Part shown: piece by piece, positions 1 to 64,000 of the stretch
Numbering within the stretch: position 1 is the stretch's first letter
How the letters are laid out: every line of letters starts with the position of its first letter
Assembly (NCBI GenBank): GCA_002708715.1
Contig: PAPB01000035.1
Location: 22,285-86,284, forward strand
DNA from: Fidelibacterota bacterium
GTDB taxonomy: Bacteria; Fidelibacterota; Marinisomatia; Marinisomatales; UBA1611
Length of the DNA: 64,000 nt
Direction of reading: 5' to 3'
Program-made: the position numbers and the translations under genes
Notes under the pieces: generated by a model
What the model was told of the DNA's origin: nothing
What the model saw: only the letters and a program-made list of their open reading frames with translations
Databases searched by the model: none

Positions 1-1848
1 AAAATGCTTAAAATGAAGGAAAAGATCGGATTACATATCAAAAAATCAATTGATTTAAATCAAATCCATAGTCAAGTAGGTATCAGAGAAAATAAAAAAA
101 TAGCAAAAAGAGTAGCAGCTGAAGCAATAACCTGTGTAAAACTAGAAAAAGATTTACTTCCAATTTCAAAATTATCAGATAGTCCTATTTATGTTATTGA
201 TATATATGATTATAAATATGATCACTCTATTTCAAATATAACGAAAGGATTAATTAGTACTGGATTAAATATTAAACCATATCAGATTGATGAATCAGAT
301 TCAAAAAAAATAATGCATGCTATCCTTGATGAGATACCTTCAGGTGCTAATACCATAATCAATACTTTTGTGACACATAAAGCTTGGAAGGATAGAATAT
401 CTCTTCCAGAAAACGAATTATACTTCATTAACAGATTACAAGAAAAAACGAATAATATTGTTTTGGGAAGTCTTGGTAATCCATACGTTATCCAAAGTTT
501 TCCTGATATTCCTGTTTATATTTGCGCATACAAAGATAATTTATTGATGCAAGATGCGTATATGAATGCCATTTTAGGGAAAGTTGCGATATCTGGAAAA
601 TTACCAATTTCTATCCCAGGCATTGCAGAAATAGGACAAGGTATAATTGTTGAAAAATATACACCAAAGCATAGTTCAAAAGTCTATAAACCTGGAACTG
701 AAGTCAAAAGGGTTTTGCCAGAAGAAATAAATGCTAATACTGATAATATTATTAAATTTTTGAATGAAGCTGTAGATGACAAAGCTTTCCCTGGCGCTGT
801 ATTACTTGCATCAAAAAATGGTAAAATTTTTCTTCATGAAGCTGCAGGATATCACACCTATAATAAAATACACAAAATGCGGAAAAGTGATATATTTGAC
901 TTGGCATCTATCACAAAAGTTGTTTCTACAACATCAGCGATTATGAAATTATATGATGAAGGGTTAATCAATTTACAAACACCAGTGACAAAATATTTGC
1001 CTGCTTTTAAAGGGAAAAATAATAAATATTTTTCCCATAAAGAAAAAATAACAATTGAGCACCTATTAACACATACTAGTGGTCTTCCGCCTTTTAGACA
1101 ATATTATCTAATGGAAGGGGATATTGAATCACGGGTTGATAGTATCTATAATACTATACCTATTTATAGTCTAGCTGACACTATGGTTTACTCGGATGTT
1201 GGGATTATTGTTTTAGGTAAGATTATTGAGGAAATTACCGGAATTTCTATTGAAAAGTATTCTAAACAAAATATTTTCGATCCACTCGGTATGACTGCGA
1301 CTATGTATAACCCTATTAGAAAAAAAATGCATAGGGTGGTACCAACAGAAATAAATAAAGAAAACTCTCTTATAAAAGGATATGTCCATGATGAGAATGC
1401 GCTTAGTCTTGGTGGAGTGGCAGGCCATGCGGGCTTATTTTCTACCGCTAAAGATTTGGCACTATTTGCACAGATGATGTTAAATAATGGTATATATAGA
1501 TGGGAGAGAATTTTTACGCCTGAAACTGTAAAGCTTTTCACAAGTAAATCTTTTATTATTGATGGAAGCTCTAGATGTCTTGGTTGGGATAGTCCTTCTG
1601 GAAAAGCATCTGGTGGGTTGTATATGAGTGACAATAGTTATGGGCACAATGGTTTTACTGGAACAAGTATGTGGATTGATGTGGACAATGATATTTTTGT
1701 GATTTTATTATCGAATGCTGTACATCCAAATAGAAATAATAAAAATCCGACTTATTTTGATTGGAGGCAAAGGTTACATTCATTAGTTTACCAATCTCTA
1801 GGATTTGAAAATGAAAATCCCAAACTTGAATGGCGTAAGCAATGGTAG
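1..1848 (+). CDS. Fusion protein, 5' end outside the window: GH3 (NagZ-type) C-terminal region plus a beta-lactamase-fold serine hydrolase
   Basis: The frame is open to nt 1. The C-terminal half carries SxxK (ASITK), YSD and HNGFTGT..WID motifs typical of class-C beta-lactamase/esterase-like hydrolases. The first ~220 aa resemble the C-terminal domain of long NagZ-like GH3 enzymes; that part is a recollection, not a search result. Confidence 0.7.
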   Translation, partial: KMLKMKEKIGLHIKKSIDLNQIHSQVGIRENKKIAKRVAAEAITCVKLEKDLLPISKLSDSPIYVIDIYDYKYDHSISNITKGLISTGLNIKPYQIDESDSKKIMHAILDEIPSGANTIINTFVTHKAWKDRISLPENELYFINRLQEKTNNIVLGSLGNPYVIQSFPDIPVYICAYKDNLLMQDAYMNAILGKVAISGKLPISIPGIAEIGQGIIVEKYTPKHSSKVYKPGTEVKRVLPEEINANTDNIIKFLNEAVDDKAFPGAVLLASKNGKIFLHEAAGYHTYNKIHKMRKSDIFDLASITKVVSTTSAIMKLYDEGLINLQTPVTKYLPAFKGKNNKYFSHKEKITIEHLLTHTSGLPPFRQYYLMEGDIESRVDSIYNTIPIYSLADTMVYSDVGIIVLGKIIEEITGISIEKYSKQNIFDPLGMTATMYNPIRKKMHRVVPTEINKENSLIKGYVHDENALSLGGVAGHAGLFSTAKDLALFAQMMLNNGIYRWERIFTPETVKLFTSKSFIIDGSSRCLGWDSPSGKASGGLYMSDNSYGHNGFTGTSMWIDVDNDIFVILLSNAVHPNRNNKNPTYFDWRQRLHSLVYQSLGFENENPKLEWRKQW

Positions 1849-3194
1849 TTAAAAAAAGATTTATTTACTTTTTGTTTCCAATAATTTTAAGCATTTCTTT
1901 TGCAAGTCGTGTTGTTGGATATTACCCTTATTGGGTTCAAAATACGCTCTTACCTCAAAATATTGATCTAGAAACATTTACTCATATTAATCATGCTTTT
2001 GCATGGCCAGATGCGAATGGTGGAATAATCGCTCCAAATAATTCATTTTTTAATGTTGCGACATCGAGCTATATCCATGACCTAGATAGGAAATTCATCC
2101 TTTCTTTAGGTGGAGGAGGGCAGGGTCAAGGATTTGCCACCTCTACCTCAACATATGATATTAGAGCAGTTTTTATAGAGAATATTATTGATAAGCTTAT
2201 TACCTATGGTTATGATGGAGTTGATATTGACTGGGAGCATCCTCAATCAGCCGAGCAAAGGAATAACCTCACCCAATTTATTCAAGAATTAGATTCCACA
2301 TTCAATGCCTTTGATCCTGAGTTGTTAATAACCATGGCAGTTCCCATATCAAATTGGTCTGGGCAGTGGTATGATTTTAATAGCCTAAAATTGTATGTGG
2401 ATTATTTTAATGCAATGACGTATGATATCCATGGAGGGTGGAGTTCACATGCAGGTCATAATTCACCTTTATATCAATCTCCACAGGGTGACCCCGATGG
2501 GTCAGTTCAGACAGGGATAAATTATTTAATAAGCAGTGGAATCCCTCAAGAAAAAATAAATATGGGTATACCTTTTTGGGGCAAGCAATATAATACATCT
2601 ACAATTAATGGAAGTTTTTCTGGTACTGTTCTTGATTTATATTACAATGAAATTACTTCACTCATTGGTAATGGGTGGGTTTACGAATGGGATAATGTTG
2701 CTAAGTGTCCTTATCTTGTGAAAGATGATCAAACAAAAATTATCACCTATGATAATCCTCTTTCAGTACAGTATAAATGTAATTATGCAAAACTTAGAAA
2801 TCTTGGAGGGGTTATGGTATGGGCATTAGGGTATGATGAAATGGATGGAGATGAGACTCTTACAGGGGCAATTAATATGTATTGGTTATCAGCATCGAAT
2901 CGTGATTTTAACATTTTACCAAATGATGTTAGTCTAGCTGTATTTCCTAATCCATTCAATCCAAGAACAAAAATAAAATTTGAACTACATAAAGCTGACA
3001 ATATTCGTATCAATATATACAATATTAGAGGGGTAAAAATGGGGACGGTAATAAATGACTATTTTAAGGCAGGAACTCACGTAATGAATTATTATCCAGA
3101 ATCCAATCATGATAATATTTCTAGTGGCATTTATTTTTTGGAACTGGAAACTTCTACAAAAAGATTGACAGAAAAAATATTATATTTAAAATAA
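1842..3194 (+). CDS. GH18 chitinase / endo-beta-N-acetylglucosaminidase-like enzyme with a T9SS C-terminal sorting domain
   Basis: It has an N-terminal signal peptide and the GH18 catalytic motif DGVDIDWEHP (DxxDxDxE). The C-terminus (VFPNPFNPRTKIKFEL...GIYFLELE...ILYLK) matches the Por-secretion-tail pattern. The ATG overlaps the upstream stop (ATGGTAG). Confidence 0.85.
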   Translation: MVVKKRFIYFLFPIILSISFASRVVGYYPYWVQNTLLPQNIDLETFTHINHAFAWPDANGGIIAPNNSFFNVATSSYIHDLDRKFILSLGGGGQGQGFATSTSTYDIRAVFIENIIDKLITYGYDGVDIDWEHPQSAEQRNNLTQFIQELDSTFNAFDPELLITMAVPISNWSGQWYDFNSLKLYVDYFNAMTYDIHGGWSSHAGHNSPLYQSPQGDPDGSVQTGINYLISSGIPQEKINMGIPFWGKQYNTSTINGSFSGTVLDLYYNEITSLIGNGWVYEWDNVAKCPYLVKDDQTKIITYDNPLSVQYKCNYAKLRNLGGVMVWALGYDEMDGDETLTGAINMYWLSASNRDFNILPNDVSLAVFPNPFNPRTKIKFELHKADNIRINIYNIRGVKMGTVINDYFKAGTHVMNYYPESNHDNISSGIYFLELETSTKRLTEKILYLK

Positions 3195-3195
3195 A

Positions 3196-4515
3196 TCAGT
3201 CATAGAGGTAATATTTAGAAGATTTTTTAATAAATCTATTTATATCATTTCTCTGTTTCATAAGAAAATCAAATACGGATTCCTCTATACTAATTTCATC
3301 CGAGTTGGCTCCACTGTTTAGGTAGTTTGATAGAGATTTATCCCCATAGAGCTTATTTAGTGTTTTAGCATTAAATTGAAATTGATCTTTGTAAAGATTT
3401 TTTATCATATAGAGTTCGTAAAGCGCCGTTTCTAAAGATTTATATCTATATTTATCGGTTATTTCCAAAGAACTCCCGTAGCAAGTTTGATTTTTAAATT
3501 TTGGTTTTAATGTTTTCCCAGGTATGGATTCTGGAGAAAACTTAGTAAAACTAATTTCCACTCCATTAAGGTTTATATTTTGTAGTTTTTCAATTAACGT
3601 ATTAGTTATCCACGGAGCGCCAATCTGTTTAAATGGTCTTTTTGTACCGCGGCCTTCACTAATATTTGTAGCTTCAATTAGACACCTGCCAGGATATACA
3701 ATCGCGGTTTCGAGATCTGGAATATTTGGAGAAGGTGCAACCCATGGTAATCCTGTTTTATTAAAATACATTGATCTTTTCCAACCATCCATTTTTACAA
3801 TTGTTAAATTTTTTGGTATAGATGATAACCAATTTTCATTTACTGCCATATTGGTAAGTTCGCCAACGGTCATCCCATATCGAATGGGTATGGGATAATA
3901 ACCTATAAATGATTTGAATGAATTATCAAGAATAGGGCCTTCAATTATTTCTCCTCCAATTGGATTTGGTCTATCGAAAACCATTACATCTATACCATTT
4001 TCCGATGCAGCTTCAATAACCATTCCAAGAGTGGATATGTAGGTGTAGAACCTGGCGCCAATATCTTGGATATCATAAATAATTAAATCAATTCCTTTTA
4101 GCATTGCACTAGTTGGTTTTCTATTTTTGCCGTATAAAGATATAATCTCTACTTTTTTAAAATTTTTATTTTCATAGTTAATTTTTGCGCCAGCACTTGC
4201 TTCGCCAAAGAAACCATGCTCTGGAGCAAAAATCTTTTTTAAAAATAAATTCGGACTTTCTTGAAAAATTTTATAATTATTTTTAGAATTTCTCGTTATA
4301 CCAGTATGATTAGTAACTAAGCCGATAGTTTTATTCTTAAGAATATTTGGATAATCTTCAAGCAAAACATCTAAGCCAGTCCTCACAGAACCATTTTTTT
4401 GGGTAGTTATTGGTTTAAGAATTTTTACATTATTGATGGGAGATCGACAACTAAGTAATAAGATAAGTAATATTAAAAGATATTTCTTCACAACTTGATT
4501 TAGATTATTTCGCAA
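3196..4515 (-). CDS. namZ: DUF1343 family protein (exo-beta-N-acetylmuramidase NamZ-like)
   Basis: 439 aa with a lipoprotein-like leader (LLLSC). The blocks GLVTNHTGI, FAPEHGFFG, SLYG, DIQDIGARFYTY, FDRPNPIGG and RYGMTVGE are characteristic of DUF1343/NamZ. Confidence 0.75.
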   Translation of the reverse strand: MRNNLNQVVKKYLLILLILLLSCRSPINNVKILKPITTQKNGSVRTGLDVLLEDYPNILKNKTIGLVTNHTGITRNSKNNYKIFQESPNLFLKKIFAPEHGFFGEASAGAKINYENKNFKKVEIISLYGKNRKPTSAMLKGIDLIIYDIQDIGARFYTYISTLGMVIEAASENGIDVMVFDRPNPIGGEIIEGPILDNSFKSFIGYYPIPIRYGMTVGELTNMAVNENWLSSIPKNLTIVKMDGWKRSMYFNKTGLPWVAPSPNIPDLETAIVYPGRCLIEATNISEGRGTKRPFKQIGAPWITNTLIEKLQNINLNGVEISFTKFSPESIPGKTLKPKFKNQTCYGSSLEITDKYRYKSLETALYELYMIKNLYKDQFQFNAKTLNKLYGDKSLSNYLNSGANSDEISIEESVFDFLMKQRNDINRFIKKSSKYYLYD

Positions 4516-4575
4516 TTATAAGTTAAAATTATTCTTCATATAAAACTATGTTAAGACCAAATAAGGAGCCTACTC

Positions 4576-5988
4576 ATTCATTGGATTGATATTATAATTA
4601 TTTTAACCTTTTTAACTGGATTTATCATTTTTGGATGGTATCAAGGTAAGCAAAATACATCATCTAAAGATTACTTTTTAGGGAATAAATCTTTACCATG
4701 GGTTATTGCAATGTTTTCTATAGTTGCAACGGAAACGTCAGTATTAACCTTTATCAGCGTTCCAGGTCTTGCTTATCGTGGGGATTGGACTTTTCTGCAG
4801 TTGGGTTTTGGTTATATTCTTGGAAGAGTCTTTGTTAGCTTTTTTTTCCTTCCGAAATATTTTACATCTGGAGTTACATCTATCTATCAAATAATAGGTA
4901 ATAGATTTGGCCAGAATATTCAAAAAGTTGCATCCATCATTTTCCTTATTACTCGCGTTTTGGCAGATGGTATAAGGTTTTTAGCAACTGCTGTCATTGT
5001 TCAAGTTATTACTGGATGGACATTAATATCCTCAGTGATTTTAATTGGTGTAATTACATTAGTTTATGTTGTCATAGGTGGTCTTAAAATAATAATATGG
5101 ATCGATAGTGTACAATTTTTTCTCTATCTACTTGGAGGATGTATAACGATCTTTTTTATAATGTATAATGCAGAGGATAGTTTCGGAAATATTTGGTCTG
5201 GTTTAATTTACTCTGATAAAATACAGATATTTAGCTTTTCAGGAAGCATGTTTGATGATCCATACCTTTTTATAAATGCATTAATAGGCGGGATGTTTCT
5301 CTCTCTCTCCTCTCACGGTGTAGACTACATGATGGTTCAGCGAGTCTTAAGTGTTAAAGATTTAAGATCTGGTCAAAAAGCTATGATTGGAAGTGGAATT
5401 TTCGTTTTGATTCAATTTACAATTTTTTTATTTGCTGGATCTCTAATTTTTTATTTATTTGAAGGAGCCATAATAAATAAAGATCGTGAATTCAGCACTT
5501 TTATTGTAGAATATTTACCTGTTGGATTAAAGGGTTTCTTGTTGGCGGGAATTTTATCAGCTGCGATGTCAACTTTGAGCTCATCGATAAATGCGCTTGC
5601 TTCTTCCACTTTAATTGATTTATTCAAAGGTGAACCTTCCTTATTATCTTCTAGATTGATGAGTTTATTTTGGGCTATAATTTTAATTGGAATAGCACTG
5701 ATTTTCGATGAAAGTGACTCTGCAATTGTAATCATTGGATTACAAATAGCATCATTTACATATGGTGGACTATTGGGATTGTTTATTTTGAGTAAGTTTA
5801 ATAAAGAATTCAATTCTATAAGTTTAATTATTGGGCTAGTATGTAGTCTTTTGATTGTATTTTATCTGAAATACTTGGGAATTGCATGGACTTGGTTTAT
5901 TTTAATTTCTGTAATTGTGAACATAACCATAACAATTATAGTTGAAAAATTGGTAACTAGATCAGGGGAGAATTCGCTTCACATATAA
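4576..5988 (+). CDS. Sodium:solute symporter family transporter (start codon uncertain)
   Basis: A polytopic hydrophobic protein. The SSF N-terminal signature DYFLGNKSLPW..ATETS and a first TM helix lie upstream of the first ATG (4711) in the same frame. That frame is open back to the stop at 4552-4554 and contains no ATG, GTG or TTG. AAGGAG at 4563-4568 is followed 7 nt later by an in-frame ATT at 4576. Confidence 0.75.
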   Translation: MHWIDIIIILTFLTGFIIFGWYQGKQNTSSKDYFLGNKSLPWVIAMFSIVATETSVLTFISVPGLAYRGDWTFLQLGFGYILGRVFVSFFFLPKYFTSGVTSIYQIIGNRFGQNIQKVASIIFLITRVLADGIRFLATAVIVQVITGWTLISSVILIGVITLVYVVIGGLKIIIWIDSVQFFLYLLGGCITIFFIMYNAEDSFGNIWSGLIYSDKIQIFSFSGSMFDDPYLFINALIGGMFLSLSSHGVDYMMVQRVLSVKDLRSGQKAMIGSGIFVLIQFTIFLFAGSLIFYLFEGAIINKDREFSTFIVEYLPVGLKGFLLAGILSAAMSTLSSSINALASSTLIDLFKGEPSLLSSRLMSLFWAIILIGIALIFDESDSAIVIIGLQIASFTYGGLLGLFILSKFNKEFNSISLIIGLVCSLLIVFYLKYLGIAWTWFILISVIVNITITIIVEKLVTRSGENSLHI

Positions 5989-7071
5989 AAATGATTTAGA
6001 TCTTTGATATGCAAAATCAGGAGACTCTTTATCTAGAGAATTTACCTTTACCATGCCTCCCTGATGAATAAATTCTTTTTTCCCTGCACTTATTCCAACG
6101 TGAGTGACTCTATCTTTTTCACCGAAAAATAATAGATCTCCAGCTAAAATATTATCCCATGTCTCATTAGGGATGATTTTTGTTCCTAATAATGCCTGCT
6201 GTCTTGCATCTCTAGGGAGCTGGATCCCTTGAGATTTAAAAACTGTCTGAGTAAACCCTGAACAATCATTTGCTTTGGATGAGTTTCCTCCCCATAAATA
6301 TGGAGTCCCAGTCATTCTATAAGCCTCGAATAACAATTTTTTAGTATTAATAGACTGGATTAATGTAGTGCCTATTGGTTTAAGGTTTTTTTCCCTAGCA
6401 AATCCAGAACGTCCATCTGGTAAAATAACTGATATCCAATTGTTATTATTCTTTTTGCCGATAAATATATTATTTAAAATGATATCAGTAATGGGTTGAC
6501 TAGTTTCATATGGCAGAGAGAATATTGAGGCATGTAATGCGCTAACTTTATAGTTAGTTGCATTTTCCCATTTTTTTATACCAATGGAATCCGTTACAAT
6601 AATTCCAGTTTTGTTAATCCAGCCAACATAATCATAATCAGTCTGTATAAGATACCACCCATCTTTCTCTTGAAGTAGTTTAGTTATATTTCCCATTATT
6701 GCTTGATCTATCATTTGGCTGGAGTGCTTAGGTTTTTCCCTTATGGGAGTAACGCTTACATTAATAATCCCAAAGACGCTATCACCAAGGGATGAGTCTG
6801 GTAACAATAACAGATTATTTATTATGTTGTCCTTTCCAAATAATGAATCTGTGAATTCAAGAATACGAACATATGCGGGCTTTGTTGTCATTTCGCCAGA
6901 GAGTATCCATTTTTTATCAATTCTATCTAAGCTGATAGAAAAAACGGATAGTGTTTTATCAGTAATATATATTTCTTCAATTTTCTTAATTTGATTGTTA
7001 AAAGTTGTTTTTAGTTTTTTCTCTCCATTACAATTGATAAAGAATAATAAAAGACTGATAATGAAATACAT
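5962..7071 (-). CDS. NlpC/P60 (C40) peptidoglycan peptidase with SH3b-like domains, YkfC-like gamma-D-Glu-diamino-acid endopeptidase; lipoprotein
   Basis: The C-terminal block NDCSGFTQTVF...GDLLFF...THVGI carries the NlpC/P60 Cys and His. The upstream region looks like SH3b repeats. The start is placed at the Met of MYFIISLLLFFINC (lipobox), not at 7161, which would overlap the upstream gene by 50 nt. Confidence 0.75.
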   Translation of the reverse strand: MYFIISLLLFFINCNGEKKLKTTFNNQIKKIEEIYITDKTLSVFSISLDRIDKKWILSGEMTTKPAYVRILEFTDSLFGKDNIINNLLLLPDSSLGDSVFGIINVSVTPIREKPKHSSQMIDQAIMGNITKLLQEKDGWYLIQTDYDYVGWINKTGIIVTDSIGIKKWENATNYKVSALHASIFSLPYETSQPITDIILNNIFIGKKNNNNWISVILPDGRSGFAREKNLKPIGTTLIQSINTKKLLFEAYRMTGTPYLWGGNSSKANDCSGFTQTVFKSQGIQLPRDARQQALLGTKIIPNETWDNILAGDLLFFGEKDRVTHVGISAGKKEFIHQGGMVKVNSLDKESPDFAYQRSKSFLYVKRILP

Positions 7072-7111
7072 TTGATAGGAGATTATCCTTGTTAAATATA
7101 TAGACATTAGG

Positions 7112-8299
7112 TTACTCAACAATCTGATATTTATTTTTGGTTTCATCATAAGAGAAAGCATTAAAATGCCACCATTCTGAATTTAAAATACTAAAGCCCG
7201 CTTTTTGCATTACTTTACGAAGGATTCTTCGGTTCTCAACCTGCTCTTTTGAAAGCTTACCTAGATTTAATAAAGAATCTTCATAAATTGGAAAGGCAAG
7301 TGCTCCAAAATAGTCATATTTGGTTCCCATATCTAGCTCCATTCCATTTTTATAAGCAAGAGTTAGATCTATTGCTGCTCCATAATTATGTATTGAACCC
7401 TTTATAGGGTCTGCAACAAATTTAGTTCGTTCAGTTTCAGGTATGGTGTCAAGAGCGTTCCACAGTTTTTTTTGGATACTTCTTGGACGTAGACCATCGT
7501 ATACTAGTAAACGTAAATCTGGATTTAGTTCTTGTAAACTTTTACTAGCACTAACAAGCATTGCTGCAGGGGTTTTTCGTAAATAACAAGAATCCAATTC
7601 GCCGTAAATATCTTTTCCTAAAAAGTTATCTTGAGTTGAATATTTTAAATCTACAATTATACTTGGATCCAGTTCTTGAATATTCACAATTTCATCATTA
7701 TCGTTTTGGTTTGATACTATTGGATTTCCAAATAAAATTTGGCAAAAAAATACAGCTCCAATAATGCCAGCAAGATCAGCTAGAAGTCCAGCTATAAGGG
7801 CATGCCTTGATTTTCTTATGCCCACTGAACCAAAATAAACAGCAAGGACATAAAAGGTTGTTTCTGTTGAACCATACATAGTGGCTCCAATTTTTGATAT
7901 TAATGAATCTTGTCCATATCGATCTATTAGGTCAGTTAATAATCCAAGAGAGCCACTCCCTGAAAGTGGCCGCATCAAGGCAAGCGGAAGGTTCTCTGGA
8001 GGAAATCCCACGATATTTAAAAAAGGTGTTAAAAATAATAATAACATTTCCAAAGCTCCTGAAGCTCTGAACATACCAATTGCGACTAATATTGCTACAA
8101 GGTAGGGAATGATCCGAACTGCAATTGTGAAACCATCTTTTGCACCTTCTACGAATGATTCATATACTTTAACTTTTTTAAAGAAAAGACCGTAGAATGG
8201 GATTAAAACCAGTAGAAAAGGGATGATGTATCTTGATATTTGATTCGTGAGAATAACAAAAGAATCAATCATGATTTTTGCCATTTTTTGGATATTCAA
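7112..8299 (-). CDS. Fusion of a SpmB-like nucleoside-recognition/Gate membrane domain and a VanX/DdpX-type D-Ala-D-Ala dipeptidase (M15)
   Basis: The N-terminal ~190 aa are hydrophobic and SpmB-like (VYESFVEGAKDGF..IIPYLVAILVAIGMFRASGA). The C-terminal ~190 aa have the dipeptidase blocks DLKYSTQDNF, YDGLRPRSIQ, GSIHNYGAAIDLTL, ELDMGT and EWWHF. An alternative start at 8272 overlaps the spmA stop (ATGATTGA). Confidence 0.8.
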   Translation of the reverse strand: MNIQKMAKIMIDSFVILTNQISRYIIPFLLVLIPFYGLFFKKVKVYESFVEGAKDGFTIAVRIIPYLVAILVAIGMFRASGALEMLLLFLTPFLNIVGFPPENLPLALMRPLSGSGSLGLLTDLIDRYGQDSLISKIGATMYGSTETTFYVLAVYFGSVGIRKSRHALIAGLLADLAGIIGAVFFCQILFGNPIVSNQNDNDEIVNIQELDPSIIVDLKYSTQDNFLGKDIYGELDSCYLRKTPAAMLVSASKSLQELNPDLRLLVYDGLRPRSIQKKLWNALDTIPETERTKFVADPIKGSIHNYGAAIDLTLAYKNGMELDMGTKYDYFGALAFPIYEDSLLNLGKLSKEQVENRRILRKVMQKAGFSILNSEWWHFNAFSYDETKNKYQIVE

Positions 8300-8867
8300 A
8301 TCGTTTCATTTTTTCTAGAAATTTTACAGCTATGATAGCTGTTATTGTTGATAATCCTGTAGCTAAAATTGTAGTAATAAAGATTTGATTTGCCGCTGCG
8401 CCCATTAGAGCAACTACAGTGGCAGGTAAAATGATTTGAACACTAGATGTATTTATGGCTAAAAATGTACACATTGCATTTGTAGCTGTTTCTTTATCAT
8501 CATTTAATTCCTGTAACTCTTCCATTGCTTTAAGTCCTAATGGAGTAGCTGCATTACCAAGGCCAAGTATATTTGCAGCCATGTTGAGAATAATTGACCC
8601 GATAGCTGGATGATCAGATGGAATGTCTGGAAATAGCCATAGGGTAATGGGACGAAGACCTCGAGCTATGATACGAATTAGCCCAGCTTCCTCTGCAATC
8701 TTCATTATTCCAAGCCAAAGGGCCATGATGCCAATAAGGCCTAGAGCAATAGTAACTGCTGTTTTGGACATATCTATTGCTGCCTGTGTTACAGCATCAA
8801 TATTTCCAGTTATCGTTCCTACAATAACAGCAACAAACATCATTCCAAACCAAATATAGTTTAGCAT
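8265..8867 (-). CDS. spmA: SpmA-like nucleoside-recognition (Gate) domain membrane protein
   Basis: A 200 aa hydrophobic protein (MLNYIWFGMMF...GLIGIMALWLGIMKIAEEAGL) with the typical SpmA N-terminus. It sits immediately upstream of the SpmB-like gene. Confidence 0.7.
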   Translation of the reverse strand: MLNYIWFGMMFVAVIVGTITGNIDAVTQAAIDMSKTAVTIALGLIGIMALWLGIMKIAEEAGLIRIIARGLRPITLWLFPDIPSDHPAIGSIILNMAANILGLGNAATPLGLKAMEELQELNDDKETATNAMCTFLAINTSSVQIILPATVVALMGAAANQIFITTILATGLSTITAIIAVKFLEKMKRFEYPKNGKNHD

Positions 8868-9803
8868 TTAAGTCTCTTTTTGTACAGCTGTTTCAAGTAT
8901 CTCAATGTATGGTTTATTGGTTGCATTAAGCTCAACTGATAAAGATAGAGGTATTGTACATTGGTATTTACCATGTCCGCAAGGGAAATTAGATATAATT
9001 GGAATGTCTAAATCCCCACAAATATCCATCACAATTTCATCAGTATTCTTTCCAAAAGGTATGTCCTGATCTTTAAAATCAGATAATTCTCCTATTACTA
9101 GCCCTTTAATATTTTTAAACATTCCTGATTCATACATATGCATCATGTTTCTTTCAAAAGAATATAAATATTCGTCTACATCTTCCAAAAAAAGAATTAT
9201 ATCTTTTGTTATTAAGGCATCATTAGTTCCTAAACGGTTTATAAGTAAAGTCATATTGCCACCCCATATTTCCCCAATTCCAGTTCCTGATTTTAATATT
9301 TTCACAGGTAGTGAATTTGAAGAAAAAATTTTCTTTTTTCCCTTAAATTGGAGGATCTGTAGCATTTGATGATAGTTATATTTTATAAATTGTTCGTTAA
9401 AGCTAGATAACATGGGACCATGAAAAGTAATGAGGCCTGTTTTTTGAGTGATTGATGTTAAATACGCTGTTATATCACTATATCCTAAAAATATTTTAGG
9501 ATTTTTTTTGATAATATCATAATCTAATAACGGTAATACTTTATTTGCGCCATACCCTCCACGTGCACAAATGATAACATCTATTGTTGGATCCTCAAAC
9601 ATATTATGAATATCATCAGCGCGATCTTGAGGTGTACCAGCAAAAGGTCCAAACCTTAAGAAATTACTTGTACCAAATTTTAAATTATATCCAAGGTCAG
9701 TAAAATATTTTGAAGTTTCCTCTAAGACTTTTTTATTAGGCCAATAAGATGGGCTTATAACGCCTATTGTTGAATTTGCTTTAAATTCTTTTGGTTTAAT
9801 CAT
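8868..9803 (-). CDS. ldcA: LD-carboxypeptidase (peptidase S66, LdcA/MccF family)
   Basis: It shows GVISPS, ARGGYG, the nucleophile elbow GYSDITA and FPCGHG (His), at an S66-typical size of 311 aa. Confidence 0.85.
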   Translation of the reverse strand: MIKPKEFKANSTIGVISPSYWPNKKVLEETSKYFTDLGYNLKFGTSNFLRFGPFAGTPQDRADDIHNMFEDPTIDVIICARGGYGANKVLPLLDYDIIKKNPKIFLGYSDITAYLTSITQKTGLITFHGPMLSSFNEQFIKYNYHQMLQILQFKGKKKIFSSNSLPVKILKSGTGIGEIWGGNMTLLINRLGTNDALITKDIILFLEDVDEYLYSFERNMMHMYESGMFKNIKGLVIGELSDFKDQDIPFGKNTDEIVMDICGDLDIPIISNFPCGHGKYQCTIPLSLSVELNATNKPYIEILETAVQKET

Positions 9804-11196
9804 CTATTATATATTGAATTATTTTATCTTGAAGTGATCGGTAAGGATTGGAATCTCCTATATATCCATTAGTTAAAATTGAAAATGCTATCGGGCCATA
9901 TCTAGGCGAAAAAATATATCCAGATATATTTGTGACTCCTGATAGCCCTCCTGTTTTAACCCTTATCATATCTCCTGCTATTTTTAGTCTATCTTCCATA
10001 GTCCCTTTTTTCATGCCTCCAGTAGGTAAGCATGAAATAAAATCATTTTTATGCTGACTATTAAATATCCATTCTAAAAATGTACATATTTCAGATGCAC
10101 TTGTTAGGTTATATCTAGATAGGCCAGATCCATCTGCAATTTTTATAAGGGTAGTATCGATGCCAACCGAATCATTTAGAAATATTTTTATATTGTGTAA
10201 GCCATTCTTCCAATCACCTTGCTTGTGATTAGTTAAGCCAATTTTTTTCACAAATAGTTCTGCAGTAAGATTATCACTTTCATTCATCAAGTTTTGTGCA
10301 GAATGTAATAATGATCTTGATGTATGGAGTGCTATTGGAATTGATTTTTTCGTTATTGATGTTATTGCAATTTGATTTACAACCACACTATATTTATTTA
10401 AAAGTTCTTTGAAAATTGTACCTGTAAATAGTGCTGGGTTTTTAATATTTCGTTTTAGTGTATCAGAAGCTGCGCCGTTTTTAATGGAACCGCTTATAGT
10501 AAAATGGTTTTTTTGTTTTATGAAGTCACGTTCTATAAATATTTTTTCGATGTTTGGGTTTTGTTTAATTGTTAAAGAATTGTTAGATATTGAAATATAA
10601 TCTGTTTTTGGATATGTTTTGATATTTGCAGGTTCATCTATCTCTCCTGGATTTATAATAAAATCAATACAGTTATCATTTAATGATAATGCACTTATTG
10701 GAGCGGCATACCACCATGGACCCTCATCCCACATCCACCCATTACCATAATAGACTGAGTCCATAAGAGTTGCGTCTAGGAATAATGTATCGACAAAATT
10801 TATAGATTGTGCTGAGCGGATTGCCAGGGAATCAAGTTGTGCTACAGTAAGATCAGGATCTCCGCCACCTTTTAAAATGAGGTTTTTTCCATCTTGCAAG
10901 ATGCTTGTTGTGAAAATATGATCCTCTCCTAGGTAGTGTAGTGACGCGCCTAGCGTATAGAGTTTATTATTACTTGCTGGAGTAAATAGTTTTTCACTAT
11001 TTAGCTCGTATAATGTTTTACCATTTTTTAGAGAAACTATTTTGATACCTAGTGATACATCAACATTTGAATTATTTATTATTTTATTAATTGGCTTTTT
11101 TAGTGATGTCATTCCATAATTTGTGTATAGTACCTTATTAGGAATGCAAGATTGAAAAATCATAAAAAATAATAAAAAATTATAAAAGGGTTTCAT
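9796..11196 (-). CDS. dacB: D-alanyl-D-alanine carboxypeptidase/endopeptidase, PBP4 family (S13)
   Basis: It has a signal peptide, SxxK (PASNNK), DGSGLSRYN and KTGGLSGV motifs, and is 466 aa long. Confidence 0.85.
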   Translation of the reverse strand: MKPFYNFLLFFMIFQSCIPNKVLYTNYGMTSLKKPINKIINNSNVDVSLGIKIVSLKNGKTLYELNSEKLFTPASNNKLYTLGASLHYLGEDHIFTTSILQDGKNLILKGGGDPDLTVAQLDSLAIRSAQSINFVDTLFLDATLMDSVYYGNGWMWDEGPWWYAAPISALSLNDNCIDFIINPGEIDEPANIKTYPKTDYISISNNSLTIKQNPNIEKIFIERDFIKQKNHFTISGSIKNGAASDTLKRNIKNPALFTGTIFKELLNKYSVVVNQIAITSITKKSIPIALHTSRSLLHSAQNLMNESDNLTAELFVKKIGLTNHKQGDWKNGLHNIKIFLNDSVGIDTTLIKIADGSGLSRYNLTSASEICTFLEWIFNSQHKNDFISCLPTGGMKKGTMEDRLKIAGDMIRVKTGGLSGVTNISGYIFSPRYGPIAFSILTNGYIGDSNPYRSLQDKIIQYIIDD

Positions 11197-11200
11197 TTGA

Positions 11201-11854
11201 TTAATCTATTATTTTATTGAAAAAGGCATTTAGTAATGCATCGCCTAGCGGTTGTGCTTTTTTAAAGTCATTTTGATTGATACCGATTCTTTCTGCAAAT
11301 ATATTACTCGCTTCAATATGAGTTTGAAAACTCCAAATCGGAAGATGCTTATGGGATATTGCTTCAATCTCAACCATTGAACTCGATCCAGAGATAGTAA
11401 AATCGGTTGGGCATTCTACTACACCTTCTTGGTGCGAATAAATTAAATAATCTTCAAATGTGCTCTTTAGTAAATTGTTATTATTGAGTTTGACTTTTCT
11501 GATTCCTATTTTTTTCTTGGCATTCCACAATAACTTTATTTTTCCCCCAAAGATATGTGCTAGAAATTGATGGCCAAAACATATTCCAAGAATAGGAACT
11601 TTCTTTTCAATAGCTTTTGTTATAACTATTGTAACATTTTTCATCCAATCAAAATTGTCATGTACTGATGCAGCGCTTCCCATTAAAATTACACCAGACA
11701 CATTTTTTATTTGATTTTCCATAGATTTTGAGTTGTGAATTGCAGGAAGATGGTAGCTTGTCTGAATAGGGCTTTTTGAGGCTAATTTATTGTAAGACTC
11801 TAATTCTGGAATTTCTAAAGATGGATCAATAATCATTAAATTTTTTGTATACAT
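11201..11854 (-). CDS. Class-I glutamine amidotransferase-like protein (GATase1 / C26-type fold)
   Basis: It has the nucleophile elbow GICFGHQ and a His-x-Glu (QTHIE) near the C-terminus. No synthase partner domain is present. Any role in gamma-glutamyl bond hydrolysis is only a guess from context. Confidence 0.65.
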   Translation of the reverse strand: MYTKNLMIIDPSLEIPELESYNKLASKSPIQTSYHLPAIHNSKSMENQIKNVSGVILMGSAASVHDNFDWMKNVTIVITKAIEKKVPILGICFGHQFLAHIFGGKIKLLWNAKKKIGIRKVKLNNNNLLKSTFEDYLIYSHQEGVVECPTDFTISGSSSMVEIEAISHKHLPIWSFQTHIEASNIFAERIGINQNDFKKAQPLGDALLNAFFNKIID

Positions 11855-11996
11855 TTATTTTTCTAAACTATTTATAATTGACTTAATTAAACATCCCATC
11901 ATTCTATTGAAAAATATTATTTATTTACGATTAATGATATCTAATAATAATCCATAATTACTTATAAATTAGTGTCTTATATTTATTTAAAAATTA

Positions 11997-12827
11997 GTGT
12001 ATATAAAAATATTTTTCTTATTTCTGACTCTTGTTATTGGTTGTTCAAAAACAGATCCTTTTGAATGGATTGAAACTTTGCCTAATCCGTGGGATTTAAC
12101 TGAGAACCAGTTAAATATTTATTTGCCTCAGTTTCATGATCGATTTCCTGATTATAAAAATAGATTAATTGCTTTGAATTTATGGCGTGTCGGGACTCCA
12201 TACGGAATTTTTTGCCTTGGTGAAGAGCGAGGTGTCGACCCTGATCCAATCATTAGGATTGATACTTCTGATTGTACTGTACACGTATTGACTACTATTG
12301 CCTATGCGGAAAGCCAATCTTTTAAGGATGCGAAAGATGCGATGATTCAATTGCATTATAAACCAAATCGTTATGGACAAATAGATCCTAGCTTTCAATC
12401 AAGATGGCATTACACTTCAGATAGATTATTAAATAATCCAAAAACTCCAGACATCACTTCAAAAGTTGTATCATCAGATATCCTTGAAACTATTGAAATT
12501 GAAATAAATAGGAAGCAGAATGGAGAGCAATTTTTAGATTTAGATTGGACTTCAAAAGAATCAATAAGTTTTATCCCAATTATAAAAATAGATGAAGATA
12601 TTTTAAAAAAACTTCCTAAAATTTGTGGCGTAGCTTTTGTTAAAAAAAGTTATTTTAGAAATGGGATTGTTATAGCTCATGAAGGTTATCTTATAAATAA
12701 AAAGAATTTAATACACGCATCTTCAAATGAAAAAATGACAGTAAATATAGATTTTTTATCATATTTATTTGGAAATGGTGGCCCTGGATTTGATGGAGTT
12801 ATGTTTTATGATTTTAAAGAAGGATAG
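11997..12827 (+). CDS. Lipoprotein, DUF1460 / N-acetylmuramoyl-L-alanine amidase-like (tentative)
   Basis: It has a GTG start and a lipobox (LVIGC). The DTSDCTVHV Cys-containing block and a C-terminal HASS... block are reminiscent of DUF1460. The call is made from memory only. Confidence 0.45.
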   Translation: MYIKIFFLFLTLVIGCSKTDPFEWIETLPNPWDLTENQLNIYLPQFHDRFPDYKNRLIALNLWRVGTPYGIFCLGEERGVDPDPIIRIDTSDCTVHVLTTIAYAESQSFKDAKDAMIQLHYKPNRYGQIDPSFQSRWHYTSDRLLNNPKTPDITSKVVSSDILETIEIEINRKQNGEQFLDLDWTSKESISFIPIIKIDEDILKKLPKICGVAFVKKSYFRNGIVIAHEGYLINKKNLIHASSNEKMTVNIDFLSYLFGNGGPGFDGVMFYDFKEG

Positions 12828-12839
12828 TAGATAATTAGT

Positions 12840-15167
12840 TTGAAATTATCAAGTATAGAAAATAGCGTTATTGAAAAAAATGTATTCGATAAGCAGAATA
12901 CAAAGATTCCTTATATCACGGTAGATAGTTTTCCTGATTTAGGTCTAATTACTGCCTTAAGATTTCTGGAATGGACTTTTGATAATCCAGAAGGAGTTAT
13001 CAGTCTGCCTACTGGTAAAACTCCTGAATATTTTATTAAATGGACAAATTATTTTATAAAAAATTGGGACACTGACAGTGTAAAGTCTATCAGAGGAAAA
13101 TATGGGCTGATATCTAAAACTCGACCTGATTTATCAAAATTACAATTTATTCAAATTGATGAGTTCTATCCTTTAAACCCTAACCAACATAATAGTTTTT
13201 ACAATTATGTAATTAAATATTATTTAGAAGGTTTTGGGATAGAAAAAAATAGATCCTATTTAATAAGTTCTAATGAAATTCCTTTAGCAAACGGTATGCA
13301 TTGGGAAGAAGTATTCTCTAATGGTATGGTTGATTTGAGTCTGAGACATAGAGAGGCAGCTACTGAAATAGAAAAGTATCAACAAGAGTCTCTGTTCCTT
13401 ATTGATCAGTGGTGTAATGTATATGAAGAGAAAATACGTGAGTTAGGTGGAATTGGATTTTTTCTTGGTGGTATTGGTCCTGATGGGCATATCGCTTTTA
13501 ACGTAAGAGGATCTGATCATAATTCTACTACAAGATTAATGGAAACAAATTTTGAAACTCAGGCTACTGCCGCTATTGATCTTGGAGGTATTGAAATTAG
13601 CAGGAATAGATTAGTCATTACCATTGGGCTTGGGACCATTACATATAATAAAGAAGCAACTGCTATCATAATTGCAGCTGGAGAAGCAAAAGCATCGATT
13701 ATTCAAAAATCACTTGAGTCAGATCAGGATATAATGTATCCTGCTTCTGTATTACAAAAACTAGAGCACTCTAGATTCTATATAACCTCTGGTGCTTCAA
13801 AATATTTGACAGATACTGATACTAAATTTTGGATGGAATCACCTTGGAATATTCAAAAAAAGCAAAGAGCACTTCTTAAGCTATCTAAAGAAAAAAATAT
13901 ATTTGGTAAAAAATTAACTGTTGAGGATTTTAAAAAAGAAAAAAAATTTAAAGGTATTAAAAATCTGAATGAAAATACTATTCCAGAGATAATTAAAAGT
14001 ATCGATGCAAAAGTCCAACGTGGTATAAAAAGTGAAAAAAATCAAATATATTACCATACTGGGCCACACCATGATGATATTATGTTAGGTATGATGCCAC
14101 ATATTATTCATTTAGTTAGAGAACCTAGTAATAGGCATATATTTGCAAATATGACATCTGGTTTTACTTCTGTGACTAATGATTTTTTAATTAAAGCACT
14201 TAAAAAGACACTATTTTTTCTTGAGAATGAAAGAATAGGAATGGTTACCTATCCAGACTTTTTTTCTAAAGGCTATAAATTTAAGTGGGACAAAGATGTA
14301 TACCATTATCTTGATAGAATAGCGGATAACGATATTAATGGACAGCAAAGAGGATTATCTCATAGAATCGTTCGATCAATTGTTGAAATATTCTCCATTA
14401 AAAATAAAAAACAATTATCTCATCAGTTAAAAACCATTATTAATGAATTAGGTAGGTGCTATGAAGGAGAAAAAAACTCTTTTGATATTCAAAAATTAAA
14501 AGGTATGATTCGTGAATTTGAAGAAGAATTGGTATGGGCAAACTATGGAGTCCGTGTCCGAGATGTTCACCATTTACGTCTTGGGTTTTATAAGGGTGAT
14601 ATGTTTACAGAGCAACCACAGAAAAAAAGAGATGTGAATCCAATATTAAATCAATTACAGGAATTTGAGCCTACAGTAATCTCTTTAGCACTTGATCCTG
14701 AGGGTAGTGGGCCTGATACTCATTATAAAGTACTCCAGTCTATAGCGGAGGCAATTAGACTTTGGGGAAAAACTTCTGATCTTTCAAAGTTGCGTATCTG
14801 GGGATATAGAAATGTTTGGTATCGTTTTGATTTAGAAGAAGCAGATCTCATTGTGCCTGTAACACTTAACTCTATGGCTATTATGCATTCAACGTTTATG
14901 AATTGTTACTTAAGTCAGAAAGATGCATCTTTTCCAAGCTATGAATATGATGGCCCTTTTTCAAAATTGTCCCAAAAAATATGGGTGGAACAACATCGTG
15001 ATTTACAATTGATCTTAGGCAGAGATTATTGGTATCGTAATCCTAATCCACATTTACGTGCTGTACATGGAGCGGTTTATTTAAAAGAGATGAATGTCGA
15101 AAAATTTTTAAGCTTATCAAGGCGACTTGAAGAATCTATAGAGAATTCAGCTATTTTTAACGATTAG
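12840..15167 (+). CDS. Glucosamine-6-phosphate deaminase (NagB) fused to a PIG-L/LmbE-type deacetylase domain
   Basis: The N-terminal half has the NagB blocks LPTGKTP, QIDEF and GGIGPDGHIAFN. The C-terminal half begins with HTGPHHDDIMLG (PIG-L/LmbE metal motif). TTG start. Confidence 0.8.
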   Translation: MKLSSIENSVIEKNVFDKQNTKIPYITVDSFPDLGLITALRFLEWTFDNPEGVISLPTGKTPEYFIKWTNYFIKNWDTDSVKSIRGKYGLISKTRPDLSKLQFIQIDEFYPLNPNQHNSFYNYVIKYYLEGFGIEKNRSYLISSNEIPLANGMHWEEVFSNGMVDLSLRHREAATEIEKYQQESLFLIDQWCNVYEEKIRELGGIGFFLGGIGPDGHIAFNVRGSDHNSTTRLMETNFETQATAAIDLGGIEISRNRLVITIGLGTITYNKEATAIIIAAGEAKASIIQKSLESDQDIMYPASVLQKLEHSRFYITSGASKYLTDTDTKFWMESPWNIQKKQRALLKLSKEKNIFGKKLTVEDFKKEKKFKGIKNLNENTIPEIIKSIDAKVQRGIKSEKNQIYYHTGPHHDDIMLGMMPHIIHLVREPSNRHIFANMTSGFTSVTNDFLIKALKKTLFFLENERIGMVTYPDFFSKGYKFKWDKDVYHYLDRIADNDINGQQRGLSHRIVRSIVEIFSIKNKKQLSHQLKTIINELGRCYEGEKNSFDIQKLKGMIREFEEELVWANYGVRVRDVHHLRLGFYKGDMFTEQPQKKRDVNPILNQLQEFEPTVISLALDPEGSGPDTHYKVLQSIAEAIRLWGKTSDLSKLRIWGYRNVWYRFDLEEADLIVPVTLNSMAIMHSTFMNCYLSQKDASFPSYEYDGPFSKLSQKIWVEQHRDLQLILGRDYWYRNPNPHLRAVHGAVYLKEMNVEKFLSLSRRLEESIENSAIFND

Positions 15168-15594
15168 CTGCATTTTCTTTTAATTGTTCTCTTTTTTCTT
15201 GTGCTGCTTGTGCTTTTTTAGCTAAGTGAAACATATAAAAAACTGATTTTCTAATCTCATGCTCATCGCATAAATTGCAGAAACCTTTTGCAGGCATTAC
15301 ACCATTTTCACCTTTATAGCCTTCCCATACACTTTTAAAAAGAGCATCTATCCCTTTTTGAGCTGCTTTATCCCAATATTCTTTATTTTCAGAAACTATT
15401 GCACCATTTGTACCATATCTATGACAGCGGAAACATGAGGTTGCCCAAATAGATTCACCAATAATTATGTCTTTTTTTGATAAAGACTTATATTCCTCGG
15501 ATTCATAGATATTAGTTGGTGTAGATTTTTTACTACATCCATTTATACATAGGATGATAATTAAGCTTATGAATGTATAATAAATATTTCTCAT
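15157..15594 (-). CDS. Mono-haem c-type cytochrome (c5-like), lipoprotein
   Basis: It has a lipobox (INGC), a single CxxCH (CFRCH), the distal Met motif GVMPAKG and a CxxC pair (CNLC) as in cytochrome c5. Confidence 0.75.
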   Translation of the reverse strand: MRNIYYTFISLIIILCINGCSKKSTPTNIYESEEYKSLSKKDIIIGESIWATSCFRCHRYGTNGAIVSENKEYWDKAAQKGIDALFKSVWEGYKGENGVMPAKGFCNLCDEHEIRKSVFYMFHLAKKAQAAQEKREQLKENAANR

Positions 15595-15600
15595 AGAATA

Positions 15601-16581
15601 TTATTGTATTCCTGTTTTAAGGATATCATGGATATGTACAACCCCATCTGGTTTTTTTAGTTTTGTATTAGAGAATACAAATAAGCTAGTTATAGAATGT
15701 TTTTCCATGAGCTCAAGAGCTGATATTGCCAAGGTATCTGCAGTCACCCATTTTGGTTCTGGAGACATCAAACAATCTGCAGTTTGATCAAAAATTGTGT
15801 TTCCTTTATCTTCTAATCCTCTTCGAATATCACCATCGGTAATAATGCCTTTCATTTCATTGTTTTTATTTAAAACAGCAGTCATCCCAAATCCTTTTTC
15901 GGAGATAGTTAATAAAGCATCTTTAACTTTTGTATCAGTATAAACAAAAGGAATTCGATCATCTCTATGTGCAATTTGATCTAAAGTTAATAATAAACGT
16001 TTTCCAAGCATCCCTCCAGGGTGAAGTTTGGCAAAATCTTTTTTGTTAAATCCACGAAGTTCCAGAAGTGATACTGCTAAAGCATCTCCCATAGCTAAAG
16101 TAGCAGTGGTGCTAGCGGTTGGCGCAAGGTCTAATGTGCATGCTTCTTTATCTACTGATGTATCAAGAAAAAAATCAGATTTAAAAGCTAAAGTAGATTG
16201 CTTTCTACCAATGAGTCCAATGATGGTGATGTTTTTATTTTTTAAAGAAGGAAGAATATGTATTAATTCCATGGTCTCGCCACTGTTACTAATAATAAGG
16301 ACAATATCTTTTGCAGTAATCATCCCCAGATCACCATGAATTGCTTCTCCAGGATGAACAAATTGCGATGGTGTGCCAGTTGAGGCCATTGTAGATGCGA
16401 TTTTTTGAGATATTAGGCCTGATTTACCCATGCCTGAAACAATCAAACGCCCATTACATTCGAAGATAGCTTTTACAGCTAATGCAAAGTTTTCATTAAT
16501 ACGATTTTGAATTTGAGATACTGCTTTGGCTTCAATTTTAATAGTTTCTTTAGCAATACCTATTATATCAATATTTTTCAT
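15601..16581 (-). CDS. kdsD: Arabinose-5-phosphate isomerase (KdsD/KpsF: SIS domain plus tandem CBS)
   Basis: The SIS blocks GMGKSG and SNSGET are followed by a C-terminal CBS pair. The length is 326 aa. Confidence 0.9.
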   Translation of the reverse strand: MKNIDIIGIAKETIKIEAKAVSQIQNRINENFALAVKAIFECNGRLIVSGMGKSGLISQKIASTMASTGTPSQFVHPGEAIHGDLGMITAKDIVLIISNSGETMELIHILPSLKNKNITIIGLIGRKQSTLAFKSDFFLDTSVDKEACTLDLAPTASTTATLAMGDALAVSLLELRGFNKKDFAKLHPGGMLGKRLLLTLDQIAHRDDRIPFVYTDTKVKDALLTISEKGFGMTAVLNKNNEMKGIITDGDIRRGLEDKGNTIFDQTADCLMSPEPKWVTADTLAISALELMEKHSITSLFVFSNTKLKKPDGVVHIHDILKTGIQ

Positions 16582-16593
16582 TATATAAAATTT

Positions 16594-16608
16594 AATACTA
16601 TTAGTATT
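16594..16608. promoter_or_regulatory. Perfect 7-1-7 inverted repeat AATACTA-T-TAGTATT in the kdsD/bcp divergent intergenic region (candidate operator)
   Basis: Read directly from the sequence. It is followed by the direct repeat GTATTTAG-TG-GTATTTAG (16603-16620). It lies 40-54 nt upstream of the peroxiredoxin ATG. Confidence 0.35.
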
Positions 16609-16647
16609 TAGTGGTATTTAGATTTTGACCTGATATTCAATTAAAAA

Positions 16648-17136
16648 ATGAAAGCAATCCTATTTTTTTTTATGTTTAAAATTTCTTTATTTAGTTCATC
16701 ATTAAAACTAGGTGATAGTGTACCTAATTTTAATTTAAAGGATCAAAATGGTAGGCAGCATCAATTGATCGATTATAAAGGAGAAAAACTTGTTATCTAT
16801 TTTTTCCCTAAGGCGTTTACCCCAGGATGAACAAAGCAAGCGTGCGGGCTACGCGATAATTATGAAAGTTTTAGAAAAAATAATATTTCTATTTTAGGTG
16901 TTAGTTATGATACAGAGGATAAATTAAAGTTATTTAAGGAAAAATATAATTTGGATTTCAATTTATTATCAGATTCAGAAAAAATAATGGGGAAATTGTA
17001 TGATGTGAATAGTTATCATTTTTTTCCACAGCGTAAAACTTTTCTCATTAATGAAAATGGAGTGTTAGTACATATAATTAATTCAGTAAATATAGATAAT
17101 CATGCTGATGATATCTTAAAAATTTTTAAAAAATGA
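16648..17136 (+). CDS. bcp: Bcp/PrxQ-type peroxiredoxin with selenocysteine (TGA 16828-16830) at the peroxidatic position; N-terminal signal-like extension
   Basis: The two ORF-track fragments (16648..16830 and 16951..17136) are in the same frame. Reading through the TGA gives YFFPKAFTPG-U-TKQACGLRDNY...GVSYD...LLSD...RKTFLI. This is collinear with the Bcp motif FTPGCTxxAC, with the resolving Cys 5 residues later. Confidence 0.8.
16840..16854 (+). promoter_or_regulatory. Candidate bacterial SECIS hairpin for the Sec-peroxiredoxin
   Basis: GCGU-GCGGGCU-ACGC is a 4-bp GC stem with a G-rich loop, starting 10 nt after the UGA, in a locally GC-rich patch. The stem is short, so the call is tentative. 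Confidence 0.4.
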
Positions 17137-17149
17137 TAAGGAGTTTAGG

Positions 17150-17374
17150 ATGAAACTATCTATTGAATATTGTTCAGTTTGAAATTATTTACCTAAAGCT
17201 TCTAGTTTAGAAGCTGAATTAAAACAAAGTTTTTCTAATATTGATATTTCTCTTATCTCATCAGGGGGTGGAGTATTTGAGATTACTTTGGACAAAAAAT
17301 TGATTTTTTCAAAAAAATCTTTAGGACGTTTTCCCAATGATGGTGAAGTCGTGAGTTTAATCAATGAACGCTAG
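17150..17374 (+). CDS. SelW/SelT/Rdx-family small redox protein with a CxxU motif (Sec at TGA 17180-17182)
   Basis: The ORF track does not call it. AAGGAG (17138-17143) precedes the ATG at 17150. The translation is MKLSIEYCSV-U-NYLPKASSLEAELKQ...GGGVFEI...FSKK..GRFP, 74 codons ending at TAG 17372-17374. This matches the Rdx-fold pattern IEYCxxC/U. Confidence 0.75.
17197..17215 (+). promoter_or_regulatory. Candidate bacterial SECIS hairpin for the SelW-like gene
   Basis: A perfect 8-bp stem AGCUUCUA/UAGAAGCU with loop GUU, starting 15 nt after the UGA. Confidence 0.55.
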
Positions 17375-17387
17375 GATAAGATAGGTT

Positions 17388-18137
17388 TTGAAAATTATAT
17401 ATGAAGAAAAACAGTATTTAATTAGTAGTGAAAATGCATTTGATTTATCTATTAAAAACACCTTCTCGGGCGATGCTCCAACTTTTTATAACTCTTCTCA
17501 ACCAAGTTGTAAACCTTTAGCATCAGAAGATTTTATTGGTGATATACAACAAGGTGGGAGTTGTAATGTCCCTATTGTTTCAATTAATATTCATTGTACT
17601 GGAACTCATACAGAGTGTGAGGGGCATGTGAATGATTCCAATATTACAATAGCTGATGTGTGCCCTATAGATTTCATTCCAGCTTCTTTGATAACAATTT
17701 CACCAGAGCAAGCGAACAGAACGGAGGAATCATATCATGTTGCATTAGCAGAGGATATGGTTATAACTAAAAATGCTATTAAGGAGAAAATGTTGACAGC
17801 GCATAGTGGACTTATTATCCGCACAACACCGAATAGTCATTCTAAAAAATCAAGAAACTATGATTATGAAGCAGCACCTTTCCTTACTAATGATGCTATC
17901 GATTATATTATAGCCGCGGGAGTGGAGCATTTACTTGTCGATTTGCCTTCGATTGATAAATCTGAAGATGATGGACAATTAGGCAATCATAAAAGGTTTT
18001 TTAAGAGTGGTAAAACAGTCTCGGAATTACTTTTTATAGAAAATGATATAAATGATGGGTTTGGTTTTTTACATATTCAGGTTCCAAACTGGGCACTAGA
18101 TTCAGCACCTAGCAGACCAATTTTTTATCCGACGTAA
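17388..18137 (+). CDS. Cyclase-family protein (arylformamidase / kynurenine formamidase-like fold)
   Basis: HCTGTHTECEGH resembles the HxGTHxDxPxH metal motif. A later block, GVEHLLVDLPSIDK...GNH, resembles the second conserved block. TTG start. Confidence 0.5.
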   Translation: MKIIYEEKQYLISSENAFDLSIKNTFSGDAPTFYNSSQPSCKPLASEDFIGDIQQGGSCNVPIVSINIHCTGTHTECEGHVNDSNITIADVCPIDFIPASLITISPEQANRTEESYHVALAEDMVITKNAIKEKMLTAHSGLIIRTTPNSHSKKSRNYDYEAAPFLTNDAIDYIIAAGVEHLLVDLPSIDKSEDDGQLGNHKRFFKSGKTVSELLFIENDINDGFGFLHIQVPNWALDSAPSRPIFYPT

Positions 18138-18205
18138 ATTTCATTTTTATAATGTAGGGAAAAATTTGTAAACTTTAAAAAGCAATTGACTGGAAAAGGA
18201 TCAAA

Positions 18206-19489
18206 ATGAGCAAAAATTTTAAAAGTGTAATTACTTGTGACCTAGATGGAAAGGTAGAGACTTTCAGCGATGGTGCAGTGAATCTTTTTGGCTATAATGC
18301 TGAAGAAGTTATTGGTAAAATGCGAGTGAGTGATTTTAGTGATGGCCAGGTTGTGTTAGGTCATGTAATAGGTTGGTTGGATGAATCAGTTAAAAAAGGG
18401 AAATGGGAAGGAGAGACAGCATTTTTACGTAAGGATGGGAGTGAGTTTTCAGCTAGAATTAAAATTACTCCAACAAAAGATAAAAATGGTGAACATATTG
18501 GATATTGTGGTGTTACCACACCATTAAAAGATAAAACGCCCGATGAAGTAAGACCAAAAATAGATTTTATGACAAAAATATTTACATGGGTTGTAATTAT
18601 GCGGTTGCCGTTTTTATCTGCTACTATTATGCCAATTTTGGTTGGAGCTGCAGTGGCAAAATTTATGGGATATCCCGTAGACTGGTCTTGGCTTGGCCTT
18701 ACTTTGCTAGGTGGATCTCTGTTGCATATTGGGACTAATACATCTAATGATTATTTTGACTATTTGAGTGGGACAGATGATTTAAACTATAATTATAGTA
18801 ATAAAGGTTTAAATGGTGGAAGTAGGGGGATACAAATGGGGCTTATTACTCCTACAGGTGTGCGAAATTTAGCGATCACTGTTTTTACGTTAAGTGTGTT
18901 GGTAGGTATTCCACTTATACAAAAAGCAGGTATGTCTGTTTTATGGTTAGGATTAATAGGATTTTTATCTGGCTTATTTTATACAGCACCTCCATTTCGA
19001 TTTTCATCAAGGAAAGGAATGGGTGAATTGCTCATTGGACTTAATTTTGGTCCACTAATGGTGGCAGGTAGTACGTTGGTACAAACAGGTCAACTTCTAC
19101 CAGAAGCATTTTTAGCGGGTATCCCTCTGGGATTCCTAATTGCTGCTGTTGTATATGTTAATGAATTTCCAGATCATGATAGTGATAAAGCAACAGGAAA
19201 GAATACCCTTATAGTGGTATTTGGTCCTGAAAAAGCAAGAGTTGGCTATGTTGCATTAGTCTCAGGTGCTTTTCTTAGTATAGTCTTATTGGTCTTGAAT
19301 GGAACTTTTCCTTCTTTAATATTGATTGCGTTATTAGCTTCATATTTTGGGATAACATCTATTCAAACACTCTATAAATATTACAATAGTAGACTGCTTG
19401 AGCCAGCAAATTGGGGTACTATTATTATGCACAGCGTTACAGGTGTATTGCTTTTTATAGGACTTTGGCTAGGAAACTCCGCAATATAA
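18206..19489 (+). CDS. PAS domain fused to a UbiA-superfamily (MenA-like) polyprenyltransferase
   Basis: The N-terminal ~110 aa have a PAS pattern (DGKVETFSDGAVNLFGYNAEEVIGK...FLRKDGSEF...I..T). They are followed by ~8 TM helices with NDYFDYLSGTD and NEFPDHDSDKATGKNTL, the two Asp-rich prenyltransferase motifs. Confidence 0.75.
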   Translation: MSKNFKSVITCDLDGKVETFSDGAVNLFGYNAEEVIGKMRVSDFSDGQVVLGHVIGWLDESVKKGKWEGETAFLRKDGSEFSARIKITPTKDKNGEHIGYCGVTTPLKDKTPDEVRPKIDFMTKIFTWVVIMRLPFLSATIMPILVGAAVAKFMGYPVDWSWLGLTLLGGSLLHIGTNTSNDYFDYLSGTDDLNYNYSNKGLNGGSRGIQMGLITPTGVRNLAITVFTLSVLVGIPLIQKAGMSVLWLGLIGFLSGLFYTAPPFRFSSRKGMGELLIGLNFGPLMVAGSTLVQTGQLLPEAFLAGIPLGFLIAAVVYVNEFPDHDSDKATGKNTLIVVFGPEKARVGYVALVSGAFLSIVLLVLNGTFPSLILIALLASYFGITSIQTLYKYYNSRLLEPANWGTIIMHSVTGVLLFIGLWLGNSAI

Positions 19490-19510
19490 CAAATTCTTTA
19501 TTATGAATTA

Positions 19511-19536
19511 AAGCCCCTTTTTAGGGGCTTTTTTAT
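19511..19536 (+). terminator. Rho-independent terminator after the PAS-UbiA gene
   Basis: AAGCCCCT-TTTT-AGGGGCTT is followed by a T-run. Confidence 0.8.
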
Positions 19537-19565
19537 TTGTATAATATAAAATTCTTTTATAAAAT

Positions 19566-19587
19566 ACTTACGAGTAACTTACGAGTA
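19566..19587. promoter_or_regulatory. Tandem 11-bp direct repeat ACTTACGAGTA x2 within the larger dyad AATACT-N15-AGTATT; candidate SOS/LexA operator
   Basis: Read directly from the sequence. Each unit contains a (T/A)ACT-N4-AGTA dyad. It lies between a TATAAT hexamer (19540-19545) and lexA. Confidence 0.4.
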
Positions 19588-19757
19588 TTTATTTAATAGA
19601 GGGTTGTAATGAAATATATATTAAAAAAACAGGATAAAAAAAGAGTCTCTTCAGTAGTCTTACGTGCTATTGCTAGAATTAATGATTACGAGAATAGAAA
19701 AGCATATTGCTCAGTTGTTTGGAATGGAAAATCAATTAACCATTTTTCTATTACCTC

Positions 19758-20378
19758 GTGAATAAAAAGCTGTCACCAAAGTTGAAAAAATTCTTGGACT
19801 TTATACATCGATTTATATTGATTCATGATCAGTCTCCATCTTATGAAGAAATCATGCAAAGCTTAGGATTTGGATCATTGGGGACAGTTAACTGGTATGT
19901 AAAGACCCTAGAAGAACAGGGTTATTTATATCGTGTAAAAGGTCCTAACGGTAAGCGGGCACTCGCCTTAGCTCAAGAAGAGCTTTCCGCAACTACAACA
20001 GCCTGTTTACCGTTATTAGGGCTTATCGCTGCGGGTGAGCCTATTGAAGCGTTAGAGAATCCTGAGATGGTGGACGTTCCATCATCTTTATTGCATCCAG
20101 ATAATTATGTGCTACAGGTTAAAGGTAATTCTATGATTGATGAAAATATACATGATGGAGATTATATCGTTGCTAGAAAAGCAAAAACTGCACGTTCAGG
20201 ACAGATTGTTGTTGCTCTTGTTAATGGTGAAGCTACATTAAAATGTTATGTCCCTAAAAAAAATAAAGTTGAATTACATCCTCGGAATTCAACTTTTCCA
20301 GTTATAAAAATCGATTCGCATGATGATTTTCATATAAATGGTGTTTTACTTTATTCCTTTCGGAACTATTTGAATTAG
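19758..20378 (+). CDS. lexA: LexA repressor (S24 peptidase)
   Basis: It has a GTG start and an N-terminal wHTH (LDFIHRFI...SPSYEEIMQSLGF.S.GTV..YVKTLEEQGYL). It also has an Ala-Gly cleavage site (LIAAGEPIEA), the catalytic Ser (GNSM) and Lys (ATLK). Confidence 0.9.
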   Translation: MNKKLSPKLKKFLDFIHRFILIHDQSPSYEEIMQSLGFGSLGTVNWYVKTLEEQGYLYRVKGPNGKRALALAQEELSATTTACLPLLGLIAAGEPIEALENPEMVDVPSSLLHPDNYVLQVKGNSMIDENIHDGDYIVARKAKTARSGQIVVALVNGEATLKCYVPKKNKVELHPRNSTFPVIKIDSHDDFHINGVLLYSFRNYLN

Positions 20379-20389
20379 GAATAATACCC

Positions 20390-21562
20390 ATGATTAATAA
20401 AGACGTTTTTCACATACGTCTTAATAATATGGTGTTACAAGCTGAACAAATTATGGACCCTAGTCTTAAAACATGTTCTGTGGCTATTATTTCTTCAGAA
20501 GATCCTAATGGGAGTGTTATTGCATTATCTTCTGAAGCTAAAGAAGAAGGGATTTTTCATGGAATGAAGGTTTCTTTAGTTAGAAAAATGAGTCATAATA
20601 CGATACTGTTACCATATAATAAATCTCTTTATAATAGTATTAATAATCACATATATAATATTTTATCTAGATATACACCTATTATTGAACCAAATGGTAT
20701 TGGAAATTATTTTTTAGATATGTGTGGTATGGATGCTCTTAAAGGCAATATGGAGAACACAGGACTTTCTATTATTAAACATATTCAAAGTCAAACAAAT
20801 CTATCAGGAATAGTTGGGATTAGTATTAATAAACTGGTTAGTAAAGTTATTACTGATGTTGTGTCTGATATGATTCATAAGGTTGATAATGGAGATGAAA
20901 AAAAATTTCTTTCACCTTTAAAACCACAGGTGTTACCAATTGTACAAGAGAGAATGGTTAATCGAATGCTGAAATTCCTTTTTATTAAACAGATTAAAAA
21001 TATTCAAGAGATGTCAAAACAAGTTAAAGAATTCCAGATATTATTTGGATCTTATGCTACATTACTTGTTAAGCAATCAAATGGCTCTGATCAATCACCT
21101 GTGATGCCACCATATTATTTAGATCATATTGTAGAGCAAACAATTTTACCAAAGGATACAAATGATAAAAATATATTATTAGCGATAGTAAAAGATCTCG
21201 CTGAAAAAGTTGCATTTAAACTTAGAAAACGAAAGCAAAATTCAGGTAGAGTACAATTAGAAATTCACTATAGTGATGGATACAAATGTTTTTCTTTAGG
21301 GAAGATTGATGATATTGATGATTATTCTGTAATTATTATTTTTAAAAAATTATTTTTTTGTGCAAACAAACGTCGTAATCGTATACGTACTATATTAGTA
21401 AACCTTTGCAGATTCTCTCCTTATGTAGAGCAGATCAACCTCTTTGATACATATCAGAATCGTAGTTTGGATCTTTCTCGTTCTTTAGAAAAAATACGAT
21501 TGAAGTATGGTGTACGTAGTGTACAAACTGCTAATATATTGCAGGCTCTAGGTTGTACCTGA
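20390..21562 (+). CDS. imuB: ImuB-like inactive Y-family DNA polymerase paralogue
   Basis: It is collinear with the DinB/UmuC fold, but the N-terminal catalytic DxD block reads HIRLNNM (acidic residues replaced). It sits between lexA and dnaE2. Confidence 0.7.
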   Translation: MINKDVFHIRLNNMVLQAEQIMDPSLKTCSVAIISSEDPNGSVIALSSEAKEEGIFHGMKVSLVRKMSHNTILLPYNKSLYNSINNHIYNILSRYTPIIEPNGIGNYFLDMCGMDALKGNMENTGLSIIKHIQSQTNLSGIVGISINKLVSKVITDVVSDMIHKVDNGDEKKFLSPLKPQVLPIVQERMVNRMLKFLFIKQIKNIQEMSKQVKEFQILFGSYATLLVKQSNGSDQSPVMPPYYLDHIVEQTILPKDTNDKNILLAIVKDLAEKVAFKLRKRKQNSGRVQLEIHYSDGYKCFSLGKIDDIDDYSVIIIFKKLFFCANKRRNRIRTILVNLCRFSPYVEQINLFDTYQNRSLDLSRSLEKIRLKYGVRSVQTANILQALGCT

Positions 21563-24500
21563 TGTTTATTCATTTAAACATACATTCTGTTTATTCCTCA
21601 ATGTGTGGACTTTTATCATTATCAGATCTAATGGATAAAGCAAAATCCTGTTCTATGGATACATTAGGATTAACTGATGTGAATGGACTATGGGGTTTTA
21701 TTCGTTTTGTACAACATTGTCGTCAATCTGATATTAAACCGATTGCTGGGGTTAATTTGATAACAGATCATGATGAGGTTATACTATTAGTAGAGAATCA
21801 GAATGGGTATGAAAATCTTTGTAGAATTATATCCACGATACATGATAATTCAGACCAAAAGATATCGGATGTATTAGAAGGATATTCATCTGGGTTATTT
21901 GTTATAGCGTTTGATAAAAAAACACTACAGTTATTACATCGTTTTATTCCAGATACACATCTTTTTGTAGAGCTACGACCAGGATTCTCAGAGTTGCAAA
22001 TACAACAATTAGCAAGGGATTTGAAATTAGAAATCGTTGTAACTGGTGATGTATATTTTGCATCAGAGAGAGATTATAGATCATACATAGTTTTGCGTGC
22101 TATAGATAATAGTGTAACATTGGATCAGTTAGATTTATCAAAACAGAAAACAAAACAACATTGGTTTCGTAATGAGAGAGAGATGGTGCATTTATTCCCA
22201 AATAGTTTAGATGCAATTAATAATACTCGATACTTAGCTGATCGTTGTAAGACTGATTGGTCATTTATTAATACTATTTTTCCAGGATTATCACTTAAAG
22301 AAACTTACCATGCGAATAGAGAATTAAAAGATAAAGTTTACATAGGTGCTAAGAAGCGTTATAATGATATAAATAGCAATGTGCGGAATCGTATTAATTA
22401 TGAATTACAACTTATTACTCAAAAAGGTTTTGCACCTTATTTTCTTATTGTTCAAGATATTATTACTAAGACGCAGGCTACTATTGGACGAGGGTCTGCA
22501 GCCGCATCAATTGTGAGTTATTGTCTTTTTATTACTCAGGTGGATCCTTTACGTTATAATTTACAATTTGAACGTTTTATCCATTCAGAGAGAGAAAATA
22601 TGCCAGATATTGATGTGGATTTTCCCTGGGATGAACGTGACAGTATTTTAGAGTATGTATTTAAAAAATATGGTAATGAACGTACGGCGATGGTTTCTAA
22701 TCAGGTTATTTTAAAAACTCGTTCAGCTATTCGAGAGGTAGCGAAAGTATATGGATTGTCAAATGAAGAAATTAAAAGTATTACAAATCGTATTGGTTGG
22801 TATCATTCATCTAAAGATTTAGAACATTGGATACGGACAGATTCCCGGTTTGCTAATCTTGATTTAAATGATACTATAATTCGTATTTTAAAAGAAAGTG
22901 AGAAAATCATAGGAGCCTTTCGTTATTCTTCAGTTCATCCTGGTGGAGTGCTAATTGTACCAGATGAGATTAGAAAATATGTACCTGTCCTTACAGCACC
23001 GAAAGGTGTTCAAATTGTAGAATGGGAGAAGGATCAGGTAGAAGATTCTGGACTTTTAAAAATTGATTTATTAGGTAATAGGAGCCTAGCTGTAGTTCGT
23101 GATACTATTTCTTCTATAAATATTCATAGAGAAGAGTTTGATAATAAATATTTAGACTATCATCAAATCCAACCTATCGGTGATAAAAAAACAGAGGACT
23201 TATTGAAAATAGGTAAGACGATGGGGGTCTTTTATATAGAGAGCCCTGCCACTAGACAATTACTTGCTAAGTCGGGAATAGTAGACTTTGAACATGTAGT
23301 CATCTATTCATCAATTATTCGCCCTGCCGCTAATAAATATACGAATCTAATGTTGTCTAGAATACATGGTGAAAAATGGAATTTAATTCATCCAGATTTA
23401 GAGTTTTTAAAAGAAAGTTATGGGATTATGGTGTATGAAGAACATGTCTCTATGGCGGTAATGACTATGGCGGGGTTGGGATATGCAGAAGCAGAACAAT
23501 TAAGAAAAACGATGAGTCGAAATTCTATGCAACATTTTATTATATCATGGAAACAAAAATTTATTGGAGGTGCACAAAAAAGAGGATATCCTTTAAAAAT
23601 AATCAATACTGTTTGGGAAATGATTGAATCTTTTGTTGGTTATTCTTTCTGTAAGCCTCATTCTGCATCTTATGCTATGCTTTCTTTTACTTGTGCATAT
23701 CTCAAGGCTCATTTTCCAGCTGAGTTTTTATCATCTGTTATATCTAATCAAGGTGGTTTTTATTCATCATATGCTTATATGAATGAAGCACGTAGATTGA
23801 AAATCAAGATACTTACTCCAGATATAAACGATAGTAATTATCATTGGCATGGACAATCTGATAAAATTCGAATGGGTTTTATGAGTATTAGAAATTTAAA
23901 ATATAAAACAATTAGTCTAATTTTATCTAAAAGAAAAAATGGTTATTTTGATTCTCTAGATGATTTTTTATTTCGTGTTGATTTAGACTTTTCTGATGCT
24001 ATGGCGTTAACTAATGCTGGTTGTTTTAGATCTATAACTTTAAATATGAGTCACCAAGAGATTGCATATAATGTAGCAGGATTTTATTTGCAGAATGGAT
24101 CACGAAAAACATTTGGACCAAGTCTATTAAAAAGACACCTGACACTAGATGAAAAATATCAATTAGAATTAGATACGTTTGGCTTCCCTATTACTATTCA
24201 TCCTACTGCAAGATATCGGCCAATGCTTAGTAAGAGGATTTGTTATGCAAAGGATATCCCAAAATATCAAGGTCAGTCTATTTATTTAATAGGTATTTAT
24301 ATAACAAGAAAAGAATCTACAACACGTATGTCTGAACCTATGGAATTTTTAACATTAGAAGATGAGACCGATATCTATGAGTGTGTTCTCTTCCCTACTG
24401 TTTTTAAAGATTTTGGTGATCTGGTACACTGGGAAAGATTATTTATTATAAGAGGAAAAGTAGAAGAATCTTTTGGTGTTTGTAGTATTAATGTTGAAAA

Positions 24501-24573
24501 AATAGGCAGTTTACAGCAATGGATAAACCGTATAAAGCAGCATAAATCAGTATCTACATATCATTTTGATTAG
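21562..24573 (+). CDS. dnaE2: Error-prone DNA polymerase III alpha-subunit paralogue DnaE2 (ImuC)
   Basis: It has a PHP domain (FIHLNIHSVYS), the Pol III alpha core blocks (GRGSAAAS, PDIDVDF, HPGG, KID.LG) and an OB fold at the C-terminus. The preferred start is the ATG at 21562, overlapping the imuB stop (TGATG). The ORF track starts at 21553. Confidence 0.85.
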   Translation: MFIHLNIHSVYSSMCGLLSLSDLMDKAKSCSMDTLGLTDVNGLWGFIRFVQHCRQSDIKPIAGVNLITDHDEVILLVENQNGYENLCRIISTIHDNSDQKISDVLEGYSSGLFVIAFDKKTLQLLHRFIPDTHLFVELRPGFSELQIQQLARDLKLEIVVTGDVYFASERDYRSYIVLRAIDNSVTLDQLDLSKQKTKQHWFRNEREMVHLFPNSLDAINNTRYLADRCKTDWSFINTIFPGLSLKETYHANRELKDKVYIGAKKRYNDINSNVRNRINYELQLITQKGFAPYFLIVQDIITKTQATIGRGSAAASIVSYCLFITQVDPLRYNLQFERFIHSERENMPDIDVDFPWDERDSILEYVFKKYGNERTAMVSNQVILKTRSAIREVAKVYGLSNEEIKSITNRIGWYHSSKDLEHWIRTDSRFANLDLNDTIIRILKESEKIIGAFRYSSVHPGGVLIVPDEIRKYVPVLTAPKGVQIVEWEKDQVEDSGLLKIDLLGNRSLAVVRDTISSINIHREEFDNKYLDYHQIQPIGDKKTEDLLKIGKTMGVFYIESPATRQLLAKSGIVDFEHVVIYSSIIRPAANKYTNLMLSRIHGEKWNLIHPDLEFLKESYGIMVYEEHVSMAVMTMAGLGYAEAEQLRKTMSRNSMQHFIISWKQKFIGGAQKRGYPLKIINTVWEMIESFVGYSFCKPHSASYAMLSFTCAYLKAHFPAEFLSSVISNQGGFYSSYAYMNEARRLKIKILTPDINDSNYHWHGQSDKIRMGFMSIRNLKYKTISLILSKRKNGYFDSLDDFLFRVDLDFSDAMALTNAGCFRSITLNMSHQEIAYNVAGFYLQNGSRKTFGPSLLKRHLTLDEKYQLELDTFGFPITIHPTARYRPMLSKRICYAKDIPKYQGQSIYLIGIYITRKESTTRMSEPMEFLTLEDETDIYECVLFPTVFKDFGDLVHWERLFIIRGKVEESFGVCSINVEKIGSLQQWINRIKQHKSVSTYHFD

Positions 24574-24583
24574 ATATGCGCAT

Positions 24584-25642
24584 TTATTTTGCTAAAGTAA
24601 TTCTTTGTAAATCAAAAGAATAATCATTGTAGGGCTCAAATGAATCATCATCTCCAGGTATATTAACAAGTATATATAAATACTCTTCATTTGTATCTAA
24701 AGCGATACCACGAGCAGTAAGGTTGCCAGCAGAAAGGTAATAATTATTTTCTAATTTTGTTTCTTGAGAAAATTCGATAATAAATACACCCATTTCGTCA
24801 GCATCAGTTGGTGCAGTAAAAATTCTTTCTCCATTCTGAGATGTTGCGGCGGCTAATCCTGCGGATTTTATTTGATATTTACCTGCAAATGTCATATCGT
24901 TTCCATAATATGAATAGATATGTTGTACATCTGTTGTATTATTTTTATCGCTTATACATGTGAAAATAATTCCTTTTTGATGGTTATATATAAGGTGATG
25001 TACATTACCTACAAAACCATATGGATCTGATATATTAAAATCCTGATAAAACCTATCATTATCCCAGTTATATTTTTTTATAGATGAAGATGTTGCTACG
25101 TAAAGGGTTTTGTTTTCTTTATTAATAGCGAATTCTCCATTAAGTACTGATTGAGATGTTTCTTGACCAGAGATTATGTTGAGAGTAATACAAGAGGGAT
25201 CAGTTTTTGAAGAAATAATAAGAATAGAATCATTTACAAATATTATATCATTCATGTTCATTAGTGAGACAGCAAATGATGTGTCTACATTCATGGTCTC
25301 AGTATTAATTAATTGAATTGTTGACTCTCCTTCGTGAGCAACAGCCAGAATTGAATTATTAAGACTAATATCTATTGCAATGGGGTGAGAACCAACAATC
25401 GTAGTTTGTTGAAGAGATAAAGAATTTTGAGTGTTAATTTTTAATATAGCATTATTATTATAGTCAGATAGATAAATTGAGTTATTATTTGTAGAGATGA
25501 TCATATCTGAAAAACTTTTGCCTAATTCTAAAATTTCAAAATCTGAATATTGAAAAAATATTTCGGGCGTTTCTTCATCTTGGTATATAGAACAACCGAG
25601 TAGAAAAAGTAAGGTTAATATATAAATAAGCTTTTTTATCAT
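24584..25642 (-). CDS. Lipoprotein, probable 6-7-bladed beta-propeller (YVTN/YncE-like repeats)
   Basis: It has a lipobox (LLGC) and recurring ~45-aa units ending in patterns such as SIYLSDYNNNAILKIN, ILAVAHEGESTIQLIN, TLYVATSSSIKKYN and YLYILVN. It overlaps the upstream gene by ATGA. Confidence 0.4.
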   Translation of the reverse strand: MIKKLIYILTLLFLLGCSIYQDEETPEIFFQYSDFEILELGKSFSDMIISTNNNSIYLSDYNNNAILKINTQNSLSLQQTTIVGSHPIAIDISLNNSILAVAHEGESTIQLINTETMNVDTSFAVSLMNMNDIIFVNDSILIISSKTDPSCITLNIISGQETSQSVLNGEFAINKENKTLYVATSSSIKKYNWDNDRFYQDFNISDPYGFVGNVHHLIYNHQKGIIFTCISDKNNTTDVQHIYSYYGNDMTFAGKYQIKSAGLAAATSQNGERIFTAPTDADEMGVFIIEFSQETKLENNYYLSAGNLTARGIALDTNEEYLYILVNIPGDDDSFEPYNDYSFDLQRITLAK

Positions 25643-26610
25643 GATTCAAATCTAAAAAGTGATCCAAATTGTATAATAAAGGGAGAGATAAGTTGACTTT
25701 CATTTAATTTTTGATAAATAGGAATCTGTAATGTCATCTCAAAATCTAAATTATCGGTAGCTTTTGTTCCAATTTTACCTGTCATAAAATAATTTTCACC
25801 ACCTCTATCTCTAGAAATTTTTCCATATTCATAATAATCGCGGGTAGATAGTAGATGACTAAATTGAATACCGCCATAGATAAGAGGATTCTCAATGTAA
25901 TCTAGATTAATGAGAGTTTGAATTTCATTACCATATTGATATCCATATATATTTTCTCCATTAGAAATTCTTGTAAATATTCCTCCTGATAAAATAAAAC
26001 GTTTGATATCTCTATTACTATATATTGAAAATATTGGATCAATTGTTCCAGTTCCTACTTGTAAGTTATCACTTATCCTATCACCAAATTCATCAGTCAT
26101 ATTAATTTTACCATTACTTAATTTTAAACCGATACCAAAAACAATAGGGGTTTCATTAAGAAAAGATTTTTGTACTCTAGCTTGTAGTAAAACATCTCCT
26201 AAACCATAGGATTCCCTAAAATATTTTCCACCATTGTACATATGTTGATTCTGGCCTCTAAATAATATTTTTTGATTTAGTATATAACGAAAAGGAAAAA
26301 ATGCGCTTATGGTAAAATGATCTGTAATTCCATAGGATGTAATAATGGTTAGGCTGCTATTATCCGTTCTTTCTTTATTGTAGTTAGGAATAGATCTATT
26401 TTCATATTGCGCTCTATCAAGTTGTTCATGCTCATAGGAGATACCAAAAGAAAACTGTCCATTTTGAGAGTCATTATATTCTAATAAACTTCCACCTGGA
26501 AGCAGTGGTCTTCTTCAGCTAATACCACCCTGTGCGAATGCATTATTAAGCTGAAATAAAAGGTATAAGCTTATAGTAAAAGGTTTTATGTTTTTTAAAT
26601 CTTTTATCAT
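25639..26610 (-). CDS. Outer-membrane beta-barrel protein interrupted by one in-frame TGA (26517-26515): recoding, pseudogene or sequence error
   Basis: My hand translation of the apparently empty stretch 26242-26610 is continuous with ORF 25639..26241. It gives MIKDLKNIKPFTISLYLLFQLNNAFA-QGGIS-TGA-RRPLLPGGSLLEYNDSQNGQFSFGISYEHE... (signal peptide, then alternating beta-strand pattern). The ATG at 26610 overlaps the amylase stop (ATGA). Confidence 0.5.
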
Positions 26611-28457
26611 TCTAATTCTAAAATTAGGATACTTTTAGGTTTTAATTCAATTGACTCTGATAGGTTATAATTATTACCATTTATGATATCAATTCCTTTT
26701 CTTTTTTTCAATAAAATTTCATGATATAAATCAAATTCCAATATTTTTTTATTTTCTTGATTATTCATTATTACCATTACTTTTTCATTTTTATAGATTC
26801 TAAAATAAACGTAGATACCATGGGTTACAGGATAATGTATTAGCTTACCCTGAGTAATAGCATTATTTGATTTTCTCCAGTTTAGTAATGTTTTTATATA
26901 ATTTTTGGCCTCTAGTTGTATAGGATTTAGTCCAGAACCTATAAAGGCATTTATCTTATCGTTATCCCAACCTCCAGGAAAATCTTTACGGAGTTCACCA
27001 TGATCTTCAGTACTGGTCATAGCAATCTCAGTTCCATAATAAATTTGAGGTATTCCTCTGGTTGTGGCAATAAACGAAATTGCCATTTTAAATAGATCCA
27101 TTTTTTCATTTAATAAAGAATATACACGCTGCATATCATGGTTATCTGGAAAAATGACAAGATTATAAGGATCTCCGTATTGGAAATCACTTGCAAGAAT
27201 ACGGTAGATATCTCCTATCCCGCTATTCCAAGAATGTTTAGTTGTTAAACCTTGAATAAGAAATTTTTGAAGAGGAAAGTCTTTCATGCTTGGTATGTAA
27301 GATTGGAAATCATCATATGGTTTACTTCCTTTTTGCCAATAGGATACCATTGTTGGATCATTCAACCAGGCCTCGCCAAAAAAGTTGAAATCTGGAAATT
27401 CTTCAATAACTCTTTTACTCCACTTTGAAAGAAAATCTTTATCAATATATGGATAAGTATCAATCCTAAGACTAGACAATTCAGCATATTCAATCCACCA
27501 TATGGTGACTTGTTCTAGATAAGTAGCAACAAATGGATTTTTTTGGTTTAAATCAGGCATTGTTTGAACAAACCAGCCATCCGTGAACAAGTTTTTTTGA
27601 GATTGGGGTAAATGAGGATCATAAACTGTTTCGTGAATATGATTAGTTTGAACGTAATTATCTTGATAATTTAACCAGTCTATCGTTGGAAGATCATTCA
27701 TCCACCAATGCCCTGATCCGATATGATTTAAAACTAGATCTTTGATAAGGCCAATATCTCTTTTTTTTGCTTCTAATGATAATTTTTTATATAGTTTATT
27801 GGAACCATATCGAGCATCAATATTGTAGTAGTCAGTTGTGGAGTATCCATGATAAGAATAATTAGTTTGATTATTCTCTAGAACAGGATTGAGCCAAATT
27901 TGAGTAAATCCCATATCATTAATATAGTCAAGGTGATCTATAATCCCCTTTATGTCACCTCCATGTCTTCCATCTTTATTCATTCTATTTACTTTCTCAA
28001 ATAAGTGATCAATATTGTCATTACTTCTATCACCATTTGCATATCTGTCAGGTGTAATTAAATATATCACATCAGCACTATTCAAATTTTGTTTGTTATG
28101 ATATTCTTTTCTTTTTAGTAGTTCATAGTCATAGCTCAGAACCTTTTTTTTCTTATCATAAAAATTTATGGTAAATTGTTTTGGTTTATCCTTTTCTATA
28201 AATAAATCAATAAATAAATAATTAGGACTATCGGCAATGTGTATCTTTTTAATTTTTATACCTTTGTATGGGATTTTTGGTTGGAGCTTAGATATATTAT
28301 CACCATGTATCATTAATTGAAGGTTCTTATTCTCAAATCCTGACCACCAAAAAGGTGGTTCAATATGATCAATTTCGAATGATAACCCTTTTGATATCCC
28401 TGATATTAAAAGAATAGTAAGGTAGAACTCTTTTATATTGAAATATTTTTTTAGCAT
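26607..28457 (-). CDS. GH13 alpha-amylase / cyclomaltodextrinase-family enzyme, exported
   Basis: It has a signal peptide and an N-terminal cyclomaltodextrinase-N-like domain (PPFWWSGF). The GH13 regions are present: DRYANGD, GGDIKGI..LDY...GFTQIWLNP, DLVLNHIG, RIDTYPY, FGEAW and FPDNHDMQR. Confidence 0.9.
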   Translation of the reverse strand: MLKKYFNIKEFYLTILLISGISKGLSFEIDHIEPPFWWSGFENKNLQLMIHGDNISKLQPKIPYKGIKIKKIHIADSPNYLFIDLFIEKDKPKQFTINFYDKKKKVLSYDYELLKRKEYHNKQNLNSADVIYLITPDRYANGDRSNDNIDHLFEKVNRMNKDGRHGGDIKGIIDHLDYINDMGFTQIWLNPVLENNQTNYSYHGYSTTDYYNIDARYGSNKLYKKLSLEAKKRDIGLIKDLVLNHIGSGHWWMNDLPTIDWLNYQDNYVQTNHIHETVYDPHLPQSQKNLFTDGWFVQTMPDLNQKNPFVATYLEQVTIWWIEYAELSSLRIDTYPYIDKDFLSKWSKRVIEEFPDFNFFGEAWLNDPTMVSYWQKGSKPYDDFQSYIPSMKDFPLQKFLIQGLTTKHSWNSGIGDIYRILASDFQYGDPYNLVIFPDNHDMQRVYSLLNEKMDLFKMAISFIATTRGIPQIYYGTEIAMTSTEDHGELRKDFPGGWDNDKINAFIGSGLNPIQLEAKNYIKTLLNWRKSNNAITQGKLIHYPVTHGIYVYFRIYKNEKVMVIMNNQENKKILEFDLYHEILLKKRKGIDIINGNNYNLSESIELKPKSILILELE

Positions 28458-28599
28458 AATTAACTGAATTTTTTTAATTAATAACTACAATAAAGTTTGT
28501 TGATATATTAAAAAAAGATCTTTTATGTAGTGAATCAAATTTAGGTTAAAGTTAAATTTCTTCAAATAACCATGATAGTATCAATATTATTTAGACTCT

Positions 28600-30333
28600 A
28601 TGAAATTCATATTATTTTTATTCATTTTTAATTTTTTATCTGGAGAAATACTTTTTACAGATATTTCTGATAATGCAGGTGTATCATTTTCAGGAATGTC
28701 AGAAGCAGTTTGTGTATTTGATTACAATAATGATGGTTTAGATGACATCTTATTTACTACGAGAAACGGAGGGACTATACATCTTTATGAGAATAGTGGT
28801 GGAATGAATTTTACAGATGTATCTATTGAATCTAATCTTGGTGTAGTAATGGAAGCGAGGACTGCAGTAGCTGGTGATTATGATAATGATGGTGACTTAG
28901 ATTTGTTTATAGGTGCTACAATTGGGGAAAGTAAATTTTTTCGTAATAATGGGAATGGTACATTTCAAGATATAACAAACTTGACTGGAATTAATATTAG
29001 TGAACAAGTTAGAGGATGTACTTGGTTTGACTTTGATCAAGACGGGTTTCTTGATTTATATATTGGACTTTTATATGAGCCAAATTTATTATTCAAGAAT
29101 AACGCAGATGGAACATTTGTTGATATCGCTCAAACTGTAGGCGCTACAGGTCCATTTTCTGCAGGAATAATTATGGGACTTGGTGCGATCGATTACGATA
29201 GGGATGGAGACCAAGATATCTTTATAACTCAAGATAATAATAATGGGAATATTCTTTTAGAAAATCAGGGTAACGGATATTTTTTGGATATATCTCAATC
29301 TTCTCAAACAAATTTACAAGTGATGGGTATGGGAGTAGCCTTTGGTGATATTAACAGAGATGGTTTTTTCGATTTTTACACAACAAATCTCTATGAGAAT
29401 TCTCTTCTATTAAATTCCTCTGATGGGACTTTTACAGATATTAGTTTTTCTTCAGGGACTCAAGATATACCAGGTAGCATGGGATGGGGAACATTTTTTT
29501 TTGATGCTAACAATGATGGGTGGCTTGATATATACAATAATAATGAGACTGCATTTGGTGGAGTATATAATTCATTGATGATAAATCAAGGGGATCTCAC
29601 ATTTTCTATGTTGGGAGAAAGTTGTGGTGCAATTTTAGCTAATAATGGATATGGATCTTCATTTAGCGATTTTGATCATGATGGCGATTTGGATATGATA
29701 CTCGTTGGGCATTCATCAAATATTGGTTCTATTAATCTTTTGCAAAATGATTCTGATAATTTGAATTGGATTATATTGAATTTAGAACAAGCTCAGGGCA
29801 ATTTATTTGCAGTGGGTGCTACAGTTGAATTATATCATGGTACTAATTATCAATTAAATTATGTTTCAGCAGGTAATGGATATTGTAGCCAAAATACCTT
29901 AGATGTCCATTTTGGCCTTGATGATATGACCTATGTTGATTCGGTAATAGTTACATGGCCAGATAACCAAAAAGAATTATTCTTTGATCTTCAAATTAAT
30001 ACTAGGAATCATTTGATTCGCGGTAGTGGATCATTAATGATGAATACAGATCATGTAATTTCTAATCCTCAAAATTTTCTTGTAAAAGATATATATCCTA
30101 ATCCTTTTAATTCTGAAGCGATTTTGATGATTTCTTCTTATGAGAATATTAATCCAAAAATTGAGATTTTTGATCTTACTGGCCGTTTAATTAAATCAAA
30201 TATATATAGTTTTATTTTTAAAGGTGATCATAGAGTTAAAATTTCACTAAATAATAATACATCGGGGCTTTACTTTGTAAGAGTAAGTACATCAAATACC
30301 ATTCAAACAAAAAAGATTTATCTATTAAAATAA
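28600..30333 (+). CDS. FG-GAP/VCBS repeat (CRTAC1/ASPIC-UnbV-like) protein with a T9SS C-terminal domain
   Basis: It has repeated DYDNDGDLDL/DFDQDGFLDL/DYDRDGDQDI/DFDHDGDLDM FG-GAP Ca-loops and an UnbV-like block (VELYHG...GYCSQN). The C-terminus reads IYPNPFNSEA...GLYFVRV...KIYLLK. Confidence 0.8.
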   Translation: MKFILFLFIFNFLSGEILFTDISDNAGVSFSGMSEAVCVFDYNNDGLDDILFTTRNGGTIHLYENSGGMNFTDVSIESNLGVVMEARTAVAGDYDNDGDLDLFIGATIGESKFFRNNGNGTFQDITNLTGINISEQVRGCTWFDFDQDGFLDLYIGLLYEPNLLFKNNADGTFVDIAQTVGATGPFSAGIIMGLGAIDYDRDGDQDIFITQDNNNGNILLENQGNGYFLDISQSSQTNLQVMGMGVAFGDINRDGFFDFYTTNLYENSLLLNSSDGTFTDISFSSGTQDIPGSMGWGTFFFDANNDGWLDIYNNNETAFGGVYNSLMINQGDLTFSMLGESCGAILANNGYGSSFSDFDHDGDLDMILVGHSSNIGSINLLQNDSDNLNWIILNLEQAQGNLFAVGATVELYHGTNYQLNYVSAGNGYCSQNTLDVHFGLDDMTYVDSVIVTWPDNQKELFFDLQINTRNHLIRGSGSLMMNTDHVISNPQNFLVKDIYPNPFNSEAILMISSYENINPKIEIFDLTGRLIKSNIYSFIFKGDHRVKISLNNNTSGLYFVRVSTSNTIQTKKIYLLK

Positions 30334-30413
30334 TTCAGATTTTGAACAGTATTATTTATTTATAATTTGTAGTTTGCAGGAGTTTTATATAAATAAAAAT
30401 TAACGGAGGAACC

Positions 30414-32831
30414 ATGTTGAAATATCTTCCCAAATATATAGTTTTAACTTCTATTATTTTGTTATTTATTGGCTGTTTAGAAATGGAAATTATAGATCAG
30501 CCTATGACTGCTCAAATAGCGTCTTCTTTTATAGCCACCACAGAAATTATTTTTACTCAAGATCCTGATGCCGATTATGATCGTAGGATGCTTTTTGGTA
30601 TCAATAAACCGACAGGCTGGATTATTAATAGTGTTACATATTTATCACCTGAGCATGGAGAAGGTATATTTGAATACCTTGGCAATGAACAAGATGAACC
30701 TGATTGTGTAGATTGTGGTATTGATACTGGATGGGAGAATGAGCTAGAAGGTTCATATCCATCTCCAACTGGTCTACATTGGCAAATGTTTGTTAGTGAT
30801 AAAGATACAATCTCCACATCTAATGAAGAAGATCCTGATACATTCCACGTGACTATTAATTATACAGTAGACTATGCAGAATCTTCTTATATGTTACGGT
30901 ATTTTACAGCCTTTACAGATCTTAATGATGCTGGAGATCAAGAAAAGAGTGCTCTTGATAGTGCCTCTATTGCAATATATAATCCTGCATCAACAACAGT
31001 TGCGACTCTAACCATTACTGATCATTCATGGTTAAATGAAAATATTAAGATGAAAGGATCAATGTCAGATTGGTTTCTTTTTGCTGCGAATGATGATGGT
31101 GTTGATGGAGATATTGAAGCAGGAGATCATGTTTGGACAGGTCAATATCCTATATTTGATGATGGTGTATATGAATGGGGAGCTATAGAAGATGATGGAT
31201 CGGAGTATGGTATCTGGCTTATTGATGGTCCTAATCCACAGTTTGTTGTTGAGGGTAGTACCATTACTGGTGTTACAGATTATATTATACCTCCAGACAG
31301 TGCTGTTTATCCTGGAGCAGTAAAATTTACAGTAACTGATGGTACTCAAGAATATGTTGCAATCGAATGGAAAGGTACACCCACTGATTGGAATACGGTT
31401 CCAATGTATGATGATGGTTCAACCAGTGGTGATGAAGTAGCAGGAGATCATATTTGGACAGTGATTATTGATAATATTGTACCTGGAGATCATGAATGGG
31501 GAGCAATTGAGAATGATGGTACAGATAACGGTATCTGGCTAATAGATGGGGCATGGGAAAACCCTTCATTTAATTTAGAGTCAGATATGTTTACCTTGCA
31601 TGGTCAGACTGATTACGTGATTCCTGAACCAGGAGGAGAAGATATCACAAAAACAGTACTCTTTTCTGTTGATATGACAGAGTGGTTGGATGAAGCAGGT
31701 AATTTAGGTATGAGCATATTTAGTATAGGTCGCAGTGATTCGGTACAGGTAAGAGGTAGTTTTAATAATTGGGGTAATTGTACAGAATGTACCATGACTC
31801 GTACGCCTGGTACGAATATATTCAGTCATGCTATTAATGTTACAGCTCAACCAAATAGCGAACATGAGTGGGCATATTATCTTCATCTTAGTCAAGCATC
31901 GCTTGATTCAATTGCAACACGATTTGATGTGCAACCTGTTGATTGGATTGGTTGGGAGACATCACCACAGAATGCAGGGAATCGTAATTTTAATTTAGGT
32001 GAGGATGATGGAACAAATTTATTAGAGCTCCCTATCCATTCTTTTTATGATGTTTTTCCTGGTGCTGTTTTAGAACAAGGTAATTCAATGGATGTTACAT
32101 TTAGTATTGATATGTCTGATGCCACCTCAATGGGATTTAATGCAATTGAAGACTCTGTATTTTTAAGAACAGGGGATAAGTGGTTAAATCTTACACAAGG
32201 ATATTCAGATGGCGCAGATGTTAATTTTTATGGTGCAGTAAATAATAATGATGGAACGTATTCACTTGATTTAACATTTCATGGCCCTCTTCCTTGGAGT
32301 ATCTATTATAAGTGGGGTTTTAAGGATGTTTCTTTTGGTACTGAAATACAAGAAGAAGGTGGTGGTTTAGGTGGTGCACCTAGAATACGCTATTTTCATA
32401 GAAATATAGATGATAATTGTAATTGGCCTTCATCATTTGCATTTCCTTTAGACGAAACTTTCTCTCCTGATCCTACATTTCAAGAACCATGGGATTCTTC
32501 AGCTATATGTATGGAATTAATGGATATTGAAAAAGATCTTCCATTACCACAGCGATTCTATGTGAGTAATAATTATCCAAATCCATTCAATCCAACAACA
32601 CAAATTAAATTTTCTATGCCGATGGAATCAGATATGAGTTTAAAAATATATTCCATTGCTGGAGCCGAGGTTTACTCCTATACAAAGAAATCTCTACAGG
32701 CAGGGACATATTTGGTGGATTGGAATGGAAGGAATATGAATAATGCCCCTGTTGCGAGTGGTGTTTATTTTTATGAGTTTAGAGCAGGGAAAGAATTTCA
32801 TATTACCAAAAAAATGACCTTATTAAAATAG
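30414..32831 (+). CDS. Surface protein with lipobox, repeated beta-sandwich (putative carbohydrate-binding) modules and a T9SS C-terminal domain
   Basis: GGAGGA precedes the ATG. There is a lipobox (LFIGC). Two ~85-90-aa internal repeats are present, plus further V(R/K)GSFNNW-type modules. The C-terminus reads NYPNPFNPTTQIKF...GVYFYEF...MTLLK. Confidence 0.6.
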   Translation: MLKYLPKYIVLTSIILLFIGCLEMEIIDQPMTAQIASSFIATTEIIFTQDPDADYDRRMLFGINKPTGWIINSVTYLSPEHGEGIFEYLGNEQDEPDCVDCGIDTGWENELEGSYPSPTGLHWQMFVSDKDTISTSNEEDPDTFHVTINYTVDYAESSYMLRYFTAFTDLNDAGDQEKSALDSASIAIYNPASTTVATLTITDHSWLNENIKMKGSMSDWFLFAANDDGVDGDIEAGDHVWTGQYPIFDDGVYEWGAIEDDGSEYGIWLIDGPNPQFVVEGSTITGVTDYIIPPDSAVYPGAVKFTVTDGTQEYVAIEWKGTPTDWNTVPMYDDGSTSGDEVAGDHIWTVIIDNIVPGDHEWGAIENDGTDNGIWLIDGAWENPSFNLESDMFTLHGQTDYVIPEPGGEDITKTVLFSVDMTEWLDEAGNLGMSIFSIGRSDSVQVRGSFNNWGNCTECTMTRTPGTNIFSHAINVTAQPNSEHEWAYYLHLSQASLDSIATRFDVQPVDWIGWETSPQNAGNRNFNLGEDDGTNLLELPIHSFYDVFPGAVLEQGNSMDVTFSIDMSDATSMGFNAIEDSVFLRTGDKWLNLTQGYSDGADVNFYGAVNNNDGTYSLDLTFHGPLPWSIYYKWGFKDVSFGTEIQEEGGGLGGAPRIRYFHRNIDDNCNWPSSFAFPLDETFSPDPTFQEPWDSSAICMELMDIEKDLPLPQRFYVSNNYPNPFNPTTQIKFSMPMESDMSLKIYSIAGAEVYSYTKKSLQAGTYLVDWNGRNMNNAPVASGVYFYEFRAGKEFHITKKMTLLK
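31044..31631 (+). repeat. Two intragenic ~85-90-aa repeat modules (31044-31298 and 31362-31631)
   Basis: IKMKGSMSDW..DGD.EAGDHVWTGQ...GVYEWGAIEDDGSEYGIWLIDGPNPQF...TGVTDYIIP aligns with IEWKGTPTDW..SGDEVAGDHIWTVI...GDHEWGAIENDGTDNGIWLIDGAWENPSF...HGQTDYVIP. Confidence 0.7.
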
Positions 32832-32897
32832 AATCAATTAATGATTTAAAGGTTCTTAAGAAATTTTTGAGTACTTCTTTTTGATAATTTTTTTACA

Positions 32898-34211
32898 ATG
32901 AATTTCTTTTTGAATAGTAGACTAAAAAATAGTTTGGACTTTTTCCAGGTGATTTTTTCTACAAGTTATTCAATAAAACTGATAATTATTTTTACTATTT
33001 TTTCCTGTGCCAATCCTGAAGATGAAGTTGTTGCAAAAATTAATGATATTAGCATTACTAAATCTTCTTTTGAAACAAAGTATAGTGATTTTTTAAAAGC
33101 CAATTATAAAAAAGACAACTTATTAAATAGATATGCATTCTTAAATGGTTTAATAGATAATATTTTAATATTGAATTTTGCGTCTAAAGAAAAAATTAAA
33201 GAAAGTTCAGAGTTTATTATAAAAAGAAATAAGATTTTTGATCAGTTAATGTTGAACTATTTTTTTGAAGAAGAAGTTAATCTAGCGTATGGTATTACGG
33301 ATTCTGAATTACGAAAATTTTCAGTTTGGAAAAATAATACATTCCACGTTCGGCATCTTTTTGCGAAAAATAAATATCAAATAGAAAACATGCATATGAG
33401 ATTGTTATCGGGAGATTCTTGGGAGGATATAGCGCAACAGACATTTAAAGATACAATACTAAAAAATAATGGTGGAGATCTAGGATGGGTAAGTTTAGGT
33501 GATCTAGATCCTATTTTTGAATTGACGGCTTTTACCTTAGAAAAAAAGCAAATTTCAGGTCCAATAAAAACAAAATCAGGGTATAGTATTATTCAGTTAC
33601 TTGACAAGGTTCCAAATGGTTTAATAACGGAGCAACATTATCAATTATCTAAAAATAAACTAAAAAATTTGGTGCAGTATTATAAACGTCAGTTAGGAAT
33701 ACAAGAATATATGATTGAAGCGGAAAAATCATTGAATATTAAATTCTCTGATGACGTTTTGCATAATTTCTATAATAATTATTTTTCATTAACAAAAACT
33801 AAAGAATTTGATGAGACTACAGTGCTTGTAAATGTTAATAAAGATGTTTGGGATATAAGAAAAACTAAAAAACAATTACAATCATTATCAGATATTCAAG
33901 AAAGTTCGATTATAACAAAAATTGATTTTAAGAATGCAATTAAAGGCCTTATATGTCGATCTCATTTTTTAGAAAAAGCCAAATTGAAAAATATTAATAA
34001 AGACAAATTATTTGAAAAAGAATTTCAAGAGTTAATAAATAAAGCACTCGTCAAAAATGTATTAGATATGGTTTATGGAAAACTCGAGCAAAATGATTCT
34101 GAGTATTTAGTGCGGAAAAAAGATAAATATCTAAATTTTCGAAATATTTTGGTAATGAATAATGTTGTATCTGTTGATAGTAGTGCATTAAAAAATCTTA
34201 TAATATCATGA
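32898..34211 (+). CDS. Parvulin-type peptidyl-prolyl isomerase (PpiC/SurA/PrsA-like), lipoprotein (module A)
   Basis: It has a lipobox (IFSC) and the parvulin core HVRHLF...GGDLGWVSLGDLDPIFELTAF.L...ISGPIKTKSGYSIIQL. It is flanked by SurA-like helical regions, and its stop overlaps the next ATG (ATGA). Confidence 0.7.
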   Translation: MNFFLNSRLKNSLDFFQVIFSTSYSIKLIIIFTIFSCANPEDEVVAKINDISITKSSFETKYSDFLKANYKKDNLLNRYAFLNGLIDNILILNFASKEKIKESSEFIIKRNKIFDQLMLNYFFEEEVNLAYGITDSELRKFSVWKNNTFHVRHLFAKNKYQIENMHMRLLSGDSWEDIAQQTFKDTILKNNGGDLGWVSLGDLDPIFELTAFTLEKKQISGPIKTKSGYSIIQLLDKVPNGLITEQHYQLSKNKLKNLVQYYKRQLGIQEYMIEAEKSLNIKFSDDVLHNFYNNYFSLTKTKEFDETTVLVNVNKDVWDIRKTKKQLQSLSDIQESSIITKIDFKNAIKGLICRSHFLEKAKLKNINKDKLFEKEFQELINKALVKNVLDMVYGKLEQNDSEYLVRKKDKYLNFRNILVMNNVVSVDSSALKNLIIS

Positions 34212-37120
34212 TAAAAATACTATTCATGTTTTTGAAACTATTATTTTTAATACTGAATATGATTTTTGCAGGTACTACAGGGAAATTAACAGGTCTTATA
34301 ATAGATGAGAATACCTCACAGCCAATTATAGGATGTAATATTATAATTGAAAATACATTTTTAGGTACTTCATCTGATCAAAATGGAGAATATATTATCC
34401 TAAATATTCCGCCTGGGGAGTATAATGTTCGTTATGAAATGATTGGATATAAAAATATTTTGCAAGAGGGAATAGCTATTTCTATTGATAAGACTAACCG
34501 ATTAAATATAAACCTATTGGAAAGCGTTATACAGGGTGAAATGGTAACTGTAAAAGCCGAGAGAAAGCTTATTCAATTTGATGTTACCCAATCAGAAGCG
34601 ATTATTACATCGGATATATTGGATGATATGCCTGCGGTTGAAGTGATGGATGTGTTACGTTTGCAGGGAGGCGTTACCCAGGATAGTGATGGGGAAATTC
34701 ATTTAAGAGGTGGAAGAGCCAGCGAAGTGTCTTATATGATTGATGGTGTCCCTGTATCTGATATGTATGACGGAGGTGTATCTGTACAAATTGAAAATGA
34801 TAATGTGCAAGAGCTGCAGGTGATAAGTGGAACATTTAATGCTGAGTATGGGAAAGCATTAACTGGTGTTATTAACATGGTGACAAAAGATGGTGGAAGT
34901 CAGTTGGACGGTTCAATCCATATTTATTCTGGTGACTATACTACTAAAGATCCTATTTTTAATAATTTGGATCGACTAACCATAAGTGAAGATTATAGTA
35001 TATCGGCAAATATTAGTGGCCCATTATTACCAGGAAAGATTTCTTTCTATTCAAGTGGAAGAGTCAATAGCTCTCAGGGATGGCTCAATGGACTTCAAAC
35101 TTTTAATATATATGGTGACACGGTATTTACCGATAATAATAATAATAAATATTTTGATAGTGGCGATGAAAATAAAACACCGTTTTACAAGAGTTTAAAT
35201 TGGAATAATGCATGGTCTACTCAAAATAAACTCTTGTTCCAATTACGTCCATCTACAATATTAAAATTGAATACAATATTGAATTCTCAACAATCTCAAG
35301 ACTACAATCATGCATTACAATTTGTTAGTAATGGGCAATTAACAAATCTTGAGAGAGGAAAATTATTTATTATTAGTCTATCGCATTCTTTCTCGCCTAC
35401 TAGTTTTTTCCAATTTAATCTTAGTCAATTCCAAAGAAATTATGATTCATATTTATTTGAGAATCCATTAGATGATAGATATGTAAAACCCGATAGCTTG
35501 TATTGGTCTCATGTTCAGGCAATTATTCCTGATCATATTATAGATCAATATGGTGATGATGTGACATTCTATCCTAATTACGCACTCTATAGAATGGGAG
35601 TAGATACTAGGAGGTTTCAAAGAGAGACAAAAACGCAAACTATTAAACTGGATTTTACTAGCCAAATTAATAAATATAATCAAATAAAAGCAGGTATAGA
35701 CTATACGCAAAATATTTTATATTTAGATAACTATTCTATAATGGACTCTGTACAGACTGATCAAATTTTTACATTATCTATCCCAGAAAAAAATAGTTTT
35801 TCAAGGAGCTCATATACAAATAAGCCAAAAGAGATAGCCCTCTTTTTGCAAGATAAAATTGAATATGGTGATATGATTATTAATATAGGTTTGAGATATG
35901 AGCAATTTGATCCGAATAGTAGAACACCTAATAATATTCATGAGCCTTACATAAATAACCCTCGTAATCCTGCACTTGATTCTCTGACAATAACTGAACG
36001 TGAAGCAATAGATTGGGGAGCAATCTCATATATAGATCAGGATAGCTTGGGTAATGATGTTGCACACACATATGCTGAGTACTATGACAGGTTTAATGAC
36101 CAACCAACTCTTAATAGCAAAATCGGTTGGTGGAAAAACACCACAATAAAAAAGCAATTGAGCCCGCGAATGGCGGTCGCGTATCCTATCTCTGATAAGG
36201 GAGTGATACATTTTGCATATGGATATTTTTTTAAAGTTCCTGACTATTCTTTTCTCTATGATAATTCAGAATATAAATTAACAGAGACAGGAACAAATTT
36301 TGGTATATTTGGTAATCCAGACCTTAAGCCTGAGACAACTGTAAGTTATGAGATTGGTTTGAAGCAGGAGGTCCAAAAGAATACGCGGTTAGAATTAAGA
36401 GCATTTTATAGGGATGCAAGGAACTATGTATCAAGTGGGATACCTATTGACCTTGGTGATGGTAAAACATATTATACTTATGTAAATAAAGATTATGCCA
36501 ATTCAAGAGGGATTATTACAACGATTTATAAACGTATTAACACTATGTTTGGTGGCCAAATTGATTATACCTACCAAATAGCAGAAGGCGCTAATTCTAA
36601 TCCCGAAGAAGAGTTTGGCGCTGCATTAGCTGGGAATGAACCGACAAAGTCGATGATACCTTTAGATTGGGATCAAAATCATACTTTAAATGGGACTATT
36701 TTTGCTTCTCTAAACAATTGGAATATTAATACTATTTTTCAGTTTGGTAGTGGTTATCCTTATACACCAAATATCACAAACTATGAAATGCAGGGTGAAG
36801 TTTTATCAAACGTTTTGCAAAGGAACAGTAGAAGAAAGCCAATAACCTTTCGTCTGGATATTAAGGTTCAAAGAAAAATAAAATTAAGTAATTATCAAGG
36901 GAAAGTATATGTTGGAATATACAATCTTACAGATAGACGAAATCAGATTAATGTATATGGAGATACAGGTAGTGCAAGTGAAACAATTGAAAAAAGACGT
37001 GCGGAAATCATTAGCCCGTTTGAACCAATGAGGCCAAACACGATATCAGAATATTTTAATCGTCCTGATTGGTATGACCCACCTAGACGTATTCAATTCG
37101 GAGTTCAGTTTGGTATTTAA
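34208..37120 (+). CDS. TonB-dependent outer-membrane receptor with an N-terminal carboxypeptidase-regulatory-like domain (module A)
   Basis: It has a signal peptide, a CarbopepD_reg-like block (GKLTGLIIDENTSQPIIGCNIII..T..GTSSDQNGEYIILNIPPGEYNV) and a plug domain (HLRGGRASEVSYMIDGVPV...VISGTFNAEYGKALTGVINMVTKDG). A long beta-barrel region includes YGYFFKVP and DLKPETTVSYEIG. Confidence 0.85.
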   Translation: MIKILFMFLKLLFLILNMIFAGTTGKLTGLIIDENTSQPIIGCNIIIENTFLGTSSDQNGEYIILNIPPGEYNVRYEMIGYKNILQEGIAISIDKTNRLNINLLESVIQGEMVTVKAERKLIQFDVTQSEAIITSDILDDMPAVEVMDVLRLQGGVTQDSDGEIHLRGGRASEVSYMIDGVPVSDMYDGGVSVQIENDNVQELQVISGTFNAEYGKALTGVINMVTKDGGSQLDGSIHIYSGDYTTKDPIFNNLDRLTISEDYSISANISGPLLPGKISFYSSGRVNSSQGWLNGLQTFNIYGDTVFTDNNNNKYFDSGDENKTPFYKSLNWNNAWSTQNKLLFQLRPSTILKLNTILNSQQSQDYNHALQFVSNGQLTNLERGKLFIISLSHSFSPTSFFQFNLSQFQRNYDSYLFENPLDDRYVKPDSLYWSHVQAIIPDHIIDQYGDDVTFYPNYALYRMGVDTRRFQRETKTQTIKLDFTSQINKYNQIKAGIDYTQNILYLDNYSIMDSVQTDQIFTLSIPEKNSFSRSSYTNKPKEIALFLQDKIEYGDMIINIGLRYEQFDPNSRTPNNIHEPYINNPRNPALDSLTITEREAIDWGAISYIDQDSLGNDVAHTYAEYYDRFNDQPTLNSKIGWWKNTTIKKQLSPRMAVAYPISDKGVIHFAYGYFFKVPDYSFLYDNSEYKLTETGTNFGIFGNPDLKPETTVSYEIGLKQEVQKNTRLELRAFYRDARNYVSSGIPIDLGDGKTYYTYVNKDYANSRGIITTIYKRINTMFGGQIDYTYQIAEGANSNPEEEFGAALAGNEPTKSMIPLDWDQNHTLNGTIFASLNNWNINTIFQFGSGYPYTPNITNYEMQGEVLSNVLQRNSRRKPITFRLDIKVQRKIKLSNYQGKVYVGIYNLTDRRNQINVYGDTGSASETIEKRRAEIISPFEPMRPNTISEYFNRPDWYDPPRRIQFGVQFGI

Positions 37121-37133
37121 AAGTAAATATTGC

Positions 37134-40100
37134 ATGCTACTTTTTGTAACGATGCCATTTGTTTCTTTGCTTGATGCACAATCATTGGAACGTGGAGACC
37201 CTAATTATAGAAGAGAGACACCTATTGATGTTAATAAAGTAAGAGCCTCTATTCATAATATTGGTTCCAGTGGAGGAGGTGGAGCTTACGGTTTTCACTA
37301 TGAGTGGCCAACAAATTCTGATAGAAGATATATTGCCTATCAAGCACTATATGTAGGCTCTGAGGTTGTTACTAATTCTGGGGAGACAAAACCATTGGTA
37401 ACCATTGCCCATCGTAGTGATCAGGAAGGTAATTCAATGATGTGGGAGCCAATACCAGGTTATTTGAATCCTAATTCAACAAAAATTGCTATTAGTGATA
37501 ATGAGACTACTTGGCCTAATACCTGGCCTGATAAATTAGGAGACAATAATGATCCAGGCTGGGCTGGTTCTTGGAATGGATATTTTGGAAAAAATCAATT
37601 CAATGCAGGTCAAGAAATATTTTATAAGATTTCTGATGATCGTAATTATATAGTGGGCTATCCCTATTCTCCTGATACAACTGATTTAACAAGAAAAGGC
37701 GCAGGTATTCAGGTTGGAGTAAGAGCAATGGAGTGGAAACAAATATTAATAGAAGATGTTGTTTTTTTACTTCATGAAGTAACGAATGATGGCTCATATG
37801 ATTATGAAAAAGTGGCATTTGGTTATTGGTTAGCTAATTGCGTTGGAGGTAACGGAGACTGTAATGATGATGTGATTGATTTTGATTTGTTAACTGATAT
37901 TGCTTGGTCTTTAGATAATGATGGTATCGGTGGATCTGCTTTTGGAACAGATCCAGTTGGTGTTGGCGCTACGTCATTTATAGAGACACCAGGGAATGAT
38001 AAAGATAGAATTGATAATGATGGCGATGGAGAGACGATGGGTCCAGTAATTACAGAGGATATGATTATAAATGAAATATTAGGAAATTCTATTGATGATA
38101 ATTTTAATGGTCTAGTAGATGAAAACTTAAGTCATGTTCCTGTAGCAAATCAGAGTGGGGTAGGTTTTGCAGATTATATTGATAATAATGGTAATGGCGA
38201 AGCTGCTAGTCCTATTATTACTCAAGAAATGATAGATGCTGCATCTTCACAAAATTGGAATATTTGGCCACATCCTAATGATGGATTTCAAGAAGGTGTA
38301 ATTCATTTAATTCAATTAGATGAAACCGATTTGGGTGCAGGTTTTGCAGATGGAATAGATAATAATGCAGATCCTGAAGATCCATATTTATTAGAATACC
38401 CAGTTGGATTAGGAGCAGATGTTGGTTCGCCAGTTATTACCGCTGAAATGGTATCAATAGCATCTAATGATGCTTGGCATAGATATAAAGTCCCTGGTAC
38501 TAACATTATTTTATATGATTTAGGAAGTGAAGATATTGGTAAGTCTTATGCTGATGGGATTGATAATGATGGCGATGGTGCTATTGATGAAGGTATTGAT
38601 GAAGGTATTGACGAAATGATTGATGAATCAAGAGATGATGGGATTGACAATGATGGGGACTGGACATTCATTGATGATGTGGGATTAAATGGTGATGAAT
38701 CAGGTGGTATTATTGCTGGAGTTGGTGATCAAAAACCTACGACAGGATCTGGAACAGGTTTTCCAGGTGAACCAAATATAGATAAGACGGATGTCTCTGA
38801 ATCAGATCAAATGGGTCTTACCTCTGTTCAGAAGAATGATGGTGGATTTAATACAGCGAGTGATAATTCTCTTTGGACATTTTATTTATCACCTGGAAAT
38901 ATTTGGGATCCTCCGCCTGGTGGTGATGAGCCAGGGAGTGTGGATATGCAAATTTCATCCGGGTTTTTTCCCCTAAAAGCAGGCCAAACAGAGCGTATAG
39001 CTATGGCTATAATGATGGGTAATGATCAACAGGATGCAATTAGAAATAAATATGTGGCGCAGCTAACGTATGAAAGTGATTATCAATTTGCAAAAGCACC
39101 TAACCCGCCGATAGTAACAGCTTTGGCAGGAGATGGGAAAGTGACTCTTTATTGGGATAATAAAGCCGAATTAACTCAAGATAAATATATGGGCAGAATT
39201 ACAAATGGTGTAGATCTTTATGATTTTGAAGGTTATAAAATATATCGTGCTACTGATTTTGAATTTAATGATGCTTATAATATTACCGATGGTGATGGAA
39301 ACCGAACTTTTATGGAGCCATATGTTCAAAATGGCGTTCCTGCTCGCTGGGACTTGGTTAATGGTAAAAATGGATGGCACCCAATTGATTTAAATGGGGT
39401 AAAGTTTTATCTAGGAGATGATACTGGCCTTGTTCATTCTTATGTAGATAATAATGTTGTTAATGGTCAGCGATACTATTATGCCGTTGTATCTTATGAT
39501 TATGGTGGTGATGCCACTAATAATATTATTCCTAGTGACTCTCCTATGAGACTAAGAGTACACCCTCTTACTGGAGAGATTGAGATGGGCCCGAATGTTG
39601 TTGGTGTGGTACCTTCTCCACCTTCAGCGGGTTATGTTGAGGCTAGTCTTGTAGAAAATAATATTAGTCATGTTGCGGGATCATCTAGTGGAGAAATTAA
39701 TTTAGAAATTATAGACCCTTCTGTAATAAAAAATAATCATCGATATAGAATTACTTTTGAAGATACGCTTTTTGCCAATCAACAAGGGCTTGCAGGCTAT
39801 GATACTGCTACGACAAAATCTTATAGTTTAATTGATATTACTAATCAAGATAATCATGATACTTTACTTAAAGATATAGAATCTCTTCCGATTGTAGATG
39901 GTCCAGTTATAGATGGGTTTCGTTTATCTTTTTATAATGTTGGAAGTCTTGGTTTTAATCAAAACTTTTCTTATTGGTCAAATGATAGTTTATGGACATT
40001 TGATGTTGGACGATATTTTACCTTTAATGTTGTGGGCTCCATGTTACCCTATGATTACCGAATCATTTTTACTGAAGAGCAATCTGACTCCAGCATAGAT

Positions 40101-40844
40101 CTTTGTATGCGGTATCTACCAAATAGCTCAACATGTTTTCCTGGATTTTTACATCCAGCAAAGGAAGTCAATTTTAGAGTAGAGCGTCAGGTATCTTTAA
40201 CAGGTGAAGATGAAGTAGATTGGGAGCAGATACCGATTGGATTTATTGATGTAATACCTTTTGGTGATCCCGATGGATATTTTAATGCTGATGGAGATAG
40301 AGAAAGTGACTGGATAGTTTTTATGGATCATGAAGATGAAGAAGGGAACCCTATTCCTTCTTGGAGATTTTTATTAAATCTTCTCCCATATGATGAAATG
40401 TTAGTTTATGATGCACCTCAGCCAGGTGATACGGCCTATGTAATTATTGATAAACCATTTTTGAGTAGCGATGTTTATGAGTTTAATACAATTGCTTCTC
40501 ATATTAATGTTGAAGATGCAGTTACTGACCTTGATAAAATAAAAGTTGTTCCTAACCCATATTTTGCAGCTTCGGCATTCGAGAATCAAAATACATTTAA
40601 TACAGGAAGAGGCCCAAGAGAAATACAATTTCGTTATCTACCTAACGATTGTACAATTCGTATTTATACAATTTCTGGTGAATTAGTGAAAACTATTCAT
40701 CATTCATCTCCAATTGAATCAGGTACAGGAAGATGGGATTTATTGACAAAGGATAATTTGGCCGCTTCTTTTGGTGTATATGTTTATCATATAGAAGCGG
40801 ACAATATTGGGGAAAAAATTGGTAAGCTGGCAATTGTGAAATGA
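37134..40844 (+). CDS. Large secreted surface protein (module A): conserved N-domain, acidic DxDxDG Ca-binding-type repeats, FN3-like module, variant T9SS-like C-terminal domain
   Basis: The start is set at MLLFVTMPFVSLLDAQS (signal peptide). ADGIDN(D/N)GDG...SP(V/I)IT.EM repeats occur 3-4 times. DESRDDGIDNDGDW and FPGEPNIDKTDVSESDQ blocks are present. The FN3-like block is PPIVTALAGDGKVTLYWDN...FEGYKIYRATD. The C-terminus reads IKVVPNPYF...LPNDCTIRIYTISGELV...GVYVYHIEA...GKLAIVK. It is a paralogue of 52433..56401. Confidence 0.6.
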   Translation: MLLFVTMPFVSLLDAQSLERGDPNYRRETPIDVNKVRASIHNIGSSGGGGAYGFHYEWPTNSDRRYIAYQALYVGSEVVTNSGETKPLVTIAHRSDQEGNSMMWEPIPGYLNPNSTKIAISDNETTWPNTWPDKLGDNNDPGWAGSWNGYFGKNQFNAGQEIFYKISDDRNYIVGYPYSPDTTDLTRKGAGIQVGVRAMEWKQILIEDVVFLLHEVTNDGSYDYEKVAFGYWLANCVGGNGDCNDDVIDFDLLTDIAWSLDNDGIGGSAFGTDPVGVGATSFIETPGNDKDRIDNDGDGETMGPVITEDMIINEILGNSIDDNFNGLVDENLSHVPVANQSGVGFADYIDNNGNGEAASPIITQEMIDAASSQNWNIWPHPNDGFQEGVIHLIQLDETDLGAGFADGIDNNADPEDPYLLEYPVGLGADVGSPVITAEMVSIASNDAWHRYKVPGTNIILYDLGSEDIGKSYADGIDNDGDGAIDEGIDEGIDEMIDESRDDGIDNDGDWTFIDDVGLNGDESGGIIAGVGDQKPTTGSGTGFPGEPNIDKTDVSESDQMGLTSVQKNDGGFNTASDNSLWTFYLSPGNIWDPPPGGDEPGSVDMQISSGFFPLKAGQTERIAMAIMMGNDQQDAIRNKYVAQLTYESDYQFAKAPNPPIVTALAGDGKVTLYWDNKAELTQDKYMGRITNGVDLYDFEGYKIYRATDFEFNDAYNITDGDGNRTFMEPYVQNGVPARWDLVNGKNGWHPIDLNGVKFYLGDDTGLVHSYVDNNVVNGQRYYYAVVSYDYGGDATNNIIPSDSPMRLRVHPLTGEIEMGPNVVGVVPSPPSAGYVEASLVENNISHVAGSSSGEINLEIIDPSVIKNNHRYRITFEDTLFANQQGLAGYDTATTKSYSLIDITNQDNHDTLLKDIESLPIVDGPVIDGFRLSFYNVGSLGFNQNFSYWSNDSLWTFDVGRYFTFNVVGSMLPYDYRIIFTEEQSDSSIDLCMRYLPNSSTCFPGFLHPAKEVNFRVERQVSLTGEDEVDWEQIPIGFIDVIPFGDPDGYFNADGDRESDWIVFMDHEDEEGNPIPSWRFLLNLLPYDEMLVYDAPQPGDTAYVIIDKPFLSSDVYEFNTIASHINVEDAVTDLDKIKVVPNPYFAASAFENQNTFNTGRGPREIQFRYLPNDCTIRIYTISGELVKTIHHSSPIESGTGRWDLLTKDNLAASFGVYVYHIEADNIGEKIGKLAIVK
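38583..38630 (+). repeat. 4 x 12-bp in-frame tandem repeat (ATTGATGAAGGT x2, then two degenerate copies)
   Basis: Read directly from the sequence; it encodes IDEG-IDEG-IDEM-IDES. Confidence 0.8.
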
Positions 40845-41851
40845 GAAACTATACAATAATTAAATATTCTATTTTTCTTTTTATGCTTTCTCAATTATTA
40901 TCCGTAGACAAAGCGGGTACGACATCAGCTAAATTTTTATCAATAGGAGCTGGTTCTGCTGCTGTTAGTATGGGAGGTGCATTTACTTCTATTGCGAATG
41001 ATGCTACTGCAATGTATTGGAATCCTGCAGGTATAAGTTTTTATAATATGAGAGAGGTTTATTTTAACCATTCTAACTGGATTGCAGATATCTCTCATGA
41101 TTATTTTGGTTTAACTATACCACTTAATTCTAAAAACACTATTGGGTTTAATTTGATTTCTGTGACAATGGATGATATGGAGGTTACACGCTATGGTAAT
41201 GAAGATACTGGAGAGACATTTAAAGCGGCAGATTATGCACTCGGAGTATCTTATGCTGTGAACTTTACAGACCGTTTTTCTATTGGTTTTAATGGCAAAT
41301 ATATACAGCAAATGATAGCGAGTAGTTATGCAAGAGGATTAGCTCTTGATATAGGGACTTTATTTGATACCCCTTTCGGATTTCGTTTAGGTACGAGTAT
41401 CAGCAACTTTGGACCAAAGTTAAAAATGACTGGCGATGATTTATTGGTTGCTGCTGATGTTGATCAAACGATTGAAGGTAATAATGAAAGTGTAATCAGT
41501 GTGTTGTCTACAGACTATTTTGATTTACCATTAGTATTACGTTTTGGTATTTCAGATAATGTTAAAGTTGGAAAATTGTTAAAAATGTTATGGTCGGTAG
41601 ACGCTGTAAGTCCTAATGATAATACAAATTATATAAATATAGGATTGGAGTTTAGTTTTCTCAATGACCTTCTACGCTTGAGATCAGGAATTAATTCTTT
41701 ATTTTTAAGTGATAATGAAAAAGAATTTTCACTAGGTCTTGGATTAAAAATCCCAAGCATTGGTAAGAATAATATTTTGATGAATTATTCCTATGAGTCT
41801 ATGAAATTTTTGGGAGTTACGCAGCAGATAGGCATATCCTTTGCATATTAA
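40841..41851 (+). CDS. PorV/PorQ-family-like outer-membrane beta-barrel (module A)
   Basis: It has a signal peptide followed by GTTSAKFLSIGAGSAAVSMGGAFTSIANDATAMYWNPAGI, the hallmark PorV-type N-terminal motif (FL.I....RA.GMGGA....DA.A.YWNPAG). An alternating beta-strand pattern follows. It is 336 aa, and the ATG overlaps the upstream stop (ATGA). Confidence 0.7.
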   Translation: MRNYTIIKYSIFLFMLSQLLSVDKAGTTSAKFLSIGAGSAAVSMGGAFTSIANDATAMYWNPAGISFYNMREVYFNHSNWIADISHDYFGLTIPLNSKNTIGFNLISVTMDDMEVTRYGNEDTGETFKAADYALGVSYAVNFTDRFSIGFNGKYIQQMIASSYARGLALDIGTLFDTPFGFRLGTSISNFGPKLKMTGDDLLVAADVDQTIEGNNESVISVLSTDYFDLPLVLRFGISDNVKVGKLLKMLWSVDAVSPNDNTNYINIGLEFSFLNDLLRLRSGINSLFLSDNEKEFSLGLGLKIPSIGKNNILMNYSYESMKFLGVTQQIGISFAY

Positions 41852-41875
41852 ATATATCATAAATAGTTACAGTAT

Positions 41876-43189
41876 ATGAATAAAGTTTTTTGTGTTATTT
41901 CTTTTATTTCTTTGTTTTTATCATGTGAATCTTCAAAAGTAAGGCAAATTATTAATGATCAAAAAGCTATAGATAATTTATTAGATGAGCATGTAAATAA
42001 TGGTTCATATCCTTTTTTATATGCTCGAATAGAGAATATCGATGGGACTATTTTATATGAACATAGTGTGGTGAATCATAGGTTGCTTCCCGATATTGAG
42101 GTTAATGGAGACACATGGATTCGTATTTGGTCAATGAGCAAAATTGTAACGATTTCAATTTTAATGGATTTGGTAGAAGATGGGATGGTAGACCTCAATG
42201 ATCCTGTGATTAAATATATACCGGAATTTTCAAATCTTAAAGTTGCTGAATCTTCTGATGGAAAAAGTTTATCAATGTTTACCCAAGCTGATACCTTTTC
42301 AAAAGCATCAGATAAACAATTAGATTTAGCATGTCCTATCCAATTAGTTAAGCCTGATTCTATAATGAGAGTTCATCATTTAATTAATCATAGGGCTGGA
42401 TTTTATTATGCAAATACAACTATAAGTTGCCTAGACTCAATTTCTGTTGAGGCCGATCTTTCTATGGTTGCCAATAGTGATTCCCTTATAAATAGGTTAT
42501 CCAATATGCCTTTGATTCATCATCCTGGAGAGAGATACCACTATGGATTAAATACAACAGTCCTAGGACTAGTAGCAGAGAGAGCTTCTAGTAAGACATT
42601 AGATGAATTAGTAAATGATCGTATTGCAACACCCTGTGGTATAGAAGGATTTCAATATAAAATATCTGAAGATATTCAATTAATACCTACTTTTACTGGA
42701 CGTGATGGTACTTTAAGAAGAGCAGTATCAGGTGAGCTTGATATAATGGGTGCAAATGTTCCTATGTATGATAAAGATCAACGGGTCTATTTTGGAGGAG
42801 AGGGTATGGTTGCAACAAGTGATGGTTATGCTGATTTTTTACGGTTATGGTTAGGCTATGGTAAATTAAATAATCATAGATTTTTAGATAAAACTACATT
42901 AAAAAGTATGATCTCGAGTATTGATAGGAAAGATGGATATGGAATCAGTACAAAGTATGGAGTATACATTACAGGCGATTCAACGCTATCTCAAGGAAAA
43001 GGAGACAAAGGTCTTTGGCAGGGTGGAGGATATGAAGGTACTAGTTTTTGGATAGATCCAAAAAGAAAATTTGTAGGACTCCTAATGACTCAAGTAAATC
43101 AGTCTCCAGATCATGTAGGTCTAGGTTCTGGACTCTATGATAAGTTTAGAGGGCTTATATACAAACAAATATTTGATAGAGAAATATAA
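41876..43189 (+). CDS. Beta-lactamase-fold serine hydrolase, lipoprotein
   Basis: It has a lipobox (FLSC) and the motifs SxxK (WSMSK), YGLN and GGGYEGTSFWIDP. Confidence 0.75.
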   Translation: MNKVFCVISFISLFLSCESSKVRQIINDQKAIDNLLDEHVNNGSYPFLYARIENIDGTILYEHSVVNHRLLPDIEVNGDTWIRIWSMSKIVTISILMDLVEDGMVDLNDPVIKYIPEFSNLKVAESSDGKSLSMFTQADTFSKASDKQLDLACPIQLVKPDSIMRVHHLINHRAGFYYANTTISCLDSISVEADLSMVANSDSLINRLSNMPLIHHPGERYHYGLNTTVLGLVAERASSKTLDELVNDRIATPCGIEGFQYKISEDIQLIPTFTGRDGTLRRAVSGELDIMGANVPMYDKDQRVYFGGEGMVATSDGYADFLRLWLGYGKLNNHRFLDKTTLKSMISSIDRKDGYGISTKYGVYITGDSTLSQGKGDKGLWQGGGYEGTSFWIDPKRKFVGLLMTQVNQSPDHVGLGSGLYDKFRGLIYKQIFDREI

Positions 43190-43200
43190 ATTTTAATTTT

Positions 43201-44907
43201 ATGCATAGAATTTTGAAAAATGTTTTTTATTTAATAGCCTTATTTATAATGGTAGCACTTCGTGCCCAGGAAACAACTTTTACAAACCCTATACTCCCTG
43301 GAAGCTATCCTGATCCATCAATATGTAGAGTTGGCAATGATTTTTATATTGTGAATTCTTCATTTGAATATTTTCCAGGACTTCCAATTCATCATAGTAC
43401 CGACTTGGTTAATTGGAATTTAGTAGGCTATGGATTGCATCGGGAAAATCAGTGCAATGGTCTAATGAACTTGTTAGATGTTCAATCAGATGGTGGGATA
43501 CATGCTCCAACTATTAGGTATAATAAAGGTCTATTTTATATTATTACAACAAATGTTTATAGTCCTCCAAACGGAGGTCCTGCAAAGATGGTTAATTTTA
43601 TTATTACATCAAATAATATCCGCGGTCCATGGTCAGATCCGCATATTATCGAAGGAGCACCTGGAATTGATCCTGATATTTTCTTTGAAGGAGATAGAGC
43701 ATACTTTGTTGGAACACATAAACCTAACGAACCTAACGAAAATGGTATAGGAGAAATTTGGGTTCAGGAATTAGATTTAAAATATTGGGAACTCAAGGGA
43801 GAAAGATATTCGGTCTGGAAAGGTGCATGTGGTGGATGTTGTGTTGAAGGCCCTCATATCTATAAAGAAAATAATATGTATTACCTCATGGTTGCAGAGG
43901 GAGGCACAGGTCTTCATCATGCTGTAATGATAGCTGCTAGTAAAAATTTATTTGGTCCATACGAATCTAACCCAAGGAATCCGATCCTTACCTCTAGACA
44001 TCTATCCAATACTAACTGGGTACATAGTACAGGCCATGCTGATATGGTAAAATTAGCTGATGATAGATGGTATATGGTTGCGCTTGGTAAGCGGAATGAT
44101 TTAAATGGCTCTTCGAACATGGGTAGAGAAACTCATTTGATGCCAATAATATGGGAGCCTGCAACAATGAGGTGGGAAGAGGTTCACCCAAAAGTATGGG
44201 AGCCAGTAGACTATCTTTTCCCAGTAGTGGCACCATATTCAGGGAAAGTAGAAAGAAATAATCCTTTACCTTTTGATGGTAAATATCAACTAATGGTTGA
44301 AAAATATTATGATGGTTTTGATGATGAATATTTAGATCTTAAATGGAATTTTCGGAGGGTTCCTATAAGTGGCACTTATTCTTTAACCGATCGACCAGGA
44401 TATTTAAGAATGTTTTCCAATTCAAATACATTAAAGGATAGAGCTCAATGTAGTTTGATTGGCTTAAGGCAAACAGAAAGTGATTTTGAATATGTTGTTA
44501 ATATGGAATTTAATCCTACATATCCTACATCAGAGTCTGGTATCTGTATATTTCAAAAAGATGATTATTATATTTCATGCACAATTAAGAAAAATAAAAA
44601 GAAAGTATATCTTAATGTTCTTTTAAAACAACCCAAACGCGGACTTGTTGAAATGAAAACCATTAGGTTGAAATCTTATAAGAAAAACATCATTTTTAAA
44701 ATAACTTCAAAAAAGGATAATTATACTTATTTTTATTCTATTGATAATGGTGAAACATTTGAAAAGTATTTAGAGACCAGCGCTGATAAAATTTTATGCA
44801 AAGGTTATACAGGAGCCTACCTGGGAGTATATATTACAAGCAACGGTAATGATACAGATGATTATGCAGATTTTGATTGGGTTAATTATACTGGATTTCC
44901 TCGATAA
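43201..44907 (+). CDS. GH43 beta-xylosidase/alpha-L-arabinofuranosidase with a C-terminal concanavalin-like domain
   Basis: It has a signal peptide and the blocks NPILPGSYPDPSICRVGNDFYIVNSSFEYFPGLPIHHSTDLVNW, HAPTIRY and EGPHIYK, all typical of GH43 XynB-type enzymes. Confidence 0.85.
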   Translation: MHRILKNVFYLIALFIMVALRAQETTFTNPILPGSYPDPSICRVGNDFYIVNSSFEYFPGLPIHHSTDLVNWNLVGYGLHRENQCNGLMNLLDVQSDGGIHAPTIRYNKGLFYIITTNVYSPPNGGPAKMVNFIITSNNIRGPWSDPHIIEGAPGIDPDIFFEGDRAYFVGTHKPNEPNENGIGEIWVQELDLKYWELKGERYSVWKGACGGCCVEGPHIYKENNMYYLMVAEGGTGLHHAVMIAASKNLFGPYESNPRNPILTSRHLSNTNWVHSTGHADMVKLADDRWYMVALGKRNDLNGSSNMGRETHLMPIIWEPATMRWEEVHPKVWEPVDYLFPVVAPYSGKVERNNPLPFDGKYQLMVEKYYDGFDDEYLDLKWNFRRVPISGTYSLTDRPGYLRMFSNSNTLKDRAQCSLIGLRQTESDFEYVVNMEFNPTYPTSESGICIFQKDDYYISCTIKKNKKKVYLNVLLKQPKRGLVEMKTIRLKSYKKNIIFKITSKKDNYTYFYSIDNGETFEKYLETSADKILCKGYTGAYLGVYITSNGNDTDDYADFDWVNYTGFPR

Positions 44908-45022
44908 TTTGAGCAAAAGAATAATGTGAAAATTGTATTTATTTTTCTTGTAAAATACATAACCAATCTCAATTGTATCCTGTTTTTAAAAAATATTCAA
45001 GTTATATAAAATTGTAAATATA

Positions 45023-46072
45023 TTGATTACTGTAACCAATAATATCAGATATCTAGTAATCTTAGTGATACTAATTATTGCAGTGTTATGGTACAAACCT
45101 ATAAGTGAAACCGAAGCTGGTATAAAAGTATTTGATCAGCATATGGTTTTAATAGCAGGTGGAAAATATTTTATGGGTAGTAATAAGCCAGAGGCATATG
45201 CTAATGAACAACCTGTCCATGAAGTGTTCGTAGATTCATTTTATATGGATGCCTATGAAGTGACAAATCATCAATTTAAACAGTTTGTTAATGAGACTGG
45301 TTACGTTACCACTGCTGAAGAATTGATAATTTGGGATGAGATGAGAAAACAATTGCCAACACATATCCCTAAGCCACCTGATTCATTATTAGAGCCTGGA
45401 TCTTTAGTTTTTCAAGCCAGTACAAAGCCAATACCATTAAATGATGAATCAATCTGGTGGAAGTGGGTTAGAGGCGCTTCCTGGAAGCATCCTAATGGTC
45501 AAAATAGTTCCATTGAAAATATTATGGATCATCCAGTGGTCCATGTCTCATGGGATGATGCGGTTGCATATGCAAAGTGGGCAGGGAAGAGGCTTCCAAC
45601 TGAAGCTGAATGGGAGTGGGCAGCACGGGGAATGAAGACCAATGCTCTTTACCCATGGGGAAATGAATCCATTAATATAGAACCTATGAAAGCAAACTTT
45701 TGGCAAGGACATTTTCCATATTTAAATACTAAAAGAGATGGATATAGTATGACCGCACCTGTTGGCTCATTTAAGCCCAACGAATATGGTTTGTACGATA
45801 TGGCGGGTAATGTTTGGGAATGGTGTTCTGATTATTATAATATTAATAGCTACACGGTAGATGCAAATTCAGGATTCTGTAAAAACCCAAAAGGTCCAGA
45901 ACGGTCCTATGATCCAACAGAACCTTTTGCTGTAAAAAAAGTATTAAGAGGAGGATCCTTTTTATGTAATGATAGTTATTGCTCTGGATATCGAGTATCA
46001 AGAAGAATGAGCTCCAGCAAAGATACGGGTTTAAGTCACACAGGATTTCGTTGTGTAAAGGATATCAAGTGA
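45023..46072 (+). CDS. Formylglycine-generating enzyme (FGE/SUMF1) family protein, membrane-anchored
   Basis: It has a TTG start and an N-terminal TM helix. The FGE blocks are present: YMDAYEVTN.QF..FV..TGY, HPVVHVSWDDAVAYAKWAGKRLPTEAEWE, GNVWEWCSDYY and RGGSFLCNDSYCSGYR. Confidence 0.85.
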   Translation: MITVTNNIRYLVILVILIIAVLWYKPISETEAGIKVFDQHMVLIAGGKYFMGSNKPEAYANEQPVHEVFVDSFYMDAYEVTNHQFKQFVNETGYVTTAEELIIWDEMRKQLPTHIPKPPDSLLEPGSLVFQASTKPIPLNDESIWWKWVRGASWKHPNGQNSSIENIMDHPVVHVSWDDAVAYAKWAGKRLPTEAEWEWAARGMKTNALYPWGNESINIEPMKANFWQGHFPYLNTKRDGYSMTAPVGSFKPNEYGLYDMAGNVWEWCSDYYNINSYTVDANSGFCKNPKGPERSYDPTEPFAVKKVLRGGSFLCNDSYCSGYRVSRRMSSSKDTGLSHTGFRCVKDIK

Positions 46073-46098
46073 TGAGTAAAAAATTGGTTATTAAATTT

Positions 46099-47415
46099 TT
46101 AGTTAGCTTTTAATTTAGATTTAAATAGTTTTTCTAAGTTCTTATCATACACTACAATTTTATATTGAGCTTTTAGTTTTTTTGTAATTTCCATAATATC
46201 TTTTTCAGAAAAGTTTTTTTGTTTTTTATCTTTTGAAAGGGAGAGCAGGAATTCTCTTGCGAGATATTGATCTTCTTTAGATTGTATTTTCCATTGTACT
46301 TTTTTATTATTTTGTAATCCACGATTTAAAGCTTCAGTTGTTAAAAGTTTATTTCTTAGAGCAATATAAAATGCTTGAACGGGATTGTCTAAAAATGATT
46401 TAGGACTAGAATTTCTTAAATTATTTAAAAGATCATTAATGGTAAATGATCCATTTTTGAATGTTGCAAGTGTAGTATTAGCATTCAATTTTAAATCGAT
46501 AATAAACTCAGTTAATTTTTCGCTAATCTTTGGTTTGAGATCATATTCATTTTTATTTTTTTGAAATACAATTGTATGAATCTTATGAAGTGTATTCATC
46601 ACAAGTGTGTCATCAATTGTTATATCATTATCCATGAGATTATTCACATAATCATTTGCCATTATTTGAGTCTGTTTTTTTATAATAGTATTGATTAAGC
46701 CGTGCTTGGTATTTTGATAATCGTTTTCACTAATGATCATTTGTCTTCTTTCATCCTTTTTTAAAAGGATGTGCCACCCGTAGCTGGATCGAATGGGTCC
46801 CACAGCTTTATTTATAGGCATGGAAAAAGCAGTTTGCTCTAAATTTGGATCTAATGTATTATAACTGATCCAGCCTAAATCACCACCAGAATCTTTTAGG
46901 TTTTTATCTTTAAATAACTTTTTTGCATAGACATCAAACATAATTGGATTTTTTAATATTAAGGGCAATAGCGTGTCTAAGACCTCTTTATCCTGGTGAA
47001 AGATATGCTTTAGTGAAATTTCTGTGTTTTTCCATGTGAAATGTTTCCTTGCAATACTATCTTCTATGGCAACACCTTTAGACCCTATAATGTGATTATA
47101 GAGTTCCTCACGTAGTGCTAATTCTTTTGATAGTTTGACTCTATTCAATCCTATAGAATCAAGTGAAAGGTTTTTTGATCTTGCTGCTTCTGCGAATAGT
47201 TTGGTTCGTATTAATTCGTTTAGGGTTCTGCTACGTTCAAAGTCAGAATCTTGTGCTGCCGTATTAATTAATTTATTTGAATATGACTCAATGAAATCAT
47301 CTGCTGTGACTTCACTTGTACCTACCACTGCCAGGATTTCAGGATCAACATTATTTTCACAAGTATGGAAAAATGTACTGTATATGATTAATAAGATTAA
47401 ATGAGTTTTATTCAT
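46099..47415 (-). CDS. Parvulin-type peptidyl-prolyl isomerase (PpiC/SurA-like) (module B), paralogue of 32898..34211
   Basis: It has the parvulin core SLKHIF...GGDLGWISYNTLDPNLEQTAFSMPINKAVGPIRSSYGWHILLK. It is 438 aa versus 437 aa for the paralogue. Confidence 0.7.
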   Translation of the reverse strand: MNKTHLILLIIYSTFFHTCENNVDPEILAVVGTSEVTADDFIESYSNKLINTAAQDSDFERSRTLNELIRTKLFAEAARSKNLSLDSIGLNRVKLSKELALREELYNHIIGSKGVAIEDSIARKHFTWKNTEISLKHIFHQDKEVLDTLLPLILKNPIMFDVYAKKLFKDKNLKDSGGDLGWISYNTLDPNLEQTAFSMPINKAVGPIRSSYGWHILLKKDERRQMIISENDYQNTKHGLINTIIKKQTQIMANDYVNNLMDNDITIDDTLVMNTLHKIHTIVFQKNKNEYDLKPKISEKLTEFIIDLKLNANTTLATFKNGSFTINDLLNNLRNSSPKSFLDNPVQAFYIALRNKLLTTEALNRGLQNNKKVQWKIQSKEDQYLAREFLLSLSKDKKQKNFSEKDIMEITKKLKAQYKIVVYDKNLEKLFKSKLKAN

Positions 47416-47442
47416 ACCAATAAAGTATCAATAGATTTAGAC

Positions 47443-47475
47443 AAAAAAAAAGGGGGAGTAGAACTCCCCCTTTTT
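47443..47475 (-). terminator. Rho-independent terminator after the 1266-aa gene
   Basis: On the minus strand: GGGGGAGT-TCT-ACTCCCCC followed by nine T. Confidence 0.85.
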
Positions 47476-47494
47476 AGATTATATAGATCAGTTG

Positions 47495-50400
47495 CTATTT
47501 CATTAATAGCATTTTTCCTGTTAAGATTCGATTATCTGAAGTAACCCTATATAGGTATAATCCAGAAGGAACTTTCTGACCATAAGTATTATTAGCATTC
47601 CACTGTATCGCATGTCTTCCTGCATGTAATTCACCATTCTGAAGTGTAATGATTTCATTACCCAAAATGTTGTATACAGTTACGTTTACCTTTGAGGTAT
47701 AATCTAAATCAAAGCGTAAAGTTGTTACAGGATTAAATGGATTAGGATAATTGCCTAATAATACGAATTCCTTTGGTGTGACAATATCCTCTTCTTCAGC
47801 AGATAGCACATCTGTAGAAATCATCATACCAATATTATCAAAATAGACAGCACCAGCATCAGCCTCTGGACCCTGCCATAATTCACAACCAGCATTAACA
47901 TTTACAGCTCCATCAGGAACCATACCTGAGACCATAACATGGTGCCACATATCAGTTGTCGAAGATGCATCAATTACTTCTGATGTGTATTTAGCTAATT
48001 GACTCCATCCAGCATCAAAGAATTCAACAAACAAATATCCATTATTATTACCTGTTACGGCATCACCAGCGGGTGTCATCATGTGGCCTTGCATATGGAC
48101 ATAGTTACCAGGTTCAAGGCCTAAACCATCAACACTGAAACCTTGATATACTGGTGTCCACTCAGGATTATCGTTAGAGTCATCAGTCCTGGGTGTTATT
48201 TGAAGACTGTGCATCCCTTCAAATGGATACATGTCATTGGCTTCCCAGTTTTCTAACTCTGGTGGCCAACTTCCCCAACCAAATGCGCCTTCTTCAAAAC
48301 CGCCATTTGTTAAGTATCCACCAGGACCTGCCCATGGATTTGCAGGGTTGTTATCACCAAATACTGTTTGCAACAGTACAGTTCCACTTGCGTCAGTATT
48401 CATATAGAATACTTTATCAATACCATAACCTGCTTCATTATCCATCGCGCCATTGTCTCCACCTTCATTTTCAATTCCAGGATAGTAGGCACCTAATTTA
48501 TAGGTGAACACATTACCATGGCCCGCAGGCAACATTAATGATCCAGTGAATACACCATCTCCATCTGAGTCAGTGAGTCTTGGTACATCAGGAGAACATG
48601 GTGTTGCACAATCAGGACCCATACAGTCACCCCAGGTACACCAACAATTCAAGAAAGAACCATTCATGATGAGTGTGTCAGGATGCTCTACAAAATATTC
48701 ACCAGTATTAACATTCTGAGTATTCATCATCCACATTGCGTGAATCTCAACTGTTACATCATTTAGAAGCTCTCCAATTGGAAGAATTACTGGCTCTGCT
48801 GGATCAAGAATGAGATCTTCACCCGTAAATTCAAACACTCTATTTGCCGCAGTCTCCCAACCACCATTGTTGAAGTTCTCATCTGGGTTTGCCTTAAACT
48901 TCCACTCATGCATACTACCTGGAGCAGCCATGATTGTTTTAGTAAAGGTGTAGAGGTTTGGATCGGTTAGATCTTCCTGGAATACATCTCCAGCTCCCCA
49001 ACCGTTTATTCCACCTCTTAGCTCCATGAAGTGTGTATTAGCATCCCATCCTTGAGATAATAAAGTCGTCATATCTGCCTGGAAGGTTACATTAGCCTCA
49101 ACAGGGTCTCCGCCACATGTGTAACATGAGCTGAAACAGAATGGAGGAGTCATGGTGTCTTCTTCTCCAACTGATATAACACGATCACCCCAATCTCCAG
49201 CACCACATCCTTCTGCGGTTAGGTTTCCACCATCTTCATATCCAGCATCATTACCACCATTATTGAATTTGTAGTAGTGTTCACCTTCTGGAAGAGGTAC
49301 CTTGATCATGTAGATACTTTCTTCACCTTCGACTAAAGTCATTGGATGAAAATTTGGCCAGAAAACACCACCACCAAGAAAAACACCATCTGGTGAAATT
49401 GTCTCTACTTCTTCCATATCTACATGGAAAACAACATAAGACTCATCACATGACAGACACTCTCCAAAACAAGCTGGAGGTAGTACTGTATTTTCATCAG
49501 GTACTACTAGCCATCTATCACTACCAAATCCACCTGCTCCACCACAGACAGGGTCTGTTACACTTTCATCATTTCCCCATGCATTACCATTAATAAATTT
49601 ATAGTAAAGAGTATCACCCGCTTCTGCTTCAATATCAACAGAAAAAATACCATCCATATCGGGATCATGTAGCTCAGTTGCACCTGGATCCCATCCTTGG
49701 AAACTTCCAGCGACGTGCACGCCATCATCAGAGACATCATGGTTTCTCATGTCTAGGTTAAGGGTAATAACGCGAGGTAGGAAGGGGTTTGCTGGATTAT
49801 TATCTCCAAATACAGTTTCCAATGTCACAGTTCCGCTTGCGTCTGTTGGAATGTAATATACTTTATCTGCGCCGAAGCCCGCTTCGTTATCCATAGATCC
49901 ATTTTCACCAGGTACATCTTCAACACCCGGATAATATGCACCGAGTTTGTAGGTGAATACATTACCATGTCCAGCAGGTAAACTTAGTGAACCAACATAG
50001 ACTCCATCACCATCTGGATCAGTAAGACGCGGGACATCTGGAGAAACAGATTCTGCGCAACTTGATCCCATACAGTTACCCCATGTACACCAGCAATTTA
50101 AGAACGATCCGTTCATAACTAATGTATCAGGAGTTACAGGAAAGGGCTCGTTGTTATTAGCATTGAGAGTACCTTCCACCCACGTTGCATGAATCTCAAC
50201 GTCTACAGCATTAGCAAGTGGTCCAATAGGAAGGATAGCAGGTGTCTCAGGAGCAAGAACTATATCTTCTCCCCAGAAATAGAATATTCTATTAGCAGCT
50301 GTTTCCCAACCATTATTATTAAAATTAGCATCAGGGTTAGCTTTAAACTTCCACTCTTGTACTGAACCGGGCTGTGCTGTGATTTCTTTTGTAAAGGTAT

Positions 50401-51295
50401 AGAGGTTTGGATCTGTGAGATCTTCTTGGAAGACATCTCCAGCAGCCCAACCATTCATTCCACCTCTAAGTTCCATGAAATGTGTATTGACGTCCCAACC
50501 TTGTGATAGTAGAACACTCATATCAGCCTGGAAAGTAACACTAGCTGTTAGAGGCTCACCGCCACAAGCATAGCAGGAAGCAAAACAAGGAACTGGATCA
50601 AACATCATGTCATCTGCTGAAACAGTTACAGCTCGATTAACAAATTCACTACCTTGTGTTGTACAAAAATCTTCTTGAAGCTCTTCCCAGTTGTCGCCAT
50701 TTATCACAAACTTATACTCGTGTACGCTCTCTTCAGGAAATGCTTTAGAAAGTTTATAGATACCATCACCAGCATCCTCCATCCAATCAACTGACGCATC
50801 CCAAGCATTAAATGTTCCTGCTAGTCTCACGTCTGTTACATCAAACCCAGCAACATTTACCGCAAAATGAACGTAAGATTCGTCACAGCCAATACATTCA
50901 CTAAAACACACTGGATCAAGAACAGTATCTGCATCAGGAACCGCTAGCCATCTATCATTTCCAAAACCACCAGCACCACCACATAGTGGATCCTCAACGC
51001 CTTCATCATTTCCCCATGCGTTTCCATTAATGTATTTAAAATAGACTGTGTCTTCTGCCACGCCAGACATGTCAACAACAACGGTGTAGACACCATCTCC
51101 ATCTTCATCAGTCAATGCTGTAGCAGCTGGATCCCAGCCCTGAAAGCTACCCGCAACGTGTACCCCATCTTCTGAAACAGTTACATCAGACATATCTACA
51201 TTCAATGTAACGTTAACAGCAAAAAGAGAAGAGGTTAGTGCTACGATCATAGCCAAGGAAAAAACCTTTAATCGATTTATCATAGATTGCTCCAT
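47495..51295 (-). CDS. 1266-aa surface protein with a duplicated ~480-aa block of four beta-sandwich (CBM-like) modules, a CBM4/9-like domain and a T9SS C-terminal domain
   Basis: It has a signal peptide. Module signatures include DGVHVAGSFQGWDP, VRLAGTFNAWD, MELRGGMNGWAAGD and MNGSFLNCWCTWG. There is an NGGFEEGAFGW block. The C-terminus reads NYPNPFNPVTTLRF...GLYLYRV...MLLMK. Confidence 0.6.
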   Translation of the reverse strand: MEQSMINRLKVFSLAMIVALTSSLFAVNVTLNVDMSDVTVSEDGVHVAGSFQGWDPAATALTDEDGDGVYTVVVDMSGVAEDTVYFKYINGNAWGNDEGVEDPLCGGAGGFGNDRWLAVPDADTVLDPVCFSECIGCDESYVHFAVNVAGFDVTDVRLAGTFNAWDASVDWMEDAGDGIYKLSKAFPEESVHEYKFVINGDNWEELQEDFCTTQGSEFVNRAVTVSADDMMFDPVPCFASCYACGGEPLTASVTFQADMSVLLSQGWDVNTHFMELRGGMNGWAAGDVFQEDLTDPNLYTFTKEITAQPGSVQEWKFKANPDANFNNNGWETAANRIFYFWGEDIVLAPETPAILPIGPLANAVDVEIHATWVEGTLNANNNEPFPVTPDTLVMNGSFLNCWCTWGNCMGSSCAESVSPDVPRLTDPDGDGVYVGSLSLPAGHGNVFTYKLGAYYPGVEDVPGENGSMDNEAGFGADKVYYIPTDASGTVTLETVFGDNNPANPFLPRVITLNLDMRNHDVSDDGVHVAGSFQGWDPGATELHDPDMDGIFSVDIEAEAGDTLYYKFINGNAWGNDESVTDPVCGGAGGFGSDRWLVVPDENTVLPPACFGECLSCDESYVVFHVDMEEVETISPDGVFLGGGVFWPNFHPMTLVEGEESIYMIKVPLPEGEHYYKFNNGGNDAGYEDGGNLTAEGCGAGDWGDRVISVGEEDTMTPPFCFSSCYTCGGDPVEANVTFQADMTTLLSQGWDANTHFMELRGGINGWGAGDVFQEDLTDPNLYTFTKTIMAAPGSMHEWKFKANPDENFNNGGWETAANRVFEFTGEDLILDPAEPVILPIGELLNDVTVEIHAMWMMNTQNVNTGEYFVEHPDTLIMNGSFLNCWCTWGDCMGPDCATPCSPDVPRLTDSDGDGVFTGSLMLPAGHGNVFTYKLGAYYPGIENEGGDNGAMDNEAGYGIDKVFYMNTDASGTVLLQTVFGDNNPANPWAGPGGYLTNGGFEEGAFGWGSWPPELENWEANDMYPFEGMHSLQITPRTDDSNDNPEWTPVYQGFSVDGLGLEPGNYVHMQGHMMTPAGDAVTGNNNGYLFVEFFDAGWSQLAKYTSEVIDASSTTDMWHHVMVSGMVPDGAVNVNAGCELWQGPEADAGAVYFDNIGMMISTDVLSAEEEDIVTPKEFVLLGNYPNPFNPVTTLRFDLDYTSKVNVTVYNILGNEIITLQNGELHAGRHAIQWNANNTYGQKVPSGLYLYRVTSDNRILTGKMLLMK
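48335..51217 (-). repeat. Intragenic tandem duplication: unit 1 = 51217-49775 (aa 27-507), unit 2 = 49774-48335 (aa 508-987)
   Basis: The units align end to end, for example VNVTLNVDMSDVTVSEDGVHVAGSFQGWDPAAT... with VITLNLDMRNHDVSDDGVHVAGSFQGWDPGAT.... Both end in TVFGDNNPANP. Similarity is also visible at nucleotide level. Confidence 0.85.
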
Positions 51296-51325
51296 TTTTA
51301 CTTTATTTACGTTTAAATATTTTAG

Positions 51326-51343
51326 TAACTCTAGATAGAGACA
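51326..51343. promoter_or_regulatory. Imperfect copy (TAACTCTA-GA-TAGAGACA) of the palindrome found at 59850-59867; candidate shared operator
   Basis: It lies 31 nt upstream of the ATG of the 1266-aa gene. The surrounding ~35 nt (TTAGTAACTCTA..TAGAG..ATTAATT.TAGG) are shared with the 59.85 kb region. Confidence 0.45.
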
Positions 51344-51425
51344 CTATTAATTATAGGTAGTAAAACCAGTTTAACATACTAATTTAGTTATAATGGCCTT
51401 AATTCTACAAAAGAATTTTAGTAGG

Positions 51426-52436
51426 TTATAATGATGTTGTAAGTGTGATTTTTTTGGGATTGCCTAGCGGACCCATATCTACATAGGTATAATCAATATG
51501 ATAGTACGTATTAGATATTTTTAATTTTATTCCACATCCAATAGATACACCAGAGATGCTATCTCGTTGATACAGATTTGCTAACCCTGAACGCAAGAAC
51601 AAGAAATCTTTAAATGTTAATTCAGAGCCTAGATTAATACTCTCTGTATTATCATTGGGATGCAGGGCATCTACGGCAAATAAGATACTTAGATTATTGG
51701 GTAAGCTTTTTTTATAGGCTAATCCAAAGCGGAATATAAGTGGAAGTTCAAAACGATCTGTTGCAAAATTAGCATTAATATTAATTGGATCAGACTCAAG
51801 GCTGGGGTCTACCTCAGTTTGTAAAAGTAAATCGCGTCCTTCCATCTGCATCTTTGTACCGTAGTTTGATATACTCATTCCCATAGTAAGTCCAGGAATT
51901 TGCGTATCGTATAAGGTACCAAGGTCAAGTGCCAAACCATTGGCCTTAGAGTTGTAGATACTTTCTCGAATAATCTTAGTTGATATTCCAAAAGAAAATC
52001 TATCTGTGAGAGACCTTGAAAATGTTAGCTGACCCATAATAGAACCAGCATTAAATTTTTCACCTGTACCTTCAGGGGAATGGGTTGTTGTCACTTCCAT
52101 TTCACCCATATACATTGCGCTAATGGCTGCACCTATAGTTCCAAAAGGAGTGTTATAAGATCCGCCAATAAAATCTAGATCTACATCTAATATCCAATCT
52201 TGGTGATCTAGTATGATTTCATTTTTTTTAATGGATGCTAATCCAGCAGGATTCCAATAGAGAGCAGTCGCATCATTAGATACGGCGGAGTAAGCTCCAC
52301 CCATACCAAGAGCCCTTGCTCCGATTCCAATTTTTAAAAATTGGGCTGCAGTGGTTCCTGTTTTAGAAACAGTTTGTGTAAAAGATATAGATAAAAACAG
52401 AGCTAAGATTGGTATCGTTTGTATAAAATATTTCAT
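51426..52436 (-). CDS. PorV/PorQ-family-like outer-membrane beta-barrel (module B), paralogue of 40841..41851
   Basis: It has GTTAAQFLKIGIGARALGMGGAYSAVSNDATALYWNPAGLA and is also exactly 336 aa. The ATG overlaps the upstream stop by 4 nt. Confidence 0.7.
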   Translation of the reverse strand: MKYFIQTIPILALFLSISFTQTVSKTGTTAAQFLKIGIGARALGMGGAYSAVSNDATALYWNPAGLASIKKNEIILDHQDWILDVDLDFIGGSYNTPFGTIGAAISAMYMGEMEVTTTHSPEGTGEKFNAGSIMGQLTFSRSLTDRFSFGISTKIIRESIYNSKANGLALDLGTLYDTQIPGLTMGMSISNYGTKMQMEGRDLLLQTEVDPSLESDPININANFATDRFELPLIFRFGLAYKKSLPNNLSILFAVDALHPNDNTESINLGSELTFKDFLFLRSGLANLYQRDSISGVSIGCGIKLKISNTYYHIDYTYVDMGPLGNPKKITLTTSL

Positions 52437-55400
52437 TTTATGACTGCAAATTTTCCTAAATGAGGTTTAAAATCATATAAACCTTCATCCATAGGCTCAA
52501 CATGATAAAAATATACTCCGTAGGCGATATCTAGATTATCTTTAGTTAGCATATCCCATTCGTAAGATCCATCATCAAAGTCGGTATTATGAATTAAGGT
52601 ATTGACAAGTTCTCCAGAGAGAGTAAATACTTGGATTTTACACTGTGGAGGAAGGTGATTAAAATGAATAGAGCGTGGTCCTCTGCCATCTGCATATGGA
52701 TTTTGTCCTTCCCAACTTGCAGCTACAATATAAGGATTGGGTACAACTTTAATATTATTAGTTGAATAATTTAATAATCCTGGATCAAATGAAGCTCCTT
52801 TTGAAATAAACTCATACACATCTGCACTTGAAAAGGGTTTAGTGGTGTACAAAGATAACGTATCGCCAGTAGTTGGTATATGTTGCTCCGGTATGTTATC
52901 GTGGCCAGGTGTTACATTCCATGTAACAAACGAAGTGTCTCCTACATGCTCCAATAGTATAATTCGGTCAGAATAAGAAAAGTGACCTGGTTTTGCTAAT
53001 TCAAGTTTTAGTGCATAGTCTGTGCCAAAAAGAGATACCGCAAATCCAAAATCTGACCATGTTCCTGCGACAGTATCTATAATGTTATAGTATCCAAATT
53101 GATCTTCTCTTAGATAAAACTCACTGTTGATTATTGAATCAATAGGTACCGAATCTGGAAGACCAGCAGCCTTGCTGTAGTATATCCAGGTCCTATCAAT
53201 TATCGCTAGATCAATGCTTATCTCTTCATTATCTAAATCAATTACCTTAAAATTTGCCATTGAGGAATCAATGGTAATGGTTTGACCATTCTCGCGTAAT
53301 AGATCAATAGAAGCTGTTGAGTATATTGCAGAGTCTGAGAACACTAATCCATAATTTCTTGGATAGGCGACGCCCTGAGTTGCGATACCTCCGAAACTGA
53401 AGGGGCTGAAAGTATAAGCATAATCAGATTCTGATTCTGGGTAAAAATGAGATAGGTCACTATCGGTCTGAATTGATGTTTGATTATTTATTTCTAAAAT
53501 CATTCCATTAAATTGACCTAGGTCACTATCGAGATCAGTGCTCCATGGTACCACAGTATCCAATTGAGTATTGTTTGATATATTTACCACCATAAAATCA
53601 GTGGTGTGTGGTATTGCTTCGTCTAGATCATAAATATCTAAATTTGGTTCTCCAGTATCGGCTACCCCATTATTTTCTGTCATCTCACCATAGTCAAATT
53701 CTCCATTATTTTCTGTTCCAAATGGATTGTTATTGTATTCATAATCATCATTGTTAGGATCAGGGTTTTGGGTTGGGTCGAATCCAAATTCCTGTTCATT
53801 GCACAACCCATCTGAGCCGCAATCATTCCAGTTATCTTGATTCTCATCATTTGCAACGGGATTGGCAAAATCATTACATCCTCCGAGGCCATTTTCATAG
53901 TAGTCAGAGCATCCATCAATACCAACATCATGGGAATCGGCAGACCAATCACCATCATCATCAATCATATTCATGCGTGTATCTTTAAAATAGATTTGAT
54001 AGATATTATTATCTGGAATTTTTGAAGGATCAATATTGCGTATTTTCATTGTTCCAGTACCTACTGGTGTAGTTACTGGATAGACATCTTTTTCCTTTGG
54101 TGCTGCAACATAGCCAATAGAGGGAGCATCAGGGACTGCGGTTATAACATTTTTTGCGGTAATAACTTTTCCACCTCGATTCATGGTTACAAATTTCGAT
54201 GTTTCAGCTGGAAGAATTTCTTTTTCAATTGACCCATGATCGTAGGCTGTTACCGCATAAAAATATCTATGTCCATTGATTACATTTGTATCGGTCCAAG
54301 AATGTACTAGTCCAGAATTGTTACCAAGATAAAATTGAATTCCATCTACATGACCTGGGTAAAAATCTTCAAATTCATTGATCTTATCATATTGTTTAAT
54401 AGGAATATTAAATTTTGCGGTACCAAATGCATCAGTTATAACACCAGCATCTGTGAATTGAGTGTCAGTCGCTTTATAAATTTTATATCCTTCAAAATCA
54501 TCACCAGTTATTCTATCTACAGATTGCTCTGCATTATCGTCCCAATATAGTGTAACATATCCATCTCCAGAGTATGCCCAGACGCTTGGTAGGTCTGGTG
54601 CTTTTGCAAAATTATAGTTCTGGTTATATATAGTTTGGACAGTTTGTTTATTTCTAACCAAATCAGGGAGATTATCACCAAATAATAATGCGATTGAGAA
54701 TCGCTCTGTGAGATCTTTTTTCAATGGGAAATATCCAGAGCTGAATAAGAAATCAGCATCGGTGTTTGATATAGAATTATTAAAATAACCTGGTAGCATC
54801 TCTTCCCATAGCCTTGGATCGTCATCCATTTGTGGTCCTACACCAAAATTAAAATAATAAAAACTGGATAGTCCTATCTGGTCTGATTCATCTACATCTG
54901 TTTTATCAATATTTGGTTCACCAGGTAATTCTGTACCCATTCCTGAGGTAGGAAGGCCGTCTCCTTCTCCGAGATCTCCGCTTCCTGGCATCCCGTCTAT
55001 GCCCACATCATCTGTAGCAATATCCCAGTCACCATCATTATCAATGCCATCTTCTCTGCTTTCGTCAATGAGAGTGTTGGTGGATCCGATCCCGCTAAAA
55101 TAATCTATATATTTTAGGCCTTCTCCTGATAGAGCATCAAAATATAGATATGTATCTTCAAAAATACCTGGCGCGATTTCTATGGATGCACCATTATTTT
55201 CATCGATCAAACCATTTAGGTTGTCATCGATAAGATTTCTTGGTATCTCTTCTAGTATATCTCCTGGCATAAACACATGCTCGCTATTCGATTTTTGAAT
55301 TATAATACCGCTTGATGGCATAGCAACTAAGGTTCTTTCATAGGTCTGGTAGTCGATTACGACTATAGTATCGCCAGTGCTATAAGATCGACTAGAGAAC

Positions 55401-56401
55401 ACATCTTCTGAAAGTGTGAGTCCTAAACCATCTGATCCATCGCCATCATTATCTAATCCATCATAGGGATTTCCAGGACTTTCCAAGAATGCATAACCAG
55501 CAAGTCCAACAGGTGACCACCCGCTAGATCCTATACCACCTAGACCAGTTTCTAAGTCAGTGCCATTGTCATATGAAAAGGCTATATCATCTGATTTTTC
55601 AAAATCAGCCCAGTCATCTCCGCTGTCCCCATCACCACCAGTGATGGTTCCTACAATATAGCCGAATACCATTTTTTCCATATCATAGTCACTTATATTT
55701 TTGATGTCATATAGCCAAAATAATACATCTTCAGCTAGAATATGGTTCCATTGTAATCCTCTTTGTGTACATCTTAGTCCCATGCCACGTCTTTCAAGAT
55801 CATTCGAATCTGGATAATAAAAAAATTCTGCATCTTGGGCGTCATCCATTACAAAATAACTTTCTTGTTCAGCATTTTTCTGATCTTTACCAAAATATCC
55901 GTTCCAAGTACCTGCCCATCCAGGATCCAATGGGTCATCTAGCTTATCCGGCCATTGTTCAGGCCAGGTATTGACATTAGCATTCTCTCCTTCAGATGGT
56001 CCCATATGACTCATAGCAATTAGAGGAGTATCTGGGTTAGTGTATCCAGACAAAGGTTCCCAGCCCCAATGGGTGTCAAGATTAAATTCACTACCACGTG
56101 GACTATCAATAGTAATCACACTTTTTCTTTTGATATTATCATTATCAACAAATTCTGTACCAACCATATGACCGACATCACCAATGTATTCATGTCCTGA
56201 ATTAATTGGCCACTCTCCACCAATATCTTCAGGCTCACTTGTCCATCGTCCTACTAAACCATAGTTATAGAAGGTAGTGCGAATTTTATTTCCTGAGTGG
56301 TCATTCTTAGCCCTAGCGAGTGAATTGCCTTTTGGACTTCCACTATGGCCTATGCTTAGAAAGAACCAAAGGATAAATAGTATATTATAATATTTTACCA
56401 T
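52433..56401 (-). CDS. Large secreted surface protein (module B), paralogue of 37134..40844
   Basis: It has a signal peptide and blocks shared with the paralogue: WPDKLDDPLDPGWAGTWNGYFGKDQ, DESREDGIDNDGDW, LPGEPNIDKTDVDESDQ, the FN3-like GDGYVTLYWDD...FEGYKIYKATD, and GHRYFYAVTAYDHG. The C-terminus reads IKVVPNPYI...LPPQCKIQVFTLSGELV...GVYFYHVEP...GKFAVIK. Confidence 0.6.
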   Translation of the reverse strand: MVKYYNILFILWFFLSIGHSGSPKGNSLARAKNDHSGNKIRTTFYNYGLVGRWTSEPEDIGGEWPINSGHEYIGDVGHMVGTEFVDNDNIKRKSVITIDSPRGSEFNLDTHWGWEPLSGYTNPDTPLIAMSHMGPSEGENANVNTWPEQWPDKLDDPLDPGWAGTWNGYFGKDQKNAEQESYFVMDDAQDAEFFYYPDSNDLERRGMGLRCTQRGLQWNHILAEDVLFWLYDIKNISDYDMEKMVFGYIVGTITGGDGDSGDDWADFEKSDDIAFSYDNGTDLETGLGGIGSSGWSPVGLAGYAFLESPGNPYDGLDNDGDGSDGLGLTLSEDVFSSRSYSTGDTIVVIDYQTYERTLVAMPSSGIIIQKSNSEHVFMPGDILEEIPRNLIDDNLNGLIDENNGASIEIAPGIFEDTYLYFDALSGEGLKYIDYFSGIGSTNTLIDESREDGIDNDGDWDIATDDVGIDGMPGSGDLGEGDGLPTSGMGTELPGEPNIDKTDVDESDQIGLSSFYYFNFGVGPQMDDDPRLWEEMLPGYFNNSISNTDADFLFSSGYFPLKKDLTERFSIALLFGDNLPDLVRNKQTVQTIYNQNYNFAKAPDLPSVWAYSGDGYVTLYWDDNAEQSVDRITGDDFEGYKIYKATDTQFTDAGVITDAFGTAKFNIPIKQYDKINEFEDFYPGHVDGIQFYLGNNSGLVHSWTDTNVINGHRYFYAVTAYDHGSIEKEILPAETSKFVTMNRGGKVITAKNVITAVPDAPSIGYVAAPKEKDVYPVTTPVGTGTMKIRNIDPSKIPDNNIYQIYFKDTRMNMIDDDGDWSADSHDVGIDGCSDYYENGLGGCNDFANPVANDENQDNWNDCGSDGLCNEQEFGFDPTQNPDPNNDDYEYNNNPFGTENNGEFDYGEMTENNGVADTGEPNLDIYDLDEAIPHTTDFMVVNISNNTQLDTVVPWSTDLDSDLGQFNGMILEINNQTSIQTDSDLSHFYPESESDYAYTFSPFSFGGIATQGVAYPRNYGLVFSDSAIYSTASIDLLRENGQTITIDSSMANFKVIDLDNEEISIDLAIIDRTWIYYSKAAGLPDSVPIDSIINSEFYLREDQFGYYNIIDTVAGTWSDFGFAVSLFGTDYALKLELAKPGHFSYSDRIILLEHVGDTSFVTWNVTPGHDNIPEQHIPTTGDTLSLYTTKPFSSADVYEFISKGASFDPGLLNYSTNNIKVVPNPYIVAASWEGQNPYADGRGPRSIHFNHLPPQCKIQVFTLSGELVNTLIHNTDFDDGSYEWDMLTKDNLDIAYGVYFYHVEPMDEGLYDFKPHLGKFAVIK

Positions 56402-59400
56402 CTATAGTGATACATTTATGCCTATGTTGACTCTTCTTGGTTCGCCATACCAATCAGGACGAAGCAGGTGTTCATTAAGATGTCCGATCCGTCCAGGATC
56501 AGTTAAGGATACATCTTTTGCAGTAAGTGTATAGGTCGATCTTCCTGTATCATTCCAAACAGAAAATTCGTTTCTTATATCAAGGAGATTATAAATATTG
56601 CAATAAAGGTTTGATTTTAGACCAAGTAGAGAAAGCGAATAGGATGCACGTATATCCAAGTCAAATATATTTGGTTTTCTCTCACTGTTATCTGCAAAAC
56701 CAGCAAATGCACCAGAACCAGAGACAACACCTGTCTTGAATTCAGGAGTATATGGCTTCCCAGTCCAAAGTTTTCCAATTGAACTTATGATCCAGTTTTT
56801 ACCACCAAATGTGGTACGAAAATTTAGAGTGTGAGTCTGATCCCAATCCAGAGGAAGCATATTGAGCCTTGGCGCCTGATTATCTTGAGCGTCAAAGTAT
56901 GCATCTTGAGGATTTGAATATGTTCCTTCTGCAATCATCCAAGTGTAGTCAACTCCTCCTCCAAAACCACCAGTAAATTGACGGTCTAAAACAAGCGTAA
57001 ATCCTCTTGTGTTTGCATAATCTTTATTTTCATACTTTCTATAGTTTCCAACTGGATATTTTTTGATAGCGGTAGAAATACCAACCCAGTCTCTTGTGTC
57101 ACGATAAAAAATGGTAAGGTCAATAGCTGTTCTGTACGCAATTTCTTGCTTAAATCCAATTTCATACATGACAGTTTTTTCAGGTTTTAAATCAGCATTT
57201 CCAAGAATTCCACCATTATTGTTATTTGTAATTTCAAATTCTGGATTTTCATATAAAAAGCTAAAATTTGGGACCTGGAAGAAGTGGCCATATGATACAT
57301 GAATAACGCCTTTATCAGTTATAGGATATGCGATACCGATTCGAGGACTTATCTGGTATGAAGGTTTAACAGTTTTATATCCATAACCCCATCTAAAAGA
57401 ATCTCTGTAGGTATATAGCTGCCTATCAAAAGCTTGTGTATAAGACTCTACAGTTGAATCATATTCAACACCAGTAGTGAAAAGATTTTCTATGGAAACC
57501 GCACCTTGTTGAGTGATGGAGTCAATAATAGTAACGTCATCATGTAGTAATGAGAAATCATGTTCCCAAAAGACAGTAGTATCATTTTGAGTTTTCGTTA
57601 GATAATATTTTAAATTACCTGGTAATTGATCATTTGTGGGGACTTTCCAATCTGGATCAAAATAATCAAAACGCGTACCTGCATTAATGATTAATTCATC
57701 TAATTCTATTTTATCTTGTATAAATAGTGAGAACTCTTTGGGACTTGCTCTAAAATAGTCATGCTCAGATGTATAAGTAGGGTTAATGATTGGAGTGAAA
57801 GGATTCATACGTGCACCAGCTAGAGGGTTATATCCTAGCGTGTCCCCGTTTTGAGTAACCGACCATTCCCCAACAGTTTTATAATTTAAAAATTTATCAT
57901 CTGCCCAGATATCATATACCTTGTACAATATCCCTGCTTTTATAAAGTGCGTTGGATTAATTTGGCTAGATATATCGAATTTTAATTGTTTAAATGAAGT
58001 ATTTCTACTGAACCGCCCATTCTGAGTTCCACCAATACCAAAAGACCACGCGGGTGTGATAAATTCATCACTGGCAACATATCCACTTTGGTCACTCATA
58101 TCTATAATTTGATACATATTCTCGTTAAGTGAGTCCAAATCGTACCTAGGAATATTTTTAAAAATATCATAGCCCATTCTTACTTGAATTGAGTCATTCA
58201 GGTTTAAAGCATCTAATTCACTTTGGTCTATTATTCTACTTGCATTTGGCACATCATTTATATCATAAAGTGACTGGTTGTAGCCACTGCTAAAGTCTAG
58301 ATATTTTAGTTCATAGAACGTGCTTTGATTAATACTATGAGTTAGTGATAGCATATGAGATTGATCGGATTCAAAGTGTTGAAGTAATCCGTCAGGGTTG
58401 TATTTGTAATAGCTATCGTAATTTTTATAAGATTTCTCTGTAATATATCCAGTGTAACTAGTTTTTATATCTGGTCGTATTTTATATGTTAGTTTAAATT
58501 GACCAGATAATTTTGAATAGGGCGATAGTGGGACAATAGTTTCATCGCTAAAATTGCCAGTGGGAGTAAATAATTTTCTTCCATAATAGCGACCAGATGA
58601 TTGGTAATATCTGAAGGTTGAATAAAAAGTAAGTCGTTTGTTTAATAATGGAACAGGGCCACTTAAACTTCCTGATAGGTTTGTTTGTTGAAAAATATTT
58701 TCGAAAATATTTAAATATTTTGTATATCCATTTTTATCAAGGCTGAACTCGTGCTCTCCCCAGTCCATACGACCATTGCCTTCTCCAGGACTAGGTTGAG
58801 TAGTTTTTCCATCGCCATTATAATCGTAGTAATCACCTAAATATCCATCATAACCAACGTCATCATTTAAAGGTTCTGATCCTTCATCACCATCCCATGA
58901 TTGATTACCATTCCTGTCCCAGTAAATTTCTCCTTCATCCCAGGTACCGTTATTATTTAAGTCATAAAGGATTTCACCGTAATCCCAATTACCATCACCA
59001 TTAATATCTGTAAAAGATTCCCAGTTAGAAAAAGGAGAAGATAGAGAGTAAAGATCAGAATGGCTAGAGTGATATCCACCACTATAAAAATCAAGATTTC
59101 CTTCGAAGTTTTCACCACCATCTTTTGTAACTACATTAACAATCCCTGACATTGCTTGTCCATATTCTGCGTTAAAAGTACCAGAGATTACCTGTACCTC
59201 CTGGATCCCAGCATTCTCAACTTCTAAGCCAGAGCTACCATCATATGAATCAGTAGTGGCTACCCCATCAACCCAGAAAGAAACTTCACTACTACGTCCT
59301 CCTCTGACATGAAACCCTCCATTTGGGTCCCGTACAATACCAGCTTGTAGTTCAATAATATCACCTATATCAGTAACAGGTAAATTCTCAATATCTTCAG

Positions 59401-59827
59401 AGCTAACAACGGCAGACATAGAAGTTTGGTCTAGTCTCACCGTTGGCTTTTCAGCTGTAACAATAATTTCTTCACCTGCAATTGTCTCTGGCTTTAAAGA
59501 GAAATCAGATTTTGCAGTTAGGTCAACAATAACCTGTGTACCCTCAATTGTTACTGTCCCATATCCAATCATAGAAGCCGATATATTGTAGGTGCCAGGT
59601 GGAACATTAATAATAAAATATTCACCTTCAAGATTTGTAGCAGCACCATAAGAGGTGCCTTTAACAATGATATTACATCCTATTAGTGGCTGGTTGTTCT
59701 CATCAACAACTTTTCCAGATATTTTACCAGTTGTACCTGCATATAGAAATTGTAAAAGAATAAAAATATGTGTAAATAATTTTGTTTTTTTCACAATTTG
59801 ATAGATTAAATATCTGCTATAATTCAT
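56402..59827 (-). CDS. TonB-dependent outer-membrane receptor with a CarbopepD_reg-like N-domain (module B), carrying an extra acidic Ca-loop insertion
   Basis: It has GKISGKVVDENNQPLIGCNIIVKGTSYGAATNLEGEYFIINVPPGTYNI and a plug (HVRGGRSSEVSFWVDGV...VISGTFNAEYGQAMSGIVNVVTKDG). The barrel blocks YGHFFQVP and DLKPEKTVMYEIG are shared with 34208..37120. Confidence 0.85.
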   Translation of the reverse strand: MNYSRYLIYQIVKKTKLFTHIFILLQFLYAGTTGKISGKVVDENNQPLIGCNIIVKGTSYGAATNLEGEYFIINVPPGTYNISASMIGYGTVTIEGTQVIVDLTAKSDFSLKPETIAGEEIIVTAEKPTVRLDQTSMSAVVSSEDIENLPVTDIGDIIELQAGIVRDPNGGFHVRGGRSSEVSFWVDGVATTDSYDGSSGLEVENAGIQEVQVISGTFNAEYGQAMSGIVNVVTKDGGENFEGNLDFYSGGYHSSHSDLYSLSSPFSNWESFTDINGDGNWDYGEILYDLNNNGTWDEGEIYWDRNGNQSWDGDEGSEPLNDDVGYDGYLGDYYDYNGDGKTTQPSPGEGNGRMDWGEHEFSLDKNGYTKYLNIFENIFQQTNLSGSLSGPVPLLNKRLTFYSTFRYYQSSGRYYGRKLFTPTGNFSDETIVPLSPYSKLSGQFKLTYKIRPDIKTSYTGYITEKSYKNYDSYYKYNPDGLLQHFESDQSHMLSLTHSINQSTFYELKYLDFSSGYNQSLYDINDVPNASRIIDQSELDALNLNDSIQVRMGYDIFKNIPRYDLDSLNENMYQIIDMSDQSGYVASDEFITPAWSFGIGGTQNGRFSRNTSFKQLKFDISSQINPTHFIKAGILYKVYDIWADDKFLNYKTVGEWSVTQNGDTLGYNPLAGARMNPFTPIINPTYTSEHDYFRASPKEFSLFIQDKIELDELIINAGTRFDYFDPDWKVPTNDQLPGNLKYYLTKTQNDTTVFWEHDFSLLHDDVTIIDSITQQGAVSIENLFTTGVEYDSTVESYTQAFDRQLYTYRDSFRWGYGYKTVKPSYQISPRIGIAYPITDKGVIHVSYGHFFQVPNFSFLYENPEFEITNNNNGGILGNADLKPEKTVMYEIGFKQEIAYRTAIDLTIFYRDTRDWVGISTAIKKYPVGNYRKYENKDYANTRGFTLVLDRQFTGGFGGGVDYTWMIAEGTYSNPQDAYFDAQDNQAPRLNMLPLDWDQTHTLNFRTTFGGKNWIISSIGKLWTGKPYTPEFKTGVVSGSGAFAGFADNSERKPNIFDLDIRASYSLSLLGLKSNLYCNIYNLLDIRNEFSVWNDTGRSTYTLTAKDVSLTDPGRIGHLNEHLLRPDWYGEPRRVNIGINVSL

Positions 59828-59849
59828 AAAATTTTAAAATACTTATTAG

Positions 59850-59867
59850 TAACTCTATTTAGAGTTA
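59850..59867. promoter_or_regulatory. Perfect inverted repeat TAACTCTA-TT-TAGAGTTA between the module-B TonB receptor and the divergent TrmB-like gene (candidate operator)
   Basis: Read directly from the sequence. It is 23 nt upstream of the receptor ATG (59827) and 91 nt upstream of the regulator ATG (59958). Confidence 0.5.
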
Positions 59868-59957
59868 TTAATTTTAGGGCAAATTAGTGTAATCTAAAAT
59901 TAATTTTTAACTTAAATCAGCAGAGCAAATATAAATGATTTCAACTGGCCTAATAAA

Positions 59958-60755
59958 ATGAAAGAAATACAGAGTTTTTTAATTGAATTTGGCTTTACAT
60001 CTAATGCTGCCAAGGCTTATACGGCTCTATTAAAAAACAACCCATCCACTGGTTATGAAATTAGTTCGCAAACGGATATTCCGAGGTCGGCTATTTACAA
60101 TGTATTAAATAGGTTAGTCAGTTTGGGCTTTGCAAATAGTGTTGGCGATTCTCCAAAGAAATATATTCCACTACAACCACCTGCTCTTATCGAACATCTA
60201 AATCAATCTCATAATGAGAAATTAGAGGGGCTTAAAGACGCAATTAGTAATATTGAAATTGATGATGAGGCTTTTGACTTTTGGCATTTGCATGGGTATA
60301 GAAATATTATTCTTAAAGCAAAAGAATTGATCAATAATGCTCAGGAAAAAATTGCAATCAGTTGCTGGGAGCGAGAAATCGAAGAAATTAAAAAAGAATT
60401 ATTTGCTGCAAAAGATAGAGGCATTGAAAGCACTATCTTCTCTTTTACAAAAATTGATGAAAAATTAGGGAAAGTAGTATCGTATAATTTGGATGAAAAA
60501 GATCTTCGAAAAATATGGACCCCTAAGGTTATTATGGTTGTTGACCATAAGTATACTATAATGGGCAGTACAAAAAAAACAGAAAATAGTAAGGCCATCC
60601 TTACTCAAAATACAGCTATCAATGAAATTGCAACCAACCATATAATTTTAGATATTACACTTGCAGGTCAACGACTAGGTATTGATTCTAGTGTATTTGT
60701 TACAAATATTATGCGCAATTCGGCTGAAGATTTGGAAGATTTATTAAAGTCTTAG
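59958..60755 (+). CDS. TrmB-family sugar-responsive transcriptional regulator
   Basis: Its N-terminal wHTH reads L.EFGFTSNAAKAYTALLKNNPSTGYEISSQTDIPRSAIYNVLNRLVSLGF, the typical TrmB pattern, and is followed by a C-terminal effector-like domain. 265 aa. Confidence 0.8.
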   Translation: MKEIQSFLIEFGFTSNAAKAYTALLKNNPSTGYEISSQTDIPRSAIYNVLNRLVSLGFANSVGDSPKKYIPLQPPALIEHLNQSHNEKLEGLKDAISNIEIDDEAFDFWHLHGYRNIILKAKELINNAQEKIAISCWEREIEEIKKELFAAKDRGIESTIFSFTKIDEKLGKVVSYNLDEKDLRKIWTPKVIMVVDHKYTIMGSTKKTENSKAILTQNTAINEIATNHIILDITLAGQRLGIDSSVFVTNIMRNSAEDLEDLLKS

Positions 60756-60789
60756 TGATTTATGGCGAATGTTTTAATATAGATATGTT

Positions 60790-62298
60790 GTGATGCAGGA
60801 AATGTTAAATTCAAAAAGGGCTAGTGGTATCTTGATGCATATCACATCTCTGCCAGGTCCTTATGGTATTGGTGAGATTGGTAATAATGCAAAAGCATTT
60901 ATTGATGACCTTATTAAAATGAATCAATCTTATTGGCAGATCCTACCTACAAATTATCCAGAGACATGTAATAGTCCATATGACACAAATTCAGCATTTG
61001 CTCAAAATCCATTTCTGATTTGTATAGATTCTCTTATAGAAGATGGTTTAATTAAAAAAAATGATTTAGAGCCTATACCAGACTTTGGTGATAGAAAGGT
61101 TGAATTTGAAAAATTAAAAAAATGGAAATTCCCAATTCTTAAAAAAGCCGCACATAATTTTTTTAAGGATGGTAGTGATAAGGATATTGCAGAATATAGT
61201 GACTTTTGTAATGAACATGATTTTTGGCTTAATGACTATGCTCTATTTATTGTGATAAAAAGTTTAGAGAATAAACTAAATTGGTCCGATTGGGAGCCTA
61301 GATATAAAAATTTAGATAAAGATGCGATAAGAGATATATTTACCATCTATGAGGATCAGATCGAAGAAATAAAAATATTACAATACTTTTTTTATAAACA
61401 ATGGAAAATTTTAAAAGCATATGCGACTTCTAGGGATATTAAGTTGATTGGTGATATCCCGATTTATATATCTTTCAATAGTGCAGATGTATGGAAAAAT
61501 CAGTCTCTATTTAAGTTAGATCAAGATTCTAAAATGAAATATCAGTCAGGGTGTCCGCCTGATTATTTTATGGAATCGGGGCAACTTTGGGGTCATCCTA
61601 TCTATGATTGGCAAAAGCATTTAGATTCAGGATTTAATTGGTGGATTAATCGTATAAACTATATAATAAAATATGTGGATATCATTAGAATTGACCATTT
61701 TAATGGATTCGCAAAATACTGGGAAGTGCCAGCAAATGATTTAAATGCTATTCATGGTAAATGGGTTAAAGCAAAAGGGACTGAACTTCTTGATAATCTT
61801 TTTAGAACAGAAAAAAAAATCTATTTAATTGCTGAAGATCTTGGTGAGGCATCTGCTGATGCTGCAGTAATACGCAAGAAATATAATATTCCAGGAATGA
61901 GTGTATTGCAATTTGCCTTTTATGAGGAAGATCCTCTTAGTGATATTCAGGAAAATACGGTTTTATATACTGGTACACATGACAATGATACATCAATTGG
62001 ATGGTATAATTCTCTTAATGGACAGCTTCCTCAGGATAAAATGGATATGGTGAAAAATATTTTAAATTTGAATTCAAAGGAGGTCAATTGGGCAATGATA
62101 GAATATGCTTTTCAATCTAGAGCATTGAATGTAATGGTTCCAGTTCAAGATCTTTTAGGATTGGGATCTGAGGCTCGTATGAATACTCCAGGTACTATTA
62201 GCGATCAAAATTGGACATGGAGAATGACGCAAAATGATTTGAAGGATTCTATAATGCACAAAATGAAAAAAATTACCCAAAAAGCGAATCGCATATGA
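60790..62298 (+). CDS. malQ: 4-alpha-glucanotransferase (amylomaltase, GH77)
   Basis: It has RASGILMHITSLPGPYGIGEIG, GDIPIYIS, the RIDHFNGF-type block (IIRIDHFNGF), AEDLGE and YTGTHDNDT. The start may be the ATG at 60793 rather than the GTG at 60790. Confidence 0.9.
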   Translation: MMQEMLNSKRASGILMHITSLPGPYGIGEIGNNAKAFIDDLIKMNQSYWQILPTNYPETCNSPYDTNSAFAQNPFLICIDSLIEDGLIKKNDLEPIPDFGDRKVEFEKLKKWKFPILKKAAHNFFKDGSDKDIAEYSDFCNEHDFWLNDYALFIVIKSLENKLNWSDWEPRYKNLDKDAIRDIFTIYEDQIEEIKILQYFFYKQWKILKAYATSRDIKLIGDIPIYISFNSADVWKNQSLFKLDQDSKMKYQSGCPPDYFMESGQLWGHPIYDWQKHLDSGFNWWINRINYIIKYVDIIRIDHFNGFAKYWEVPANDLNAIHGKWVKAKGTELLDNLFRTEKKIYLIAEDLGEASADAAVIRKKYNIPGMSVLQFAFYEEDPLSDIQENTVLYTGTHDNDTSIGWYNSLNGQLPQDKMDMVKNILNLNSKEVNWAMIEYAFQSRALNVMVPVQDLLGLGSEARMNTPGTISDQNWTWRMTQNDLKDSIMHKMKKITQKANRI

Positions 62299-63938
62299 AC
62301 AAACAATTTGAAATAGCATATTTTTCTGCTGAAATAGGTATATCATCTAGTATCCCAACATATAGCGGTGGGTTAGGGGTATTGGCTGGAGATCATATAA
62401 AAGCTGCTGGTGATGCTGGAATTAGTATGTGTGCTATAACGCTATTATATAAAGAAGGATATTTTAAGCAACGTTTAGATGAAGAAGGAGTACAGACTGA
62501 AACATATCCAAGGTTTGATCCTGATCCATTAATTAAGCAAATGGATTTAAATTTTTCAATCCAATTGCGTAATAGAAAAGTATTTATTCAAGTTTTTAAA
62601 TTTGAGTATGTTGCAGATTCTGGTGATCGTGTTCCAATATTTTTTTTAGATACAGATACAGATAAAAATATTGATGAAGATAGATTTATCACTCATAGAT
62701 TATACTCAGGAGATAAGGATCATCGTATTCTTCAAGAGTCAGTGCTTGGGTTCGGAGGTATAAAATTATTACAGAAGCTTGAACAAAATAGTATAAAAAC
62801 TTATCACATGAATGAAGGTCACTGTTCTTTTCTAGTTCTTAGTCTATTACGCCATTTTAAAGGAGACGCTGATAAAGTAAAATCATTATGCCATTTTACA
62901 ACGCATACTCCTGTTCCAGCTGGTCATGACCATTTTTCATTGGACCGTACAAAAAACATACTGAATGATCTTATTCCTGATGATATGGTATTGCCATCGA
63001 TAGAAAAATCGCAGAGGCTACACATGACAGAACTGGGATTGCATTTTAGTAGGAGTGCCAATGGAGTATCAGAGTTACATGGTGATGTTGCACAAAATCA
63101 GTTTCCTTGGGCTTCAATTGGATTTATAACTAATGGTGTGCATCACAGCTATTGGATGGGCACAACTTTTAAAAATATTTTTGATAAATATTTACCGGGT
63201 TGGAGATTAGATCCAGATAAATTATTAGAAATAGATTCTGTCCCAGATCAAATTTTATTAGAAGCACATTTATCTAGAAAAAAACGATTATTAACTTATG
63301 CTAATTCTCAAACTGGAAAGGCGCTAGATATGGAAACCCTAACCATTGGATTTGCGCGACGCTCTGCAACATATAAACGTGCTCAGCTTCTCTTTAATGA
63401 TTTAGAAAAACTGCGACTATTAGGTCATAAGAAAATTCAAATAATCTATTCTGGAAAGGCGCATCCCAAAGACACTGGTGGTAAAGAATTAATCCGTCAA
63501 ATTGTGACAAAAGCAAAAAGTCTATTTGGTTCTATTAAAATTATTTATTTAGAGAATTATGATATGTGGCTTGGGAGATTAATTACTTCTGGAGTAGATG
63601 TTTGGCTTAATACACCTCTAAGACCAAATGAGGCATCTGGTACGAGTGGGATGAAAGCAACCCTAAATGGTGTCCCCAATTTATCAATTTTAGATGGATG
63701 GTGGGCTGAAGGATGTGATCATAAAGTAAATGGTTGGGCTATTGGAGACCCAAATCATCCAGATGACCAAAAAGATGCAGAACACTTATATTATCTATTA
63801 GAAAATCAAATCATTCCGATGTTTTACGATAACAAGAAAAAATGGATTGGGATAATGAAACAAGCTATAAAAACAGGAGTAAGGTTTACAGCTTTTCGAA
63901 TGATAAATGAATATAAAAACCAATACTATAAGGTGTAA
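62295..63938 (+). CDS. glgP: Alpha-glucan (maltodextrin/glycogen) phosphorylase, short GT35 type
   Basis: It has YSGGLGVLAGDHIKAAGD, FTTHTPVPAGHD and EASGTSGMKATLNG (PLP-Lys region). It overlaps the malQ stop by 4 nt. Confidence 0.9.
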   Translation: MNKQFEIAYFSAEIGISSSIPTYSGGLGVLAGDHIKAAGDAGISMCAITLLYKEGYFKQRLDEEGVQTETYPRFDPDPLIKQMDLNFSIQLRNRKVFIQVFKFEYVADSGDRVPIFFLDTDTDKNIDEDRFITHRLYSGDKDHRILQESVLGFGGIKLLQKLEQNSIKTYHMNEGHCSFLVLSLLRHFKGDADKVKSLCHFTTHTPVPAGHDHFSLDRTKNILNDLIPDDMVLPSIEKSQRLHMTELGLHFSRSANGVSELHGDVAQNQFPWASIGFITNGVHHSYWMGTTFKNIFDKYLPGWRLDPDKLLEIDSVPDQILLEAHLSRKKRLLTYANSQTGKALDMETLTIGFARRSATYKRAQLLFNDLEKLRLLGHKKIQIIYSGKAHPKDTGGKELIRQIVTKAKSLFGSIKIIYLENYDMWLGRLITSGVDVWLNTPLRPNEASGTSGMKATLNGVPNLSILDGWWAEGCDHKVNGWAIGDPNHPDDQKDAEHLYYLLENQIIPMFYDNKKKWIGIMKQAIKTGVRFTAFRMINEYKNQYYKV

Positions 63939-63941
63939 TTA

Positions 63942-64000
63942 TGGAAACAATTGATCTTATTATTATTATAGTGTATTTGCTTGCCATCGTTATTGTTGGT
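63942..64000 (+). CDS. Start of a membrane transporter (SSF/SGLT-like N-terminal helix), truncated by the window end
   Basis: METIDLIIIIVYLLAIVIVG resembles the first TM helix of Na+/sugar symporters. Only 19 codons are visible. Confidence 0.3.

Follow-up and report, generated by a model that had tools for sequence, protein, structure and literature searches.

All endospore formers conserve SpmA and SpmB, homologues are found across many other phyla, and the YjiG and YjiH proteins of Escherichia coli are equally uncharacterised: literature searches turned up no known function for SpmA/SpmB, yjiG/yjiH or the Gate family PF07670, no link between spore maturation proteins and peptidoglycan (PG) recycling, and no transport assay for any SpmAB or YjiGH protein. 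What, then, should be made of an operon in which SpmB is covalently joined to a dipeptidase of the D-Ala-D-Ala-splitting type? A first-pass annotation of this DNA reasoned, by Rosetta-stone logic, that SpmAB-type proteins may move D-Ala-D-Ala or PG-derived peptides across the membrane, with hydrolysis coupled to transport. The fusion, taken together with the neighbourhoods of spmAB in other phyla, does lead to a concrete hypothesis, in which SpmAB would be a permease for PG stem peptides.

The fusion gene and its operon

In the 64-kb window – the whole stretch of DNA that was analysed – spmA and the fusion gene belong to a PG salvage operon with the order C26/GATase, PBP4, LdcA, SpmA, SpmB::M15 and NlpC/P60 (Table 1). 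The pair had been described as lying between an LD-carboxypeptidase and a YkfC-like protein, and genes of the S66 and SH3–NlpC/P60 types are indeed found on its two sides. The genes are tightly packed: the S13 PBP4-type gene and ldcA overlap by 8 nt, the stop codon of ldcA abuts the start codon of spmA, and the start of the fusion gene shares 8 nt with the end of spmA, stop codon included, an overlap that is identical in two sister loci, L001 and L011. In both of these the C26-like gene likewise comes first in the conserved operon core. LdcA is assigned to the cytoplasm because it has no signal peptide; for the NlpC/P60 lipoprotein, the true start may be the ATG at 7107. An AmiA-like gene is transcribed divergently from the operon, and its family is fused elsewhere, in other organisms, to the same M15 subfamily (P0124, P0217). 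The NamZ gene is part of a wider PG/amino-sugar salvage locus, which also holds an SSF transporter. No sporulation-related genes were seen in the window.

Table 1. Features of the salvage locus, with the basis for each assignment
Feature	Position	Strand	Basis
NamZ exo-beta-N-acetylmuramidase lipoprotein	3196..4515	-	Pfam
Sodium:solute symporter (SSF) family transporter	4711..5988	+	Pfam and NCBIfam
SH3 + NlpC/P60 (YkfC-like) lipoprotein, last operon gene	5962..7161	-	ORF and family-model matches
spmB::M15 fusion gene, 386 aa from conserved ATG	7112..8272	-	ORF list, starts of relatives
VanX/DdpX-type M15 D-Ala-D-Ala dipeptidase domain, probably periplasmic	7115..7690	-	Pfam, VanX alignment, Foldseek
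Acidic linker without K/R, GNPIVSNQNDND	7691..7723	-	pLDDT <50 at residues 190–194
SpmB Gate half-transporter domain	7724..8272	-	Pfam Gate, AF2 helix boundaries, hhalign homology to SpmA
spmA, Gate-domain membrane protein, 200 aa	8265..8867	-	ORF list and Pfam
ldcA, S66 LD-carboxypeptidase	8868..9803	-	ORF and family-model matches
PBP4/DacB-type S13 DD-carboxypeptidase/endopeptidase lipoprotein	9796..11196	-	ORF and family-model matches
Class-I glutamine amidotransferase / peptidase C26-like protein, cytoplasmic	11201..11854	-	Pfam
AmiA-like (DUF1460) MurNAc-L-Ala amidase-like lipoprotein	11997..12827	+	Pfam

The open reading frame of the fusion spans 7112–8299 on the minus strand, with alternative starts at 8284 (giving a protein of 390 aa, as in P0001) and at a TTG at 8299. 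Met5 of the 390-aa form is invariant across the fusion alignment, which points to the ATG at 8272 as the conserved start; relatives of the fusion are mostly 386–387 aa long. Both halves are recognised by family models. The Gate family PF07670 matches residues 61–161 of the fusion (2e-11, 44.7 bits) as well as SpmA (7e-13, 49.3 bits; cut-off 29.6 in each case), and Peptidase_M15, PF01427, matches residues 202–381 (4e-25, 89.1 bits against a cut-off of 27). The initial description of an SpmB-like domain fused to a complete M15 dipeptidase is thereby borne out, down to the motifs GSIHNYGAAIDLTL and EWWHF.

The same description allowed for the junction being an assembly or frameshift artefact. The reading frame is unbroken through the junction and linker (about 7691–7723), the SpmB–M15 architecture is common to all of the best 120 90%-identity clusters (from Tara, ENA, JGI, Logan and NCBI), and a sequence-identical fusion protein is present on 8 contigs; recurrence in at least 120 clusters from independent datasets, together with these identical copies, excludes an artefact. 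The fusion is genuine, kept in hundreds of sequences yet lineage-specific. A search of the whole library of 50%-identity representatives placed the full-length protein in a single 50%-identity cluster (P0084), one member of which is labelled Candidatus Marinimicrobia/Neomarinimicrobiota, and found no independent Gate+M15 fusion among representatives outside this Marinimicrobia cluster. Other multi-domain M15 matches had the architectures M15–M15, AmiA-like+M15, M23+M15 and PGA_cap+AmiA-like+M15. A second transporter–enzyme fusion, SSF::beta-lactamase-like, occurs in the same lineage.

The dipeptidase and its side of the membrane

The two M15 motifs align with the zinc and catalytic residues of VanX (1R44), such that R266, H299, D306, E370 and H373 (390-aa numbering) correspond to R71, H116, D123, E181 and H184 of that enzyme, the equivalent of VanX Arg71 being kept within the motif DGLRPR. 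These residues are invariant or nearly so in the 41 fusion proteins aligned. In the AF2 model the domain reaches a pLDDT of about 96–98, and its top Foldseek match is again 1R44 (E 2.7e-11, TM-score on target 0.71). The domain is thus predicted to be an intact zinc dipeptidase of the VanX/DdpX type, with a substrate specificity assigned from homology alone. It scores below the cut-offs of both the NCBIfam DdpX model NF007557 (8.7e-37, 126.6 bits against 176) and the VanX model NF033115 (63.6 bits against 320), and is therefore best described as related to DdpX and VanX but the equivalog of neither.

VanX and the DdpX of E. coli act in the cytoplasm, and the gene for a cytoplasmic dipeptidase adjoins E. 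coli yjiHG, so that one might picture SpmAB importing D-Ala-D-Ala, or a peptide ending in it, with the fused domain hydrolysing the cargo inside on arrival. The sister locus L011 speaks against this. There, SpmB is a separate protein of 182 aa with the C-terminal end ...CQFLFG, and directly downstream of spmB lies the gene for a separate 224-aa M15 protein whose N-terminus, MIKVFFTFLCLPILGWCQS, is a signal peptide. This signal peptide aligns with the last TM and linker of the fusion, the linker occupying the signal-peptide position of the unfused orthologue. The nearest standalone M15 relatives (P0122, P0123, P0125, P0130, P0131) carry signal or lipoprotein peptides, and the M15 subfamily is fused elsewhere to exported AmiA-like and M23 PG hydrolases. 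To judge from the mechanism of VanX, a constitutive cytoplasmic DD-dipeptidase would also drain the D-Ala-D-Ala pool needed for wall synthesis. The fusion probably arose, rather, when spmB lost its stop codon and the exported enzyme encoded next to it lost its signal peptide; the last SpmB helix would then act as a signal-anchor, and the dipeptidase would stay periplasmic, tethered to the inner membrane.

The membrane half bears on the same issue. It was modelled by AF2 with a deeper mixed alignment (pLDDT 92.7); a shallow, fusion-only alignment gave a pLDDT of 58 and was discarded. SpmB is laid out as TM1, an amphipathic helix after KKVKVYE, TM2, a short helix (77–91), a hairpin with RPLSGSGS at its tip, a helix broken at GSTETT and a last TM, the corresponding AF2 helices being H77–91, H96–104/H109–123, H128–139/H143–154 and H160–185. 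By its predicted secondary structure this is a CNT-like unit of interfacial helix, re-entrant hairpin, discontinuous TM and TM. Foldseek against the PDB gave no solved transporter match for the membrane half and no superposition on the CNT or FeoB membrane domain, and a sequence search found no solved structures similar to SpmA.

SpmA and SpmB are homologous to each other (hhalign E 1.1e-4 over 149 columns), and in about 80 homologues the K+R bias reverses at all five homologous loops (SpmA/SpmB: 1.78/3.60, 4.71/1.65, 2.67/0.99, 0.77/2.54 and 4.66/0.42). In this set the C-terminal tail of SpmA and its loops after TM2 are K/R-rich; by these loop charges the C-terminus of SpmB would lie outside, though the positive-inside bias of SpmB taken alone is modest. 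SpmA probably has an N-in/C-in topology, with its helical hairpin entering from the cytoplasmic side. Proteins in which SpmA and SpmB are fused to each other gain exactly one additional TM, and P0207 has the order SpmA–SpmB–LTD and then, at its C-terminus, one more TM that ends in an RRHRR tail – an architecture that makes sense only if the C-terminus of SpmB lies outside.

A different assignment was tried and rejected. If helix 77–91 spanned the whole membrane, the C-terminus of SpmB would fall in the cytoplasm, on the KKVKVYE side, as hydrolysis inside the cell requires. Such a crossing clashes with the signal-peptide evidence and is disfavoured by the loop-charge census; it would force the conserved RKSRH loop outside, giving a net loop charge that breaks the positive-inside rule, and the helix itself matches the Arg-rich interfacial helix of SpmA.

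On sequence grounds – a signal peptide on the L011 enzyme, exported relatives and an SpmB C-terminus that would lie outside – the dipeptidase is most likely periplasmic, held outside the membrane through the last helix of SpmB, and hydrolysis would precede uptake rather than follow it. A cytoplasmic dipeptidase acting on imported D-Ala-D-Ala we consider very improbable. The topology check that the first-pass annotation had proposed favours the periplasmic side, and its step from fusion to D-Ala-D-Ala transport with coupled hydrolysis finds no support in a fusion that is confined to a single clade, has apparently descended from an exported enzyme and is attached to a probably periplasmic C-terminus.

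Gene neighbourhoods and the proposed role of SpmAB

SpmA and SpmB are consistently paired, and are sometimes fused to each other. In a survey of 80 spmAB loci from many phyla, the SpmA gene lies directly upstream of that for SpmB in 78. The survey yielded 121 immediate neighbours from 73 loci, tallied as raw counts with kinship ignored, and about one fifth of these are PG peptide-processing enzymes: S66 (eight), Amidase_3 (five), M14 (four) and S11 (three), with S13, AmiA-like and NlpC/P60 once each. Seven of the eight S66 neighbours are without a signal peptide, and the S66-adjacent loci are labelled Acidobacteriota, Tissierella, Anaeromicrobium, Phycisphaerales and Marinimicrobia-like MAGs; all three S11 genes come from Paenibacillaceae and represent the dacB–spmA–spmB arrangement. 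Binning errors may lie behind some of the MAG labels (Kangiella, Cyanobacteria). PG genes are absent near many spmAB loci (P0133 and P0192, for example), one locus adjoins Pro_dh, OPT and M20, and the contexts of the single distant homologues P0133, P0192, P0123 and P0139 were uninformative or lay on short contigs. By these counts, which ignore kinship, adjacency of spmAB to stem-peptide enzymes is enriched across phyla. A unique fusion with no co-occurrence of spmAB and PG-peptidase genes elsewhere would, by the first-pass annotation's own terms, have counted against its idea; the fusion does keep to one 50%-identity cluster, and the co-occurrence extends well beyond the Marinimicrobia lineage.

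The fusion by itself could be a simple membrane tether without kinetic coupling. It is limited to one clade, a sister lineage manages with separate genes, and the SSF::beta-lactamase-like fusion suggests a local habit of tethering. One may go further and suppose that read-through merely left a periplasmic enzyme attached to the inner membrane, the role of SpmAB being unrelated to PG-peptide transport – in moving some other small solute, such as an ion or a nucleoside, or structural, in envelope remodelling. The Gate domain is also found in FeoB and nucleoside transporters, according to its Pfam family description, and most spmAB loci, counted as about 80% of the immediate neighbours, show no PG genes. 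We nonetheless think this wider claim rather unlikely. At least five phyla, going by their different labels, place spmAB beside the gene for a cytoplasmic S66 LdcA, and adjacency to amidase, M14 and DD-carboxypeptidase genes is seen repeatedly as well; both patterns are far above chance for a gene present in one or two copies. The conserved operon core, moreover, encodes cytoplasmic enzymes that need an imported substrate, and SpmAB is its sole membrane protein.

Another possibility is that SpmAB takes up free D-alanine, handed over directly by the fused domain. D-Ala is the single product common to the M15, S11, S13 and S66 neighbours, product channelling would fit a periplasmic enzyme fused to a permease, and the conserved SpmB arginines R73, R105 and R160 could bind a carboxylate. 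Cytoplasmic enzymes make up seven of the eight S66 neighbours, however, and these depend on a peptide being brought in, not on exported D-Ala; the Amidase_3, AmiA-like, M14 and NlpC/P60 neighbours release no D-Ala. Right after the fusion or M15 gene, L001 and L011 have a gene for an amino-acid permease of the APC family – that of the known D-Ala importer CycA – which could serve D-Ala uptake instead. Import of D-Ala by SpmAB is, in our view, improbable.

The explanation we prefer – and which, as a whole, we would give an even chance – is that of a salvage-operon fusion in which antiparallel SpmAB imports PG peptides and carries a tethered periplasmic dipeptidase. SpmA and SpmB would insert with opposite orientations and, side by side, rebuild a CNT-type inverted repeat, with interfacial helix, hairpin, broken helix and TM each present twice. 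The permease would most likely import PG stem peptides freed in the periplasm by amidases and peptidases, and these would feed the cytoplasmic LdcA encoded beside spmAB. The tethered M15 domain would split D-Ala-D-Ala on the outside of the membrane, yielding D-Ala for separate uptake; sister loci have an APC permease gene directly after the fusion. Of the two cargoes originally proposed, PG-derived peptides gain support from the cross-phylum neighbours, whereas D-Ala-D-Ala itself is probably not what is transported.

More tentatively, SpmAB pairs at large may be the oppositely oriented halves of an unrecognised importer family for free stem peptides, on which the M15 domain happens to be docked and which clears cortex peptides in spore formers; we see this broader view as possible rather than probable. 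The substrates would be stem peptides that MurNAc-L-Ala amidases set free and DD- and LD-carboxypeptidases shorten. In diderm hosts such as the Marinimicrobia lineage the importer would feed cytoplasmic LdcA during peptidoglycan salvage, whether the wall material came from the cell itself or from its surroundings, and endospore formers would use this activity to remove the stem peptides stripped from the cortex by CwlD and DacB. An observation now 30 years old is that the spore core does not dehydrate in spmAB mutants, and clearance of cortex stem peptides, if true, would explain that failure. The M15 fusion would then show, in a case provided by nature, a periplasmic enzyme docked on its transporter. 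If the two proteins are antiparallel, SpmA/SpmB would amount to the inverted repeat of a CNT-type elevator transporter split into two, with a bearing on transporter evolution. Peptidoglycan is a major ocean pool of D-amino-acid-containing organic nitrogen, and the locus offers a compact example of how the abundant uncultured marine Marinimicrobia (SAR406) may strip and import it; the literature on Marinimicrobia and peptidoglycan yielded no link between the two.

Relation to known systems

With VanX, DdpX and PcgL (MEROPS M15D, PF01427) the Marinimicrobia domain shares the fold, the catalytic Arg, the His–Asp–His zinc ligands, the Glu and a dipeptidase-type size. Those enzymes are soluble, whereas this one is covalently joined to a polytopic membrane protein, and it lies in a PG-salvage operon instead of the vanHA or ddp ABC-transporter context of VanX and DdpX. 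In its probable place of action it resembles Salmonella PcgL, which Hilbert and colleagues reportedly described in 1999 as a periplasmic D-Ala-D-Ala dipeptidase. PcgL bears the name D-Ala-D-Ala dipeptidase in PMC7933661 as well.

The dacB–spmA–spmB genes of Bacillus subtilis offer the same two Gate proteins in the same order, with a DD-carboxypeptidase in the operon, and the Marinimicrobia SpmB is 54–55% identical to Paenibacillus homologues, be they orthologues or paralogues, that have an S11 DD-carboxypeptidase gene upstream. In contrast to B. subtilis, the host here is non-sporulating, diderm-type and marine, the DD-carboxypeptidase is S13 where that of Bacillus is S11, SpmB has an extra enzyme domain, and the operon adds LdcA, a C26-like protein and NlpC/P60. 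Since 1995 neither SpmA nor SpmB has been given a biochemical activity (PMC3533761). The E. coli pair YjiH/YjiG is likewise a split Gate pair with overlapping genes and a dipeptidase gene next to it, yjiH–yjiG and the isoaspartyl dipeptidase gene iadA forming an operon-like cluster, and the SpmB half matches the YjiG model NF007811 at 1.9e-9. IadA, however, is a cytoplasmic isoaspartyl dipeptidase with another fold and is unfused, and YjiG is without the first TM of SpmB; the function of YjiG was still termed elusive in 2026 (PMC13311989).

CNT transporters and the FeoB membrane domain have the Gate domain in common with SpmAB, and the CNT transport domain is built from units of the kind predicted here. 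CNT structures contain an inverted internal repeat, which the charge inversion between SpmA and SpmB mimics; unlike in CNT and FeoB, the repeats are separate polypeptides, without a scaffold/trimerisation domain or G-domain.

In its proposed role, finally, SpmAB would join AmpG, Opp–MppA and YejBEF–YepA in bringing PG turnover products to cytoplasmic LdcA-type enzymes. These systems belong to unrelated families – MFS and ABC as against Gate – and the role of SpmAB is drawn from gene neighbourhoods only. YejBEF–YepA, for its part, is an alternative importer in bacteria without AmpG (PMC9790009).

The SpmB–M15 fusion and its distribution

Both open reading frames of the first-pass annotation, spmA and an spmB fused to a gene for a VanX/DdpX-type M15 dipeptidase, are confirmed: Pfam recognises a Gate domain in SpmA and, in the fusion, Gate (residues 61–161) and Peptidase_M15 (PF01427; residues 202–381), all above gathering thresholds. 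The start common to the relatives is taken to be the ATG at 8272, since M5 of the 390-residue form is invariant among the fusion proteins (alignment A1); this ATG gives an 8-nt overlap with the spmA stop codon. The dipeptidase is intact, with the Arg, the His–Asp–His zinc ligands and the catalytic Glu all kept when aligned to VanX (PDB 1R44). In NCBIfam, DdpX and VanX are the best models for this half, although neither reaches its equivalog cut-off.

The fusion is also conserved. In a collection of 5.8 billion proteins, the Gate+M15 architecture is present in 120 of the best 120 clusters at 90% identity (68–100% identical; from Tara, ENA, JGI, Logan and NCBI), which excludes an assembly or frameshift artefact at the junction. 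Its spread is nevertheless limited to a single clade: an exhaustive HMMER search of 1.84 billion representatives at 50% identity found exactly one full-length fusion (protein P0084), all other strong matches covering the SpmB half only or the M15 half only. One cluster member bears the name Candidatus Marinimicrobia/Neomarinimicrobiota, and its NCBI entry is a mere 208-aa ‘peptidase M15’, a truncated gene call: in record MBA65749.1 (P0271), from the window protein's own cluster, the annotation covers the last 208 residues and begins within SpmB's last helix (MLFGNPIV...), so that the fusion is hidden. Other multidomain M15 matches have architectures of another kind (M15–M15, AmiA-like+M15, M23+M15 and PGA_cap+AmiA-like+M15).

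Coordinates of features in the window, in the relative L001 and in the sister genome L011
Source	Position	Strand	Feature	Remarks
Window	8265-8867	minus	spmA	200 aa; Gate domain (PF07670)
Window	7112-8299	minus	spmB::M15 fusion	single uninterrupted ORF after spmA
Window	11201-11854	minus	class-I glutamine amidotransferase/peptidase C26-like	cytoplasmic
L001	4422-5075		class-I glutamine amidotransferase/peptidase C26-like	cytoplasmic
L011	5804-6472		class-I glutamine amidotransferase/peptidase C26-like	cytoplasmic
Window	12840-15167	plus	775-aa protein	residues 188-455 match NCBIfam glucosamine-6-phosphate deaminase-like models
Window	19758-24573	plus	LexA, Y-family polymerase (IMS/ImuB-like), error-prone DnaE2-type polymerase III alpha	consecutive
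Window	1842-3194, 28600-32831, 40841-41851, 45023-46072, 47495-51295		T9SS machinery-like genes (PorV-like, PorK/GldK-like, PorU-like C-terminal match) and cargo	
L001	11464-13983	minus	SSF (N-terminal) + Beta-lactamase2, serine PBP-like (C-terminal)	839 aa
L011	9251-10258	plus	second S66 LD-carboxypeptidase	signal peptide MKKLIIFIFGIHLSFIFPQ; directly after exported M15 gene
L011	12373-12657	plus	second SpmB copy, remnant	94 aa; ~69% identical over C-terminal half

The side of the membrane faced by the dipeptidase

The mechanism first proposed – passage of D-Ala-D-Ala or peptidoglycan (PG) peptides through the membrane by SpmAB, coupled to hydrolysis – depends on where the M15 domain lies, and five lines of evidence favour the periplasm. 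The fusion arose from adjacent genes: in L011, the closest species-level genome in GTDB (SpmB 79% identical), spmB ends after ...CQFLFG, and M15 is encoded by a gene of its own that starts 12 nt further on and includes an N-terminal signal peptide, MIKVFFTFLCLPILGWCQS. This signal peptide aligns (alignment A7) where the fusion has SpmB's last transmembrane helix (TM) and an acidic linker, the mature M15 domains aligning from ...V(N/D)IQ(E/Q)LDP onward; the unfused orthologue is predicted to be exported. Signal or lipoprotein peptides are also carried by the nearest standalone M15-domain relatives (~50% identity), and members of this subfamily also occur joined to AmiA-like or M23 domains, PG hydrolases that are exported. 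Beyond SpmA–SpmB, protein P0207 continues with lamin-tail domains and has at its C-terminus a TM ending in RRHRR, a layout that makes sense only if the SpmB C-terminus is outside.

SpmA and SpmB are themselves homologous (hhalign E 1.1e-4 over 149 columns), and across ~80 homologues their K+R content reverses at each homologous loop (SpmA/SpmB: 1.78/3.60, 4.71/1.65, 2.67/0.99, 0.77/2.54 and 4.66/0.42), as would be expected if the two were an antiparallel pair. A reference point comes from fused SpmA–SpmB proteins: they insert exactly one additional TM ahead of SpmB's TM1, so that the KKVKVYE motif falls on the cytoplasmic side. In the high-confidence AF2 model (pLDDT 92.7) the chain starts with TM1; an amphipathic helix then leads into TM2, and after a 15-residue helix come the helical hairpin, a broken helix and the last TM. 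As the 15-residue helix aligns with SpmA's Arg-rich interfacial helix, it is read as interfacial, so that SpmB would run from N-out to C-out with both basic loops, KKVK and RKSRH, cytoplasmic. The M15 domain is very probably periplasmic; some doubt is left because the 15-residue helix might in fact span the membrane.

Peptidoglycan genes around spmAB

The fusion belongs to a compact operon on the minus strand (C26/GATase-like, PBP4 (S13), the S66 LD-carboxypeptidase LdcA, SpmA, SpmB::M15, SH3+NlpC/P60). Further PG and amino-sugar genes flank it, encoding an AmiA-like amidase, a NagB-like protein, NamZ, an SSF transporter, a GH18 enzyme that bears a sorting domain of the type IX secretion system (T9SS), and a GH3_C+beta-lactamase-fold protein. 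The N-termini mark PBP4, NlpC/P60, NamZ and the AmiA-like amidase as lipoproteins; a signal peptide is absent from both LdcA and the C26-like protein. The relative L001 (73% identity) retains the core order GATase, PBP4, LdcA, SpmA, fusion, with different flanks (TonB-dependent receptor, APC permease, beta-lactamase-fold proteins, an Amidase_3).

The C26-like gene heads the PBP4–LdcA–SpmAB operon in the window, L001 and L011; speculating from position only, its product could be a gamma-D-Glu-mDAP (gamma-glutamyl) amidase acting after LdcA, a functional analogue of MpaA. The SSF::Beta-lactamase2 protein within the L001 PG locus is the lineage's second transporter–PG-enzyme fusion. The L011 SpmB remnant adjoins a helix-turn-helix/transposase-like ORF and looks like a decayed duplicate. 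Elsewhere in the window, the 775-aa protein has no Pfam match at E<=0.001, its NCBIfam match leaving ~185 N-terminal and ~320 C-terminal residues uncovered; the LexA-to-DnaE2 row is an SOS mutagenesis cassette; and several proteins (GH18, an FG-GAP/ASPIC protein and others) are Por_Secre_tail cargo, which, with the machinery-like genes, suggests that this Marinimicrobia genome makes use of T9SS-type secretion.

A pattern scan with one genome per GTDB species gave 596 confirmed SpmB relatives, the best 80 of which, spanning many phyla, were examined. SpmA is directly upstream in 78 of these 80. An S66 enzyme lies in the flanks of 10 (directly adjacent in 8), far above chance for a one-or-two-copy gene, in raw counts that ignore kinship; an M15 enzyme occurs in L011 only. 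Among 121 immediate neighbours (73 loci) searched with Pfam there are eight S66 (seven without a signal peptide), five Amidase_3 (lipoproteins; best NCBIfam match CwlD), four exported M14, three S11 (Paenibacillaceae; the Bacillus dacB–spmA–spmB arrangement) and one each of S13, AmiA-like and NlpC/P60. The S66-adjacent loci are labelled Acidobacteriota, Tissierella, Anaeromicrobium, Phycisphaerales and Marinimicrobia-like MAGs. Binning errors may lie behind some of the MAG labels in the survey, possibly those of L012 (‘Cyanobacteria bacterium’) and L013 (‘Kangiella sp.’), whose spmAB are 67–75% identical to the Marinimicrobia genes on contigs of 36–38% G+C. PG-peptidase neighbours hence recur in differently labelled phyla; as many loci examined have none, the association is frequent, not universal.

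In Bacteroidota/Ignavibacteria loci, spmAB is bordered by an Amidase_3 lipoprotein similar to CwlD and by an M14 protein, carboxypeptidase-like and exported, whose best NCBIfam match is ImpL63, the bracketing genes being downstream of spmB in L016, L023, L027 and L046 and upstream of spmA in L016, L023, L024, L039 and L050; this operon is different, yet again PG-peptide-flavoured.

A candidate role for SpmAB and its relation to known systems

The first-pass interpretation is partly supported: the fusion and its PG-gene association hold, but the step from there to a hydrolysis-coupled transport of D-Ala-D-Ala gains no support. In the scheme we propose, NamZ, amidases, PBP4 and NlpC/P60 would take PG fragments apart in the periplasm, and SpmAB, put forward as importer because the conserved core of the operon encodes no other membrane protein, would supply LdcA in the cytoplasm, and perhaps the C26-like enzyme, with stem peptides. 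M15, tethered to SpmB, would cleave D-Ala-D-Ala at the membrane's outer face, and D-Ala would enter by separate uptake; an APC permease is encoded directly after the fusion (L001) or the M15 gene (L011). If the second S66 enzyme of L011, the one with a signal peptide, acts on pentapeptides in the periplasm, it could release the free D-Ala-D-Ala that M15 would split. Besides cytoplasmic hydrolysis, the main rivals are that the fusion is a tether only and that SpmAB is itself a D-Ala permease.

The literature searched holds no biochemical function or PG-peptide link for SpmA/SpmB or YjiG/YjiH, and the main value of the fusion is that the old question of the SpmAB role becomes directly testable; its weight would rise if SpmAB were a PG stem-peptide importer that also explained the spore core-dehydration phenotype. 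The architecture was already present in precomputed Pfam annotations; new is the interpretation – periplasmic tether, antiparallel pair and cross-phylum PG-peptidase neighbourhood.

In E. coli K-12, too, a split Gate pair, yjiH–yjiG, has a small-peptide hydrolase gene directly after it, iadA (isoaspartyl dipeptidase). The membrane half of the fusion is a genuine Gate protein of the SpmB type; the enzyme half belongs to the VanX/DdpX/PcgL family by sequence, catalytic residues and fold, yet is an equivalog of neither DdpX nor VanX. The fusion is, in short, a new combination of known parts.

Follow-up and report, generated by a model that had tools for sequence, protein, structure and literature searches.

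The gene at positions 16648-17136 on the forward strand of the analysed DNA, a stretch of 64,000 nucleotides here called the window, codes for a predicted Bcp/PrxQ-type thiol peroxidase in which, as its sequence and the conservation of its in-frame TGA support, selenocysteine (Sec61) takes the place of the peroxidatic Cys. The DNA belongs to a Marinimicrobia (SAR406) bacterium and matches a Candidatus Marinimicrobia MAG at NCBI (locus tags CMG55_xxxxx; proteins MBA65761.1 and MBA65763.1). A preliminary description of the DNA had proposed a Sec-containing Bcp/PrxQ protein, and this proposal is borne out by the conservation of the TGA, the Cys-type homologues, the selection on the gene, the hairpin and a neighbouring selenoprotein gene. 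We consider it very probable that the explanation holds as a whole, that is, a Sec-containing PrxQ, SECIS-driven insertion of Sec, a peroxidase cycle, a unit of two selenoprotein genes and a SAR406 host.

Results

A peroxiredoxin gene with an in-frame TGA

The coding sequence of the peroxiredoxin (Prx) starts with an ATG at 16648 and comprises 162 codons including Sec61. Its terminal stop TGA (17134-17136) is abutted by a TAA (17137-17139), which makes a tandem stop. The only in-frame TGA is at 16828-16830, in the context ...YFFPKAFTPG*TKQACGLRD.... With the TGA read through and U written as C, the 162-aa translation matches Pfam AhpC-TSA (5.9e-36) over profile positions 2-123 of 124. The translation and this match agree with two earlier claims, namely that the TGA lies at the position of the Bcp peroxidatic Cys and that the downstream fragment continues the Bcp fold in the same frame. 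The closest solved relatives are Bcp/PrxQ proteins (PDB 3drn, E 9.6e-28, query residues 19-161). Among the NCBIfam families Bcp (NF006960) ranked first with 132.9 bits versus a cut-off of 140, on an equivalog model; the scored sequence had C in place of U and still included the signal-like N-terminal extension.

The residues P54-K-A-F-T58-P-G-U61 (16807-16830) form a PxxxTxxU motif, which is invariant in 15 orthologues. The TxxU motif of Sec-containing peroxiredoxins has been described (PMC1088965), as has the PxxxTxxU motif (PMC13188914). Arg129 (17032-17034), whose counterparts in the alignment are the Arg in ARITF of 3drn and in ERSTF of 5enu, is the conserved catalytic Arg of peroxiredoxins, described as critical in PMC3322552. 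Cys66 (16843-16845), five residues after Sec61, is invariant in 15/15 orthologues and is the candidate resolving Cys. E. coli BCP has a Cys45/Cys50 arrangement, i.e. a Cp-x4-Cr spacing. The spacing in the present Prx is the same, and by analogy Cys66 would resolve Sec61. Fold and catalytic Pro/Thr/Arg are likewise those of E. coli BCP and of the Bcp structures (PDB 3drn, 5enu, 3gkk).

All 15 distinct orthologous loci, which come from independent metagenomes and have 45-97% amino acid identity, carry a TGA at the peroxidatic position. The preliminary description had proposed an alignment with Cys-containing orthologues. Cys stands at the TGA position in 16 more distant homologues. The sequence TPG-U-TKQAC of the Prx is matched by TPG-C-TKQAC in P0083, P0096, P0110, P0116 and others. 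This pattern is what is expected for a UGA codon that specifies Sec61 as the predicted peroxidatic residue. In a scan of representative genomes with the Prx all matches were distant homologues with Cys (Aquimarina 44%, Halomonas 26%); no close relative of the host lineage was among the representative genomes reachable by the pattern scan.

A second selenoprotein gene directly downstream

The gap between the Prx gene and the next gene (17150-17374, forward strand, 74 codons) is 13 nt. A Shine-Dalgarno-like AAGGAG (17138-17143) lies 6 nt upstream of the start of this second gene. The product is a SelW/SelT/SelH (Rdx) protein with the motif C8-S-V-U11. It matches Pfam Rdx (1.2e-21; 77.1 bits versus 22.6) over profile positions 2-73 of 74 and scores above the curated cut-offs of NF041051 '(seleno)protein' (104.9 bits; cut-off 88) and TIGR02174 (66.5 versus 34.2). 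The UGA codon for Sec in its CxxU motif (17180-17182) is a TGA in 14/14 distinct orthologous sequences. With the bacterial SelW-like/Rdx selenoproteins (PF10262, NF041051, TIGR02174) the gene shares the N-terminal CxxU, the full-length match and a SECIS-like hairpin whose loop is GUU; there are no notable differences and, judged from its sequence, it is an ordinary member of this family. The preliminary description had overlooked this adjacent gene.

The order cyt c-KpsF / Prx-Rdx-cyclase-PAS/UbiA is kept down to 57% Prx identity. Scans for sigma-70 promoters and terminators around the operon gave results no better than shuffles, and no terminator was found between Prx and Rdx.

Hairpins downstream of the two TGA codons

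The Rdx gene has a putative SECIS hairpin of its own (AGCUUCUA-GUU-UAGAAGCU; 17197-17215), which folds with -9.0 kcal/mol (z -2.07). Among the orthologues 92% of the cells are paired; pair 24-30 is CG in 9 and UA in 5 sequences and is never broken. None of 500 shuffles reached the observed covariation. The conserved TGA in CxxU, the curated cut-off passed by the Rdx product and this covarying hairpin together indicate that the host appears to decode Sec.

A GC-rich hairpin had also been reported 10 nt after the UGA of the Prx gene. We located this putative bacterial SECIS (GCGUGCGGGCUACGCG; 16840-16855), which has a G-rich apical loop; the fold GCGUG-CGGGC-UACGC at 16840-16854 begins 9 nt past the UGA, or 10 nt in an alternative register. 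The hairpin spans +13/14 to +27/28 with the loop CGGGC or GGNYU. This arrangement agrees with the bSECIS definition of PMC1088965, in which a stem-loop comes soon after the UGA and its small apical loop contains G. In this sequence the stem has 4-5 bp and a free energy of -4.9 kcal/mol, and its stability in a single-sequence fold does not exceed that of dinucleotide shuffles (z +0.96). Its GC content is 81% versus 33% for the window. The codons that make it up are rare ones (GCG, 10% of Ala; TGC, 18%; GGG, 11%; CGC, 4.8%), with a joint probability of 1.6e-5.

Synonymous resampling found the real codons more structured in 14/15 orthologues (mean z -1.95). The same resampling on Cys-type homologues, used as a control, gave mixed values (z -0.67 and -2.44) from two usable sequences, which are too few to be informative. 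Invariant amino acids (A-C-G-x-R-D) account for much of the pairing potential. Only one pair varies freely, pair 15-27, which joins the third positions of an Ala codon and an Arg codon and is GC in 4, AU in 4 and CG in 1; 14/500 shuffles equal the observed value. RNAalifold on the 15 orthologues found only 3 consensus pairs because the stem occurs in two registers, one in the clade with a Leu codon and one in the clade with a Phe codon; register B taken alone has no two-sided changes. Rfam gave no match at the gathering threshold in the whole window, and in E-value mode only chance sub-threshold matches in 16600-17420, so that the Infernal search proposed earlier is uninformative here. Overall, the resampling and the one co-varying pair give moderate support to the view that the Prx hairpin acts as a bacterial SECIS; the Rdx hairpin is, from these alignments, the better supported of the two.

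The N-terminal extension

Residues 1-18 of the Prx (MKAILFFFMFKISLFSSS; 16648-16701) are outside the Bcp fold, since the alignment to solved Bcp proteins begins at residue 19. E. coli BCP and the archaeal and bacterial Bcp structures differ from the present protein in that they are cytoplasmic, Cys-based and devoid of such an extension. The N-terminus resembles those of a T9SS cargo protein and a TonB receptor encoded in the same window. Its hydrophobic core is short and is interrupted by Lys11. Some homologues have AQA cleavage sites or lipoboxes. From these features we favour, with some reserve, the view that the extension is a cleaved Sec-type signal peptide and the enzyme periplasmic.

The main competitor, which we rate as clearly less probable, is that the protein is a real selenoprotein that remains cytoplasmic or on the inner membrane face, either by an uncleaved anchor or by a start at Met9, and that the SelW-like CxxU protein is its direct reductant. 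Rdx has no signal peptide and would be in a different compartment from an exported Prx, yet the two genes are tightly linked by the 13-nt gap and are syntenic across the clade. The internal Met is the start chosen by many gene callers; the long, ATG-started N-terminus, however, is conserved in the orthologues, even in those that have no internal Met. In some Cys homologues a transmembrane helix precedes the basic cluster KPRKK, an order that under the positive-inside rule points to a domain on the cytoplasmic side. In the present protein the hydrophobic stretch is too short to span the membrane as a helix, the layout of n-region, h-region and Ser-rich c-region is that of the exported proteins of the window, and the homologues P0119, P0106 and P0120 have classical cleavage sites. 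A possible functional link between Prx and SelW, which would suit a common compartment, was raised by the GOS authors (PMC2398784).

A periplasmic Prx would have a precedent in PprX from Caulobacter crescentus (Cho et al. 2012, PMC3322552), a periplasmic peroxiredoxin of the BCP/PrxQ type that has TlpA and ScsB as its reductants. The N-terminal extension noted in the preliminary description is present and export is plausible; the remark that export is unusual for Bcp was overstated in view of PprX. Both proteins belong to the BCP/PrxQ subfamily with a PxxxTxxC-type motif and the conserved Arg, and in each of them an N-terminal extension of about 20 residues is interpreted as a signal sequence, a putative one in the present Prx. 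They differ in that PprX uses Cys and has its resolving Cys elsewhere, whereas the Prx here has Sec and a Cys at +5. No homologues of TlpA, ScsB or DsbD were seen among the Pfam matches of the window. If the Prx is exported, this Sec-dependent peroxidase would extend the periplasmic PrxQ theme of PprX to a selenoenzyme.

Decoding of the TGA and integrity of the gene

A product without selenium would result if the TGA were decoded otherwise, by near-cognate suppression to Trp or Cys or by a lineage-specific reassignment. We regard this as very improbable. The databases do show W at the position of Sec61 in 97 of the 120 best matches (Cys in 16). This W is an artefact that arises when the TGA is translated under table 4; the orthologue P0001 ends in ...KKW, which means that its terminal TGA was read as W as well. 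A peroxiredoxin with Trp as its peroxidatic residue would be inactive. In the window TGA is the ordinary stop for 11/38 long ORFs, and several of the TGA-terminated ORFs share 4 nt with the next start as judged by the ORF coordinates. Both observations point to the standard code, and a reassigned code (table 4 or 25) was ruled out by this stop-codon usage. Both in-frame TGAs, moreover, coincide precisely with the position of a redox Cys, and a conserved hairpin comes after each of them. In favour of a decoding other than Sec, selA, selB, selD and tRNA-Sec were not found within the 64-kb window; against it stands the reported SelD in SAR406 single-cell genomes, where it is listed as an 'orphan' with no known selenium trait (PMC5029168).

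We give a negligible probability to the readings that the gene is a pseudogene, that its TGA stems from faulty sequencing or assembly, or that there are two short genes independent of each other, even with a 60-aa 'complete' gene in catalogues and a hairpin that is statistically weak in the single sequence. The TGA recurs at 15 distinct loci, which were obtained from independent samples with independent assemblers and have a spread in identity that excludes a single shared reference as its source. Purifying selection downstream of the TGA (pN 0.12-0.30 versus pS 0.54-0.89; dN/dS ~0.1-0.3, or 0.07-0.34 over all comparisons where computable) equals that upstream. TGA conservation and dN/dS rule out the pseudogene and the two-gene readings; there is also no start codon or RBS after the TGA until TTG 16951, which would drop the conserved residues 62-101, and the domain is complete only with read-through.

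Discussion

Taken as a selenoprotein gene, the locus suggests the following sequence of events. The hairpin 9-10 nt downstream of the UGA would recruit SelB with Sec-tRNA(Sec), and the ribosome would then put Sec at the UGA instead of terminating. In the mature enzyme Sec61 is predicted to attack the hydroperoxide and to be converted to a selenenic acid, as the PxxxTxxU motif, Arg129 and the Cys at +5 suggest. Cys66 would resolve the selenenic acid by forming an intramolecular selenenylsulfide, and a thioredoxin-fold reductant would regenerate the Prx. Its gene is part of a conserved unit of two selenoprotein genes, with the SelW/Rdx-like CxxU protein encoded directly downstream. In a bolder version, which we think unlikely, the Prx(Sec)-SelW(Sec) pair may be a dedicated relay for peroxide reduction in which SelW reduces the selenenylsulfide of the Sec-PrxQ, and SAR406 may be a Sec-decoding phylum that accounts for much of the Prx/SelW signal in the ocean. 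If true, the relay would be the first defined function for bacterial SelW-like proteins.

At the level of the family the finding is not novel; reports of Sec-containing Prx and of Prx/SelW pairs in ocean metagenomes go back to 2005-2008. Zhang, Fomenko & Gladyshev (2005, PMC1088965) described Sec-containing Prx (COG1225/pfam00578, TxxU) in marine metagenomes including the Sargasso Sea. In the GOS data Zhang & Gladyshev (2008, PMC2398784) found ten reads on which a Prx and a SelW selenoprotein gene lie side by side, all from one small phylogenetic group. The present gene has in common with these marine proteins the Bcp-type AhpC/TSA domain, Sec in TxxU, a small apical loop that contains G and an origin in marine plankton. 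The adjacent-gene arrangement is the same as in the GOS reads, and the locus presumably belongs to that Prx/SelW clade. It differs in two respects: the GOS reads had no taxonomic assignment, whereas the pair here is on a 130-kb contig of a SAR406 MAG, and an export signal is not discussed for the marine proteins, whereas an 18-residue signal-like extension is present here. A further Sec peroxiredoxin is PrxU of Eubacterium acidaminophilum (Sohling et al. 2001, as cited in PMC13188914). It too has Sec as the peroxidatic residue and is of a different, AhpC-like subfamily; membership of the present Prx in PrxU (NF040737) was rejected with 37.7 bits versus a cut-off of 270.

The assignment to the SAR406 lineage is a modest addition; otherwise the gene is an unannotated new Sec-containing Prx in a known family, and our understanding of Sec recoding and of peroxiredoxin chemistry is unchanged. 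The known, taxonomically unassigned marine Prx/SelW pair is now placed on a long contig of SAR406, a phylum that is abundant in the ocean and uncultured. The 'orphan SelD' listing was the only literature that we found linking Marinimicrobia/SAR406 to selenoproteins, and Sec decoding in SAR406 would explain this SelD (PMC5029168).

For the most part our result is a correction of annotation. The preliminary description had anticipated that gene callers would split the gene, and this is what is found: the Tara, JGI and ENA catalogues contain the 60-aa N-terminal fragment entered as 'complete', and the NCBI MAG annotation of the orthologue P0113 has only the 99-aa fragment after the TGA. The gene is hence rendered as a 60-aa stub, as a headless C-terminal fragment or at full length with a false catalytic Trp, and surveys that are built on such gene calls undercount selenoproteins.

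Reading frame and identity of the peroxiredoxin gene

The gene for the candidate Bcp/PrxQ peroxiredoxin (Prx, 16648-17136, forward strand) can be read directly from an ATG at 16648 to a tandem stop, TGA-TAA, at 17134-17139. The frame has a single interruption, a TGA at 16828-16830, around which the translation is YFFPKAFTPG*TKQACGLRD. Start, internal TGA and stop agree with the preliminary description, as does the splitting of the gene by automated ORF calling: the mechanical list contains a 60-aa ORF (16648-16830) and a TTG-started 61-aa ORF (16951-17136). If UGA can also specify selenocysteine (Sec) in this organism, the back-up stop behind the last TGA may be of importance.

When Cys is substituted for the internal stop, the product has 162 aa and belongs to the Pfam family AhpC-TSA (profile positions 2-123 of 124, E 5.9e-36), with a further match to Redoxin. 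The nearest solved structures are Bcp/PrxQ proteins, namely 3drn (E 9.6e-28) followed by 5enu, 5epf, 2cx3 and the 3gkk/5iiz series. Among NCBIfam models, the Bcp equivalog NF006960 ranks first with 132.9 bits, narrowly below its cut-off of 140. Membership in the PrxU selenoperoxiredoxins was rejected (score 37.7, NCBIfam cut-off 270). Prx has the full set of residues that define Bcp/PrxQ: the active site P54-x3-T58-x2-U61; Arg129, which in the alignments with 3drn and 5enu falls on their catalytic Arg; and Cys66, five residues C-terminal of position 61. The resolving Cys of E. coli BCP has the same spacing.

The in-frame TGA is translated

A reassigned genetic code was considered and rejected. 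The window has a GC content of 33%, and 11 of its 38 long ORFs end in TGA; the ORF coordinates show that several of these stops overlap the start of the next gene by 4 nt. The code is therefore the standard one, and the TGA within Prx is an exception among ordinary TGA stops. A search of a 5.8-billion-protein collection found 357 relatives; among the best 120 of these the peroxidatic position is "W" in 97 and Cys in 16, while several of the remaining sequences are fragments that begin after the TGA. The "W" is an artefact of translation with table 4, because in P0001, a relative 99% identical to Prx, the terminal TGA is also rendered as W and because table 11 reproduces the query from no encoding locus. 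The 97 entries come from short metagenomic contigs translated in this manner, and their terminal TGAs appear as extra W with read-through tails (e.g. P0057, P0064, P0067). In the catalogue, selenoproteins thus pass as full-length proteins carrying an erroneous Trp.

Direct reading of the codon identified TGA in all 15 distinct orthologous loci, which come from Tara, JGI, ENA and Logan assemblies and cover 45-97% amino-acid identity. Homologues farther off (about 45-57% identity) read TPGCTKQAC or TPPCKKQAC; that is, they have Cys where Prx has TGA, in line with the position originally assigned to the codon. In the 95 codons after the TGA, pS is 0.54-0.89 versus a pN of 0.12-0.30 (Nei-Gojobori). 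The dN/dS ratio in this part is 0.07-0.34 where unsaturated and is indistinguishable from that of the 40 codons before the TGA; hence the downstream part is translated and constrained. This constraint excludes a pseudogene, a sequencing error or two independent genes. The data support the view that Prx is a Sec-containing Bcp/PrxQ, which ORF callers split.

A candidate SECIS element in Prx

The hairpin that had been noticed about 10 nt behind the UGA was recovered as GCGUG-CGGGC-UACGC at 16840-16854. It begins 9 nt after the UGA, or 10 nt in the register common to close orthologues (C14-G28 to G17-C25). By itself it is weak (-4.9 kcal/mol, z +0.96), and its formal statistics are modest (14/500 shuffles; an alifold consensus of 3 pairs). 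The hairpin is 81% GC and consists of codons seldom used in the genome (GCG, 10% of Ala; TGC, 18% of Cys; GGG, 11% of Gly; CTA, 16% of Leu; CGC, 4.8% of Arg), with a joint probability of 1.6e-5. When the peptide of each orthologue was fixed and synonymous codons were drawn from the usage of the window, the real sequence was stabler than the resamples in 14/15 orthologues (mean z -1.95), seven of which sit at or below 1.6% of the resamples. The sole freely variable pair, between the third bases of an Ala and an Arg codon, occurs as G-C (4), A-U (4) and C-G (1); the unpaired cases belong to a clade with a Phe codon, in which the register shifts by two with a GUU loop. Rare codons, codon resampling and the variable pair indicate that the hairpin is under selection. 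In several orthologues the loop is GGUCU, similar to GGUC in the loop of E. coli fdhF. A small apical loop with G has been given as a feature of bacterial SECIS elements (PMC1088965).

A second selenoprotein gene and the gene neighbourhood

The next gene, Rdx (17150-17374, forward strand), is a selenoprotein gene absent from the preliminary description. It starts after a 13-nt gap and is preceded by AAGGAG, whereas no Shine-Dalgarno sequence was found before the Prx start. Its N-terminus reads MKLSIEYCSV*NYLPKA...; read through, it is a full-length SelW/SelT/SelH domain (Pfam Rdx, 1.2e-21) and scores 104.9 against NCBIfam NF041051 "SelT/SelW/SelH family (seleno)protein", above the curated cut-off of 88. 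The TGA at 17180-17182 is the U of CxxU and is kept in 14/14 distinct orthologous sequences. A candidate SECIS hairpin at 17197-17215 of the same strand has 8 bp and a GUU loop (-9.0 kcal/mol, z -2.07). Its pair 24-30 is C-G in nine and U-A in five sequences with none broken, and 0/500 shuffles match the observed score. Independently of Prx, the conserved TGA and the covarying hairpin indicate that the organism decodes Sec.

Orthologous loci with Prx identities as low as 57% share the order cyt c - KpsF (minus strand), Prx - Rdx - cyclase-like - PAS/UbiA; a remoter Sec-Prx clade (45-52%) is without the Rdx neighbour. Within the 64-kb window we found no selA, selB, selD or tRNA-Sec. The window encodes type IX secretion (T9SS) tails, PorV-like proteins and CarboxypepD_reg-TonB receptors, a content that fits an FCB-group bacterium. 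Four of its proteins are identical to NCBI entries of a Candidatus Marinimicrobia (SAR406) MAG, CMG55_08175 and CMG55_08185 among them. Upstream of Prx, the motif TTAGATTTTG (16618-16627, ~20-30 nt before the start) is conserved in loci L009, L010, L012 and L025; it is similar to the Bacteroidetes-type -7 promoter element TAnnTTTG, the match being inexact.

Peng et al. (2016) reported SelD with no other recognised selenium trait or selenoprotein in three SAR406 single-cell genomes (PMC5029168). Since a long SAR406 contig carries two selenoprotein genes, we suggest that this "orphan" SelD reflects incompleteness or missed selenoprotein genes.

Is Prx exported?

The alignment with solved Bcp proteins starts at Prx residue 19 (LKLGD, versus VKVGD at residue 2 of 3drn); residues 1-18 are therefore an add-on. 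The long ATG-started N-terminus is conserved (MKIILIFFMFKISLFSSS, MKNIIIFFMLKLSLFSSS, MRKISPLLLLNVFLFGAN and others), and it persists where callers took an internal Met and in orthologues without one. Its layout resembles that of window proteins obliged to cross the inner membrane, such as a T9SS cargo (MKFILFLFIFNFLSGE...) and a TonB receptor (MIKILFMFLKLLFLILNMIFA/G...), the latter with a Lys in the hydrophobic core as in Prx. Textbook signals occur in the Cys-type homologues P0119 (...NQAQA/VQ), P0106 (lipobox VVAS-C) and P0120 (...FINAQ/N). In P0110, P0114 and P0102 a transmembrane helix is followed by a basic cluster, which would orient the domain to the cytoplasm. Judging from these N-termini, export of Prx is moderately probable; we rate it no higher because its partner Rdx is without a signal and because the domain of the homologues with helix and basic cluster would face the cytoplasm. 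The signal-like conserved extension makes the export proposed in the preliminary description plausible; the accompanying remark that this is unusual for Bcp is overstated, as the periplasmic PprX of Caulobacter carries a signal sequence of 20 residues and has TlpA and ScsB as reductants (PMC3322552).

Proposed mechanism

The comparisons above show that Prx has a conserved UGA within a continuously translated frame, a structure under selection behind this codon and a full set of catalytic residues. The further steps are inferred from what is known about Sec insertion in bacteria and about BCP enzymes of the atypical 2-Cys type. SelB with Sec-tRNA(Sec) would bind the Prx hairpin and place Sec at the UGA. 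Sec61 would reduce ROOH and become a selenenic acid, with which Cys66 would make an intramolecular Se-S bond; a thioredoxin-fold protein would then restore the enzyme. If Prx is exported, a TlpA-like protein of the periplasm would take this role; if not, it could be the SelW-like neighbour Rdx.

Relation to known selenoproteins

Counts of 253 and 427 were reported from the GOS marine metagenome data (PMC2398784). The same study described "ten Prx/SelW sequences", adjacent genes from one small phylogenetic group, and its authors considered that a possible functional link of Prx and SelW deserves study (PMC2398784). A 2026 review cites adjacent Prx/SelW as an example of selenoprotein operons (PMC13188914). 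Like the GOS pairs, the present locus consists of adjacent Prx and SelW-type selenoprotein genes and therefore belongs to a described kind. It adds SAR406 as a taxonomic home, synteny conserved beyond the gene pair and the N-terminal extension that resembles a signal, and it shows clearly how public catalogues mishandle the Prx gene.

Other features

On an unrelated marine contig (MDTG01316927.1; locus L007, 3001-3468) an AhpC-type 2-Cys peroxiredoxin, ...FYPLDFTFV*PTELIAF..., has an in-frame stop at the position of the peroxidatic Cys. The protein probably represents a further Sec-peroxiredoxin, from a subfamily other than that of Prx.

Within the window, two paralogous cassettes at 32898-41851 (forward) and 46099-59827 (reverse) each encode a SurA-like PPIase, a CarboxypepD_reg-TonB-dependent receptor and a PorV-like outer-membrane protein. 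Each also encodes a large protein (1256 and 1322 aa) without a Pfam match; the two are 35% identical (E 4e-120) and have repeated DNDGD-type motifs.

The 427-aa product of the gene at 18206-19489 (forward) is a UbiA/MenA-type prenyltransferase with a PAS domain fused to its N-terminus, an unusual case of a membrane prenyltransferase that carries a sensor domain. The 306-aa members of its cluster are without the PAS part; one is named 1,4-dihydroxy-2-naphthoate octaprenyltransferase. The overlapping genes at 19758-24573 (forward) for LexA, an ImuB-like Y-family polymerase and a DnaE2-like error-prone Pol III alpha look like an SOS mutagenesis module. The cluster at 4-15167 looks devoted to the salvage of peptidoglycan and amino sugars, encoding a beta-lactamase-fold/GH3 fusion, a GH18 protein with a T9SS tail, a NamZ exo-muramidase, an SSF transporter, an NlpC/P60 protein, an M15 dipeptidase with fused Gate domains, an LD-carboxypeptidase, an S13 carboxypeptidase, an AmiA-like amidase and a 775-aa NagB-like protein.

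Follow-up and report, generated by a model that had tools for sequence, protein, structure and literature searches.

A small gene of 74 codons, which was read from the 64-kb window that was analysed as a whole, very probably is genuine and encodes a SelW-like selenoprotein of the Rdx family in a bacterium of the Marinimicrobia (SAR406). It lies directly downstream of bcp, a gene for a BCP/PrxQ-type peroxiredoxin (Prx) that contains an in-frame TGA of its own, and it is followed on the same strand by genes for a putative cyclase and for a protein with PAS and MenA/UbiA-type prenyltransferase similarity. The features of this region and of a further candidate selenoprotein gene in the same window are compiled in Table 1.

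Table 1. Positions of genes and sequence elements in the window
Feature	Position	Strand	Details
BCP/PrxQ-type peroxiredoxin gene bcp	16648..17136	+	in-frame TGA 16828-16830 (FTPG-U-TKQAC)
Weak candidate SECIS of bcp	16840..16854	+	GCGUG-CGGGC-UACGC; 5 bp, loop with GG
Shine-Dalgarno sequence	17138..17143	+	AAGGAG, 6 nt 5' of the selW ATG
selW-like (Rdx family) gene, predicted selenoprotein	17150..17374	+	74 codons plus TAG; CxxU motif (C8, U11)
Start codon of selW	17150-17152	+	ATG; from sequence and translation
In-frame TGA of selW, predicted to be read as selenocysteine	17180..17182	+	codon 11; second position of CxxU
Predicted bacterial SECIS hairpin of selW	17197..17215	+	8-bp stem, GUU loop, 14-nt spacer after UGA
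Stop codon of selW	17372-17374	+	TAG; frame open between TGA and TAG
Putative cyclase gene	17388-18137	+	Pfam Cyclase; 13-nt gap
PAS and MenA/UbiA-type prenyltransferase gene	18206-19489	+	NCBIfam MenA-like and PAS; 68-nt gap
First terminator-like hairpin with T-run 3' of bcp	19510..19531	+	consensus match only
Outer-membrane beta-barrel gene, candidate selenoprotein	25639-26610	-	323 codons; ATG 26610, stop 25639-25641

The stop codon of bcp (TGA, 17134-17136) is followed by a TAA, and 13 nt separate it from the ATG of selW. Purine runs resembling the Shine-Dalgarno sequence of selW occur at the same position in related genes. Translation through the TGA yields the product MKLSIEYCSV-U-NYLPKASSLEAELKQSFSNIDISLISSGGGVFEITLDKKLIFSKKSLGRFPNDGEVVSLINER with the C-terminal residues LINER, and the 63 codons 3' of the TGA stay open. 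At this position, the standard list of open reading frames holds only a fragment of 28 amino acids (17288..17374). Thus, a mechanical ORF caller overlooks selW, whose predicted selenocysteine codon it takes for a stop. The initial annotation had described the ATG, the 74 codons, the 13-nt gap after bcp, the Shine-Dalgarno sequence and the absence from the ORF list, and it had read IEYCSV-U-NY with the TGA at the second redox position of CxxU. These coordinates hold, and the translation agrees with the proposed motif at residues 8-11.

The assignment to the Rdx family, which had also been proposed, is borne out by profile searches with the read-through translation in which U was replaced by C. 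The Rdx profile of Pfam (PF10262) matches with an E-value of 1.2e-21 and 77.1 bits, well above the cutoff of 22.6 bits, and the alignment spans residues 3-72 of SelW on profile positions 2-73 of 74. In addition, the NCBIfam model NF041051 for the 'SelT/SelW/SelH family (seleno)protein' is matched with 104.9 bits (equivalog cutoff 88) and TIGR02174 (CXXU_selWTH) with 66.5 bits (cutoff 34.2). The sequence also matches solved structures of the Rdx family, namely 2fa8 (Atu0228), 2ljk (MIEN1), 3dex (SAV_2001) and 2obk, with an E-value of 4e-11 for 2fa8. The CxxU motif aligns on CTQC of 2fa8 and CEPC of 2ljk and is located directly after the N-terminal beta-strand. From these matches, a thioredoxin-like fold can be predicted for SelW.

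Compared to the bacterial SelW-like selenoproteins covered by PF10262, TIGR02174 and NF041051, nothing essential differs. The full-length domain, the CxxU motif after the first strand, the marine habitat and the small hairpin after the UGA with a G in its apical loop are alike, and the compared accounts of the family do not name Marinimicrobia/SAR406 as a host. The Cys-type Rdx proteins of known structure (2fa8 Atu0228, 3dex SAV_2001 and 2obk from Pseudomonas) are homologous over about 70 residues with E-values from 4e-11 to 6e-6, but they differ in having Cys in a 'CTQCNW' motif and a length of about 105 residues. Alphaproteobacterial loci of this type occur among the Cys forms in the scan for selW relatives described below. 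Mammalian SELENOW and MIEN1 (C17orf37, 2ljk) share the fold family and the position of CxxU or CxxC with SelW. In contrast to the eukaryotic SECIS element, which is located in the 3' UTR, the predicted element of the gene studied here is of the bacterial type and lies inside the coding region right after the UGA.

Conservation and predicted decoding of the in-frame TGA

Relatives of selW were collected in a scan of one genome per species, which led to 70 related loci. A comparison of Cys and Sec forms, as suggested with the initial annotation, revealed that the CxxU codon is the same TGA in 59 of these loci and TGT or TGC (Cys) in the other 11. The TGA forms belong to at least seven phyla and are found in Neomarinimicrobiota, Planctomycetota, Delta- and Gammaproteobacteria, Acidimicrobiia, Gemmatimonadota, Poribacteria and Nitrospinales; the Cys forms belong to a Nitrospiraceae MAG, alphaproteobacteria and Pantoea. 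Both the reading frame and the protein sequence 3' of the TGA are kept among the relatives. In a large protein collection, close homologues of SelW are full-length and have W at the Sec position. These W residues result from gene callers that translated short contigs with code 4, and they independently show that a TGA is present at this position.

The perfect 8-bp hairpin with a GUU loop that had been described 15 nt after the UGA was found at 17197-17215. Its arms AGCTTCTA (17197-17204) and TAGAAGCT (17208-17215) enclose the loop GTT, are 100% complementary and start at the 15th nt after the UGA. The hairpin is the minimum-energy structure of the 61 nt following the UGA, with -9.0 kcal/mol. 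[quoted passage not shown] With its GUU loop, a stem of 8 bp, a UGA-to-loop distance of 22 nt and -9.0 kcal/mol, the selW hairpin lies within the model in all four respects. An ungapped hairpin of this model with -7.5 kcal/mol or less follows 1.0% of the 2668 TGA triplets that the two strands of the window contain, and one with -9.0 kcal/mol or less follows 0.4% of them, which makes the selW hairpin more than a chance feature. The folding z-score of the 61-nt context 3' of the selW UGA is an unremarkable -1.26, so that the weight for a SECIS function rests on homology and covariation and not on energy.

Covariation was analysed in a gapless alignment (A1) of 48 nt from the UGA, which comprises the window and its 28 best loci (29 orthologues) and has the helix in columns 18-25 and 29-36. 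In this helix, 86.2% of the cells are paired, compared to 20-42% in slid controls, in which the 3' arm is moved by 1-3 nt. Double changes occur in five of the eight pairs, and pair 21-33 is seen as AU, GC, UA, CG, UG and GU. The covariation score is 0.42, compared to at most 0.20 in the slid controls and with 0 of 500 shuffles reaching this value, although part of this signal is due to shared ancestry and amino-acid constraint, as A1 consists of coding sequence of related genes. RNAalifold recovers the inner five pairs of the same helix unaided, and all sequences have a G at the first loop position (G26). Where the window differs from its nearest relatives in the hairpin, the changes on both arms are synonymous (tct/tta to tcc/ttg). 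Conservation of the hairpin in orthologues, on which the initial annotation depended, thus holds and includes compensatory changes.

More distant groups deviate from this. Some of the gamma- and alphaproteobacterial forms have a hairpin with a CGUGU loop that keeps the register, and actinobacterial forms have one with a CGUGA loop that lies 4 nt further upstream. A covariance model built from A1 (R1) has a single match in the window (17180-17227), and its matches in nine held-out selW loci are exactly in register with the UGA. Two further matches in exact register, the Cys form L040 and L048, are weak, and no other match was obtained in the 0.5 Mb searched. As R1 was built on coding sequence, its specificity does not represent independent evidence and is given little weight. 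In Rfam, which has no model for the selW type of bSECIS, no SECIS family was matched at the gathering cutoff in the whole window, and a permissive search of 16600-17450 resulted in chance-level matches only. Folding energies do not separate Sec from Cys forms (mean z -0.92 vs. -0.64), and the groups overlap because the Cys forms are GC-rich; the close Cys form L040 keeps a relic of the hairpin. The SECIS of the E. coli fdhF type is similar in that a stem-loop with a small apical loop, in which a G precedes a U, lies just 3' of the UGA, and the spacing is within the consensus range of 16-37 nt. In contrast to this element, the selW hairpin has a 3-nt loop, lacks the bulged U and shows no similarity in sequence.

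By analogy with the Sec pathway established for bacteria, codon 11 (UGA) would be decoded as selenocysteine, and the hairpin 14 nt downstream would act as a bacterial SECIS, bringing in SelB with its Sec-tRNASec. The genes selA, selB and selD and a tRNA-Sec were not found in the 64-kb window by ARAGORN and by NCBIfam scans of all 44 long ORFs. Likewise, ARAGORN detected no tRNA-Sec in 60 related loci, and a tblastn search of 1.07 Mb of related loci with an E. coli SelD query sequence had no match. SelD has been reported for three SAR406 single-cell genomes, in which only SelD was shown (PMC5029168). The presence of three independent conserved in-frame TGAs with hairpins within 10 kb is strong indirect evidence for the Sec trait, and the Sec machinery of the source genome is assumed.

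Alternatively, the TGA could be a true stop codon, which would make the region a decayed pseudogene, or a leader of 10 codons with non-coding DNA behind it. Standard ORF calling indeed ends at this TGA, and the Sec machinery is absent from the window. This explanation is nevertheless very unlikely, since 59 loci of at least seven phyla share the TGA at this codon, the 63 codons downstream are open and conserved at the protein level with a Pfam match at E 1e-21, and the hairpin 3' of the TGA shows compensatory changes. Furthermore, bcp and the outer-membrane barrel gene of the same window show a like pattern.

TGA is otherwise a stop in the genes of the window. All 44 long ORFs are intact under code 11, the genes of 775, 970, 1006, 1141, 1256, 1266 and 1322 codons are free of internal TGA, and TGA serves as the stop codon of many genes. 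Gaps in coding density are found only at bcp plus selW (16581-17388) and at the N-terminus of a minus-strand gene (26241-26607), and both are accounted for by in-frame TGAs. A standard amino acid at TGA (Trp in code 4, Gly in code 25) instead of selenocysteine, which would fit the AT-rich genome (33% GC in the 64-kb window) and the W at the Sec position of orthologues in public protein databases, can therefore be rejected with near certainty, since TGA-free long genes exclude codes 4 and 25, many genes are TGA-terminated, the only in-frame TGAs in the coding gaps lie either at a redox Cys (CxxU, PxxxTxxU) or within an invariant motif and are each followed by a hairpin, and the W in databases stems from gene calling on short contigs.

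The peroxiredoxin gene and the gene neighbourhood

The product of bcp matches the AhpC-TSA profile (PF00578) with an E-value of 5.9e-36. Its predicted Sec is found at the peroxidatic position of the PxxxTxxU motif (FPKAFTPG-U), and the resolving Cys follows five residues on. The in-frame TGA is kept in all five syntenic relatives (L001, L002, L004, L005 and L006). The candidate hairpin of bcp is located 16-17 nt from the UGA and has -4.3 to -4.9 kcal/mol, which is weaker than the limit of -7.5 kcal/mol in the consensus model; small hairpins of this kind occur in the relatives as well (six sequences in all).

Alignment to solved BCPs (PDB 3drn) indicates that the Prx domain starts at residue 19. 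The preceding 18 residues, MKAILFFFMFKISLFSSS, are strongly hydrophobic (11-residue Kyte-Doolittle mean of 2.27) with small residues at the end, and this N-terminal segment is hydrophobic in all relatives. Judged by hydropathy, the extension resembles a signal peptide or an N-in membrane anchor. SelW lacks a hydrophobic N-terminal segment; its Pfam match begins at residue 3, and the first beta-strand lies at its start. Therefore, Prx and SelW are probably located in different compartments.

The nearest selW loci, with 69-75% identity, come from MAGs of Candidatus Neomarinimicrobiota (Marinimicrobia/SAR406). The window also carries genes for T9SS cargo and PorV-family proteins, which is consistent with Marinimicrobia as a lineage of the FCB group. 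In five related Neomarinimicrobiota MAGs, bcp and selW are adjacent and both TGAs are kept. The conserved gene order comprises nagB-like, cytochrome c and kdsD genes on the minus strand and bcp, selW, cyclase, PAS-MenA-like and lexA genes on the plus strand (L001, L002, L004, L005 and, partly, L006). Across all six genomes, the gap between bcp and selW is 0-25 nt, with relatives at 51-77% Prx identity. No terminator-like site was found between bcp and position 19510. The cyclase and PAS-MenA-like genes, which are co-oriented downstream of selW (17388..19489), probably belong to the same transcription unit as selW.

The small selenium-dependent redox operon envisaged in the initial annotation fits the short gaps, the lack of a terminator-like site before 19510 and the conserved gene order. 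Co-transcription of bcp and selW is likely, and both genes are perhaps also translationally coupled. From spacing and synteny, selW would be expressed together with the upstream gene for the Sec-containing BCP-type peroxiredoxin, and the bcp/selW pair would represent a conserved antioxidant module of two selenoproteins.

This arrangement was found in one lineage. In about 60 selW loci of other lineages, no Prx is encoded within 6 kb. The same-strand neighbours in these lineages are heterogeneous and include FecR, 4HBT thioesterases, IlvD and ABC ATPases, and the comparison of gene neighbourhoods across phyla revealed no recurrent redox partner of selW.

Possible functional relation of SelW to the peroxiredoxin

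To our knowledge, no biochemical function has been established for the Rdx family. The CxxU motif implies a thiol/selenol redox role for the SelW-like family (PMC1088965). As far as family membership permits a prediction, the product of selW would be a cytoplasmic protein of 74 residues with a thioredoxin-like fold, in which CxxU would cycle between the selenolate/thiol and the selenenylsulfide form.

It appears fairly probable that SelW and Prx are functionally independent and that their genes are co-located and co-expressed only through a shared oxidative-stress or selenium-dependent regulon. The restriction of the linkage to one lineage and the probable difference in compartment agree with this explanation. 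What has to be set against it is the spacing of 0-25 nt that has been kept at 51-77% Prx identity, which suggests selection for co-expression, but not direct contact. Functional independence is compatible with the best explanation of the locus, which needs no direct interaction of the two proteins.

A dedicated role of SelW as the reductant of the neighbouring Sec-Prx, in which CxxU would act on and reduce the Se-S bond that links U61 and C66 of Prx after peroxide reduction, is improbable by comparison. Both proteins are thiol/selenol redox proteins, six genomes of a single clade have their genes as close neighbours in the same orientation, and the pairing of Prx and SelW had been noted earlier, with the functional link left open (PMC2398784). 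However, Prx has the signal-peptide-like extension of 18 residues, which is hydrophobic in the relatives as well and is lacking in SelW, so that the two proteins would probably not meet in the same compartment. Moreover, no Prx is found within 6 kb of selW in the approximately 60 loci of other lineages, where the neighbours are FecR, thioesterases, IlvD and ABC proteins. BCP/PrxQ proteins are also classically reduced by thioredoxin, as reflected in the NCBIfam name 'thioredoxin-dependent'. A dedicated peroxide-reducing relay of two selenoproteins, SelW and Sec-Prx, in SAR406 bacteria is thus doubtful, and co-expression in an antioxidant or selenium-dependent unit is favoured over it. If such a relay did exist, it would provide the first defined biochemical partner for the long-enigmatic Rdx/SelW family.

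A candidate outer-membrane selenoprotein and the significance of the locus

The second gap in coding density belongs to a minus-strand gene for an outer-membrane beta-barrel protein, whose ATG overlaps the stop codon of an upstream gene of the alpha-amylase family. An in-frame TGA (26517-26515) is located six residues after the predicted signal-peptidase site in the context ...NNAFA-QGGIS-U-RRPLLPGGSLL.... This TGA is part of the motif QGG[IV]S-U-RRP[LIV]LP and is kept in each of the 53 loci, metagenomic and genomic, that cover the N-terminus, at 38-96% identity. Database versions of the gene are either 5'-truncated forms of 288 amino acids or forms translated with code 4, which have W in place of the TGA. 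A hairpin, GCUUCC-AGGU-GGAAGU, begins 11 nt downstream of the UGA, and 95% of its cells are paired among 42 distinct sequences. Its pair 18-27, in which both bases are synonymous third positions, occurs as C-G (21), U-A (16) and U-G (5) and is broken in none.

The AlphaFold model of the protein is a 12-stranded barrel (pLDDT 72.6), and among solved structures it is closest to FapF and the COG4313 channel 4rl8, with E-values from 5e-13 to 3e-12. No match to Pfam or NCBIfam was obtained even at E ≤ 1, and a table of 119 known selenoprotein families has no matching entry. A profile search delineated a superfamily of 2874 representatives, and most of its full-length members have a Cys motif right after the signal peptide (A-CASCGC, S-CGSSFC or QG-CC-SGG). 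Judged from this comparison, the predicted Sec of the barrel protein appears to replace the N-terminal Cys motif. A gene for a beta-propeller protein of 352 residues follows the barrel gene in all contexts, and a gene for a TlpA-like redoxin precedes it in some. The barrel gene is thus a candidate for a selenoprotein family that has probably not been described before.

SelW-like proteins were the most abundant selenoprotein family in the Sargasso Sea, with 48 Sec genes (PMC1088965), and also in the GOS data, with 427 Sec compared to 56 Cys forms (PMC2398784); Prx with the TxxU motif is among the top families as well. Ten Prx/SelW sequences were found on single GOS reads, which were ascribed to a small set of close relatives, and the functional link was left open (Zhang & Gladyshev 2008, PMC2398784). 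A prokaryotic selenoprotein inventory from 2026 contains both families and lists SelW-like proteins as 'predicted with high confidence' (PMC13188914). The order of genes in the GOS pairs, a TxxU peroxiredoxin followed by a CxxU SelW, is the same as in the window. Accordingly, the selW gene and its pairing with Prx are a correct rediscovery of what was already known in kind and arrangement. Beyond the GOS pairs, the present analysis contributes the taxonomic assignment to Marinimicrobia, the wider gene context, support from covariation for a SECIS function of the hairpin, and the signal-peptide-like extension of Prx with the probable mismatch in compartments.

The anonymous Prx/SelW pair of the GOS data can now probably be placed in Marinimicrobia (SAR406), an abundant uncultured lineage of the ocean, in which at least two, and probably three, selenoprotein genes are located within 10 kb. 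For annotation, the locus illustrates that standard gene callers miss or shorten both selW and bcp and that public collections show Trp in place of Sec. Knowledge of the SelW-like proteins themselves is left unchanged by the selW gene, and it is the candidate outer-membrane selenoprotein that could add a new family.

A candidate selenoprotein family with an outer-membrane barrel

A third gene with an in-frame TGA, in addition to bcp and the SelW-like gene, is encoded on the minus strand. Its product is predicted to consist of a signal peptide, followed by the motif QGGIS-U-RRPLLPGG and a 12-stranded outer-membrane barrel resembling FapF/COG4313. The TGA is present in 53 of 53 related loci, which share 38-96% identity, and a bSECIS-like hairpin lies 11 nt 3' of the UGA. 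This hairpin covaries at synonymous sites, with a pair that is CG 21 times, UA 16 times and UG five times and is never broken. Cys-type relatives carry a Cys motif at the equivalent N-terminal position. Searches of the product against Pfam and NCBIfam gave zero matches, and it is absent from the list of 119 selenoprotein families published in 2026 (PMC13188914). The gene is a candidate for a new selenoprotein family. It is also carried by a 12.8-kb marine metagenome contig (L115, MDTG01101506.1), whose translation is identical to that of the window in the upstream and N-terminal part of the gene (KYPNFRIRMIKDLKNIKPFTISLYLLFQLNNAFAQGGIS*RRP...). Therefore, a public marine metagenome contains the source population of the window, or one nearly identical to it.

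Coordinates of the features discussed (window positions unless a locus is named)
Feature	Position	Strand	Remark
N-terminal extension of Sec-peroxiredoxin	16648-16701	plus	first 18 codons of bcp
Candidate SECIS of bcp	16840-16854	plus	
lexA and polymerase genes	19758-24573	plus	
Y-family polymerase-like gene	20390-21562	plus	downstream of lexA
DnaE-like gene	21553-24573	plus	alternative match "error-prone DNA polymerase"
Barrel gene	25639-26610	minus	TGA 26517-26515; hairpin about 26503-26488
Three-gene module 1	34208-41851	plus	
Sulfatase-modifying-factor/GldK-like protein	45023-46072	plus	
Three-gene module 2	51426-59827	minus	
SelW-like gene, Cys form (CGTC)	L040:6001-6222		Nitrospiraceae MAG

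Other gene groups of the window

The lexA, Y-family polymerase-like and DnaE-like genes look like a LexA-controlled mutagenesis cassette of the ImuB/DnaE2 type. Two three-gene modules are alike in make-up and opposite in orientation. Each comprises genes for a receptor of the TonB-dependent/SusC-like type (970 or 1141 aa), an unannotated protein of very large size (1256 or 1322 aa) and a member of the PorV/PorQ family (336 aa in both). Both are flanked by peptidyl-prolyl isomerase-like genes, and several cargo proteins with a T9SS tail are encoded nearby. The GldK-like protein matches both EgtB and the selenoneine synthase SenA below threshold; a score of 102 bits (cutoff 420) does not qualify it as a SenA member. 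The protein is of note given the selenium context.

Sec-peroxiredoxin, SelW-like gene and database entries

In public protein collections (P0001-P0120, P0121-P0123 and P0175-P0179), the selenoproteins described here take one of two forms: the Sec position is given as Trp, in short contigs to which genetic code 4 was applied, or the entry is truncated at its 5' end. This is a systematic annotation artefact of TGA-containing genes. A Cys form of the SelW-like gene, in the Nitrospiraceae MAG (L040), retains a partial hairpin (GCC-AGUUU-GGC) in unchanged register, which has the look of a SECIS relic that persisted after Sec was replaced by Cys. The candidate SECIS of bcp is weak, its -4.3 to -4.9 kcal/mol falling short of the -7.5 kcal/mol criterion. 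In the encoded Sec-peroxiredoxin, the Prx domain is preceded by a conserved, hydrophobic extension resembling a signal peptide, and this extension suggests that the protein is an exported or membrane-anchored selenoenzyme.

Follow-up and report, generated by a model that had tools for sequence, protein, structure and literature searches.

The window (the whole stretch of DNA analysed, 64,000 nucleotides long) contains two copies of a gene cassette, here called A and B, in which a giant protein is encoded between a TonB-dependent receptor (TBDR) and a PorV-like barrel (Table 1). The sequence-only reading had singled out the giants, their C-terminal tails and the barrels; it missed the wider context, which is an operon of PPIase, TBDR, giant and barrel genes lying within loci for alpha-glucan utilisation. 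Both TBDRs match the plug (PF07715) and barrel (PF00593) models of Pfam above cut-off and are thus TonB-dependent receptors. The PPIases of both cassettes carry a lipobox cysteine followed by acidic residues, the signature of surface lipoproteins, which is inconsistent among their relatives.

Table 1. Genes and features of the two cassettes and their surroundings, in positions of the window.
Feature	Position	Strand	Evidence
CBM53-like, canonical type-A CTD cargo (SusE/F-like binding protein), cassette A	30414..32831	+	Pfam Por_Secre_tail, FlgD_ig, CBM53
SurA-like parvulin PPIase, cassette A	32898..34211	+	Pfam Rotamase, SurA_N_3
TonB-dependent receptor A, 970 aa	34208..37120	+	Pfam CarboxypepD_reg, Plug, barrel
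Giant protein A, 1256 aa	37074..40844	+	ORF; no Pfam match
Variant C-terminal tail A, residues 1156-1256	40539..40844	+	Alignments, hhalign, AF2 model
Variant-tail insertion (PNPY..E..N..GRGPR), between strands 1 and 2	40551..40619	+	Invariant residues
PorV/PorQ-family barrel A, 336 aa	40841..41851	+	NF033709, 177 bits
TonB-dependent receptor B, 1141 aa	56402..59827	-	Pfam CarboxypepD_reg, Plug, barrel
Giant protein B, 1322 aa	52433..56401	-	ORF and alignment to giant A
Variant tail B	52433..52753	-	Alignments; 157 bits with tail HMM
PorV/PorQ-family barrel B, 336 aa	51426..52436	-	NF033709, 192 bits; ATGA overlap with giant gene
Canonical type-A CTD cargo with CBM48, AMPK1_CBM and X25 modules, cassette B	47495..51295	-	Pfam/NCBIfam models
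Parvulin PPIase, cassette B	46099..47415	-	Pfam
TrmB sugar regulator, GH77 4-alpha-glucanotransferase and alpha-glucan phosphorylase, beside cassette B	59958..63938	+	
GH13 cyclomaltodextrinase, beside cassette A	26607..28457	-	

The two giants are 35% identical across about 900 aa, and the identity rises to 39% in the last ~185 aa (E 1e-34) and to 47% in the tail proper. Giant A, whose true start probably lies 12-20 codons downstream of the ORF start, is 100% identical to a hypothetical protein at NCBI from a Candidatus Marinimicrobia metagenome-assembled genome, and "hypothetical protein" is the annotation of every giant copy that bears a source name. Pfam and NCBIfam searches gave no family match above cut-off, and a search of PDB sequences with the giant sequence and profile gave no match. 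The AF2 model is multi-domain and all-beta, and a Foldseek search with the whole model against the PDB returned only generic strings of FN3/Ig domains, with PorZ ranking sixth, and gave no pointer to a function. The N-terminal domain bears a weak likeness (E ~0.01) to the carbohydrate-binding supersandwich domains of GH94, GH116, GH149 and dextran dextrinase; the fold search with this domain gave nothing at E<=0.001. Since this match is weak, a carbohydrate-binding role of the giant is at most tentative. The family is nevertheless large. At least 587 matches to the tail family occur in species-level genomes, and a library of 1.8 billion proteins contains 330 of its representatives at E<=1e-30, which puts the giant-tail pattern far beyond chance; a further ~3,000 representatives in the same library fall between E 1e-30 and 1e-10. 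Marinimicrobia assemblies of Tara Oceans are rich in the family.

That both giants end in a long, mutually conserved variant tail was correctly read from the sequence: the tail spans ~105 residues and the consensus string proposed for it agrees with the alignments. Its homology to ordinary T9SS tails is clear from hhalign, which aligns it to the canonical CTDs of the same loci (95%, E 3e-8, 79 columns), and a local HMM of canonical CTDs gives 18-19 bits (E ~1e-5) on the window giants. A CTD is a seven-stranded sandwich (PMC10994853), and the AF2 model agrees with this: the very end of the chain, model residues 1101-1198 of 1200, forms seven strands, and the pLDDT there is 63-92 outside the insertion loop. 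This insertion, of 20 residues, has a pLDDT <50 in the monomer model and contains the invariant residues P1160, N1161, P1162, Y1163, E1170, R1179, G1180 and R1182. The general models recognise the tail poorly. TIGR04183 matches 21 of 23 variant tails at E<=1, in each case below cut-off (13-16 bits for the ten tails of one set and for one further tail, against a cut-off of 23), whereas control canonical tails from the same loci pass it in 21 of 21 cases. PF18962 of Pfam does not match the two window giants, and the type-B model TIGR04131 touches a single variant tail out of 23, at E 0.13.

The separation from canonical tails is complete, as had been proposed in calling the tail a distinct CTD subclass. 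With an HMM of the variant tail, giants have a median score of 181 bits and no canonical cargo exceeds 31 bits; with the canonical HMM, cargo has a median of 109 bits and no giant exceeds 26 bits. There are no intermediates. Judged by these profiles, the tail is a divergent type-A-like CTD that forms a subclass of its own. It also appears not to be modular, being confined by the same kind of evidence to one family of ~1,200-aa proteins: all of the best 150 representatives have the tail at the extreme C-terminus, preceded by a giant-specific segment. In the AF2 model a conserved helix abuts the tail and there is no flexible linker. Within the giant, conservation is higher in the tail than in the remainder; this was considered as a sign of a special partner and judged to be a weak argument, because canonical CTDs likewise exceed the bodies of their cargoes in conservation.

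A PorV-like gene had been claimed beside each giant, and both barrels indeed pass the cut-offs of the PorV/PorQ family model NF033709 (90; scores in Table 1) and of Pfam PorV (42.6 and 30.5 bits; cut-off 27). The two are 41% identical, and barrel A matches the F. johnsoniae PorV structure 6h3i_F at E 2e-7; no database record was found with the exact sequence of barrel A or of the window's first ORF. The models for individual members of the family are not reached: the barrels score 65-67 bits for PorV proper (NF033710, cut-off 250), 79-90 bits for PorQ (NF033711, cut-off 220) and 84-101 bits for PorV2 (NF052325, cut-off 325). In length they are PorQ-like, and their PorQ score lies above their PorV score. 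Barrel B has weak matches to Toluene_X/FadL and BamG, far under the cut-offs (BamG 28 bits against 250), and no PorP/SprF model was among the NCBIfam matches of the barrels. By model score, then, the barrel is to be classed as a member of the PorV/PorQ family that is not an orthologue of PorV, PorQ or PorV2.

The arrangement resembles the PorU-PorV and PorZ-PorQ pairs of Porphyromonas gingivalis, in which a T9SS-type CTD protein is likewise paired with a FadL-like barrel of the PorV/PorQ family. The porU and porV genes are adjacent, as are those of the giant and its barrel, and the variant tails match the C-termini of the NCBIfam PorU and PorZ models, so that the pair might be the housekeeping attachment module of this lineage, an equivalent of PorU-PorV or PorZ-PorQ. 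We consider this very improbable. The matches cover only the last ~70-110 residues, which is the CTD alone, at 12-25 bits (cut-offs 420 and 260), and canonical cargo tails match the same regions. Neither a C25 peptidase nor a beta-propeller signal was found in the giants by Pfam, NCBIfam or the AF2 model. Moreover, the present pair is multi-copy, with two paralogous copies in this one window and tandem copies on some contigs, and it resides in sugar-utilisation operons together with a TBDR and a PPIase, with a barrel below the equivalog cut-offs. A related idea, that the tail has its nearest kin in the retained CTDs of PorU and PorZ, was rejected; control canonical tails match those models equally well or better, and the likeness was therefore dropped as evidence for retention. 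A PDB search with the tail profile gave spurious sums over WD40 repeats, and the PorU CTD at E 0.15.

The linkage of tail and barrel extends far beyond the window. The sequence-only reading had suggested looking for PorV-like genes next to matches of a tail HMM, and in all 80 related loci examined, which come from at least five phylum-level lineages (Marinimicrobia, Ignavibacteria, Calditrichota, KSB1 and Stahlbacteria), the barrel gene adjoins the giant gene. The usual order is SurA-like PPIase, TBDR, giant and PorV-like barrel, mostly followed by a CBM protein. On every contig that extends far enough, the TBDR is conserved upstream of the giant, and in 49 loci a PPIase homologue lies directly upstream of the TBDR. 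Three to four of the 80 loci are permuted to TBDR-barrel-giant-PPIase, with the barrel still beside the giant. Translational coupling by overlapping stop and start codons had also been proposed. It stands for both window loci, where the ATGA overlap reads 'gtgaaATGAgaaac' in cassette A (40841-40844) and 'ataaaATGAaatat' in cassette B (52436-52433), but it is lineage-specific, being found at 10 of 77 giant-to-barrel junctions, for which the median gap is 18 nt. The PPIase and TBDR genes of cassette A overlap by 4 nt as well, so tight coupling there runs through the whole operon. No description of the operon was found in the literature on PorV2, on PorV-like paralogues or on T9SS and SusC in Ignavibacteria, Marinimicrobia and Calditrichota. 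It is a conserved, unnamed operon of several phyla related to Bacteroidetes, and it probably imports starch-like sugars.

With these data the simplest objection, that an ordinary TIGR04183/FlgD-Ig tail stands by chance beside a PorV-like gene, is refuted. It could appeal to weak, sub-threshold matches to TIGR04183, CHU_C and FlgD_ig; yet the variant tails stay under the TIGR04183 cut-off where the neighbouring cargo tails exceed it, the two classes are bimodally separated, and the linkage holds without exception across phyla. One of the two outcomes that the earlier reading had named as fatal to itself, an ordinary tail unlinked to PorV-like genes, is thus the opposite of what was found.

On another reading the barrel partners the TBDR rather than the tail, as a FadL-like channel or as an assembly or structural partner in the manner of BamG, and the tail would be no more than a divergent CTD that the housekeeping PorV handles. 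BamG is a FadL/PorV-like platform that works without any CTD (PMC12578637); in the BAM complex of the Bacteroidota, BamG is paired with the lipoprotein BamH, which is held by its N-terminus, and no CTD takes part. Besides the weak Toluene_X/FadL and BamG matches of barrel B, the distances among loci lend themselves to this explanation: the barrel and TBDR matrices show the strongest correlation (0.89), and mean distances of 0.36 for the tail and 0.52 for the barrel show the tail to be by far the more conserved, a difference that one would not expect if the two simply co-evolved as a pair. A mirror-tree test did not discriminate between the two partners: it saw no tail-barrel co-evolution beyond shared phylogeny, with partial correlations of 0.415 for tail and barrel vs 0.418 for tail and TBDR. 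On the other side, the PorV/PorQ assignment is well over its cut-off and the BamG and FadL matches are far under theirs, the discrete tail subclass with its invariant insertion calls for a distinct receptor, and the barrel stays beside the giant even in the permuted gene orders. We therefore regard a barrel devoted to the TBDR as decidedly unlikely.

The surroundings of the cassettes speak of alpha-glucans. Four proteins of the window had been read as ending in a canonical T9SS tail, and all four (1842-3194, 28600-30333 and the two cargoes of Table 1) exceed the PF18962 gathering score and reach 49-112 bits with the local canonical-tail HMM. In over 50 loci, the gene 3' of the barrel is homologous to residues 400-700 and the CTD of the cassette A cargo. 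Among 48 such downstream cargoes, Por_Secre_tail is present in all, CBM20 in 32, AMPK1_CBM in 23, CBM48 in 16, CBM53 in 11 and SusF_SusE in three. GH13, GH77, glucan phosphorylase and TrmB are frequent neighbours, with a GH13 homologue within 10 kb in 33 of the 80 loci, and beyond the window, past cassette B, genes for an SSF symporter, a GH13 enzyme with a CTD, a CBM48-GH13 protein and another GH13 follow on the source contig. This context points to nutrient uptake, with an alpha-glucan as the likely substrate; since GH26 or GH10 is present in some of the downstream cargoes, loci may differ in their substrate. No T9SS core genes were found in the 64-kb window by Pfam and NCBIfam. The four canonical CTD proteins and the FCB-wide distribution of T9SS (PMC11205867) are the two grounds on which we infer that this genome has the system.

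In its order of TBDR, surface-partner gene and multi-CBM starch-binding proteins, and in having GH13 enzymes (one of them surface-targeted) and a sugar regulator at the same locus, the cassette resembles the Sus system of Bacteroides thetaiotaomicron (SusC/D/E/F/G). The differences are substantial. The TBDRs fall short of the SusC/RagA model TIGR04056, which gives 60 bits on TBDR B, in the N-terminal 200 residues only (cut-off 368), and has no match to TBDR A in the NCBIfam search. A SusD-like protein is missing: the gene that follows the TBDR yielded no SusD/RagB (TPR-like helical) domain with Pfam or NCBIfam, and its product is modelled as all-beta, measures ~1,200 aa and ends in a T9SS-type tail instead of being a lipoprotein. 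The binding proteins and the amylase bear T9SS tails rather than lipid anchors, and a PorV-like barrel and a PPIase are integral to the cassettes. A classical SusCDE operon is present as well in Melioribacter roseus (PMC3534657), and the cassette is therefore not a simple replacement of SusD in every lineage.

Barrels dedicated to particular tails are known. PorU pairs with PorV, PorZ with PorQ and type-B CTDs with PorP/SprF (PMC10202324, PMC10994853); in the first two the CTD is retained as a surface anchor (PMC10202324), and PorP/SprF-type barrels carry and then anchor their type-B cargo (PMC10994853, PMC10202324). SprB-SprF of Flavobacterium johnsoniae shares with the present pair the matching of a CTD subclass to a co-encoded barrel, but the present tail resembles type A and not type B, and the barrel belongs to the PorV/PorQ family, not to PorP/SprF. 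The operon is hence a new variant and not a new principle, and the earlier suggestion of a new layer of substrate sorting does not hold: cognate barrels were known already, and the tail sits on one protein family, not on diverse cargoes.

The reading we prefer, and rate as evenly balanced, is that the cassette is a Sus-like machine for the capture and import of alpha-glucans, in which a giant exported by T9SS is retained on a dedicated barrel beside the transporter. The SusC-like TBDR would be the import channel for starch, glycogen or maltodextrin. In the gene position of SusD, beside SusC, the ~1,200-aa all-beta and putatively calcium-binding giant would be exported in two steps, first through Sec and next through the type IX secretion system, for which it would use its divergent type-A-like CTD. 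This CTD would be neither cleaved nor transferred to LPS and would stay docked on the co-encoded 14-strand barrel of the PorV/PorQ family, as modelled on PorU-PorV and PorZ-PorQ, so that the giant is held at the surface beside the transporter. The PNPY..GRGPR insertion would be the likely selector of the dedicated barrel over the housekeeping PorV, the SurA-like PPIase may serve as chaperone of the components, and the canonical-tailed neighbours with multiple CBM20/48/53 modules could take the role of SusE/F. What the analysis shows is that the tail is homologous to type-A CTDs and stands apart as a subclass, that the barrel belongs to its family, that the operon linkage is universal among the loci and that alpha-glucan genes surround it; that the giant depends on T9SS, keeps its tail, touches the barrel with it and associates with the TBDR, and that the substrate is an alpha-glucan, we infer.

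The barrel could also be a dedicated shuttle that takes the place of the housekeeping PorV at the SprA translocon in order to extract this single, very large cargo; PorU would then cleave the tail, and the giant would be released or joined to LPS, as happens to ordinary type-A cargo. Cleavable type-A CTDs are homologues of the tail, PorV carries type-A cargo (PMC10994853), and the strict one-to-one linkage fits a carrier as well as an anchor. A transient carrier, however, has no obvious need for equal copy number with each paralogous cargo; SprF and PorQ stay bound as anchors to SprB and PorZ (PMC10202324, PMC10994853); by score the barrel is closer to PorQ than to PorV; and the tail adjoins a conserved helix in the AF2 model, not a flexible linker. 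Such a shuttle is on balance unlikely.

If retention beside the transporter holds, it would account for the capture of polysaccharides without SusD by SAR406/Marinimicrobia, Ignavibacteria and Calditrichota, which are abundant heterotrophs of marine waters and sediments, and it would carry the idea of a cognate barrel that protects and anchors into nutrient uptake, beyond T9SS housekeeping parts and gliding adhesins. A broader generalisation is offered tentatively and with less than even confidence: FCB bacteria outside the Bacteroidia may provide their glycan TBDRs with a surface partner through T9SS, tethered by its CTD in a barrel, and not through lipoprotein export, with the giant as counterpart of SusD or of a glycan-binding protein. 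Besides lipid anchors and LPS linkage, this would be a third way to build a Sus-like machine, and it might be an older one. The two paralogous tail-barrel pairs of one genome offer a natural system for studying the discrimination of CTD subclasses. Among cultured bacteria, the cassette is carried by Melioribacter, Rosettibacter and Caldithrix abyssi.

Cassettes A and B are two paralogous operon copies in which a giant gene, encoding a protein of 1256 (giant A) or 1322 (giant B) residues with a variant C-terminal tail of about 105 residues, lies beside the gene for a 336-residue barrel of the PorV/PorQ family. The giants share 35% identity over ~900 residues and 39% (E 1e-34) over the C-terminal ~185 residues, the barrels are 41% identical, and at both cassettes the giant stop codon overlaps the barrel start codon as ATGA. 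Four window proteins carry canonical T9SS type-A tails, all above the Pfam threshold. The sequence-only reading, which had described these tails, the shared variant tail with its paired PorV-like gene and the overlap, was thus correct in its observations. Giant A is 100% identical to an NCBI 'hypothetical protein' of a Candidatus Marinimicrobia MAG, and Tara Oceans scaffolds carry the window-end protein and adjoining cassette-B genes. The G+C content of the window is low (~31%); at 47500-56000, spanning the CBM48 cargo gene and cassette B, it is 0.37-0.43 against ~0.31 elsewhere, which could reflect a G/D/A-rich amino-acid composition or a different history.

Coordinates of the cassette genes and other features of the window
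Feature	Coordinates	Strand	Remark
PPIase, cassette A	32898-34211	+	
TBDR (TonB-dependent receptor), cassette A	34208-37120	+	
Giant A	37074-40844	+	
Barrel A	40841-41851	+	
TBDR, cassette B	59827-56402	-	
Giant B	56401-52433	-	
Barrel B	52436-51426	-	
Second PPIase	46099-47415	-	
GH18 protein	1842-3194		canonical tail; muropeptide cluster
FG-GAP/ASPIC protein	28600-30333		canonical tail
Protein	30414-32831		canonical tail
Protein	47495-51295	-	canonical tail
GH3-like/beta-lactamase-domain protein	4-1848		muropeptide cluster
NamZ exo-muramidase	3196-4515	-	muropeptide cluster
LexA	19758-20378		
Y-family polymerase	20390-21562		
DnaE-type Pol III alpha	21553-24573		

In a Pfam scan of the giants no model was significant. 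TIGR04183 matches 21 of 23 variant tails, with all printed scores at 13-16 bits (cut-off 23), while a profile of the 23 variant tails matches one of 21 canonical tails from the same loci at 95% probability (E 3e-8) and a local canonical-tail HMM reaches the giants at E ~1e-5. The AlphaFold model of giant A (residues 57-1256; pLDDT 75, pTM 0.60) ends in seven strands, an arrangement that T9SS CTDs have (PMC10994853). Compared to the canonical tail, the variant has an extra ~20-residue segment between strands 1 and 2, with invariant P-N-P-Y, E, N and R-G-x-R; its low confidence in the monomer model is expected if the segment orders only upon partner binding. The variant tail is a discrete subclass: on giants its HMM has a median score of 181 bits, against at most 31 bits for canonical cargo, and for the canonical HMM the median is 109 bits on cargo, with no giant above 26. 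The barrel passes the PorV/PorQ family model, lies far below the PorV, PorQ and PorV2 cut-offs, scores somewhat higher for PorQ than for PorV, and has Flavobacterium johnsoniae PorV (E 2e-7) as its sole relative of solved structure.

Scanning one genome per species gave at least 587 variant-tail matches, found in Marinimicrobia/Fidelibacterota, Ignavibacteria, Calditrichota, KSB1 and Stahlbacteria; cultured carriers are Melioribacter and Rosettibacter (Ignavibacteria) and Caldithrix abyssi (Calditrichota), and some tail-bearing MAGs are labelled Bacteroidota or Cytophagia. In all 80 best loci, which were compared, the tail sits on a giant homologue of 1,060-1,380 residues, or on a fragment cut by a contig end or frameshift. 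In a library of 1.8 billion proteins, 330 representatives match the tail at E<=1e-30; among the matches listed, it ends the protein in 150 of 150 representatives, nearly all of which match the preceding giant-specific segment too. Across these matches the tail is not modular.

Gene content at 80 of 80 loci is consistent with a barrel adjoining the giant gene, in line with the proposed co-occurrence of the tail with PorV-like genes. That the tail is an ordinary TIGR04183 domain next to such a gene by chance is refuted by this linkage and by the HMM class separation; the sub-threshold TIGR04183 scores also speak against it, and we give it practically no credence. Most often the order is PPIase, TBDR, giant, barrel, seen complete in 46 cases, the remainder being truncated at the edge of a contig. 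In three to four KSB1/Ignavibacteriales loci (L063, L064, L068, with L062 as the fourth) it is TBDR, barrel, giant, PPIase. One locus (L070) holds two cassettes in tandem. The overlap behind the suggested translational coupling is present at both window cassettes, but ATGA occurs at only 10 of 77 giant-barrel junctions and the median gap is 18 nt, so coupling is local and operon membership is the conserved feature.

Nearly all loci have, behind the barrel, a gene for a protein with a canonical tail; cassette A differs, its canonical-tailed gene preceding the PPIase. All 48 downstream canonical-tailed genes scanned against Pfam have Por_Secre_tail, accompanied by CBM20 (32), AMPK1_CBM (23), CBM48 (16), CBM53 (11), X25 (8) or SusF_SusE (3). 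Of the 80 loci, 33 have a GH13 homologue no more than 10 kb away and 9 a TrmB regulator. In the window, a GH13 cyclomaltodextrinase neighbours cassette A, and TrmB, GH77 and a glucan phosphorylase neighbour cassette B; the source contig further on encodes an SSF symporter, a 906-residue GH13 protein with a T9SS tail, a CBM48-GH13 protein and another GH13. Together these are the genes of a starch utilisation locus. In the Sus system the SusD gene follows SusC, whereas here the giant gene holds that position after the TBDR. The all-beta giant carries calcium-binding repeats of the DxDxDG type and FN3/Ig-like domains; its conserved N-terminal domain bears a weak resemblance (best E 0.011) to the galactose-mutarotase-like supersandwich of GH94, GH116, GH149 and dextran dextrinase, a likeness that is suggestive only.

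The evidence best supports a Sus-like alpha-glucan importer, of which the giant would be a large surface partner, exported via T9SS and held beside the transporter by its dedicated barrel. We infer that the giant depends on T9SS, retains its tail, contacts the barrel through it and associates with the TBDR, and that the substrate is an alpha-glucan. No T9SS core genes were found within the 64-kb window; the presence of the system is inferred from the canonical cargo tails and its reported FCB-wide distribution (PMC11205867). As precedents, CTD proteins pair with barrels in PorU-PorV and PorZ-PorQ, and type-B cargo does so with PorP/SprF; protection of CTDs from cleavage by cognate PorV-like barrels has been explicitly proposed in a review (PMC10202324, PMC10994853). 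In BamG-BamH a related barrel serves as a surface platform (PMC12578637). That the barrel is instead a dedicated shuttle, after which the tail is cleaved, seems rather unlikely. Slightly less probable again is that the barrel works for the TBDR without involvement of the tail. A housekeeping PorU/PorZ-like module is very improbable, being disfavoured by domain content, copy number and context. Two lines of support for the importer model failed: the PorU/PorZ-like tail matches, dropped as evidence for tail retention since canonical tails match likewise, and a mirror-tree test, in which no specific signal appeared.

The pairing had been put forward as a possible new layer of substrate sorting or permanent surface anchoring; that a CTD subclass can have its own barrel is already known in principle from the precedents named. 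Its use in assembling a TBDR-centred glycan uptake machine appears to be undescribed, as does the giant family, whose members, where a source name is given, bear the label 'hypothetical protein'; no description of the PPIase-TBDR-giant-barrel operon was found in the searchable literature.

Residues ~300-530 of giant A (37980-38660) contain three ~70-residue repeats (DNxGxG ... SP(V/I)IT.EM(I/V)) followed by an acidic (GIDE)n stretch; this region has low model confidence and is the most variable between paralogues and across phyla. TBDR B has an insertion absent from TBDR A (residues ~270-340; 58800-59050), with DxNGDG/DxNxNG-type repeats (DINGDGNWDYGE, DLNNNGTWDEGE, DRNGNQSWDGDEG) resembling the calcium-binding repeats of the giants. 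Both PPIases have a lipobox Cys followed by acidic residues (C-ANPEDE, C-ENNVDPE), similar to the Bacteroidota surface-lipoprotein signal and inconsistent among homologues at other loci.

Elsewhere, 1-12827 is a peptidoglycan/muropeptide recycling cluster, which also holds an SSF symporter, NlpC/P60, an M15 dipeptidase fused to a Gate domain, LD-carboxypeptidase S66, S13 DD-carboxypeptidase and an AmiA-like amidase. A 775-residue ORF at 12840-15167 had no Pfam match at E<=0.001. A PAS domain is fused to a UbiA-family prenyltransferase at 18206-19489, an unusual combination, and the LexA, Y-family polymerase and DnaE-type Pol III alpha genes at 19758-24573 resemble an SOS mutagenesis cassette. 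Downstream of cassette A (41876-46072) are a beta-lactamase-fold protein, a GH43 beta-xylosidase with GH43_C2 and an FGE-sulfatase-family protein; five related loci likewise have a GH43 homologue after the cassette.
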